A stretch of DNA of 64,000 bases from Macrostomum hystrix. Taxonomy: Eukaryota; Animalia; Platyhelminthes. Below, piece by piece: positions 1 through 64,000 of the stretch (the stretch's first letter is position 1; every line of letters starts with the position of its first letter). Below the pieces are notes generated by a model. The model was given only the letters and a program-made list of their open reading frames with translations, did no database searches and was not told the DNA's origin. The stretch lies in the NCBI GenBank assembly GCA_950097015.1, contig CATNEN010000009.1:1-64000 (forward strand). The letters are read 5' to 3'. The translations under genes and the position numbers were made by a program.

Positions 1-14180: not shown

Positions 14181-14258
14181 CACTCGATTACTCGATTAAA
14201 GGCAAAAATCTCAAGGTGACATCTCATGGGGACTCATCTCATCTCTCATCTCTCATCT

Positions 14259-14895
14259 CTTGGTCCCAGTGGGACCAAGGTGTAAAAGTTTGTACTATCA
14301 CACTGACATTGGCTTAGTACGTAGATTTAGTCTCAGCCCCGTCTCACCCTCAAATTATGTGTCAGTATCGGAAACTCATGCCTAAGGAAAAATCTCAGGG
14401 TGAGATCTCATAGTGGGACCAAGGTGTAAAAGTTTGTACCGTCACAATGACACATGCATAGTATGTAGAGTCAATCTCAGCCCAGTCTCACCCTCAAATT
14501 ATGTGTCAGTATCGGAAACTCATGCCTAAGGAAAAATCTCAGGGTGAGATCTCATAGTGGGACCAAGGTGTAAAAGTTTGTACCGTCACAATGACACATG
14601 CATAGTATGTAAAGTCAATCTCAGCCCAGTCTCACCCTCAAATTATGTGTCAGTATCGGAAACTCATGCCTAAGGAAAAATCTCAGGGTGAGATCTCATA
14701 GTGGGACCAAGGTGTAAAAGTTTGTACCGTCACAATGACACATGCATAGTATGTAAAGTCAATCTCAGCCCAGTCTCACCCTCAAATTATGTGTCAGTAT
14801 CGGAATCTAGTGCCTAAGGAAAAATCTCAGGGTGAGATCTCATGGTGGAACCTAGGTGAAAAATTTGTACTGTCACACTGACATTGGCATAGTAA
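14259..14895. repeat. 144-bp tandem repeat; resumes in degenerate form at 32359-32460 after the Gypsy A insertion
   Basis: Unit starts GTGGGACCAAGG at 14269, 14413, 14557 and 14701, and degenerately at 14845. The unit phase continues across the LTR element. Confidence 0.93.
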
Positions 14896-15110
14896 TGTGG
14901 TAGTGGCTGCTAGCTAGAGCTAGCGTTGTTGCACTTTTCCCGATAATATCCTTGTAATGTCTATGGTCTCTAATTCTCAACCTGCTATAGGTTCCTAAGC
15001 TTTCGTTCCCAGCCTCTCACTTATGTTATAATCTCTTTGCTTGAATAAACGCTATGCTGCGTACACAACGTTAACGCCAAAGCACCAACAGCTTCATCCA
15101 AACTACGACA
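14896..15110 (+). repeat. 5' LTR of Gypsy A
   Basis: TGTGGTAGTGG...CTACGACA; matches 32144-32358. Confidence 0.97.
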
Positions 15111-17131
15111 ATGGCGTCGCGGCTTGGCAATCTGGATCTTGCTGACACGACTCATGCACTCACCTGGATTAAGGCATTCAAAGCCTTGGCACGAACCAAG
15201 AAGTGGGAAGATGGAGGCGCAGATCGACAAATCACGGACAACTTTTTAGCGCTCTGTGGACTAGCAGCTCTCGAAAAAAGTACTCATCTTGTAGCACCAA
15301 AAGAAGTGGAAGCGCACACCTTTGCGGAGCTGGAGAATGCCATCACGAACTTTCTGCAACCCCAAAAGCACCTTATCGTTGCTGAGAGAACTAAATTCTT
15401 CACGCTACGTCAAGCTGCCGATGAGCCCATTACGGAGTTCCTTTCTCGCTTGAGGAAGGGGGCCACGCACTGCGAGTTCGATACTCTCAAAACCTGCAAA
15501 AGCCCAGAAGAGGAAATGGTACGTCTGATGCTCATCTCTGGCCTTCAGAACCCAGAAGATAAACGACGCGTTCTGGGAGCCATGCAAACGAAAGACTTGA
15601 TGATCACCGAAATCGTGGATATAATCAGGACTATCGAACAAGTGACGAAGTTCGTAGACAGCAGGGATTTTCGAAACGCTAACACAGAGCCTACCCAAGA
15701 AGCACACTCCATCAACTTCACAGGGAAGGGAGATCGGCAGCATCGAGGCGGTAACGTGACCATGTCCCATGAACGGCACGTAGGCGACTGCAAGTTTTGT
15801 GGCAGATCTCATCCAGCTGGCAAATGCCCGGCTTACGGCAAGACATGCAAAAAATGCAATAAGCGCAATCACTTTGGATCCGTGTGCCGCTCCAGTGGTG
15901 TCGAACATGTCAACCATGTGGACACGAAACTTGTAACCTCGGACTCCGACTCCTCTGATATACTCCATCTGACAGACGTCGATCTCATCCATGCTGTTTC
16001 AGTAACGACAGAAACTGTGCTGATCAACGGTGTCGCTATTCCGATGCAGATCGATACCGGAGCTTCAGTTTCAGTGCTTTCTAGCCACCTCTGGGAATCG
16101 CTGCAACGCCCAAATTGGACAAGTATCATCGGCGACTCGAAGCATATGACGGCCATATCCTGAAGACATTGGGAAAGCTGTCTACCACCGTCGAGATGCG
16201 CGGTCGAATGCATCCAGCTGAGTTGATGGTGGTTTCATCTTCAAAGACATTCGGCCTGCTAGGACGCGATCTTCTAGATGGCGACGCCGTATTCCACGCA
16301 GCCACCACTGCCACAGCTGCGCCTGCCAATGAGCCACTGCCGACCATCAAGGGCATCAAAGCGAGCATGGAACTGATTGAAGGTGCCAGGCCAAAGTTCT
16401 GCCGCGCTCGTCCTGTTCCACTTGCACTGGAGCCGCAAGTCAATGCCGAGCTAGAGAGACTGCAGCAGCTGGGCGTCATCGAGCCCATTGAGGGCCCGGT
16501 AAGCAACGCATCGCCTGTTGTCTGGGTTAAGAAAAAAGATGGCTCGCTGCGCATGTGTGCCGATTACAAAATGCACGTCAATGGGAAAATCAAGCCAGAG
16601 TCTTATCCAATTCCTTCGATTGAGCACCTATTCGCCAAGCTCAAAAACGCAAAAAAGTTTGCGAAGGTAGACTTGCGTTCTGCCTATTGGCAAATAGCTC
16701 TCGATGAGTCTGCGGAGGAACTATCCGTGATCAATACCTCACGCGGCCTCTACCGTGTCAAACGCCTACAAATGGGCATGAAAAATGCCTCCTTCATTTT
16801 CCAAAGGACCATGGAGAGTATTCTTTCTGACCTTAAAGGCATCCTTGTCTACCAAGATGATGTCCTAGTCTTTGCAGAGAATTCCGAAGCACTAGGTAAG
16901 CGGTTGAATGCGGTCAAAACCAGGCTCTCAGAAAAGAAAGTGACCATCAACGAAAGCAAATCTATTAATATGAGCGATGAAATTTCCTTTCTTGGATTCA
17001 AAATCTCCGCATCTGGAATTCAGCCTGACGACCGTCTAGTTGACAAGATCCGTCATATCGCCGCTCCCAGCTCCAAGAAGGAAGTTGAGCAGTTCCTTGG
17101 CCTAGTGAATTTTTTTGGCCGTCTGATACCT
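15111..17131 (+). pseudogene. Gypsy A gag-protease-RT (5' part of gag-pol)
   Basis: Cys/His knuckles CKFCGRSHPAGKC and CKKCNKRNHFGSVC, protease IDTGAS and RT YQDD. A 1-nt frameshift near 16110 interrupts the protease, and Gypsy B interrupts the ORF after ...FFGRLIP. Confidence 0.92.
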
Positions 17132-17380
17132 TGTAGCGTCTAAAACGAACTTTTATTTCAGACTTAGTTACGACTCTAACTTTCTTTTATTTCCATAGAC
17201 AACCCCACTTGTTCCACCAAGAATACTAGGATACTAGCCTTCCCTTTTTCCCATAGATTAACTGTACCAGCTCAATTAAATAAAGCCGACCACAGGGGCC
17301 AAGGCTCCCCTTCTTAACCCTGCTAAGAGAAATACAAGTTCACCGCCTTAGCTTAATTTGTTTTGGCTAAGAGCCACAAG

Positions 17381-17395
17381 TGGTAGCAGAGCGTG
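17381..17395 (+). promoter_or_regulatory. Primer-binding site of Gypsy B, probably initiator tRNA-Met
   Basis: TGGTAGCAGAGCGTG lies 2 nt after the 5' LTR. TGGTAGCAGAG is complementary to the 3' end of metazoan tRNAiMet. Confidence 0.75.
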
Positions 17396-19479
17396 ACGAT
17401 GCCTAGTAGCAAGCGCAACAAACACCAGACCGGACCTGAATCCACACCAGCTGCAGGAAGACACAGAAATGCAATGGATTCACTCGAAGCAGCAGTACTA
17501 GTACCAGCGCCTGCGCCCGCGCCCGTGCCCGCGCCCGCACCTGCAGCTACTCAGAATCAGGAAATAATTCGCAGCATAGTACGACCTCCGATGTTTTACC
17601 GGAAGCATCCGGAAACTTAGTTCCGACAGCTGGAATCCCAGTTCGTCCTATCTGGCATCACCAACTCTACGACCAAATACCACTATGCTCTTTCGGCCCT
17701 TCCCGAAGAAGTGGCTTGTGATATCACGGGCACTACGAATTACGAAGAGTTGAAATCCGCGGTCACAAGTTGACCAAATTGCCAGGAAATTAACAAAATT
17801 GTAAGTTATTACGATGTAATTATCAAACTTATAATATATTAAGGTCTTATAAAAATTGTAATTTATTAGCCTTGCAATTAATTATAATTCCTTTAATTTT
17901 GCGAAGATTAAATTTTGGTTGTAAGTTTGTCTATTACCATTTTCTTATTTATTCTTATTTTCTGAATGATTTACGAGATTATGGATTATATAAACTCGGT
18001 AATGTTATGAGTAAGATTTTTAGTGACAAGAAACGTTTGTCATCTTTGTTAACATTTGTCAGAGAATCCAGTACTGATCAAACTTTCGAAATTTATTTAG
18101 AAAAGAGTGTCGTTCAAGGAAAGAATCATTTCACTATTAAACTAGCTAGCTACCTTACTGACCTCCCGACAAACTGTAGTTTATTCACGCCCATCAAATT
18201 GTTGTAATGCATACTGCATACTAGCAAATCTTTGACCTATCTTCTTTTTGGAGCAAAATAACGTGGTCCTTTTTCTATTCATAGAACAATGTTCATTGTT
18301 CTATTTGGGGCATCAGGATACAAAGGTGTTGTGCAAGCTAAATTAATTTTCTTAAAGTATCCTGATGTATATCTGTTATCTTCTATCTGTATTATGTACT
18401 TTTGTGTCTTCTGAACAAGACAATGTCAACAGCTATTAGCAAATTTAGGAATATTGATATAATTTTTTATTAGCTTGCCTAAGTAATTATAGGCCTACCT
18501 TATTAGAGTTTCTGCATTTTACACATTTAGACTTAAGATTTATAAGTTTTCTAAAATCAATTTAATTTGGGGCCTATTTATTAAAAATTATTGATATGCT
18601 TATCTAATGTTGAAATATAATAGATTAGGGCCTATTATAATATTATATCGTAATAATAAATTATATTATTGGGCCCATTTAAAATACTCTAAGGGACCTT
18701 TTAGCTTTAGGTTAGTGGCACATCCAAAATCTATTTTCCAGGGGGGCACAGCACATAATATTCTAAAATTTTGCTTCTAGCTATTAGAAAATTGTATAAG
18801 GCCTATCTAAATTTTTATTCACAAGTAGATAGATATCTATATATATAAAAGTGAAAACTCTGTCTGTCTGTGTGTGTGTGTGTGTGTGCAACCTTTTGTC
18901 TTTATAGACGCCGAAACCGCTCAACCAAATCGCACCAAACTTTGCACATACCTAAAACCACCTACGCTGAGTGCAATAGGCTACTCAAATTCCCGAAAAA
19001 TCATTTCCTTCCTGCTCAAAAGTGCAAAAAACTGCTCAAAAATCGTCAAAAAATCACTCAATTCGACATATCGTCGCCCCACTTTGTCAGATTTTCTCCA
19101 AATTTGATCCACTTACACTTTACATGTTTTCCAACAATGCTGTCAATTTTGAACATCTCTACTCAATCCAGAGCAAAGCTGCATCATCTCAAAGTGAGTC
19201 ACTTTTTGTTTTCCGAGGACAGCCACCCCAACTCCCCTCCGCCACTCTGCGGGCCAAATTTTATTACAGCCACCCCCTCCCTTCCCCGGGCGCCGAAGCC
19301 CCAGACTGTACATTGTATTTCAAGCCGTGAATGTACACAGCCCAAACCCCTAGACTGTCTACTGGCCCCCAAGCAGCACTGAGACTGAGTGCGGTGAGTG
19401 CGGTGGCGTCCCAGTGCGCAGGGCTCTCCGGTCGATATTTCTCTCCAGCCAGCCTGGGATAGAAGAAAGAGAGAGGCTG

Positions 19480-20447
19480 GCGATCAACTGATGGGTGGTG
19501 TCACTCTGCTGCTGTCTGGAGACTTTAGACAGACGCTGCCTGTGATTCCGCGTGGCACTCCTGCTGATGAGATTAATTCTTGCCTAAAATCATCTCACCT
19601 GTGGCCATCGGTTGTGAAGTTGCACCTACGAACAAACATGAGAGCTACAATTCAAGGAGACGAAACAGCTCATGAGTTCTCTGCCAATCTATTGCGAATC
19701 GGCAATGGTCTGCTGGAGATTAGCACCGAGGATGGGCAGTCATCGATCGCTACAATCGGAACCATTGTGCAGTCAGTGCAGGAGCTCAAGGCAAAAGTTT
19801 ACCCGAACCTGATGGTTCGATATGCTGACGTTGACTGGCTGTCAGAGAGGGCAATTCTGTGTCCTAGAAATGATGCCGCCAACGAAATTAACTACCAACT
19901 GCTTCAGGAGTTGCCAGGTGCAGTTTTCACCTACAAGTCAATTGATACAACGTTGACTGATGACACCGCTGTGGAGTATCCTGTTGAGTTTCTGAACTCT
20001 CTAGATCCTCCTGGAACTCCATCGCACAACTTGCAGCTGAAAGTTGGGGCACCAATTATGCTCCTCCACAACCTGAATGCGCCAAGGCTGTGTAACGGCA
20101 CCAGACTGATAGTCAGGCGGCTCTTCCCACACGTGATTGAGGCCACGATAATGACTGGATCTGGCAGAGGAGAGTCTGTGTTCGTTCCCCGGATTCCAAT
20201 TATCCCCACGGACCTGCCATTTCAGTTCAAGCGACTGCAGTTCCCTGTGAGAGTGTGCTTTGCAATGACTATTAACAAGGCTCAGGGACAGTCGCTGAAG
20301 GTGGCTGGCATCAACCTGGAGACTCCTTGCTTCTCGCATGGGCAGCTTTATGTCGCCTGCTCCCGTGTTGGAACTCCAGCTGGCCTATTCATTTTCGCAC
20401 CAAGGGGAAGAACGAAGAATGTGGTGTATCCCCAGGCCTTGAGGTGA
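19480..20447 (+). pseudogene. PIF1-family helicase C-terminal half (Helitron RepHel)
   Basis: Motifs LLSGDFRQTLPVIPRG, RLCNGTRL, RLQFPVRVCFAMTINKAQGQSL and HGQLYVACSRV. The N-terminal half is deleted. Confidence 0.92.
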
Positions 20448-20599
20448 CTCGCAAGCAATTAATAGAAAAGTAGTCACGAATTGACCTTGACCTGTCTAAC
20501 TCTGAACTCTGAAACAGTTTAATTTTGTTTCTTTGACATTGTTATTGTTATGCCATGGCTATTTTCCTTATGTATACGCATGTACATGCATACTGTATA

Positions 20600-20873
20600 C
20601 AGAGGCAGATTTAGGGGGGGGGCGGAGGGGCAGTCGCCCCCCTAAATTTTAATCATGGGAATAAGATGCCCCCACCAGGGGCGCCAGTCGCAGCACTGGC
20701 GCCCCTTTTCGGCCGCTGGCGCCCCTTTTTCAGCCACTGGCTCCCGTTTTTCAGCCGCTGGCGCCCTTTCTTGGCTCCTGGCGCCCTTTTTCGGCCGCTG
20801 GCACCCCCTCTGTGATTCTCATGGCGCTCCCCTGACAGACCGCCCCAAAACAAAATTCCTGGATCTGCCACTG
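20600..20873. mobile_element. hAT-type MITE inside Helitron copy 1
   Basis: Imperfect TIRs CAGAGGCAGATTTAGG and CCTGGATCTGCCACTG with an 8-bp TSD ACTGTATA (20592-20599, 20874-20881). Confidence 0.9.
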
Positions 20874-21739
20874 ACTGTATAGAGGAGTGGCTAAGAGACA
20901 TGTTTCTAAAGAAGTAATCAAGAGGGGGTTGTTTGGACAAACTTTTCACTTATTTTTTACTTAAAACGCCCTTAAACAAACTCTTCACTTTTCATTAATG
21001 CAGTAAATAAATAAATGGTGACCTTCACTATAAAGTTAATACAGAGACGTGAATTGCTTACTGCTTTGCTTTAAATTTCTGCCCCAAAAACAATGGGCAA
21101 AAAAAGCTAGTACAATATTAACTTTCAAAGTGAAATTTGAGATTTTGTAGAAGAGGATTAGCAAATGCACTAGTAAATATTTTAGAATTATTTTATCATT
21201 TAATTATCAAAACAGGACTCAATTTGAAAAGTTGTCATGATCATACATGCACAACCTCCCAAATCTTAGCTGGCCATGCAACTTAGTTTTTGCTCTATTT
21301 ACGACTTAGTTTGCTCTCATTTGCTCTCTTTTTCTCTCCCTTTTTTCCTCCTCTTCACGCCTTCCTTTTTTGTCCCTTGGTCCCCCTTTGATTTTTTTGC
21401 GCTTGGTTGATTGGTTTTTGCAACTTACTTTGCTTGGCCCTCGTTTCACTTGGCTAGTTGGGCTAGGTTGGCTGGGTGTTGCACATGTATGGTCATGATA
21501 AAATTAAATGGCTACAATTAAATGGATACAATACATTTATTTAGCTAATTATTAAAACAATTATTAGTATTAAACTATTGCTTTTTTACCTAGAAATACA
21601 GAATATAATTCTGGTTCTATAATTTGTATATGAATTTAGTCTCTAAAGTTTTGGTCTATCTATAAATTTGTAGTCTTTATTACTTGAAGTTCATATTACT
21701 ATGGTTTATAGACTTATATTAGATATATTTATATTTCAG

Positions 21740-22990
21740 ATGTCTTCTCGTAAAAAACAAAAAATTTCCCGCTTTGGAATGGGACCTAGTACTGTAGCTG
21801 GTGAGTGGCTAGTACTCTGGTATAGAAGCAACAACTCCTACTCGCAGCCTCTTTACATTGGATCCTCTGTCTTTAAGCATCTTGATGATCAAGAAAAATC
21901 TTTACTTCGAAAAGGCAGCTCACTTCAAGTTAGAGAAGGAAAAAATCCAGTAGAATGTATAGTCATGCACCGTGGCTCAATTGACTCATGTGGGCAGGCC
22001 AGTATTCTGATTGATGACCTTGTTGAACATGGTAATAACACAGATGCCATACTAAGCAAGCTTGATAAACAGGAGAGTGGTGCACAACTGTCAGATCCAC
22101 TTGAATTGAATCCTGATATTGATGCTGAAGATACAGAAGAATGTGAGGAAGAAGGTGATGTAGTTGATGGATCCAGCTCTAGTGAGGAGGCTGAGGTTGC
22201 TCAAGAGAATTCTGGATTTGGACTACCATTTCGATCATCATCTTCGTCTGCTGCTTTTCAAAAAGAAATGCAAAAGTTTCGGTCATGCAGGAGGGCATTT
22301 GGATCTTCATCTTCACAACCAGCAAAAAAGAAGCTAAGAATGGACCATTTAACTAGTGCTGGCGCTTCTTCTATGCAGTATGTTAATCACACTGGCAGCA
22401 ACAGACCATCTTCTGCTTTAAGCCAGCATGTTGGTCAAAGCAGTCTAGTTATCCAGTCGTCTCCATCAGCACAGGGCAGTAGACTTTCTCCTTCTGTTGG
22501 CAGGCATGTGCGTGCTGGTCAGGAAGGCCTGCCAAATGTAGCATCACCATCAATGCTGAGCAAGTCTGACCAAGCAACTCTCCATATGCTGCTCGAGTCT
22601 AGGCTGCACACTTCTCTTCTCAAGAAGTTAGTCAAGTTGATTGAGGAGACGAATCAATTGCTTCGAAATCTGGGCGCTTCACGTTCTGAAGGTTTAAACC
22701 CAGATCGAATCGATTCTTTTATTTGCACGTTCGATGGAAAGCAGTGTAGCCTTTCCAGTCTGAATCTATCAAGCCCAAATTCTTTCGCTCGCGACTTCAT
22801 GCGGCGGCGATTTGGTACGGAGTATCTAAAGGACAAGATAATCGATCCCGATAAGACATCGAAGCGAGTAAAACTGCCTGATGCTGCACGAGAGGAAGTC
22901 ATCGCCGCTCTTGACAATTTCTGGGCCACAAATTACAGCTGGCGCTTGGTGAAGAGCTCATTGAATCAAATGTTTCGCGATCTGAAATAG
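21740..22990 (+). CDS. EnSpm accessory ORF with a probable C-terminal BEN domain
   Basis: Open ~416-aa frame inside the TIRs. The C-terminus SPNSFARDFMRRRFGTEYL...VKLPD...VKSSLNQMFRD fits the BEN pattern by eye. Confidence 0.65.
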   Translation: MSSRKKQKISRFGMGPSTVAGEWLVLWYRSNNSYSQPLYIGSSVFKHLDDQEKSLLRKGSSLQVREGKNPVECIVMHRGSIDSCGQASILIDDLVEHGNNTDAILSKLDKQESGAQLSDPLELNPDIDAEDTEECEEEGDVVDGSSSSEEAEVAQENSGFGLPFRSSSSSAAFQKEMQKFRSCRRAFGSSSSQPAKKKLRMDHLTSAGASSMQYVNHTGSNRPSSALSQHVGQSSLVIQSSPSAQGSRLSPSVGRHVRAGQEGLPNVASPSMLSKSDQATLHMLLESRLHTSLLKKLVKLIEETNQLLRNLGASRSEGLNPDRIDSFICTFDGKQCSLSSLNLSSPNSFARDFMRRRFGTEYLKDKIIDPDKTSKRVKLPDAAREEVIAALDNFWATNYSWRLVKSSLNQMFRDLK

Positions 22991-23360
22991 ATGTTACTGA
23001 GTCACAGACTGTATGATCATGGACTTTTAAGGCAATATTTTCGGGTTCATCGCAGTGTTCTCAAGTATAAAGGAGAAAACCACTCCGGTTTTCACTTGCT
23101 CATCTTTAGTAATCCTACAGTAGCTACAGAAAATGGTCAAGGTTTCTCTAAAAAACTATCAATTAAATTTAATAATTTTTTTGCTTTACTAAAAATATTT
23201 TTTGCCTTTGTTTTATTGTGACTGATGTTTGCGCTTGTTTCTTGCTTGTAAGTTGCACTAAAATGAAAATTCACAATTGGTATTTTATCTTTTGTATCTT
23301 GTAATTTTAATGTTTTCAAAATTAATAACAATATTGTAATGGTTACCCGAAAAGAAATAT

Positions 23361-25679
23361 GTGAAGATTCAATATTTCAGTTCGCAGTGCGTCATGTCTG
23401 AGGATGAGATTTTTTATTTGAACTCGGTGCTTGAGTCGATAGCCAACGATTTGTTTGATGATGAAACTATTTCTGAGGCTTCAACTCACAGTGCACCCGT
23501 CAATGGTGAGTCAATGTCTTCTAGAATGGACGACAGTGTGAAAGACGAGCAGGATCTGCCTGAACTAGCCATGGACTCAACTATCCTTGAGCTGCAAATC
23601 TCTAGCAGTTTCGAATCTCACTATGATAGAAATATTATCTATGCTGCCGCCGTTGTTCTAGTTATCGTTTCCTCTGGTCTTCCAGAGTCTCCAACATCTA
23701 CGGTGCTCAAAGTTCTTTGTGCTTTAAACATGGTGAACAGTGCTTTGTCCCTCAAACGTCTGAAATCAACCATCCGTCGCTCGATAGGTAACTTTAAAGC
23801 TATGTTTTCGCTTCGTTACTTTTGTTCGAATTCTGATTGTAACGCGATCTACACTTCTCTTAAGACCAAGTGTTGCCGTAGAAAGACAAACCATGTAGCC
23901 TACTTTTCTCTTCTTGAACAAATGAAACTAATTCTGCAAGCGCACCTGCCCACTATTCTCCTTTATCATACATTCTTGTCTTCTAATGACAATGGAGATA
24001 TTCTTTGTGGACGGTCCTTTTCTAGTGAGTATCTGGAATTGCATTTGTTATTTTCCAGTGACGGTGGTAACTTTTATTCAAACCAAAATTTTTCGTTTTG
24101 GCCATTCCAAGCTGTTCTTCTGGACCTACCTTTCCATATTCGCTGTAGGCTGGAGAATACACTAGTTTTAGCTATTTGGGCTGGTAGAAAGAAGCCAGAT
24201 TGGCAAATTTTCTTGGCCGACTTTTTGCGTACAATTAACTTCGATGAGCCTATTGTACTTAATGTAAAGGGAGCTGAAATATCAATTGTTCTTAGACTTT
24301 TCGCATGTGTATTTGACCTACCGGCCCAATGTAGTATTCTAAATGTCAAACAATTTAATGGTGAATATGGCTGTCTTTATTGTCGTGAACCTGGAATCCG
24401 GCATGGCAGATCTAATGTGTATCCCCACACATCTCCTCGCATATCTGATGCTGAATTTCGTGAATATGCTTATCTAGCTGAAAGTGCGAAGACAACACTG
24501 TTCGGTGTGAAAGGAATTTCAGTTCTTCAGGGCTATGTTTCAATCCCCAGTCATGTTTTACTGGATTCCTTGCATCTTCTTTACGAAAATTCATTTCATG
24601 TTTTGTTGTCAGCCTTGTTTGATACGCAGCATTGGAGAAAGCGTTACTATTTAGGAAGTGTGCGTCAGCTTGATTTAATTGATACAAACCTAGCATCAAT
24701 AAAACTTCCTTATCTATTTCCTTCATTGCGTCCCATTGCTGATCGAAAATTTTGGACTGGTTCCGATTCGAAAAATATTTTACTATACGCCATTTTTCCA
24801 TTGATAGTTCCTACACTTATACAGCGAAGTGAGTTCCGAGTAGCCTTTTTAATATCATCTTTTGTGGCTGCCGTTCGCTTGTTAAATCAAAGCTCTGCCC
24901 GTTCTAAGGCCCGTGAAATTGGCGAGATTTTAAATTATTTTGTTGACAATCTGGCTGTCTTTGACAACCCGAAAAATTACACTATTAATGTGCATTTATT
25001 AACTCATTTAGAGCAACAAGTAGCCCGCTATGGTGCGTTGCCTTATTGCTCCATGTTTTGCTTTGAAAATAGATTTTCTAATTTCAAGCGTTTTATTCAA
25101 GGTACGCGAGGTCATCTTTCTCAAATCGCACACAAAGTTTTGCTTAATAAGTTATGTAGGTCATTTTTAACATGTGCTGAATATCCAGAAAAGGACGTAA
25201 TCTGCGAGCTGCTAAATCTGAATTTAGATAGGAGTGTGGAAGAAAAGTGTTTCAAATTTTTATCACCGGGTCACGTCATTTTTAGTCGCAAAATTTATCA
25301 CAGCAATTGTTATACACGATTAGGGTCGCAAGAAAGCTGCATCTATTGCTTTTACCACCATGGTTTGCGTGCATTTGGAATCGCATTATCTTTTTTCCAA
25401 CAAGATGCTGATGTTTGTGCTAGGATGCAACTTTTCAAGACTAGGACCATCTCACTTACCAGTATGCTGTTTGCTAACTACCCTGCTGTTGTTACTGACC
25501 TGGAAAAGTCTATTTTTAGTCATTTAAATGATGCCTTTGTCTCTGTAAAGCTAACTGATAACATTATTCCAATTAATGTTAGTAAATTTATTTGCCCGTG
25601 TGTGACATTTTCCATACAATTTATGAACAAAAGCTATACAGTTGCCTCACCTCTGGACATCGTTGCCGAATATCATTAG
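23361..25679 (+). CDS. EnSpm/CACTA-type DDE transposase
   Basis: 772-aa ORF with FSSDGG...SFWP, VFDLPAQ...KQFNGEYGCLYC, DSLHLLYE and HLLTHLEQQVARYG...MFCFENR. Confidence 0.9.
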   Translation: MKIQYFSSQCVMSEDEIFYLNSVLESIANDLFDDETISEASTHSAPVNGESMSSRMDDSVKDEQDLPELAMDSTILELQISSSFESHYDRNIIYAAAVVLVIVSSGLPESPTSTVLKVLCALNMVNSALSLKRLKSTIRRSIGNFKAMFSLRYFCSNSDCNAIYTSLKTKCCRRKTNHVAYFSLLEQMKLILQAHLPTILLYHTFLSSNDNGDILCGRSFSSEYLELHLLFSSDGGNFYSNQNFSFWPFQAVLLDLPFHIRCRLENTLVLAIWAGRKKPDWQIFLADFLRTINFDEPIVLNVKGAEISIVLRLFACVFDLPAQCSILNVKQFNGEYGCLYCREPGIRHGRSNVYPHTSPRISDAEFREYAYLAESAKTTLFGVKGISVLQGYVSIPSHVLLDSLHLLYENSFHVLLSALFDTQHWRKRYYLGSVRQLDLIDTNLASIKLPYLFPSLRPIADRKFWTGSDSKNILLYAIFPLIVPTLIQRSEFRVAFLISSFVAAVRLLNQSSARSKAREIGEILNYFVDNLAVFDNPKNYTINVHLLTHLEQQVARYGALPYCSMFCFENRFSNFKRFIQGTRGHLSQIAHKVLLNKLCRSFLTCAEYPEKDVICELLNLNLDRSVEEKCFKFLSPGHVIFSRKIYHSNCYTRLGSQESCIYCFYHHGLRAFGIALSFFQQDADVCARMQLFKTRTISLTSMLFANYPAVVTDLEKSIFSHLNDAFVSVKLTDNIIPINVSKFICPCVTFSIQFMNKSYTVASPLDIVAEYH

Positions 25680-26942
25680 GTGATATTGAATAGTGAGCCC
25701 GGATAATGTATTTTTCAATCGCATTTATTCAAGTGATCCTGAAATTTTTGCCTTGGTAACATTATTTAAGACGTTTCATGGTTTCAAATTATCCCCAGTT
25801 ATTGTTCGTCCCCAGTCAGCAATTATAACAGTAGAGTTGTAAACTTTGTTTTTAATTTTTATGCGTGTGCGATTTTTCACATAAAGATACTTTTATAATA
25901 TAAACTACATCTAGTGGCTACATCTACATCTTATTTGCTTTTGGCCATGATTTGGATAAAAAAATACACACTTGTATTGTACTGGCTAATATCTTCTGTA
26001 TTTGCTTCTTGTTTTAACAAATTTATAGATTTAATAGATAAAAGCTCGTTCGTCTTCCATCATTTCCAAGCGATTTTCAGGTAACCTATGCGTCAATGGA
26101 ACTATAAAATGTCATCATTAGAACTATATTAATTAAGACGACTTGCTCACCATTGATGTCCTGCCACGAAGACTGTATATTATGATGTAATGGTTATTAG
26201 GCGTGGCAAAAAGTCTATTGCAATAAATTACATTAATGTATCAAAATTATAATTTCCTACTGGTGTCAATTACAAAAATTATAATAAAATTGTAAAAAAT
26301 TGCAAAAATTACAAGTTATTAAGGGGGTAATTAATTGTAAGAATTGCATAATAATTGCACAATTTGAAATCCAATTTTTCGCAATTTTTGCAATTTCGGT
26401 CAACTAGTGGTATTGAACAACCTCCGCGCGGATCGACACCTCCTCATTGAAGAGGCGTTGGCGGCTGTTGAACTCGGTCAGCGACGACCCACTCAGTTGG
26501 TCAACGACATTCAACGCCGTTTTGCAGATGTTGGGCTACAGGTGGACGACGCCATTGTTAAGGCACGTTTGATCGCCGCGCTTCCAACCAACATCAGGTG
26601 TGCTTTGGTCGCCCACGAGAGCAGCCCGTTAGATGTATTTGCCAAGATCGCCGATGGCATGGTCGCCGTAACCGGACGTCCTTCCCCTTTCGTGGATATT
26701 CAAAGCCTCTCATATGCGGACAACAACCGGAACAGCAGAGAGACTACCTCAGAAGAGCGATACAAGCGACAGCAGCAGCGTCCACTGATTTGTAATGCGC
26801 ATATTTTCTATGCCAGCAAGGCCCGCACATGCCGCCCATGGTGTCAGTGGCCAGGCAACAAACCAAAAACTGTATTGCGTCCTAGCCAATCGACCCCGGC
26901 TCACTCGCGTTCTGCTTCACCTCTCCCAAAAGCGTAAGTCAT

Positions 26943-29900
26943 GTGCAACGGCCGGGCCATGACGACAAGCAGGCCTCCACGCCACTTGTTGCCGCACAAG
27001 TTTTTGGTTCCGACATTAAATTCATCGTTGACACTGGCGCTGAGAGATCTCTGCTCCCTCCAAGTTTCGTTCCGCTCAACCTCATATCTCCCTGTAACGT
27101 CCGCCTCCGAGGAGTCAGCGGTCACGAAATTCATCTGCATGGTCAATCGTCGGTCACATTCTCCATTAATGGCCTGCGGCGTATGTTTCGTGTCGATTTC
27201 ATTATTGCTAACACGGCCCCTATACTCGGCTCGGATTTTTTGACTCAATACGAACTGCTTATCGACATGGGTTCCAGATGCATCCGCGACCCACTCACTT
27301 CCCTTTCCGCACCACTGTGTTTTGAACACACCAAAGGTTTTATACCTCCCTCTGTTCATGTTGTTGCTGCCGCACCAGTTAGTCACGTTCTATTGCCGTT
27401 TCCTGATCTAACGGCTTCGCCCGATTACTCAGTCCTTCCTGCAACGCCAGTGACTCATCAAATCATCACCACTGGAAAACCAGTATTCTGCAAACCTCGC
27501 CCACTGTCTCCTGCTAAGTATGCTGTTGCCAAAGCTGAATTTGACAAGCTCCTGCAAATGGGCATCGTTCGCCCGTCTTCTAGTCCGTGGGCCTCACCGC
27601 TCCACATGGTCAAGAAGCCCGACGGATCTTGGCGACCGTGTGGAGACTACCGCGCCCTTAACAGCGTAACAACTCCCGACCGATATCCGTTGCCTCATCT
27701 TCGACATTTTCATCACCACTTACGAGGCAGCAATGTTTTCAGCAAACTGGATCTTGTCAAGGCATACCACTTCATTCCTATGGCTGAGGAGGACATTGCC
27801 AAAACCGCGATTTGCACCCCTTTTGGATCCTTTGAATACACGAGGATGCCATTCGGCCTGCGGAACTCCGGCAGTACATTTCAACGGTTCATCGACTCCC
27901 TTTTCCGTGGTCTGGATTGTGCAATCACGTATGTTGACGACGTCCTGATCCACAGCAAATCGGAGGAGGAGCACCACAGGGATGTGGAATCCGTTTTACA
28001 GAGACTGCGCCATGAAGGCTTGCGAGTAAATCCTGAAAAATGTCAATTTTTTCAAAAGGAAATTGAATTCCTCGGTCACCTAATCTCTGCCCAAGGCATT
28101 CAACCAATTCCATCTCGTCTAGACGCACTTCGCAAACTCTCACCTCCGCGCGATTTCAAGAGTCTACAGAGAATACTGGGTATGTTTGGTTTCTATCAAC
28201 GTCACATTCCAAACTACGCCCACATTATTCAACCTCTTCGATCATTGAGTGATGACTCCTACGAGTGGACTGCTCACCACGATGCAGCTTTCCAGAAACT
28301 TAAGGATAGTTTATCCTCCGCTGTTACCCTCGCCTTTCCTGATCCTACAGCTACTTTCACCATAACGTCCGACGCCAGTTCTTTTGCGATTGGTGCCAGT
28401 CTTCATCAGGTAGTTGAAGGAAACTCCTCACCGATAGCGTTTTTCTCACGTAAGCTAACAACTACCGAATGCTCATACAGCGCCTTCGACCGTGAGCTCC
28501 TGGCTGTGTTCGCTGCAGTAAAAACCTGGCGCCATCACATTCATGGTCATCCGACAACTGTGTTTTGCGACCACAAACCACTGATAGGCGCGTTCCATAG
28601 TACCAAAGAACGCCTCTCGGATCGACAGCAACGCCAATTATCCACCATCACGGAATACGTCACGGAAATTGTACATATCCCGGGCACCAAAAACGTCGTT
28701 GCTGACACTCTGTCCCGCGATGTCACCGATACATACGGCGTCAATGTCATTGAAGACGCAGACAACCCAATCATTCAACTACCTGCCGACCTCCCGGCAA
28801 TCGCGCGAGCACAAAAAGAAATGGGAATAACTGGTGACCAGTTTAGTCCTTTTGACATTGGTCTACTTGACTGTCCACTCTACTGCGAGACGTCACAACC
28901 CAATCCTCGCCCTTTCGTTCCGGAGAGTCTACGTCGGCAGATCGTCCTAGCTCTTCACGAAATTTCACATGCTGGAGTCAAGGCCACACTACGCCTAGTT
29001 GCCCATCGTTTTTTTGGCCATGTATGAAATCCGACGTACAGAATTGGACAGCTTCATGTCTCCAGTGCCAAGCCGCCAAAGTTGGGCGCCACATTCAACG
29101 CCCACTTCATTTCCTACCGTGCCCCACACAGCGTTTTACGACTGTCCACATGGATTTAGTGGGACCACTTCCACCTCCGGAGCCCGACGACTTATCAACA
29201 CCGCAGCCCCGCTACCTTCTTACCGTAATAGATTCATTTACTCGCTGGATTGAAGCCGTTCCGCTGCAAACCATTTCGGCTGCTGCAGTCGCACGTGCTT
29301 TTGTCGACCATTGGGTCTGTCGCTTTGGACCACCATTAACCCTGGTTACTGATCAAGGGACACAGTTTCGCTCAGAGCTGATGGCCGACCTGGTGACCCT
29401 TCTCGGTGTTCACCACATCCGCACCTCAGCTTACAATCCGAAAGCTAACGGAATGATAGAACGCTCTCATCGCTCTCTCAAAGCCAGTCTTCGCGCACGA
29501 GGTCGTTCATGGCTATCTCAACTGAACGTCGTTCTTTTTGGTCTGCGCATTCATCCGGATGACACCGGTAACTCTCCCTTTTCTACCGTAACCGGCGAAC
29601 AACCACTTGTTCCGCCAGTCGTTACTGACGATTCCAACAATCGAAAACTCGCACAAAGCCTTCACAGTTTATTCTTCCCGTACCGACTGCCACGGACGCA
29701 GCATCGACCAGTTCACCTTCCGTCCGCTCTATCAACCTGTGAATTTGCTTGGCTTCGATTAGATCGCGTGAGAAAACCATTGGAAGCACCATATCAGGGC
29801 CCTTTCAAGGTCGTCCACCGTTCCGCTGACACAATGACCCTGGATATCAAGGGCAAACCTCAAGTGGTATCAATCGAACGCATCAAACCGGCACGTCTGC

Positions 29901-30028
29901 CAAATCCTGCACCCCAGACGCGCTCAATGACCAATTCAAACCCTGTTATAAGCCCAGTTTTTCAAGTGCAACAACGCCCCATAAAACGCGTCCATTTTAA
30001 TGACAATGTAACTGTTCTTACTCGTTGA
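26943..30028 (+). pseudogene. Gypsy B pol (PR-RT-RH-IN) with one frameshift
   Basis: Motifs IVDTGAE, YVDD, TSDASS and integrase VHMDLVG/TDQG/IERSH. A 1-nt shift falls in the T run near 29010-29020. Confidence 0.93.
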
Positions 30029-30291
30029 GGGGGGAGTGTTTGTAGCGTCTAAAACGAACTTTTATTTCAGACTTAGTTACGACTCTAACTTTCTTTTATT
30101 TCCATAGACAACCCCACTTGTTCCACCAAGAATACTAGGATACTAGCCTTCCCTTTTTCCCATAGATTAACTGTACCAGCTCAATTAAATAAAGCCGACC
30201 ACGGGGGCCAAGGCTCCCCTTCTTAACCCTGCTAAGAGAAATACAAGTTCACCGCCTTAGCTTAATTTGTTTTGGCTAAGAGCCACAACCT

Positions 30292-32021
30292 AATTTCTCC
30301 ACCAAAATCGCCCCACTGAATGACCTTCGAAAGGGAAGCTCGCCCTTCGTCTGGTCCGACGAGTGCGCTCACGCATTTGAGGGGCTCAAGCGAGAAATAT
30401 CATCCAGGCCTGTGGTGCAGCCATATAGCCTCGAAAAAGAGGCCACTCTCACCACTGACGCCTCCAAAGGTGCGCTTGCTGCTGTTTTGACCCAGGACGG
30501 GCACCCCGTGATTTACATCTCCAGGACTCTCTCATCCGCAGAAGCCAACTACTCAAACATCGAACGAGAGGCACTGGCGATTTTCTGGGCAATCCATAGG
30601 CTTAAACACTATCTGCAGGCCGAAAATTCACCATTCGGACTGATCACCAACCGTTGCTTCGCCTCTTTGGTGGCAGCATTCCATTGAGCACCTCTTCCAG
30701 AATCAGCCGATGGGCGCTGTTTCTAATGCAATTCGATTTAACCCTGGAATACGTACAAGGGACAAAAATTCCGCATGCCGACGCGCTCTCCCGACTCCGG
30801 TTCGAAAACGCTGATCTTGAACCTAGCAGCACCTTTTGGGCGGTAAACTGCGTTGCCTTTGAATCCCCAACCATTGATCCACACAGAATAGCATCCGAAA
30901 TCGATTCAGACGGCCTCCTTCAACGAATAGTTCGCCGCATTCGGTCTGGTGACTGGCGAGGGTGCACACAAGCAGAGGCAGCCTTTAAGAAAGTCGCGGA
31001 ATGCCTGACTCTCGAGAATGGCCTGATCTACATGCGCCGCCGAGCATTCATTCCACCAAGGCTCAGACGAGAGGCCTTCGACGCAGTGCATGACACTCAT
31101 ACGGGTTCCAACGCAGCCCACAAGTTGCTTGCACAGATCTGTTGGTGGCCCGGCATGCAGAGAGATGTGGAGCAATTTGTTTCTCAATGCCGAACATGTA
31201 CTCAGTTAAGACCTCGTCTGCAAAAAACTCGGGACACTTGGCCACCTGCCACCGCTCCATTTCAAAGAGTGCACATGGACTGGGCTTTTGTACCAGCCGT
31301 TGGCAACATTCTCATCGTGGTTGATGCGTACTCGGGCTGGATAGAAGCTTTCCCCACAAAGGACAGATCAGCAGACAGTGTCATCAACTCGTTGCGAACA
31401 GTTTTTACTCGCTTTGGTGTTCCGGAGCTAGTTGTTTCGGACAACGCAGCGGAGTTCACCTCGGCTCCACTATTGGCCTGGTTGGAAAGGAACGGTGCTC
31501 GTAAGATGGAGAGCCCTCCATACTCCCCTCAATCTAATGGTGCAGCCGAGCGAGCCGTCCAGACAATCAAGAAGGCCTTGCAGGCATGGACCCAGCGTCT
31601 AACACATGGCAGCTTTGTCGCTTTTTTGCAGAAGGCTCTGCTACATCATCGCAATTCTTCAACTTCACGCGGACGAACACCTGCCGAGCTCGTGCTAGGA
31701 CGGCGACTTCGAGTTCCGGTGGTCTGCACCTTCCAGCAGGGCGACCCGGTGCAGTTCAAGGCAAACGGCGACACCACCAGCTCTCGAGCTGAGTTCCTGA
31801 TGTCGCAGGGGCGCAACACCTCCTGGCTACTGACGGGCGCCAAACTACAACTGGCCTCAAACAATCAATTGGGCCCGCTGGTTCCTGCCTCTGAGACCGA
31901 TGAGGAGGAAGAAGCAGTTCACCAACAACCACAAGCCAATATGCCTGAGTTTCCCCCGGAGATCGCTCCGACAAGAAGAAGCACTAGGGTGAGGAATCCC
32001 CCAAATCGCTTTGTGCCGTAG
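30292..32021 (+). pseudogene. Gypsy A RNase H-integrase (3' part of pol)
   Basis: TTDASK, NYSNIEREALA, HDTH...CRTC, VHMDW, SDNAAEF and AERAV. A 1-nt frameshift falls near 30618. Confidence 0.92.
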
Positions 32022-32143
32022 GCTCAGACTGAGTAAACTATGATCGCGTCATTTCACTGACTTTGCGAAGTCTATTAACTAGTTCTTAAAGTTTGTTTGT
32101 TTGACTGGACGTTACCCATTGTCTTCCTTTGCAGATGGGGACA

Positions 32144-32358
32144 TGTGGTAGTGGCTGCTAGCTAGAGCTAGCGTTGTTGCACTTTTCCCGATAATATCCT
32201 TGTAATGTCTATGGTCTCTAATTCTCAACCTGCTATAGGTTCCTAAGCTTTCGTTCCCAGCCTCTCACTTATGTTATAATCTCTTTGCTTGAATAAACGC
32301 TATGCTACGTACACAACGTTAACGCAAAAGCACCAACAGCTTCATCCAAACTACGACA
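32144..32358 (+). repeat. 3' LTR of Gypsy A
   Basis: Matches 14896-15110 except at 2 positions. Confidence 0.97.
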
Positions 32359-32589
32359 AGTAAATAGAGTCAGTCTCAACCGACAATTATTTTCCAAAAT
32401 TATAAAATCATGCTCTAAGTGAAATCTCAGGGTAAGATCTCATAATGAGATTAAGGTGAGATAAAAGACATATGCATGTTAGGTATAGACATATGCATAG
32501 GCAATCTCAGCCTAAGATATATATACTTTACATATGAGGGGCGAATCAGGGAACTTGAGGGGCGAATCGGGCCTACTGGGAAACGCCCC

Positions 32590-32992
32590 TCGATTTGGGA
32601 AAAGCGCCTCTAACCTCCGTGGGATCCACGCCTCATATCCCTAACCCCTGGCCTCGGAATCCTCCTAAGTCCTAACCCATTTTTTCTCCCATTTGTTAAT
32701 TTTTTACCCCTGCTCAACTCCCATTTGTTAATTGTAACCCCTACCCTCTTTTTATTCGCTCCCGACCCTCGCGCCCATCTTTTTAATATAAATTTATTAT
32801 TATATATACAAATATACCCGCCACACCTTAGACTCTTCACTTAACTAGCTCTTGATAAAGGCAAACCCGCCGAAACGCGTCGAGCATTTTAAAACCAAAA
32901 ATTCCGCCTGTCTCCTCTTAGACTTTTTTTATTAAGCAGTCGACCGGAACCGGATCGGTTCCTAACTCCTAACCCTAACCCTACCCTAACCC
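32590..32992 (+). mobile_element. 5'-truncated Penelope-like pseudo-LTR fragment ending in telomeric repeats
   Basis: C/T-rich segment, then a hammerhead motif, then CCTAACTCCTAACCCTAACCCTACCCTAACCC (32961-32992). It is homologous to the reverse strand of 45750-45840. Confidence 0.7.
32848..32885 (+). ncRNA. Minimal type I hammerhead ribozyme motif (U3-A8 variant)
   Basis: GCTC-TTGATAA-A-GGC(AAACCC)GCC-GAAACGCGTC-GAGC: stem I GCTC/GAGC, a 3-bp stem II and palindromic stem III ACGCGT. Confidence 0.75.
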
Positions 32993-33199
32993 ATGATTCT
33001 GTCTCCAATAACTACTTGGTTACTACCGCAACCGCAGTGATGGCGTGAGGACTGGTTGGGGTTGGGGTTTATTCTTTCTAGCAATCACGCGGTTGGCTGG
33101 CTGTCCAGCGAACCAGGATCGCCCGCTCGCCCGCCCGCCCCGCTAAATGCTCGATATATAGTAGGTTCGCCAAGTATGCTAGTATGAAATTTACAAACA

Positions 33200-35845
33200 A
33201 TGTCGAGAAGCCACCATTCTAAAGACCCTAAAGAGTGTGCAATCTGCGAGCAGAAGATGAGGCATGACAACCTCATTCGGCACGTCAAAATCGTACACAA
33301 AGAATACGTTCACAGGCTTGACGACCTGAGATGGTATTCTCTGTTTGCGAGTTGTGTAAGCAAAAATGGAGTCATGTGCGGAGTGAAAACATGCTTTGAA
33401 GTACGACTTCATATTCGTGATCATTATCGCTCCCATCATGGCATTCATTCTGCTGACCAGACATACAACAAGTCCGAGCACATGAAGTTGCTTCGTGAAT
33501 TTGCCCTCGCATACCTTGATTCCGCAAAGTCTGCCCTAAAGATGGACAGGCCATTGCCCCCACATCCTTCGACGTGGAAGCGATTTGAAGGCCGAGTTAC
33601 AACACCTGAAGTCGGCATGGTAAGTATTTTATATGTTTTCTGTTTATTTTATGCTAATTAGTTGTTAGAATACCATTTAGCATTTAGCAAACAAAACCAG
33701 TCCATAGCACAAAACACAGATAAATAATATCTTAGCTGTTTGAGCCATTTACTTAGTATTTTTACTATGGCTATTAGTAATTTTTTTAATTTTGTAAATA
33801 CAGATTTGTTTCTTATATTAGGAATCGTAAAGTAATTTCCTAATTGTGCAGAAGGACGGGTAGAGTAAGGATATGGAGAGAGGTAAAGTGATTAGAGAGA
33901 GTAATAGAGTAAGGGGATGGAGACAGGAAGGGTGAGGATAATGAGAGCGGGTAGAGTGGGGAGAGGTAGGGTGATCAGAAGAAAATGGGTGGGAAGTAGG
34001 GAGCGATTATTAGGGAATAGTAAAGTGAGCAGACTGAGAGGGGAAATAAATGAGGAGAAATGGGTGAGTAGAGTATGAAAAGAGAGGGGTGAGTAGGGAG
34101 AGAAATATGGGTATAGTGGGGAGAGAGTGAGAGGTAGATTGAAGAAGTAGAATCTTGGAGTCAGCGGAGAGAGTTGGGTAGAGTGAGAAAAGAGAGGCGG
34201 TTGGCGAGGCGTAGAGTAAAGAGTGATGTATATATGTAGAGTGACGAGTTGGTAGACAAGTAGAGTGACAGAATAAAAAGAAATCCTGTGAGGAGATGGA
34301 GACGAAAGTAGTGGTGATAATGAGAGGGGTAGAATTTGGAGAGAGGAGGCGATAAAATAAGAACAAAATCTGAAAAGTTTGTTCATTAGTTCACCTGCCA
34401 ATATGTGCGACTTTTGGCACACTGAAAGATGGAGCTATTATGAATTGATTTTGTCGGATTATATGGCCATTACTGTGTACAAGAGTTGCTTTCTGTTTTA
34501 TATTCTGATAGTGAGAGGCAAACTATTACCTAGCAGCCTGTGATTAAAAGTGTTGCCATATTTAATCACTTAACTCTTAATCACTTAACACATAGCAAAT
34601 GTGTTACTTTTGGCAGATGTGAAGTACTGTATGTTTAAGCTCAAAAAGGCAAAAAATTTTGTGTTATTTTAACGGTTATAGTGACCCTTCATACAGTTTG
34701 CTTTTTAATAATTATTTTTCGTAATGAATACTTTCAGTTGGAAAATATTATTACTGAGGTTTTTAGGAAAATCTGAGAAAAAATAAAAACAAATCATTTA
34801 TTGTTCCTGCGTGAATGTTACTGTGCAAATAAATATTATAGGTGTATTGCTGTATATTTTAGGCTCATACGTTCTTCTCACTCTCTTTTTTCTCAGGCTC
34901 GGCGCTTTAGGGAAGTACTTCCGGAGCCAAAGGCGAGTTCGACAACGTGCACGGATGCAACTGAAGAACCAGAACTGGCTGAACAACATGTGAGTTACCA
35001 AGCGGGTTTTTTTCGTCAATTCGGAGTGGCTTTGGGCGGAGCTGATTTGGGCGGGTTTACATCACGCAGAGATTTTGGGCGAAGGGAGCTTAGGCGGAGG
35101 TCTCTACTAGGAGGGTGAACTCACGGCAAGTGACTTCAGGCGGAGTGAATTCAGGCGGAGTGACTTCAGGCGGAGTGACTTCAGGCGGAGTGACTTCAGG
35201 CGGAGTGACTTCAGGCGGAGTGACTTTAGGCGAAGGGGCTCCTTTTGGAGTGGCTTTGGGCGGAGTTGATTTGGGGCGGGTTCACCTCACGCGAAGTAAT
35301 TTTGGGTGAAGTGATTTTAGGCGGATTGTCTTTATTCAGAGAGTGAACTCGCGGCGATCGATCGAGTGACTTCAGGCAGAGTGACTTAAGGCGGAGTGCC
35401 TTTATTCGTAGCTGCTTTGGTCTTTATGCGGTTTACCTCACGCAGAGATTTTGGGCGGAGGGAGCTTAGGAGCGGCTTTGGCCGGAGCTGATTTGGGCAG
35501 GTTTACCTCTTTATCTTACAGATCCTTACCTTACAGATAGATAAGGCTAGACAGACATACAGATGGAGATAAACGTACAGACAGATAGGGATGGACAGAC
35601 AGACTGATAGGCAGACAGAGAGATAGAGATAGACAGAGAGAGATACACAGGCAGACAGATAGGCAGACAGATAGGCAGAGAGATAGATAGGGATAGACAG
35701 ATATACGGACAGATAGAGATAGACAGATAGAAACATTATTAGTATTGAAAAACACTTACTGATCATTAACATCTTTAAAATTATCCTGAAATACTATTTC
35801 TTGTTTGTTCCTTCACAGCTGGATGTATCGAAGTACTGCGTGTGA
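33200..35845 (+). CDS. Putative spliced C2H2 zinc-finger protein of unknown function (exons 33200-33619, 34897-34989, 35819-35845)
   Basis: Contains CAICEQKMRHDNLIRHVKIVH. Phase-0 GTAAGT and GTGAGT donors pair with pyrimidine-rich CAG acceptors. The downstream exons are uncertain. Confidence 0.45.
33850..34370. repeat. Purine-rich (GA) low-complexity tract
   Basis: Strong G/A strand bias; the ORFs here are compositional artefacts. Confidence 0.8.
35130..35234. repeat. 15-bp minisatellite GTGACTTCAGGCGGA, 7 copies, with degenerate flanking copies across 35020-35500
   Basis: Tandem copies visible directly. Confidence 0.92.
35540..35730. repeat. Compound (GACA/GATA)n microsatellite
   Basis: Visible directly. 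Confidence 0.85.
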
Positions 35846-37830
35846 AGCACTTTTCGGCACTTGTAAAATTGTGTCCGCTCTGCTGATGCCAGCGTACAAT
35901 GCAACCCTGACGTAGCCAACTATGGCATGATGACTATACCCAAAGCAAAAGCTTCGACGAGTGGCGCTGATGCTGAAACACGCGCCGAAAAAAAGCGGAA
36001 ACAGTCGATCGATTGAGCTAGATCCAAGCTACATGAGCTACAACCAAGCGTTCTGAAACCTGTCGCTAACTGCGCGAGGCCGTCGAAGACGCCGTTCTCC
36101 CCAATGGGCCTCACACCCACAATCCAATACCACCAAGCAAGGGAGCGATAATTAAGGATCTTATAGTTCGGCATCCCCGGCTCCGTTTCCCCAACCAATT
36201 CGAGCTAGATGAGGCGATCCCCAGCTGCTTAAATCGCTGGATGGAAAAGCAGATACAGCCAAACAAAGAAGACTTTTGTTTCCTCGTACTTGACTACCGC
36301 TTTTCGCTCTCTCAGTAAACTTTTTTCGATTTAAATTCGCCCCGCCTCTGTCTGATCTCTGTCGCTTTTTGTGAGGGTAATTAGTAACAGACATGTTAAT
36401 ATTTTATTTCTGGTTTGTCTGGTTTCTTTGTTCAAATACAAATGTGACTCAAATTTTGCTTGCTTAATATAATTTTCCTGACTGCCCTTTTATACACACA
36501 CACCCGTTCCTGACGGCTTAAACCGAAATCGTGCCATAGAATTTTTTTGGTAGAAAATTTTTAACTCACATACACACCCTTCACGACTGAAAGCATGTTT
36601 CAAACAGATTCGCCACGTACGAGTAGTAACTAGGCTAGTAATGAAGTCGGTGACTTATTACGGGATGAGTGAGCCGTGATGCATATCAAAGTACCGACTA
36701 CTGATAAAGACTTATTAAAGACTCTGACTGAGACTGACCCCTGCCCTTTTGTTCTCTCTCCTAGACCCGCCATAAATCCCTTGGCGTTCAGTGATTTTTC
36801 AAACTTTCAATAAAGAGAGGGGGCGCAGTGTCTTTAATCATTCGTCCAACTTTCTTAATTATCAATCCCCGGCTCCCCGCTATATCAAAGTCTAAATTTC
36901 TATTGTCTTGCTAAAGTATGGCCCATTTCAATAAGCCATATATTTTAACAACGCAAAGGAAAGGGAAGGGACCCTCTCTGCACTGCATGTGGAGAGAACT
37001 TAGATAAGATAAACTGAGCCGGGCCATTCACATTAAACAAAAGGGAGGGGCTGGCCCGCTATAGCCCCCTTTAAGCCACAGACACTCGGGCTGAGAGAAC
37101 CCCCCTCCCCTTAGATTTTTATCGATCGGGCGGCACAGCACAGCTTGGCCCCAGCTAATGTACACTCAAACCTCAATAGACAGAAATCTCGTCCCCACAA
37201 AAAACACTGACAAATGCATGTCAGTGAGGGCTGTAGCCTGTGTACTTTAAGTGAAGCTTCAAGCCTTCAACTAATAAAATTTCGGTTTCGATTTTCATGT
37301 GATGCAAAAAAGTTGATCGCAAAAACAGGATGATCTTTCATTAATTACTGCTTACTTCATATTCATACTTCATCAGATAATTAAACTTTCCAAGATATTC
37401 ATTTCAATGTTGGGCACACAATTTATATGCGAAACTTACATACAAGCGGTGCGATTACTTATCCATTTTAGCACAATTTTCACTCAAGGTTGCATTATTT
37501 GTGTGCATGAAAAAAAATCACATTTTATAAATGAAAATCAATACTGTACATCTGAAATGTGATGCACAGCTTTAAGTGACATGCCATTGTCTTGGAAACA
37601 TCTAGACGCATCAATTTAAACCATTTTCAATGACATTGGAGCAAAGAACAACATTTTATTTGAGTAAACTCGAAAATGCAGCTGCTCTTAAAAGTACTGC
37701 ATCGTGTACTGTCGCTCAATCAATGTTTACAGGCAGGCATGGATGCTTTCCTTTTGAAGAGGGCTCTAAATGCTATCCAACGACACCAAACTTGATTCGA
37801 GAAATCGAACAACTAAAATCTTATGAGTAA

Positions 37831-40252
37831 TCTATATATATAAAAGTGAAAACTCTGTCTGTCTGTGTGTGTGTGTGTGTGTGTGCAACCTTTTGTCTTT
37901 ATAGACGCCGAAACCGCTCAACCAAATCGCACCAAACTTTGCACATACCTAAAACCACCTACGCTGAGTGCAATAGGCTACTCAAATTCCCGAAAAATCA
38001 TTTCCTTCCTGCTCAAAAGTGCAAAAAACTGCTCAAAAATCGTCAAAAAATCACTCAATTCGACATATCGTCGCCCCACTTTGTCAGATTTTCTCCAAAT
38101 TTGATCCACTTACACTTTACATGTTTTCCAACAATGCTGTCAATTTTGAACATCTCTACTCAATCCAGAGCAAAGCTGCATCATCTCAAAGTGAGTCACT
38201 TTTTGTTTTCCGAGGACAGCCACCCCAACTCCCCTCCGCCACTCTGCGGGCCAAATTTTAATACAGCCACCCCTCCCTTCCCCGGGCGCCGAAGCCCCAG
38301 ACTGTACATTGCATTTCAAGCCGTGAATGTACACAGCCCAAACCCCTAGACTGTCTACTGGCCCCCAAGCAGCACTGAGACTGAGTGCGGTGAGTGCGGT
38401 GGCGTCCCAGTGCGCAGGGCTCTCCGGTCAATATTTCTCTCCAGCCAGCCTGGGATAGAAGAAAGAGAGAGGCTGGCGTACAGTGCTTTGCTAAAATACA
38501 AGACGGTTATCCGCTGTATCGACGGAGATCACGTGAGGATGGCGGCTTTACCACTCGCATTATTCTATGCAGCCATGGGAATGAAGAGATCGATCTGGAC
38601 AACAGATGGGTCGTTCCCTACTGCCCGCTACTGTCCAAGGTGTTCAATCCACACATCAACGTTGAGTACTGCAACTCTGTTAAATCAATCAAGTACATTT
38701 GCAAGTACGTGAACAAGGGTAGCGACCAAGCAGTGTTCAACATTGAGGGACCTGGAGGCATAGTAAACGAATTTGACGAAGTCAATCGCTTCAAGAGCGG
38801 AAGGTATCAGCTCTAACGAGGCAATGTGGCGAATCTTCGGATTCTCTATTCATGAACGCCACCCAACTGTCATGCACCTCAGTGTGCACCTGGAAAACGG
38901 TCAGAGAGTATACTTTACGGAGGAGAACATCCAGCAGCGTGCTCAAAGGCCACAGGACACTACTCTTACTGCTTTCTTCAAGTTGTGCGCTGAAGACCCC
39001 TTTGCCAGGACTTTGCTGTACCACCAGGTGCCTGCCTATTACACATGGAACGTCTCTTCGAAAGGATGGAAGCGGCGGGTTCAAGGCGCTGCAGTTCCAG
39101 GCCATCCTGAAATACGACAGACTGATGCATTAGCCAGAGTACACGGTGCACCCAAACCACAGTGAATGCTACTACCTGCTACACACCGTGATTGGTCCGA
39201 CGTCATTTAGACACATTAGAACGGTGGAAGGCCATACCTGCCAAACTTTTCATGAAGCATGTCAGCGACTGGGACTGCTGGAAGAGCTGGATGACCAGGA
39301 GCAGCTGGGACAGTTCATAGAGGAGAATGAGCCCCGACTCATGCCTGAGCAGCTAGAGGCGTACCGCGAGCTATTGCGCAGAGTCAACAACAACGTTGGT
39401 GGCATGGTTTTTCTTGATGCTCCAGGTGGCACAGGAAAAAAATTTCTAATCAACCTCCTTCTGGCAAAGGTCAGGCAACGAGGCGACGTTGCCATTGCTG
39501 TAGCTTCCTCTGGAATTACAGCCACCTTGCTGCCAGGCGGTCGCACTGCCCACTCAGCACTGAAGTTGCCGCTTGATCTGTCTTGAGCGGAGAATCCGCT
39601 GTGCAACATCAAGAAAAACACAGGCACTGCCAGAGTGCTTCAGGCTTGCAAGCTTATCGTCTGGGATGAGTGTACCATGTCCCACAAACTGGCATTTGAA
39701 GCACTCAACTTAACTTTGAAAGACCTGCGCAATAGCAATCAACTGATGGGTGGTGTCACTCTGCTGCTGTCTGGAGACTTTAGACAGACGCTGCCTGTGA
39801 TTCCGCGAGGCACTCCTGCTGATGAGATTAATGCTTTCCTAAAATCATCTCACCTGTGGCCATCGGTTGTGAAGTTGCACCTACGAACAAACATGAGAGC
39901 TACAATTCAAGGAGACGAAACAGCTCATGAGTTCTCTGCCAATCTATTGCGAATCGGCAATGGTCTGCTGGAGATTAGCACAGAGAATGGGCAGTCATCG
40001 ATCGCTACAATCGGAACCATTGTGCAGTCAGTGCAGGAGCTCAAGGCAAAAGTTTACCCGAACCTGATGGTTCGATATGCTGACGTTGACTGGCTGTCAG
40101 AGCCAGTACGCCCTTAAACAAACTCTTCACTTTTCATTCATGCAGTAAATAAATAAATGGTGACCTTCACTATAAAGTTAATACAGAGACGTGAATTGCT
40201 TACTGCTTTGCTTTAAATTTCTGCCCCAAAAACAACGGGCAAAAAAAGCTAG
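37831..40252 (+). mobile_element. Helitron copy 2 (same family as copy 1, different deletions)
   Basis: Same TCTATATATATAAAAG start and hairpin-CTAG end at an A^T site. Carries Rep motif KYICKYVNKG and helicase DAPGGTGK / VWDECTM in several frameshifted pieces. Confidence 0.92.
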
Positions 40253-41454
40253 TCTTATGATAAATTGGCATAGGCCCCGGGTGTCAAAATTGCTGTAATG
40301 TGCGTTCCATTTCGAAAAATCGAATTTTCCAACACTAATGCAGCTGCTCATCAGATGCAGAATAGTATTGGGTACAATTCGTCTCTGTACATCAAAAAAA
40401 TTTGCAAGACCGTTTTTACAAGATTTACCTTTATAGGTTCGAAAAATTGCATGATTTTTTTCATTTCTACGAAAACAACACGTTTTCCAACTGCAAATCA
40501 AGCTTTAGCATCTTGAATGTGACGCTGACTTTAAGTTGACATGTCATTCTCTTTCAAACATCCACATGCGTCTATTGACACCATTTGCAGTTCAATACGA
40601 CAAAGTGCACTATCGTAGGGGCAGAAATGGCATACTTTTTCTCTCATACGTACACCTGTACAGGTACATATCTTAGTACAGATGGCCAACTACTGAATGT
40701 GTGTACACGAGTCTAGTATCAAATGAAAGAGGGTCTTAAATGCAACGGTAAGCGCAACACCAACGGATGCAGTAATCAAAAGTTATGACTGATCCTGTTT
40801 TGCATGTTTTAGCCCCCCCGGGGGTCAAAATTTGGGATTTTCGCATCCACCATCGAGGCAAGTGGATGATTAGAAAATTCGAGATATAAATTTTGTGCGC
40901 ACATCTGTTGCGCTTCTAAAAACTGAATCGAATCACACACCAAATACGTTCTGGCCATGCAGTTTTGTACCTCGAAAAATGACAAAAAATGACCAACATC
41001 ACGTTTTTAGGATTTAATTACCCACATCTTCGGTAAACAACATTCAATTGCCATGGCAACGATTTTCACATCAGTGCATAGACCCGAGTATTTTACATGT
41101 TTTGCAAAAAACGCATCCAAATCGGTTCAACTGGGCAAAAGCGGCAATCGTTAAAAGTTGAAAAACGTGCTTTTCTATCCCGACACGTTTCTACGTCTTA
41201 TCAAGATGAGATATCGCATCCGTAATGCGATATCGCAAGCCGAGCGTAAGCGAGGCTTTCTCTTGGTCATTACTGGCTCACTCATCACAACTAGATTTTC
41301 TTCGTTCCTCTGTTTTTTAAGGCTGTCAAGCCTAATTTTTAAAGAGATTTTCTCGACAACAGACTAAGACAGTAAAAACGCATCATGAGTTCTGACTCTG
41401 AAATAGATTCTGCGTTAGATTCACCCATTGTAACCGACGATGAATCTGCTAGCG

Positions 41455-42094
41455 ACCTCTATCTACACCAAACTCACCAGCTCTCTCCTTCTCCTTCACA
41501 AAAAATCTTCTCATCCCGCTCACACCTTCAAAGGGGTCCTCAAATCCCAAATCCTTAGGGCCGCCCGCCTCTGCGATTCCTATCCGGACTTCTCCGCCTT
41601 CTGCCGGACTCTCCGCCTCAACCTCCGCTCTAGTGGATACACCGCTACTTTCTTTAATTCTGTTAAACACTCTATCCTCTCCTCTTTGGACTGGCCCCAG
41701 TCTATCCCCCGCCCAATTCTAATTCCCAAGGGTTTTCGCCCCTGCAATTCTCCCCGCTGTAGGACCTGCCCCCACTCTGCCCCCACAACCTCATTTCGGG
41801 GACCCAAACCTGCTTCCGACTTCCTCATCACCCAATCCCTCTCCTGTGACTCGGTTCACATCATTTACGGGATCACCTGCACCCGTTGCCTACCCTCAGC
41901 CCTTATCTACGTAGGATGCACCATCAACACCCTTAGGGACCGTCTGAATGGCCATCGCTCGGACATCAGACTAAAGAAGGAAAAACCCGTGGCCCTCCAC
42001 TTTAGTTCCCAAAACCATTCGATTGCCGACCTCAAAATCGCAGCAATCGAAGCCCTACCTGAGGCTACCCCCCTTCAACCCAAGGAATCGACTG
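41455..42094 (+). pseudogene. Penelope-like element fragment: RT thumb, Zn knuckle and GIY-YIG endonuclease; truncated at both ends
   Basis: TSIYTK...SSHP...SQILRAARLC...SGY, then CNSPRCRTC, then IIYGITC...IYVGCT...LRDRLNGHRSDI...VALHF. It stops before the PxGLN motif. Confidence 0.88.
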
Positions 42095-42099
42095 TAATA

Positions 42100-42780
42100 C
42101 ATTTAATCGACTGACTAGTAACTTCAGCTACACCTTTAAGATGACTAGAGATGATCGCAGTAGAGTGTTGTGGACTGGGGCGGACCACACTAGGATGGAA
42201 GTGAAGCTAACCGGAATCGAGCTGTATTTGGAAGTCATTGAGCCAAAGACCGCACTAAAAGCAGATTATCTCAAGGCAATAGAGAAGGACATTGTGTCGC
42301 CTACACGGCCTACATGTGTCGAGATGAGCGAAACGAAACCAGAACAAACATCTGCATTAAAGAGGGATCATGCAGCAATCCAAGGTATATTATTATTAAC
42401 CTGAGAAACCCAAATAACATTATACGATACATGCATGGAGATGTGCGGTCCATTCAGCATGAAATCAGTGATAAACTTTACCCTGCACTGCCACAAAATG
42501 GAAATTTCAGTCAGAACAAGATTAGCAAATTTTACAGCGAGTTGGTCGACTTGGCTGTGAAAGAGAACAATGGAATTGCTATCACTGCTCTTCAATATGG
42601 AACTCAACGATGTTTGGCGCTGATGTGTCTGCCAGACAAATGCCTACTGATAACAGCCCTGTGAATATCGTGACTAACATTGAGAGGACTGCCGCAACTG
42701 CTGTTGACCTGCACATTATCTATGCGTTCGAGAGGAAGGTGAAGCTTAACATGATCAACAATTCATCCAGTAAAGTTTAA
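42100..42780 (+). pseudogene. Polinton/adintovirus-like major capsid protein, C-terminal part, two frameshifts
   Basis: VKLTGIELYLEVIEP, NPRYIIINL and SPVNIVTNI...LHIIYAFERKVKL resemble Polinton MCP C-terminal motifs. It lies directly upstream of a penton-like ORF. Confidence 0.55.
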
Positions 42781-42801
42781 ATATTTTTTCGGGGGTGAAA
42801 A

Positions 42802-43647
42802 ATGGAAGCGATTGCTGAAAGACTAAATAATATTATTTCTCACTCTAAGGAGAGCATTCCTATTACAATAGCTGGGCGAATTAATGACTCAAACGGGATA
42901 TTTGTTGAAAAATTAGAGCAGGCGATTCGCCTGGATCCAAGTGCTAATTACCATGTATATCTTAACGACTTCACTGGTTGGTCAAACGTTCCCAATGTGA
43001 CGGCAGCAAATAATAAGTTTCATTACAAATGGAAAGGTGCAGCAGCAGAAGCTGTGGTATTCCCTGTGAGCACGCAAAGTGTGGATACCTACAATTACTT
43101 TCTAGAAAATGTTTTTACTAAAAGAGGCCATTTTGAAACACCCAATGCAAGCAAGCCAGAGACTAAACTGTTCCCAGTCAAACTATCCTATGATCTCACT
43201 GTAATGAGAGTGGTCATGCAAGTTCACAAAGATGCTGAGGTTGAATTTAAAGATTACACATGGTATAGGGAATTTGGATTCGAGAAGAAAGTTTATAAGG
43301 CAGAAGCACAGACTGCATCACTGGAGGCAGTTTCGAGGACCCTGCTAAGCGGTCTGTTCTTAGCACCCAATATCGCAGACATTGTAAAGGGTTTGAATAT
43401 CCTAATCAGAAGTAATCTCAGTCTTGATTGGGTATTTAAGGGAAAGCGAACGAATATTTTGTACAACATCTCAAACTCTGTTCCTGGAGGACAGATGCTG
43501 GTAGAGAAACCAAATCCAGTGAAAAGAGTTGTGCTAAGTAATAAGGAGATTCTCGAGATTGTGCTGCAGTTTGAGACGGAAGATGGTGTTGGCGTTGATT
43601 TCAACGGTGAAGAGTTTGTATTGACGTTGATTATTGAGAGAATGTAA
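42802..43647 (+). CDS. Polinton/adintovirus-like minor capsid (penton) protein, 281 aa, intact
   Basis: IRLD...YHVYLNDF..WSNVPNV..ANNKFHY and NILYNI..SVPGGQMLVEKP....V.L..KEI..I.LQF....G..VDFNGEEFVLTLII match the Polinton penton pattern by eye. Confidence 0.72.
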   Translation: MEAIAERLNNIISHSKESIPITIAGRINDSNGIFVEKLEQAIRLDPSANYHVYLNDFTGWSNVPNVTAANNKFHYKWKGAAAEAVVFPVSTQSVDTYNYFLENVFTKRGHFETPNASKPETKLFPVKLSYDLTVMRVVMQVHKDAEVEFKDYTWYREFGFEKKVYKAEAQTASLEAVSRTLLSGLFLAPNIADIVKGLNILIRSNLSLDWVFKGKRTNILYNISNSVPGGQMLVEKPNPVKRVVLSNKEILEIVLQFETEDGVGVDFNGEEFVLTLIIERM

Positions 43648-45264
43648 GCTGCTTAATGATTTCTGCAAAGTTATAGTAGCTGTCATAGTCCTTTATGGTT
43701 ACTCCATACTTATGAAACCAGGTCTTTGGAGAGCTAGATTAATATTAGGGACATTGATATCGACGTTGGGCCAATATTTTCTCATGTACTCGCTGCATTC
43801 TTGTTTGCATTGGTATTTACTCTTGTAATTAGGCTCATGACTTTTGTAATAAGATCCTGGAGAGACGATTGGGAGCATTTTTATTAAGAAAATTTTTTTT
43901 TTCGGAGGATGAGCACCCTAGGTTTGGGATCTTGAGTTTGGGGATTGGGATTTTAGTGCTAATTTGATTGTCTTGGCACGCTTTTTGCAGCTTCACTATT
44001 TTGTGCATGATCTCTTAGGGAGTGGCTGCGATAATTTTTTGTCCAAGTTCACAAACTGGAAAGTAGAGAATATGGAGACGGATTTTTTTTGCGTGGACTC
44101 ATCGGGAAGAATAAAGGTAATGGTTTGTGCATTAAGGAGGCTGCGATAATTTTTGTCCTAGATATGCAACTCACAAACTGTTGTGGAATATTAAAAGTAG
44201 AGCATTTAGAATATAGAGACGGAGTTTTTTAGAGAGAGGCGGGGACCCTTTTTTCTGATTTCTTCGGGAATAATAAAAGTAATTGTTTGTGGATAATGGA
44301 GGCTGCGATTATTTTTGTCCTAGAAGCCCCCTCTTGCATACTACTTACCGTCAAAGAGATGTAGGTTTTGCTGGCAAAATGGCAACCGCATTTTGTCTGC
44401 GCTGGCTGCCCAGGATCGTCAGGACTGTTCATTGGCGACTGCTTCCGTGAATGGCACACCGAAAACTAAAACCATGCTTTGACTGTATCCTAAAATCTAT
44501 CTAATGATTCCATTAAAGGATTAGTAGCTTCTCGTCTACCTGCTACAAATTTAGTACGAACTGCTTTATTTTGTTAAGAAGTATGCTGTAAATTCTGTAG
44601 TTCAAATGTTTTTACCATTTTGTATTTGACGTATTATGCAATTAAAGTTTATTCAAACTCAATTGAAGAAACATCTAGTTGGTTGATGACCTGCTATGCA
44701 GGCCATCGTCTCTAAAGTGACTGCTAAAACAAGAATGTATAGTTTGTAAAATCAGAAAAATGTGAACAAAAAATTCCGTCGGGAGAAGATAAGCCGATCG
44801 GGTTGATTTCGCCATAGATTAGTTTGCGGGATTGAGCCGATTAATGCAATGCATGCCACCCGTCCTGTTGAACTTTTGAGTTCTTTAGTCCGCTTAGTCG
44901 GCAATTATTTTCCTTTATAATATACCTTTTTGCGCAATCAATCAATCGCAAAAAAGTATAGTAATGAATATGAAAGTACATAGTAAATAAAGTACGTAGT
45001 AAAGTACGTAGTAAGTACGTAGTAAATTAAACTAATAACTATGCCTTCACATGCAACTACCAAGTAGTGTGCCAGTAACAAACCAGTCCTATTATTGGTT
45101 TTTTATTTTTCGTTGACTAAATAAGGATCGAAGCCGTGACATATATAATTGCCAACTAGTGTGCCGGTAATAAATTTAAATGTAATTTATAGGAAGTAAA
45201 GCACTAAAGTAAGTCATTTGGGCTCTTATTATTAAGTAATGTTACTTTATTAAGTAACTTTAGA

Positions 45265-45500
45265 AGAATCTCACCCTGAGATCTCACCCTAGTATTGTAA
45301 GAATAGATAGTCTTAACGACATACATTAGATTTGATCCCTATCTCATACCTTAAAAACGTGTCTTAAGGTGAATCTCACCCTATAAGAAAAATCTCACAC
45401 TGAGATTATAAAAATAGATAGTCTTAATGACAAATATAACAAGTGACTCGTATCACTCCTACCTTAAAATGTGTCTAAAGGTGAATCTCACACACATCGA
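45265..45500. repeat. Degenerate ~111-bp tandem duplication containing AATCTCACCCT motifs
   Basis: ATAGATAGTCTTAA...CCTTAAAA..GTGTCT.AAGGTGAATCTCAC at about 45303-45380 and 45414-45490. Confidence 0.7.
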
Positions 45501-46203
45501 AAAAATCCTAGCCATCCCCGGAGGATGCGCTCAGGAAGAGGGAGAAAAATAAAAAAAAAACAATAAATTAAGTGGTACTTAGCTGATTAATTTAGCTGAG
45601 CAGAACGCCGAACCGGTAGTGGGCACGAACGCGGATCGCAGAGCCAGAGCCGGCTCAGGCCAGGTAAGGACAATCTAGCTGTCCAGTCGGGATAGCTAGC
45701 TATTAAGAAAGGAAGTAAAGCAGAACTATAGGAAGAACTAGTGGATAGATTTTCAATTGCTCGAGCGCTTTCGGCTGGGTTTGCCTTGTTCAGGAACTGA
45801 TAATTCTAGTGTGGCGGGTGTACTTGTATATAATCAACATATGCAGAGTGTGCGCAGGGGACAGGAGCGATTGAAAGGTGAGCAAGGGAGAGAGGCAGCG
45901 AATAGGCGAGCGCGCGAGGGTCTGCACAGGGCTGAGGGAGGGGGGAGGGTGGAAACGAAAGGAAGGCATTGGTTGGGGCCAGGGTGGGCCGAGATTCAAT
46001 GGGTCTGGGCACTGGGCCGCAGTGCATTGGCGAGGGAGGGAATTAGAGGGTTGAGTTTGCCAAGGTATGCCTAGGGAAAGGGGGGCCAACGTGCCTTGTT
46101 GACCCTTGGCTTGTTTGTGACGGGGGAATTAGAGAAAAGGGCACGGTGGAAGGGAAAGTGTGTACATTTGAGAGGAGGAGGCTTAATCGAGGGCCAGCGT
46201 GCC
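45500..46203 (-). mobile_element. Penelope-like pseudo-LTR fragment on the minus strand, cut by the Tc1 insertion
   Basis: The minus strand reads TATACAAGTACACCCGCCACAC...AGGCAAACCCAGCCGAAAGCGCTCGAGCA, homologous to 32805-32886. Confidence 0.7.
45759..45797 (-). ncRNA. Minimal hammerhead ribozyme motif, probably disabled (C3-C8)
   Basis: GTTC-CTGAACA-A-GGC(AAACCCA)GCC-GAAAGCGCTC-GAGC with palindromic stem III AGCGCT. Position 8 is C instead of G. Confidence 0.65.
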
Positions 46204-46205
46204 TA

Positions 46206-47629
46206 CACTCAGCAAGTCAAAAGTTCCACCCTTATCGCGCCTAGTCAGAGATAACTTCTCGCTCACAATTCAACCCGCGAGTTACGCAACTACGCCGCGA
46301 GGAGGGAAGGGTGATTAAATCAATAATAAACGCCAGTCGCACAAAATCGCAAGTTTATTTTTTATGCAATATGCAGTTAGAATCGCAATGCTTATTACCG
46401 CGTGTGGGATCCCCTCGCACACAGAAGAGCTGTGACTCTGCGGGGCATCCCCAAGATGAGGCGGCGCAGAAAGTCCTGGGGAAGTTGCTGCCAAGCGTTT
46501 GCAATGTCGTGACGCAGCTCCGCAACATTCAGTGGTGCAGCATTCTCTTTTCGAATGCTGCACTTTAGAAAGTCCTATAGACATGCTCGATTGGATTCAT
46601 GTCTGGGGACCGGGAAGGCCAGCGCAGTGTGGATCTGTAGCTGATGTTTCACTTGACCAACAGCATCAGCTCGGTGTGACGGCGCGTTATCATCCTGGAG
46701 AATGCAGTTGCCAACTCCTCCGAAAGTAGCGTCGGCAAACGGTAGGAACCGAGTCTGCAGAAGATCTGCGTAGCTATTAGCATTCACGTTGGCATCCAGG
46801 AAGACGATATCCGTCCTTGAATGTAGCGAGATGCTGGCCCAAACTGCACTGAGGCAGCCTGGCTCTCAGAGCACTGTACATGCTGCTGCAGCATCTCATG
46901 CCGATTCTCGTCAAACGCGGGTGCGACCATCTACTTGGAAAAGTCGGAACCGGCTCTCGTCAGTGAGAACAACGCGTCGCCACTGCTGCTGCCTCCAGTG
47001 GACGCGCTGCATGGCCCACTGCTCTTGGCTGGCGATGTGGGCAGGACTGAGTCGAGGCCGCTTGCGCATCTTGCGAGAGCGGAGGCCGGCCTCCCGAATT
47101 CGACGTCGAACTGTCTGGGCGCTCAGGATGCTTCCTGCTCTGCTTTTCTCATCCCACATCAGACGGAGCAGGATGGCTGGCAGGGTGGGAGTTCGCCTTA
47201 CTATTCGCAGCAGACGGTGATTTGCTCTAGCTGTTGAGCCACGGAGACCAAGACGCTGACTGCCTTTCGCATCGTATTCCACGCTGCCAGTCTCACAGGA
47301 CTTTGTCAGCCGTTTTCGAATTGCCGCTCGCGATCTTCCAAATCTGCGAGCAACTTCGCTGATGGACACACCGACTTCCAGCTTTCCAACAGCACGCCAT
47401 CGTTCAGCATTAGTCATAGGCCGGATCATTTTTTAAATCGTGTGTGTGTGTGTGGATTAGGGGACTTTAAATTTGTCCTCTTAAAATTACGCATTTTTGT
47501 ACCATTACACAGACCCAAGCCCCCCAAGTGACAATAAGCTTCGCTGCGTGCCGCAAGTTGCGTCACTCACAATAAGTGAGAAAAAATCCATCTCGCTTGG
47601 ATGGTGGAACTTTTTACTGTTGCTAAGTA
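46206..47629 (-). mobile_element. Tc1/mariner DNA transposon, decayed, 1.42 kb
   Basis: Imperfect TIRs CACTCAGCAAGTCAAAAGTTCCACC and GGTGGAACTTTTTACTGTTGCTAAGTA, flanked by TA. Confidence 0.88.
46560..47429 (-). pseudogene. Tc1-type DD34E transposase with stops and frameshifts
   Basis: HTH (ISEVARRFG, SAQTVRRRIREAGL), VLTDESRF and ILQDDNAPSHRA, followed by a frameshifted P(D)MNPIEH region. Confidence 0.9.
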
Positions 47630-48480
47630 TAGTTGAATTTTAGTTTGTTTGCGTTGGAGGGACTTCGAGGGTAGGAGGAAATGTATTGAGTAAGTGGAGG
47701 AGGCTGTTTAAGGATTGGAAAAAATTTAACAACGGAGAGAAGTGGAGGGAACTAGAGGGAATTACAATTCAGAAATTTTTACAAAGGGCAAAATTTGAGA
47801 GGCTAAAAGGACTTAAGGTTTGGAAATTTTCAACAATGGGGGAGCCTAAAGGGAAACAAGAGGGGCTTAAAGATTTATTGCAGTGTGCGTACTGTAGAAT
47901 AGGGTCGCGTTGAATCCTGTATAAACATATATCGGAAAATATATATACATGACAGGCAGGAGAGATGCAGAAGGGGGAGAAAGAGGAGGGAAGAAAGGAA
48001 GGGTGAGAGAGAGAAAGAGAGAGGAAGAGAGAGGAGAGCACTTCCAATCCACGGTACTGCCACGGTAAAGAAGAAGAGCAGACGATTAATTTAAATTTGC
48101 CGATATTTCGAATTAAAAATTCTTAATGACAGAAAAAACTAATTTTATTTTGCGCGATAAGCTGTGTATATATAAAGTTTTAAATGCCGATCTAAATCGA
48201 TAGAAAGAGAGAGAGTACATTATGATGGGTTAAAGTCACTAAGAAAAGCGGAGCTGGTGTTTAAAATTGTACAGGTAGGCGGTCGGAATGACGTTAAAGA
48301 GAAATGGTCGAGCGAAAAAAAAATTAAAAAAGGTGAGCAAAGTACAAATTCATAGGAAGCAGTCACACTAAAAATTAAAGGAAATAGTGCACGTGCAACG
48401 AATACGCCGTCAAACAAATAACGTTAAACTCGCGTAAACAAACATAAAAAACAACAGATTGGTACTGTGCACGGATGGAC

Positions 48481-49080
48481 TCAGTCCATAGGTTCTAGCC
48501 GACTGTGGCAGAGTAGCTCCCGCAGGCTCTTGCCCTTGGTGTAGGTGGGTTACACTGGGGCCTCACAGTGCCGTGCCAACTGGCCTCTCACCTTGGCAAC
48601 CAAGGCGTCAGATGCCGCTCAATGGGGCAGAATGAGCGGGATGGCCGGATTGTGTAGAACGGCGGCTTGCTCGTTGATGCCATGTGGGGATCGGGTCCTG
48701 AGGACCTCGATCAGCTTCGCTTCTTGGCGCTGACGCCGCTCATTGGCCTCAGGACCAGAACTGTCGCGGGCCCATACGCCTGCGAAGGCGAAGTCTGCCA
48801 GACTGTGGCCATCACTGGTAAAGTGGCGGGCCACTGGGGTGGCGCGGTCGTGCCGGATGTCGACAATGTGCGCCAGCATGCGGCCACGGATGCTGTTTAC
48901 GGTCTCGCCAACGTAGACCGTGTGATCGCATCGGCGCCAGAACACTGTGTAGATGGCGTTCAAGGCATTGCAGTCAATCCTCTGGTTGATGACGAGTTGG
49001 ACTGATGTCGCGGCTGACCCAGGACAGACAGAGTTGAATCTGGCGTGCGCCTGGGAGCACTTGCAGAGCCAGGTTGCATG
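48481..49080 (-). pseudogene. Penelope-like GIY-YIG endonuclease with a C-terminal extension
   Basis: AIYTVF...VYVGET...RGRMLAH...VARHF...EAKLIEVLRTRSPHGIN continues in frame through two stops into IPLILPH*...V*PTYTKGKSLRELLCHSRL. Confidence 0.85.
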
Positions 49081-50882
49081 GCACTGTGCGTACTTTAGAA
49101 TAGGGGCGCGTTGACTACTGTATATACAAATATAGGCAAATCTATATAAATACAGACAGGAGAGAGATGCAGAAGGGGAGAGAGGAGGGAAGGAAGGAAG
49201 GGAGAGAGAGAGAAAGAGAGAAGGAGAGACATGAAGAGAGAGAGAAAGTGAAGCAACTGTACACCATGTATAAAAGTGAAAGATGGTCAAAAAATATCCA
49301 GCAGTTAATCACTATATGCAGTTGTACAGGTGCGGCGGCTAGTTGGCAGGTGGTTGGGCAGTCTTGTTCGAATTACGGTTGACCGTTGGAATTTCTGCGC
49401 TTCAATTCTGAGTTCTGAGTTAGTTCAAGCTTATTTTGAGCTTCAACTAGCTCCTTCAGAGGCTTCAAAACATCCTGAAAGAGTACCGACCCTTTCCTTC
49501 CCTGATTCTCACTCCTTTTTATATAGCGATTTTCTTAATCTCTCGTTGATGCGCTCTGTCATTGCCAGCCTTCCCAGCTGATGCAACTCCGACGGCTACA
49601 CCTCCTGCAGCACCAAGCTCAGAGCACCTGCGATGATGGGGATGAGTGTTAGCAAAGGAAGAATCCCGCCTGTCTTCTCATCAGTGATATTGTGATTTGA
49701 TTTTTACAATGGATTTGATTTATGATTGGATCTACTTTCACTTTTGTACCTTTAATTTTCAAAACACCGGGTTTCTTAGAGTCGATAATTCTGCTGATTT
49801 TATTCACTGTTCTTGTTTCAATCCTTTTTTATTTTTATTTTATTTATGTTTTATGTGGAATCAATAGAAGCTTAGCTCTGGTGAATGGTCGTGTGGGGGC
49901 TTTTGGATTAAAGGCTTTTGGATTTGTGAAGCTCAAAATTCACAGTGAAGCCCTGATTCAGTGTGGGTTCAGAATTACAATGCTTTTGCGAGAGTACATT
50001 TTCCTTTATCCACCATCACGCGTAGCCTACCTCATGCGATGCTGTGGATGCTCGAGATCCATCGAATGAGGAATTCCGAAATGACATATTTACTATTTAA
50101 TCAGCTCATCCAGATCTTCAACAAGTTGAAGCGCCTCAACAAGCATGGTGATATTGTGTGTGATATTGTGCGATTATTGTGTGAAAACTGTGATATTGTA
50201 TGCTATCCAAGCAGGAGCAATCTACAACAAAATGAAACGTGTTCTGTGTAAGGATCAGTTTAAGGAACTGAAGGGATCAGCAATGCTTGGATCAAATTTC
50301 TAATGAAGCTGGCGAACTTGGCAGAGGCACATCCACGTCTACATCAGAATAAAATTCGCTCATGCATTCAACATCTGCCGGTAGTCTTGAAGAAACTGGA
50401 TGAAGAGGATAAAGATAAATTACATATAAATATGTAAAGACTCATATTTAAGCAACAACCTTGAAAACTGCAGTATCTGTTTTTGGGGTGCTTGCCATTG
50501 TTGCCTAACATTCTTGGGCTCTGGCAAGGCAAGTTCTGGTTGATTGAAAAAAACACCCACCTCAAAAACAGGTTGGTGTCATTTTGAGAAAACTCTGTAA
50601 CTCTGAGCATACAACCAATTGTTAAGCTGGGGATCACAATCTGATTCTATTTTTAGAAACAGATACTGCAGTATCTGCTTTTTGGTTGTGAGAACTCAGG
50701 GGAGATAAAACTAAAAAGAAAGGACAACATAATTGCTCATAATTCTTACTTACATGTGAATTACTCAGTTTATTCAATGACTTTGCATGGAACTTAGAGA
50801 GAAGAGAAAAGAAAATATATTAAATTAAATATATTAAATATATTCTTAAACCCCTCGGGTTGGGTTCATCGCATGCATGTAA

Positions 50883-52084
50883 TCAATTTTTGATGATGAC
50901 TGAGCAGTTATTAAAACTGAAATTCAGCTGACGCTCACCACGGACGCTAGCTGCGTCTGCCTCAGTCTCGCGTAGTATTTTAGTGTCCAATACAGCGCAG
51001 GAATTGGCGATTTGAATGTCGGACGTCCGCTCGCACGTGCGGACTCCAGCCAAACTTCGGTGACCTGTTCGGTCCATTATTTGCTGTTCTTCAACGCCAG
51101 CTTGGTAAAGACGTGTAGCACATGTAGCGCGTAGACTATGATTAGTCTTGTGGCCAGAAATCTCGGCTTCAGTGCACATTTCATGCAGAAGCTTTGTCAA
51201 GGTGTTTTTGCCAATTGGACGATTCGAGTACCATTACTTCTCCGATGGTTGCTTCAGCGGCAGAAGGTAAAATCTATTACTCTGGCTAGGCCTGACTTTC
51301 TTAAAAAGCTCGAAAAGCTGAACATGACAACGCTCCGGATTGGCTGCATTGGCGAAGTGAAGAACTTCCTTTGGTTTGAAGCGAGTGTCGCGCAATCCAC
51401 CAGCATTCGTCTTCGTGGCCATCTCTTTGTAAACAATACACTTCTGTCCCTCTCGCTCTTGCACACTGAATTGCGAAATGCACAGGGCACTATATGTTCC
51501 TGACTGCCACGTAGAGCAAAAGGCAAGCCGTTAAGATAAAACAAAGCTCTGATCAGACTCGTAGGATCTTTGTCGCCTAACACTTTCTCCCAAAGTTTCT
51601 CCTCATCTTTATAGCCAACAACTTCAGCAGATTTCCTGGCTAGTCCTAAGCCATTTCTTATCCCAATCTTCATGGCGGCATCCAGACTTTCACGCACAAT
51701 GCTGAATCGCTCATTGCGGATATTGAGTATTTGGGTGAGTGTTTGAGTGTTTGGCGGATATTGAGTCCCATCGGCACGGGTCACTTCACGAATGAAAACA
51801 GGAAGGAATTAGTTTAGCTCATCATCGCTAAGTTTTTGCACAGCACGAATAGAATCGTTGGAACGGCCAGAGCGCCACCTATCAAAGACGCCAGCGGACC
51901 ACTTGTTCCGATCGGCGGCATTGGCAGGCTTTGTCGACTCATTAACTGATCGAACCATATCGAGAGTCAAGTCCTTGGGCAGCGTTGATGGACCAGGTTC
52001 TTCACGCGACGACCGCACCTCTTGCAATGCGTAAGGGTTTCGCAAACCTTCACCAGCGCCCAGCAGTAGGTCTAAATCGTCCAT
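50883..52084 (-). pseudogene. Crypton-type tyrosine recombinase (DUF3504/ZMYM-like), decayed
   Basis: ALRGSQEH, KTNAGGL, NPERCHV, RFYL.P, WYSNRPIGKNTL, TNHSLRAT.AT.L and RTGHRS...VRTCER. Two in-frame stops and a frameshift; the catalytic Tyr is replaced by Cys. Confidence 0.85.
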
Positions 52085-52464
52085 CGTAAGCTTATTTGGA
52101 TAGGGTCTCCGACGTATTCTTTAGAATAATCAACCAACGGGTTTAAAATAAGTCTTCGTTCTGCCATTAGTTAAGGGATGTAAAGTATAGTGTAAATTTT
52201 AAGTACAAGTTAAGTATAGAATAATACCCATGGAGGAAAGAATAGAAGGGTTAGTTCAGTAATTTAGTATTTTACTAACTAATTAATGTTTTACTATTTT
52301 AGTAATTTACTAACCCAAATTTAGCCAACATTTTTTTAATTCATCCAACATTTACCCACCCCCCTCCGGGTCTTATTTATTGCAGTGCACCCGCTTTCTC
52401 ACCCATTTTTTACGGCCAATACTATCTCGCATGCAATATTTTTTCGCCTACAAATATACAATTA

Positions 52465-52504
52465 GCTCCTGAAGAAGGGAAAATATTCCCGAAACGCGTC
52501 GAGC
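52465..52504 (+). ncRNA. Minimal type I hammerhead ribozyme motif (canonical core)
   Basis: GCTC-CTGAAGA-A-GGGAA(AATA)TTCCC-GAAACGCGTC-GAGC. Confidence 0.82.
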
Positions 52505-52573
52505 ATCCCTAAGTTTTTCGTTCGGCTTCTTCATTTGCGGTTACGTCGTCAGCTACCCGGATTCTACTCTAGT

Positions 52574-52607
52574 CCTAACCCTAACCCTAACCCTAACTCC
52601 TAACCCT
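52574..52607 (+). repeat. Short interstitial telomeric tract after the hammerhead
   Basis: CCTAACCCTAACCCTAACCCTAACTCCTAACCCT. Confidence 0.92.
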
Positions 52608-53678
52608 TTGCAAACTTGTCCATGTACATTTGGGGTAAAGACTTGCACTCCGTCCCAGCCAATAGGAGCTAGGTGAGTCTACTGTGGGTCAGATTTTCGA
52701 CACTTTTAAATATGGGCCTGGCAATCTAGTTCTATATATAATCTTTGGCCCCCACACCCCGGCTACACTTCAAATTAATGTTGTCTCGCCGGGGTGCGAA
52801 CTTGTGCCACTGGCGCTTGAGTCGGACGCGCCGCCGCCACGCCACTCCCTCCCCTGCTGACAATTGCTAGTTGACAGGTTTATGCAGGCCGACACATCGA
52901 CACTGGATCGGCCGCTTTGGTGTGCCCAGCAGCCTCACGCTGGAGTGCTGCGTCCTTCTAGGGCAATATAGTATAGTCCTTGGCATGAAATCCAAAACGA
53001 TGTTCTGGTATATTATTTTGTAGTATTTATTCTCAGTAGTTGAGAGACAGAATACCTAAATTTTCGTTACTTGGAAATACATTTACAGTATCTCTGAGAT
53101 CGTGGGCTGGTAAATCAATCTACTTAGAAACAACGGTAAGATTTGAACTGCATCACGCCTCTTAAGTGCCTGCGCTGGATCAACCACTCCCAGACGGACT
53201 TCAATCGGTGCTTGAATTCCGAGGACATAATGTTATGAATTCGTGTTTTGACTTCTGACTGAGGACATATTGTTATCATTCTTTATCGTTATAGTTAAGC
53301 TATCGCTCCCTATTTCGCTACTGCTGTTGACAGAGCAGGTCAAATACAGCAGTGAGCTGCTATCTTCAAGCTGGCAAAATAGCTCGCAGTTTTTACCAAA
53401 TTGGTTGCTGCTAGCGGCGGCTGTCTATGGAAAATTTCTGCGGCTGCGTCAGGCTGAGCCGTGGCCAAATTGGTTGCAGTTTTTATCAAATAGAACGTAA
53501 AAAGGTATTTTAATGTTTACAATTGAGGGCGAGCAAATTAAAAAAACGTTACATTTTATGGTTGCAACTTAGGACTTAGTTACATTAAGTTTAATGAAGT
53601 AGGCTCCGAAACTACAGAGCTTTTCTTAACCAACCTCCTCTTCATGTTTTGTCCAGAATAATTTTTTCACTCGTAACT

Positions 53679-54018
53679 TCAGTTGGCGAGAAAGCGTTGC
53701 GGCATGCGCCAGTTCCTGATGCAATCTTTCTCCCAGGAGAAGCACTCGCAGATGCCTGAAATTGTCGGTTGAGTTTGTCCACTTAGAAACATGACCGCAT
53801 GGTTGATTACAGGATCTCTCTCAAGCACAATGTCACTCACATCCAGTCGGGTAGGAGCACGTATTCTCGTTGCCACCGTTGAAGGTCCTGTAGACCTTGC
53901 AGCTGTTGTAGTGGGAACAGCGCAGCAGACAGGACAGGCTGAATCCGGCCTCGGACTGCGGAGCCTGCAGAGCGAGGATCAGCAACGAGAGCCCGACGGT
54001 CCAGAAGACGGAGCGCAT
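53679..54018 (-). CDS. Two-exon secreted cysteine-rich peptide, 84 aa, 8 Cys (exons 54018-53841 and 53755-53679)
   Basis: Hydrophobic signal MRSVFWTVGLSLLILALQAPQSEA. An 85-bp GTGAGT...TTTCAG phase-1 intron joins the two listed ORFs into ...SCLLRCSHYNSC...TCSYPTGCICECFSWEKDCIRNWRMPQRFLAN. Confidence 0.8.
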
Positions 54019-54121
54019 GATCGAAACTGGTCAGATGAAATCAAGTCAAAGCACGACTGTTTGGTTTTTTCAGTGTCTCGGTTTGAGAAAAAAAAGATAA
54101 AAGCTCCAAAAATCAGCGTTA

Positions 54122-54228
54122 TTTATAAAGCTGGGAGGGTTGGTGTTGCAACACTATCAGTGTTGCAACAGTGAGCAGGCGCTCATTTGCTATGAGCAGG
54201 CGCTCATTTGCTATGAGCAGGCGCTCAT
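54122..54228 (-). promoter_or_regulatory. Putative promoter of the peptide gene
   Basis: Minus-strand TATAAA at 54127-54122, two TGTTGCAACA palindromes (54144, 54161) and three TGAGCAGGCGCTCAT units at 21-bp spacing. Confidence 0.5.
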
Positions 54229-54239
54229 ATCTATGTAAC

Positions 54240-54323
54240 GGAAATTTTTGTTTCCATACTAAAGATAAACCTAACCCTAACCCTAGCCCTCTATTTAATG
54301 GAAATTTTTGTTTCCATACTAAG
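54240..54323. repeat. Direct duplication (GGAAATTTTTGTTTCCATACTAA) flanking a short CCTAAC tract
   Basis: Copies at 54240 and 54300 enclose CCTAACCCTAACCCTAGCCCT. Confidence 0.85.
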
Positions 54324-55430
54324 CCATAGTTAGCATTGGACTTTTTTCTAGATACGAGTCCCAGAGAGGCTTGTTTTATCGAATCGGGTTACAAAAAAGT
54401 TTAACTTTCTAAAGTAATAAATTAAACAGAACCTTATCATGAAATTGTTTTCGTTTGAGTAAAAAAGCAAACTGCAATGTAGTCCACGGCTCTGAGAGCA
54501 GCAAGAAGAAGAGGAATAAGAGAGTAGAAATAGAAGCATCTTCCATCAATTTCACGTGTTTTTTTTGCGTCCGATAATTAGGCGAGTCTCATTGTCTGGA
54601 CAGCCGTCTCTTGTGTTGAAATTGCATTAAACTAATGAGCTACGAGTACAAAATACTCATCGATATTTAGTTGAATTCGTAAGCTTAAATCAGAAATGTA
54701 AAATTTAATTAATATTAAATGAATAATGAAAGACCCTCCCTCAGACATCTGACGTTGGAGCTGGCTACTCACTGCTTCTGCTCCCTATGCTGCACGCGTC
54801 TGCATCGTGCCAGTGACGAAATGCCTCGCAAAGAGGCTTTCCAGGTTTGTCAACGGAAGTCGCGCCATTTTAAATTCGCTCCGACCACTTTTACAGCCTC
54901 ATAGTATTTAGGTTCGATGCTGTCATACAGATACATCGGGTCATGTTCGAGTTTTATTTAATTGTTCATTATATTTTATAGCTACTAATTACATAGTTGC
55001 TGCATCCCAGTGTAAAAGGTTGAGTCCGGCGGACCCTGATCGGACTCGGATTGGTCCCCCATGAGCTGGTTTCCAAAAAAAATTTTTTTTGTCTAAAGAC
55101 TTTAAACCGACTGTTAATGTCTTTTTCGGTGTTTTTCGAGGATATTTTGTTCTATTTTCAGCGTAATTTAGGGGGGTCCGATTTCAGTCCTTTCTGTCCT
55201 GACTCATTTTGTGAGTCCGTAACAAGTCCTTTGAGATCTGATTTAATTCAAACTAAAAACGGCGAATAAAAATTAAAGCATTCTTGATGTGCTACTGTCA
55301 GTAGACCGTTGAGGTAACACCAGTTCCAGTAGGAAAAATTATTTTAACCAGCCCAGACTAGCATATTAGAGTATAAGAGTAGAGAGATTGAGTATGAGTT
55401 CCGGCAGAGGATATTTCACGCAGCATCGAT

Positions 55431-56861
55431 ATCTCAGTCTCACCCTCATCTATTTCACAGTCTCACCTTCATCTATTTCACAGTCTCACCTTCATCTATT
55501 TCACAGTCTCACCCTCATCTATCTCACAGTCTCACCCTCATCTATTTCACAGTCTCACCATCATCTATCTCACAGTCTCACCCTCATCTATTTCACAGTC
55601 TCACCATCATCTATTTCACAGTCTCACCCTCATCTATTTCACAGTCTCACCTTCATCTATTTCACAGTCTCACCCTCATCTATCTCACAGTCTCACCCTC
55701 ATCTATTTCACAGTCTCACCATCATCTATCTCACAGTCTCACCCTCATCTATTTCACAGTCTCACCATCATCTATCTCACAGTCTCACCCTCATCTATTT
55801 CACAGTCTCACCCTCATCTATCTCACAGTCTCACCCTCATCTATCTCACAGTCTCACCCTCATCTATTTCACAGTCTCACCATCATCTATCTCACAGTCT
55901 CACCCTCATCTATTTCACAGTCTCACCATCATCTATCTCATAGTCTCACCCTCATCTATTTCACAGTCTCACCATCATCTATCTCACAGTCTCACCCTCA
56001 TCTATTTCACAGTCTTACCATCATCTATCTCACAGTCTCACCCTCATCTATTTCACAGTCTCACCATCATCTATCTCACAGTCTCACCCTCATCTATCTC
56101 ACAGTCTCACTCTTATCTTTCTCAGTCTCACCCTCATCTATTTCACAGTCTCACCCTCATCTATCTCACAGTCTCACCCTCATTTATCTCACAGTCTCAC
56201 CCTCATCTCCGCATCTATCTCACAGTCTCACCCTCATCTATCTCACAGTCTCACCCTCATCTATTTCACAGTCTCACCATCATCTGTCTCACAGTCTCAC
56301 CCTCATCTATTTCATAGTCTCACCATCATCTATCTCACAGTCTCACCCTCATCTATTTCACAGTCTCACCATCATCTATCTCACAGTCTCACCCTCATCT
56401 ATCTCACAGTCTCACCCTTATCTATCTCAGTCTCACCCTCATCTATTTCACAGTCTCACCATCATCTATCTCACAGTCTCACCCTCATCTATCTCACAGT
56501 CTCACCCTCATCTCCGCATCTATCTCACAGTCTCACCCTCATCTATCTCACAGTCTCACCCTCATCTCCTCATCTATCTCACATTCCCACCCTCATCTAT
56601 CTCACAGTCTCACCCTCATCTCCTCATCTATCTCACAGTCTCACCATCATCTATCTCACAGTCTCACTATCATCTATCTCACAGTCTCACCATCATCTAT
56701 CTCACAGTCTCACCCTCATCTATCTCACAGTCTCACCATCATCTATCTCACAGTCTCACCCTCATCTATCTCACAGTCTCACCCTCATCTATCTCACAGT
56801 CTCACCCTCATCTATCTCACAGTCTCACCCTCATCTATCTCACAGTCTCACCCTCATCTCT
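55431..56861. repeat. 23-bp minisatellite (TCACAGTCTCACCCTCATCTATY)n, about 60 copies
   Basis: Visible directly. It produces the spurious 309-aa ORF with a 23-aa period. Confidence 0.97.
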
Positions 56862-58337
56862 CCCCAAACTTGCGACTAAACTGCGACTCTCGTTCTTTAC
56901 CACCGGCAATAAAGTTATGTACTGTCATAAATACTGAATAAACAAGCAATAAAAAATGATATAAACAATCCTGCTTCTCTTCCCCCTGCCTCATCCAGGT
57001 GTTCTTCGAACAATTCAAACATGGCCATTTTTAATTTACAGCCTGGCTGGCCTTGATCTTTATTTGAAGCACAGATCCTTCTTTGTTCACAATACTTTAG
57101 AGGGGCATGCCCAAGGGGCACAGACCAAGAAATATAACTAGACTGCGCATCCCGCACTGCCTGCCTGGACTTGCTTTTTTGCAAATAGTGGAAAAATGGT
57201 CCCACTGCCCACGGAAAAATAAGACACAATAAACCAAGAAATACTTCGAGACGAGACAAAGCATGGTCTCCTAGATATACCTAGTATATCTAGGAGTCCA
57301 TGGACAAAGACAAAAACCTCTATGCAATGCAAAAAACCCCTAGACAATCAACCCGTAGTTTGGTTTTACCGGTAAGAGGAAATTGGGGAGCCAAATGGAG
57401 GCAAAGAGTTCAATGCCCACTTTGGGTGCCTTCACATCTCGTAATTTATTTGACGAGAAAGCGAAAACTACACTTTCTTAAATTTCAGGCAACGTGTGTG
57501 AAGATTAGTTTGCGCGATAGAAAACCGAGCGATCCTGTGCTGCACCAAGTACTTAAAGGCTTAACTTCAGTTTTAGGAATATGTAGCTTAAAATAATCTT
57601 TTTTCATGGACAAAATTCCACAAACCCATCATATCTCATTCACCATGAAACAATATTGAGAATACAAAGATTTGGGTACGAATTAAAAGTAATACAACCA
57701 TGCTCAAATGCTCAAATACCGAAAAGCTAGATGCAAATGATCATTTGATAAAGTCTTATTAAAACGACACTAATCGCTGAAATTCAATAAGAAGTCAAAT
57801 TGAATTTCGTTATCTTAGTCTTGAGACGGTACCCTAGATACTCGTAGAGTATTTTATAATTTATGTAAGCATATTTTGCACCACAGCTTCATAGCAAGCA
57901 TTGTAGGATTTGGAGCCAACAACTGGAAAACCACATTTCCCCGAGCATGGATAAAGACGATGGGGTTGATTGGATCAGTTATCAAATATTGCACAATGCA
58001 CACCACTGCCAGGGAAGCTGTCTTGTTCTTGGCAGATTTGAAGTTACTTGTGACAGACTTGGAGTGGAAATGGTATAGTTCCTTCCAATCTTACATTCTT
58101 ATTACGAGCGTAGAAGCAGCAAACAAAAGATCTGGCTTCTCTGTCAAATGTCAATGCTTTCAGATCATTGAGTTTGTGTAGAAGCTGAGGGTGCCCACTT
58201 GGGCCTATCTGGGGTCATGCAAAATAAAAAATTCAGCTTACTGTCCAGTTGTTTCAACTTCTGACTGGGGGGAGTCCAGACACAAAGACAACGCAAAGAA
58301 TTAAGTGGCCGACCCATTGCGAGAAAAGGCAAGGTTT

Positions 58338-58740
58338 GAAGATTTATTAGCCTTGTGTCTAAAATTTGGATACATATCGAAGCCAATCCATTCCGGGACC
58401 CTCACATACCCCCAGAGCATTGGCCGCATTGGCCCTACAACAACCCCGCCGCTCACTGAACCCCGATAGATTCAATATAGATTCAATAGATTCATAGTCC
58501 AGATGCTTTAGAATTATAACCCCAGCCTGGAAATCCAGACACCACGAATGAGTGAATCGGTTCGTTTGCGAATTGCGAGTCGCGACCCCTGTGAGATTTG
58601 AAGATTTATTGTTTTTTATGTCCAAAAGTTGGATACATATCGAAGCCAGCAGACTCTGGGACCCTCATATTCATTCATTATTCCCCTACTGCTTTGCCTT
58701 CAGCAACAACCCCGCCGCTCACTGCCACCATAGATTGGTA
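58338..58740. repeat. Diverged tandem duplication, about 260-bp offset
   Basis: GAAGATTTATT...TTGGATACATATCGAAGCCA...GGGACCCTCA...CAACAACCCCGCCGCTCACTG at about 58338 and 58600. Confidence 0.8.
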
Positions 58741-59004
58741 TCAATTCATTTGATATCACTCCCAGTTCAAGCATTGGAGCCCAACAACAGAAAAACCAGA
58801 AACAAAGACAAAGACAGGAGATCCCGGAGACAAAGACGAATAACTAAAGACTTAGTAGTAGTTAGTTGAGTACTTTCCTGAGTTTAGTGGAAAGTTAACT
58901 GAGCTGTTGTGTGGGGTGCAACGTAGAATGGTGTCAATTGGGTGCCGATTTTGGGTGCCGAATGTGCGTATTCGAACATAAAATCTAGTTTCAAGTTAGT
59001 TAAC

Positions 59005-59539
59005 TTAATCAGAGCTTGTAAGCGGCACAACAAGATGACAACTCGAGTGCGGAAGAAGAATGCATTTCTTCGTTGGCGTTCCGGACATTGTGCGATGTGA
59101 CTCAGAATAGAAGCCCATTCGGAGAAGCGACGATGGGTAGGGATAGACGTAAAGGTAAAGACAGAGTCTTAGAGACAGGCAATCCGCGGCTGTATAGCGC
59201 ATTTAAGAGAAACTGCATAGCTCGATGGGACAAGTTGTAACGTAAGAACAGAACGAGCAACTCCTCGTCAAGCGTCTCCATACTTGGCTTCGCTTCATTG
59301 TCTTCTTCACTCTCGCCGTCAGCAACTGCATCGTCTTCAATGTCAGGACCAAGTAGTTCAAGGTTCTCTAAGCTTTGCGCGAAGCATTGCAAGTCAAATT
59401 CGCACTGCACAGTTGAGGATGAAAATCGTACTCGACACTCCACTTCGTGTTCTGATTTTTGGAGAAGGCTTTCCGAGAACAAATTTCTAAACTGTCTGCT
59501 TGAATTTGAATCAGTTTCGGTTTTCCTTCGTTTAGGCAT
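59005..59539 (-). pseudogene. Probable N-terminus of an EnSpm/CMC-like transposase, truncated
   Basis: An acidic N-terminus followed by LFLRYNLSHRAMQFLLNAL...GLP...YPSSLL resembles CMC transposase N-termini. It is frameshifted and divergent from the DUF4806-like gene. Confidence 0.5.
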
Positions 59540-59812
59540 GTTTTCAGAAGCTCATTAATGGAAGAAAAATCACAAATTAGTGATTAACAATTAACAATTT
59601 TTAAACATTTCTCGGAATGCGGGAGGGAAGGGATCGGTGAGCCGGGAGGAGGCAGGCCGCGGGGGGGAGGAAGAAATTCTATTGGCTGCGGGGAACCCGC
59701 TGGGCTAAGGTAACTGAACATATATACAAAAACACGTCTCGACAGGCACCAAAATCCCAACTTCCAAATCATTCCAATTCAATTACTCTGACTGTGTCAA
59801 TCTCAAGACTCA

Positions 59813-61882
59813 ATGGAAGGCATCCGGTTCCTGGTGTTCTTCGTAGAGGACAAGCAAGTACTGGAGCTATCTGGCAACAGCGTCTCTCTCGGAGAGTTTC
59901 AAGAATTCACGAGAGACGACTGGGAGCAGTTTGGAAACGTAGAAGAGAACCGATATAGTGAGGAGAAAATACTAATCCGAGCTGAGTATGAGGACGACTG
60001 GTATTCCGCAGTCATTTTGCAAGTTGTCCTGGATGCTGAAACGGACACAGACCCCACGATTAAATTCATTAGAGAGCTAATCGTGCAAAAGAAGAAAAGC
60101 GTGGAAAGCATTCTTCGGTTGGTTCCACGTGTGAACAAGGGTGGAAGGAATCGCTTCGCCAGTATGAAGGTAAGTTAATGTCACCTTTGTGAACGAAATT
60201 GTTTGACAATTATTCAGTTAAGAAACTCAAAATCATTAAACATTTGTAAATAAAAAAGGCGCATATAAAAATTACTAAAGGGCAGTAGAACGCATGAATA
60301 TTTATAATTTTATTACTGTACTAATTGTAATAATAAAGCATACAACTCCAACCCATGCAGTCCGTCGTCACGTCAGGCGACGAAGGAGGCAACAACACCG
60401 ACCGGCGGCCTCAGAAGCCGAGGCGCTCAACCGCCTCAACGTCGCTCAATGCGGAACTAGTGGCTCTTCCAGCGATCAACACCGCGCTGCTACCAGCAAG
60501 GCTTGGTGCAACAAATGAGGTGGGGACGCCAAGATCTATGGTGGTGACGCCGTCGGTACCGCCTAAGCTGACGCCCACAACAGCGCCTACGCAGACACCT
60601 TACGCTGCTTCAGTGACTCCGAAGCTTACGTACACATCAGGTAGCGTCGATGGTGACGGCTTCGATGGAGACTGCGGCATCGACAGGCTCCATCCAGCTG
60701 CAGTGCTTCACATTCGTCAGTACCTGTCCAGTGTCGGAATAGAGGCAGAGTCGGCAAGTGGGGTGGCGCATCTAACCATGCTGGCTGCTCGCCGCAGTTG
60801 CGACGCAGTTCGTCGCATCAAGCAGCTAGAGGATCGGGTGCTGCCACTCCTAGAAGGCATCGCAGCTTCGTTTGCTGGTCGCTCCAACCCTCAGCAACAC
60901 CGTCCGCAGTTCGAGGCAATAGACTCCTGGGCGGAGTACATCAAGTTCATCTCATCAAGGCAGTTGCAGTCTAGCCTTGTAAGCAGTGCTATGTTCATTT
61001 TTATATATATTTTTGATTTGAAGACATCTAATTTTGAGAAAAAAATCTCAGGAGCCTCATCTGTTGGGTTGCCGGTGCGCTACACTGTCGGAAACAGTCC
61101 GCCGGATGATGAACAAGTGCCTGGCTCCACGAATGCAGGTCGTTGTGAACTGGAGTGGCCGAGGCATGCTCGAAAAATGCCGGACGGAATTACTGGACTG
61201 CATGCTGATAGAGCACCAACTTGCCTTTGAGAATGCCAAACAGGTTTTCATAGGTAAGAGACTATGGGCATTCTACTCTTTCATATATTGTCCAGATCCA
61301 TTCTCGTTCTGACCTTTCTTACTCAAATGCAAAAAAATGAAATGGAATTTTGGAAAACAAGCGTATTACAGACGAAAAGGCAAAAATAAAGAATGAAAAT
61401 GAAGTCGGTGGGAAACATATGCTATTCTACTTGGCGTTTTACTCATAGTAGACAGTATGAAATTGAATATTTGAATATTCCACACCAAATTTAAGTTTAA
61501 CTCTCTTTCTAATTCATTCTCAGATGCTGTGGACGACATGTTCCCGCCAGATCCTGTCACGAGGAAGGTCGTGTACTCGGAAAAGCAGGTTGAGGTGGCA
61601 ATAATTGCCGTCCTCAGGCATGCTAGCGAGCGGCATGAAGCCAAGCAGAAGCGGCTAAAGGTGGCGACTGAATTAGCCGCAGCGTCTGCAGCCACCTCCA
61701 GTTCTGAGGCCTCCGCCACTCCTCGAGTGCCCAAGGCCCGCCGCAAAACTGTCGGCGCAATTGCGGCAGCGAGTAGTCACAGTGCAGCGGCGAGAAATGA
61801 GCGCAGCGGCAAGAGACCACACATTCTCAGTGACGATGAGTTCGACAGCGAGATCTACGAGTCAGATATGGACGCCTACTAA
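59813..61882 (+). CDS. Four-exon DUF4806-like protein, 511 aa (exons 59813-60169, 60361-60978, 61052-61253, 61524-61882)
   Basis: All three introns are GT-AG with compatible phases (0, 0, 1). Motif LSETVRRMMNKCL...VNWSGRG...VEVAI..VLRHASER. Confidence 0.75.
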
Positions 61883-63162
61883 ACAACAATTGCTTCTTGG
61901 GGAATCGAAAGGGGTTTGAAGGCTTTAGGGTTTAGACTCCATTTGGGGTTTAGACTCCTCTGAGGCTCAATGAATTAAATTAATGAACTGCGTAAAAGAA
62001 TTGCACGAACTCTAGCTGTTGTTACGGGTTTTCACTGGCATCACATTCAGGTTAAGCGACTTTTTTAATTCCACACCCATTAAAATTAGTTTCATTTGCG
62101 CTGCTCCATGTTCTAAATTATATGCAAGCACTGTAAGAGTATTATATTCTCAAGATCTTGTCTTGCGCATACATGCAGTACATACACGCAAATTACTTTG
62201 CTTCTAGCTTCTGTACTCACATGTCCTCCACTACACCCTACATGGACTTTTAAAATCCTGGATCCGCCACTACACGTGAAGTGTAATTCAAATTGCGAAT
62301 TGTAATTCGTAAAGTTCCATATTACAATTATATACTCGTTCTCGTACCAATAAAAATGAGCTTATGCTCTATATTATTCATGATGCGTGCAACCGCAATT
62401 TCCATGTGTTTTATCATCATTTTGAAAATATAACACAGTCAAATCAAAATACGATTCGAAGATTCAAAAGATTTAATGCTTAAAAGCTCAACTGCTTACT
62501 TATAGTAGTAAAATAATAAGCATTAAAATGACAGTCCTATTCAGATCCGCTGTGGGCATGAAATCTGAATCCGGCGGACTCAGATCACTTTATACCTAAC
62601 CATATCAGATGGAGCCTGACGAATCAGTGTCCGCCGGATTCGTTTTTTTACACCGGGATATTGTTACGGTCCTAGTAGACAATAAATGATATGTTTCAAT
62701 ATAGCAAAACGACATAATTAAAAAGGAAAATGAAATCTGATCTTGCGTATCATAATCATTGAGCTGGGTCAGAAGGTATATGATAAAGGCAGAAAGATGC
62801 ATGAATTAATAAAGCTAGTTAATTAAGTTAAGTTAAGATTGCAGGGGGGCTGAAGGCTTTGCCGAGACCATTTTGGCGACAGTCAACCCTCAGCCAGCGG
62901 GGAGGCAATTCTATGTCCATTCCGCTGACCCCTGAGCACACACAGGCACACAGATACGTACGCAGGCACACGCTCACACAGAGGTGCACATCTGCCCTGA
63001 CTTTCTCATCGTCAGGCATTGCACATTCACACTGTGCCTTGGAGGTCGGCCTTCAAGGGCGCAAATCGCACAGCAAGCCCCCACACCCCGGCTATACACC
63101 CCAAATGAATGCGGTCTCGCAGGGGTGCGAACTCAGGCCAGTGGCATTAGAGCAGGGATAAA

Positions 63163-63220
63163 CGGAGCAGGGGCCGAGCAGGGGCGGAGCAGGGGCGGAG
63201 CAGGGGCGGAGCAGGGGCGG
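63163..63220. repeat. 11-bp G-rich repeat CGGAGCAGGGG, about 5 copies
   Basis: Visible directly. Confidence 0.9.
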
Positions 63221-64000
63221 AAAACCGCTTCAATTCACGGAGAATCTTTTGCGCAAATGGAAAATGAACATTTCGTGGAAAATTGCCACGAAATGTATTA
63301 CTTTTTCAAGCAGACGGACGCCCTGTGTCTCAGCTGTCCCCAATGCCCCCATGTTACATGCGGTAGGCAGCTTCATAGCTAGACTCTCAATTTTATCACC
63401 CCGTATTGAATTTTTCAACGCCTCTTTGCAAATTTTCGAATTCTTTATTTGGTCTTTCGCACGCACCGAGTTATAGGTTTGGAGATTTCGCAGTTTCAGG
63501 TGTCGTTTTAGGGAAAGGCACCTGCTTCTTCCACCGCCTACGGCCTGTAGCTGCATTGTGAAAAAAATGAAGTTAGCGTCATAAATCTTTATGTTGTCGA
63601 TTCTTTCTTTCATTTATTCTGACTGTTTACGACTCAGTCTACTCTATCGGAAGAGTTGAAGGGATTATAATCCAAAAAATCAGAGAGACCAAAGGCTAAC
63701 ATACTGACCCTATTTCTGGTAGCGGCAGTACAGTATAGGCGTGATAAGTGAGAAACATTCTCTTTCTTTCTCTCTCCCACCCTCTCTAATAGATTTTCTG
63801 CTGGTGCCGGCAGAGATTTTCGTATGTGCGAAAGTGAGTTAATTTCTATTTCCCGTGAGTGGTGCATGCTAATAATGGCTAACATGACGAGTCACTTGGC
63901 AGCATCAGACATCAAGCTGGAGTCATTTTGGGCATTAGATTTGCGTCTGTGCCTATTGTTCAAGGAAAAATAAATCATTTCTTAATAAATGTTGCACCCT

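What the first reader, a model, noticed from the sequence alone, without database searches (positions are those of the whole stretch)
32590..32992. Hammerhead-bearing pseudo-LTR ending in (CCCTAA) repeats: candidate telomere-primed retrocopy marking a former chromosome end
Seen: on the C-rich telomeric strand, a possible ORF C-terminus (GKSASNLRGIHASYP*) is followed by a C/T-rich UTR, a hammerhead motif (32848-32885) and, 76 bp later, CCTAACTCCTAACCCTAACCCTACCCTAACCC. Established: PLE pseudo-LTRs carry minimal hammerheads, and endonuclease-deficient Athena/terminon PLEs prime on telomeric G-overhangs through C-rich repeats, leaving this polarity. Inference: a PLE family in a TTAGGG animal couples to telomeric repeats, and the subtelomere may have grown outward by such additions. 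If the family is the GIY-YIG-bearing one seen nearby, that combination would be unusual. No RT core is present in the window, so the family link is unproven.
Basis: partly seen in the sequence, partly recalled or inferred. Interest (0 to 1): 0.8.

Follow-up and report, generated by a model that had tools for sequence, protein, structure and literature searches.

The report
Telomere-tailed hammerhead retroelement stub
A 314-bp non-coding retroelement copy with a Penelope-type hammerhead ribozyme and a tail of telomere repeats marks a spot where this animal's chromosome once ended. Its small family sits almost only at chromosome ends, like rotifer Athena elements, but I found no reverse transcriptase of its own.

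Summary
The hammerhead (32848-32885) and the C-strand telomeric tract (32961-32992) are real. The "ORF C-terminus" is not: the open frame is only 42 codons. Rfam finds nothing, but a model built from 10 genomic copies shows a Penelope-type minimal type-I hammerhead with covarying helix II.

The exact 14-mer GAAACGCGTCGAGC occurs 11 times in the 220-Mb genome, and every copy is followed within about 110 nt by CCTAACC-type repeats. Of 19 hammerheads of this class, 16 lie within 55 kb of four contig ends. The 13 of these with telomeric tails all point their tails at the centromere. None of 25 dispersed EN+ Penelope hammerheads has such a tail.

The units are 0.3-0.5 kb, non-coding and variably 5'-truncated, and they stack head to tail. 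The window holds a 30-nt B-type stub (32650-32678) followed by a truncated A-type unit (32679-32992). A paralogous contig loses homology exactly at 32992/32993, which fits a healed chromosome end.

I found no endonuclease-free Penelope RT; every PLE RT I could check to its C-terminus carries GIY-YIG. Best reading: non-autonomous, Athena/Terminon-like telomere-attaching retroelements. The pseudo-LTR idea and the link to the nearby GIY-YIG fragment are unsupported.

The scan found this family before on two other pieces of the same genome, with the same conclusion.

The parts
207..6773 (+). Present telomeric array, (CCCTAA) about 1095 copies. It sets the polarity reference. 206 nt of non-telomeric DNA lie distal to it.
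32650..32678 (+). 30-nt 5'-truncated stub of a B-type unit: only its 3' tail, ...GGCCTCGGAATCCTCCTAAGTCCTAACCC. It is preceded by a CCCTAACCCC remnant at about 32639-32648.
   Evidence: 93-100% match to the tails of B units at C7, C14 and C41; sequence
32679..32992 (+). A-type unit, 314 bp, non-coding, 5'-truncated. Fuller A/D-type copies reach about 450-505 bp.
   Evidence: 98.7% to L005:4342-4651 (C41 end), 84-92% to copies at C7 and C3; the copies have different 5' ends and flanks
32848..32885 (+). Minimal type-I hammerhead. Helix I is GCUC/GAGC. The core is UUGAUAA (U3/A8 instead of C3/G8) with an extra A before G10.1. Helix II is GGC/GCC. The ACGCGU palindrome serves as helix III. The predicted cleavage site is after GUC (32881).
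   Evidence: defining features from PMC4209133
32886..32960 (+). 75-nt spacer between the hammerhead and the tail. A 7-bp hairpin (GGAACCG/CGGUUCC) sits just before the tail.
32961..32992 (+). Element-encoded C-strand telomeric tail. The variant repeat CCTAACT is shared by A- and D-type copies. The tail is predicted to be unpaired.
32993..35470 (+). Proximal flank. Homology to the paralog on contig C23 starts exactly at 32992/32993, and C23 lacks the unit and the tract.
52461..52607 (+). Second unit (C-type) 3' module: canonical-core hammerhead at 52465-52504 (CUGAAGA), a 69-nt spacer, and the tail at 52574-52607. The 5' boundary of the unit is not defined.
   Evidence: The same flank is capped by an A-type unit at C3:5.559 Mb.
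45755..45801 (-). Degenerate hammerhead of the same class (CUGAACA core, AGCGCU helix III). It is inverted and has no telomeric tail. It lies in a 3.6-kb block duplicated in the C7 subtelomere.
14895..32359 (+). Context: an LTR retrotransposon (217-bp LTRs, 5-bp target-site duplication AGTAA) with nested TEs, inserted later into 144-bp satellite. This explains most of the distance to today's telomere.
41440..42114 (+). Context: a 5'-truncated EN+ Penelope-like fragment (RT thumb plus weak GIY-YIG). It is not linked to the telomeric units.

Best explanation
Window 32679-32992 is a 5'-truncated copy of a short, non-coding, non-autonomous retroelement. It sits behind a 30-nt stub of a second unit type.

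Inferred mechanism:
1. The element's RNA ends in C-strand telomere repeats. These lie about 10-110 nt (usually 60-110) downstream of a Penelope-type minimal hammerhead.
2. The single-stranded CCCUAA-like tail anneals to the G-rich 3' overhang of a chromosome end.
3. A Penelope-like reverse transcriptase supplied in trans extends that 3'-OH and copies the RNA. Copying often stops early, which gives the 5' truncations.
4. Telomerase then re-caps the new end.

Repeated rounds build head-to-tail stacks with every tail pointing to the centromere. The window copy was added to a telomere that had healed a break at 32992/32993. Satellites and a 17.5-kb LTR retrotransposon later separated it from today's telomere.

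Shown: the anatomy, the copy distribution, the polarity, the truncation pattern, the covariation and the breakpoint. Inferred: the RNA intermediate, overhang priming, the source of the RT, and the role of the hammerhead. That role could be a 3' fold recognised by the RT, or dimer-dependent processing of read-through transcripts.
For: (1) Hammerhead. It meets all four Penelope min-HHR hallmarks listed in PMC4209133:
- covariation;
- an extra nucleotide between A9 and G10.1;
- an invariant G10.1-C11.1 pair;
- a palindromic helix III, ACGCGU or AGCGCU.
The A-type core has the paired change C3U+G8A. Cofolding predicts the helix-III dimer, at -22.7 kcal/mol against 2 x -8.5 for monomers.

(2) Tails. 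15 of 19 hammerheads of this class have a telomeric tail. None of 25 dispersed EN+ PLE hammerheads has one.

(3) Location and polarity. 16 of 19 lie within 55 kb of four contig ends (C9, C14, C7, C41). That zone is about 2% of the genome. All 13 tailed copies there have the tail toward the centromere.

(4) Copy number. BLAST of three stacked units finds only 16 places: those four ends, a cluster at C3:5.55 Mb and a stub on C10.

(5) Truncation pattern. The 3' ends are constant and the 5' ends variable. The C41 stack has five units. One starts inside the hammerhead and one about 45 nt before it. The window has a 30-nt stub.

(6) Templated tails. Unit-specific variant repeats (CCTAACT, CCTAAGT) are conserved within unit types, so the tail is part of the element.

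(7) Shared module. At least three unrelated bodies (A/D, B, C) carry the same hammerhead-spacer-tail module.

(8) Independent insertions. The window copy and the C41 copy are 98.7% identical but differ in 5' end and in both flanks.

(9) Former end. Homology to the C23 paralog stops exactly at the tract. Paralogous flanks carry different units.

(10) Literature. Athena, Coprina and Terminons attach to G-overhangs through reverse-complement telomeric repeats just downstream of a hammerhead, and form 5'-truncated head-to-tail arrays (PMC8557442; PMC6431247).
Against: - No RNA evidence. The runs that hold the region are kept only as contigs of unknown or DNA kind.
- I found no endonuclease-free PLE RT in the assembly, so the enzyme is unidentified.
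- Some copies clearly spread by segmental duplication rather than retrotransposition: window 52.5-55 kb against the C3 loci, and window 44.3-47.9 kb against C7.
- Three hammerheads of the class near ends are inverted and tail-less, or have only a decayed tail.
- Only four contig ends carry the family, and the copy number is low (about 20).
- The spacer between hammerhead and tail is usually 60-110 nt, not 'immediately adjacent' as described for Terminons.
- The genome-wide model search scored only 150 of about 116,000 first-look candidates, so the counts are lower bounds.
- The telomeric arrays at C9, C14 and C7 are not at the very contig ends.
Confidence: 0.75

Rival explanations
1. It is the 3' end (pseudo-LTR) of an autonomous endonuclease-deficient Penelope-like element, or of a giant Terminon. 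The RT-bearing body would lie elsewhere, or be missing from the assembly.
For: - The hammerhead-plus-telomeric-tail module is the signature of Athena and Terminons.
- ORFs between 15 and 32 kb all lie on the + strand.
- Terminons carry GIY-YIG-like ORFs and captured genes (my recollection of the abstract of Arkhipova et al. 2017, which was not held here).
- Subtelomeres are hard to assemble, so a master copy could be missing.
Against: - The profile and single-protein searches for PLE RT found only internal loci, or GIY-YIG-bearing or truncated copies.
- The units have recurrent 5' starts directly after the previous unit's tail, and no ORF.
- The co-oriented ORFs belong to one LTR retrotransposon with a target-site duplication plus nested TEs.
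- The two intervals between tracts share only a Helitron fragment.
Confidence: 0.12
2. It is a subtelomeric repeat, like the yeast Y' element, spread between ends only by recombination or break-induced replication. The interstitial telomere tracts would be relics of that process, and the hammerhead an inherited passenger from an old Penelope insertion.
For: - Blocks of several kb are shared between subtelomeres and with the C3 interstitial locus at 88-98% identity.
- The family has few copies and sits at only four ends.
Against: Recombination does not explain:
- graded 5' truncations with fixed 3' ends;
- unrelated bodies sharing one 3' module;
- element-specific variant repeats in the tails;
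- covariation that keeps helix II and the C3-G8/U3-A8 pair;
- near-identical copies with different neighbours on both sides.
Confidence: 0.1
3. It is a chance juxtaposition of a hammerhead-like string and a short interstitial telomeric sequence.
For: Rfam finds no hammerhead. The A-type core departs from the CUGANGA consensus.
Against: All 11 exact-core copies carry the tail. There is covariation. Enrichment at contig ends is about 40-fold.
Confidence: 0.01

Closest known systems
Athena elements and Terminons of bdelloid rotifers (EN-deficient Penelope-like elements)
   Same: - A minimal type-I hammerhead near the 3' end, followed by reverse-complement telomeric repeats.
- Attachment polarity, 5'-truncated copies, and head-to-tail arrays next to telomeres with other sequences in between.
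   Different: - The units here are 0.3-0.5 kb with no ORF, and I found no EN-free RT anywhere in the assembly.
- The tail is (CCCTAA)-type rather than (ACACCC) or (TCACCC).
- A spacer of about 10-110 nt (usually 60-110) separates hammerhead and tail.
Coprina (EN-deficient PLEs of fungi, protists and plants)
   Same: Telomere association, and a hammerhead plus telomeric-complement 3' end.
   Different: - Coprina encode RT.
- Their hammerheads are monomer-stable or canonical variants (PMC4209133). These are the metazoan minimal, dimer-type variant.
Animal non-LTR retrozymes (non-autonomous hammerhead elements derived from PLE terminal repeats)
   Same: Short, non-coding, with a type-I hammerhead, and thought to borrow PLE RT.
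   Different: - Retrozymes are tandem repeats delimited by hammerheads and give circular RNAs.
- These units are not tandem monomers. They end in telomere repeats and are confined to chromosome ends.
- Circular RNA was not tested.
EN+ Penelope-like elements of this same genome, including the family that ends in (TATC)n
   Same: - The same hammerhead hallmarks (GAAACGCGUC, an extra base after A9).
- One family has the same layout: hammerhead, 78-nt spacer, tandem-repeat tail.
   Different: - They encode RT plus GIY-YIG.
- They are dispersed in both orientations.
- None of the 25 checked has a telomeric tail.
HeT-A/TART (Drosophila) and SART/TRAS (Bombyx) telomeric non-LTR retrotransposons
   Same: Head-to-tail, uniformly oriented, 5'-truncated retroelement arrays at chromosome ends (own knowledge; PMC5537684 is listed).
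   Different: - Those are LINE-type, with poly(A) or endonuclease-targeted insertion.
- They have no hammerhead and no telomere-complementary tail.

Membership tests
Penelope-type minimal type-I hammerhead (Cervera & De la Pena 2014) | Conserved core CUGANGA...GAAA...UH, with helix I open (type I) | tested here: met
   The B, C and D types have CUGAAGA, GAAA and GUC or CUC. The A type (the window copy) has UUGAUAA, that is the paired change C3U+G8A. I have not shown that the A type is active.
Penelope-type minimal type-I hammerhead (Cervera & De la Pena 2014) | [quoted passage not shown] | tested here: met
   An A is present in all 10 aligned copies. The feature is listed in PMC4209133.
Penelope-type minimal type-I hammerhead (Cervera & De la Pena 2014) | A conserved G10.1-C11.1 pair, and covariation in helix II | tested here: met
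   G-C in 8 of 8 distinct rows. Four of 5 helix II pairs change on both sides. 0 of 500 shuffles reach the covariation score.
Penelope-type minimal type-I hammerhead (Cervera & De la Pena 2014) | A very short, palindromic helix III that allows a dimeric active form | tested here: met
   ACGCGU or AGCGCU. Cofolding gives an intermolecular 6-bp helix III. Cleavage itself cannot be tested here.
Any Rfam hammerhead family | Reaches the family gathering score | tested here: not met
   No hit even at E<=10. These minimal variants fall outside the Rfam models.
EN-deficient PLE (Athena/Coprina) or Terminon | Encodes a PLE-clade RT without GIY-YIG, often with an ORF1 | tested here: not met
   The units have no ORF. 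The genome searches gave only EN+ or truncated PLE RTs, none at a telomere.
EN-deficient PLE (Athena/Coprina) or Terminon | A short reverse-complement telomeric repeat stretch downstream of the 3' hammerhead | tested here: met
   15 of 19 hammerheads of the class. The spacer is about 10-110 nt.
EN-deficient PLE (Athena/Coprina) or Terminon | Location at or near telomeres, uniform polarity, 5'-truncated head-to-tail arrays | tested here: met
PLE pseudo-LTR | A direct repeat formed by a partial tandem copy flanking an RT ORF | tested here: not met
   No RT ORF lies between or beside the units. The neighbouring units are of different types.
Non-LTR retrozyme | Tandem monomers bounded by hammerheads, yielding circular RNA | tested here: inconclusive
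   The stacks hold hammerheads 300-520 nt apart, but of different unit types with telomeric tracts between them. No RNA data were usable.

The most novel reading that the evidence does not exclude
In this genome the 3'-terminal tandem-repeat tail alone may set where a Penelope-like RNA is copied. The same kind of module (minimal hammerhead, spacer, repeat tail) ends in (TATC)n in an EN+ family that lives inside TATC microsatellites, and in (CCCTAA)n in these RT-less units at chromosome ends.

If so, ordinary GIY-YIG-bearing Penelope RTs mobilise telomere-tailed parasite RNAs onto G-overhangs, with no dedicated Athena-type enzyme. Telomere attachment would then be a swappable RNA property, not a trait of the EN-deficient RT clades.
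Probability: 0.3. Interest if true: 0.75.

Novelty: new variant of a known kind. Interest (0 to 1): 0.55.

Why it matters
Telomere-attaching Penelope-like elements are the closest retroelement relatives of telomerase. In animals they are described only from bdelloid rotifers, as RT-encoding Athena elements and Terminons.

Here the same 3' signature occurs in an animal with TTAGGG telomeres, on short non-coding units, in a genome where every detectable PLE RT that could be checked has an endonuclease. Two readings follow:
- Telomere attachment may depend mainly on the RNA's tail and fold, and can be parasitised in trans.
- Alternatively, an unassembled Athena-like master exists outside rotifers.

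Either would widen the known range of this mechanism. It also offers a simple test system: a small RNA, a known overhang and candidate RTs.

For genome annotation, the units are reliable markers of present and former chromosome ends.

Tried and rejected
- **Rfam.** Gathering thresholds on the whole window, and E<=10 on both loci, gave no hammerhead.
- **ORF reading of 32590-32644.** Rejected: the frame is open for only 42 codons.
- **An RT upstream of the units.**
  - The window ORFs are Gypsy/LTR, Helitron Pif1 and a transposase.
  - The 4.1-kb element upstream of the C7 and C41 stacks is the end of a Maverick/Polinton, with rve plus chromodomain and pPolB nearby.
- **An EN-free PLE RT.**
  - I searched with an EN+ RT query, the TATC-family RT and a 3-sequence RT profile.
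  - All hits were internal, or EN+, or truncated.
  - The TATC-family ORF2 looked EN-free in a whole-protein Pfam scan. Its C-terminal 199 aa alone hits GIY-YIG above the cut-off.
- **The giant Terminon reading of 6.8-33 kb and 33-52.6 kb.** Rejected. The two intervals share only a Helitron fragment, and 14895-32359 is one LTR element with a target-site duplication.
- **Expression.**
  - All eight runs are coded contigs of DNA or unknown kind.
  - One 142-nt contig in run X6 spans a B-type hammerhead to its tail, but I cannot call it RNA.
  - Read laying skipped 32961-32995 as a repeat.
- **Folding of the 3' modules.** The tail is unpaired in 5 of 5 folds, but no fold beats the shuffles (z from -1.75 to +0.5).
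- **Papers.** Gladyshev & Arkhipova 2007 and Arkhipova et al. 2017 are not held. I used the review PMC6431247 and Craig et al. 2021 instead.
- **Organism.** The name is coded and I did not pursue it. An earlier agent called the animal flatworm-like; I did not test that.

Full report
**1. What is there**

The window is the left end of contig C9 of a 220-Mb, 42-contig animal genome. A (CCCTAA)n array of about 1095 repeats lies at 207-6773. At 32848-32885 the + strand reads GCTC TTGATAA A GGC-AAACCC-GCC GAAAC GC GTC GAGC. A 75-nt spacer follows, and then CCTAACTCCTAACCCTAACCCTACCCTAACCC at 32961-32992.

I do not accept it as an ORF end.

Rfam finds no hammerhead at its gathering scores, nor at E<=10 around either locus.

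**2. Is the hammerhead real?**

The 14-mer GAAACGCGTCGAGC occurs 11 times in the genome, against 6 for the reversed control. I aligned ten full motifs.

- Helix I (GCUC/GAGC), the GAAA, the ACGCGU palindrome and the GUC are invariant.
- Helix II is GGC/GCC, GAUC/GAUC, GGGAA/UUCCC or GGCUG/CAGCC.
- Four of 5 helix II pairs change on both sides.
- 92% of cells pair, against 19-35% when partners are slid.
- 0 of 500 shuffles reach the covariation score.

[quoted passage not shown] All four are met.

The window copy and its three closest relatives have UUGAUAA instead of CUGAAGA. C3 and G8 are changed together to U and A. From my own knowledge, C3 and G8 pair in the active fold, so this looks compensatory. 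I have not shown that it is active.

Cofolding two copies gives the intermolecular 6-bp helix III expected for dimer-type hammerheads, at -22.7 kcal/mol against 2 x -8.5.

**3. The family**

A covariance model built from the ten motifs was run over the genome and over the fetched loci. The genome run scored only 150 of about 116,000 first-look candidates, so the counts are lower bounds. Two classes appear.

Class 1 has helix I GCUC/GAGC and helix III ACGCGU or AGCGCU. It has 19 motifs:
- 13 lie near the ends of C9 (+ strand), C14 (+), C7 (-) and C41 (-). The tail of each points to the centromere.
- 2 lie in a cluster at C3:5.55 Mb.
- 3 lie near ends but are inverted and degenerate. Two of them are one duplicated block.
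- 1 lies at C11:4.74 Mb and is followed by a 16-bp minisatellite.

Class 2 is several dispersed families in both orientations. They lie about 240 bp downstream of GIY-YIG ORFs, so they are ordinary EN+ Penelope-like elements.

Telomeric repeats follow 15 of the 19 class 1 motifs and none of 25 class 2 motifs. The zone within 55 kb of the 84 contig ends is about 2% of the genome, yet it holds 16 of the 19.

BLAST of three stacked units against the genome finds 16 places only: the same four ends, the C3 cluster, and a 100-nt stub with a 58-nt tract on C10.

**4. Anatomy of the units**

At the C41 end, reading inward from the telomere, five units lie head to tail:
- a B-type unit that starts about 45 nt before its hammerhead;
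- a full B (527 bp);
- a D (405 bp);
- an A (350 bp);
- a B that starts inside the hammerhead.

Each ends in 7-27 nt of telomeric repeat. The tails carry type-specific variants: CCTAACT in A and D, CCTAAGT in B. The tail is therefore copied from the element and is not just leftover telomere.

A/D, B and C have unrelated bodies but the same module of hammerhead, spacer and tail. None has an ORF.

In the window:
- 32650-32678 is a 30-nt B-tail stub.
- 32679-32992 is an A unit lacking its first 40-190 nt.
- This A unit is 98.7% identical to the C41 A copy, but differs from it in 5' end and in both neighbours. The two are therefore separate insertions.

Constant 3' ends with graded 5' truncation is the usual mark of reverse transcription that starts at the 3' end.

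**5. Former chromosome end**

A 12.2-kb contig, C23, is a paralog of window 32992-35470. Homology stops exactly at 32992/32993, and C23 continues with unrelated DNA. There is no target-site duplication, and no homology resumes on the distal side. That fits a break healed by telomere addition and then extended by units. It does not fit an internal insertion.

The flank of the second tract (52608 onward) has two paralogs at C3. One is capped by the same C-type tail and the other by an A-type unit. So the same end sequence was capped more than once.

Most of the 26 kb now distal to the A unit is not retro-added:
- 7.8-14.9 kb is 138-, 178- and 144-bp satellite.
- 14895-32359 is one LTR retrotransposon with 217-bp LTRs and the 5-bp target-site duplication AGTAA. 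It was inserted into the 144-bp satellite and holds nested Helitron, Gypsy and transposase ORFs.

This explains the run of + strand ORFs and argues against a giant Terminon unit. The two inter-tract intervals share only a Helitron fragment.

**6. Who supplies the RT?**

- The ORFs directly upstream of the C7 and C41 stacks belong to a Maverick/Polinton, with rve plus chromodomain and pPolB nearby.
- A full EN+ PLE (713 aa, RVT_1 plus GIY-YIG) and a 3-sequence RT profile retrieve about 100 PLE RT pieces.
- None is at a telomere. The only one in the window is the RT-thumb/GIY-YIG stub at 41440-42114.
- A second family has ORF1 plus ORF2 and lies in TATC microsatellites. It first looked EN-free, but its C-terminal 199 aa hits GIY-YIG above the cut-off.

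So I found no Athena- or Coprina-type RT, as two earlier agents also reported for other pieces of this genome. The RT is therefore unidentified. It may be an EN+ PLE RT acting in trans, or a master copy missing from the assembly.

**7. Comparison with what is known**

Craig et al. 2021 (PMC8557442) and Arkhipova & Yushenova 2019 (PMC6431247) describe Athena, Coprina and Terminons. These attach to G-overhangs through reverse-complement telomeric repeats placed just downstream of a 3' hammerhead. Their copies are 5'-truncated by telomeric repeats and form head-to-tail arrays.

The present family works like that and shares the defining 3' anatomy. It fails the defining coding feature, an EN-free PLE RT, so I do not file it as Athena or Terminon.

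It is closest in concept to a non-autonomous derivative. Animal retrozymes are now proposed to be such derivatives of PLEs. But these units are telomere-tailed and end-restricted, not tandem.

**8. Limits**

- There is no RNA evidence. Every run holding the region is stored as contigs of DNA or unknown kind, and read laying skipped 32961-32995 as a repeat.
- The organism is coded.
- I examined only four contig ends in full.
- The arrays at C9, C14 and C7 have 0.2-2.4 kb of non-telomeric DNA beyond them. This may be an assembly artefact or real terminal additions.

**9. Verdict**

The element is a non-autonomous variant of a known mechanism, in a host where that mechanism had not been described as far as the papers I could read go. 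This scan had already found it at two other ends of the same genome.

Noticed in passing
L040:442-7719 (C37:3.204-3.212 Mb); also L039, L042: An EN+ Penelope-like family with ORF1 plus ORF2 (RT and GIY-YIG). Its 3' end is a minimal hammerhead, a 78-nt spacer and then a perfect (TATC)623 array. L039 has three hammerheads, each followed by kb-long TATC arrays. I cannot tell whether this is microsatellite-targeted insertion or RT-made repeats.
   Followed up: partly
window 14895-32359: A 17.5-kb LTR retrotransposon (217-bp LTRs, target-site duplication AGTAA) inserted into 144-bp satellite. It carries nested Helitron Pif1, a DUF1258-type transposase and a Gypsy element, all on the + strand.
   Followed up: partly
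window 54236-54300: A 37-bp insert containing CCTAACCCTAACCCTAGCCC, flanked by a 23-bp direct repeat (GGAAATTTTTGTTTCCATACTAA). It is absent from both C3 paralogs of this block. It is an interstitial telomeric insertion with a long duplication.
   Followed up: partly
window 1-206 and 6774-6805; L004:1-1871; L032:754-3169: Non-telomeric DNA lies distal to the kb-long telomeric arrays at three contig ends. In the window, a short inverted (TTAGGG)5 directly abuts the inner end of the (CCCTAA)n array. This could be an assembly artefact or real terminal structure.
   Followed up: partly
L005:5820-9965 (C41 right end) and L002:5380-9523 plus L031 (C7): A Maverick/Polinton (pPolB 1404 aa, rve plus chromodomain integrase). 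At C41 it is cut off directly by the telomere. A 99.5% identical copy lies 30 kb inside the C7 end.
   Followed up: partly
L049:4960-5095 (C10:2,246,560-2,246,695): An interstitial B-type tail of about 100 nt that starts just after the hammerhead position, plus a 58-nt (CCCTAA)-type tract, 2.2 Mb inside a contig.
   Followed up: no
L007:1300-1470 (C11:4.737 Mb, - strand): A hammerhead of the telomeric class, followed not by telomere repeats but by a 16-bp minisatellite (TATCTATCCACTAGTA)n. A PLE RT fragment with 39% identity to the TATC family lies 4.5 kb away on the other strand.
   Followed up: no
window 44346-47923 against L002:2-3540: A 3.6-kb block shared at 97.8% between the C9 and C7 subtelomeres, in the same orientation relative to the telomere. 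It contains a Tc1/mariner HTH ORF and the degenerate inverted hammerhead.
   Followed up: partly
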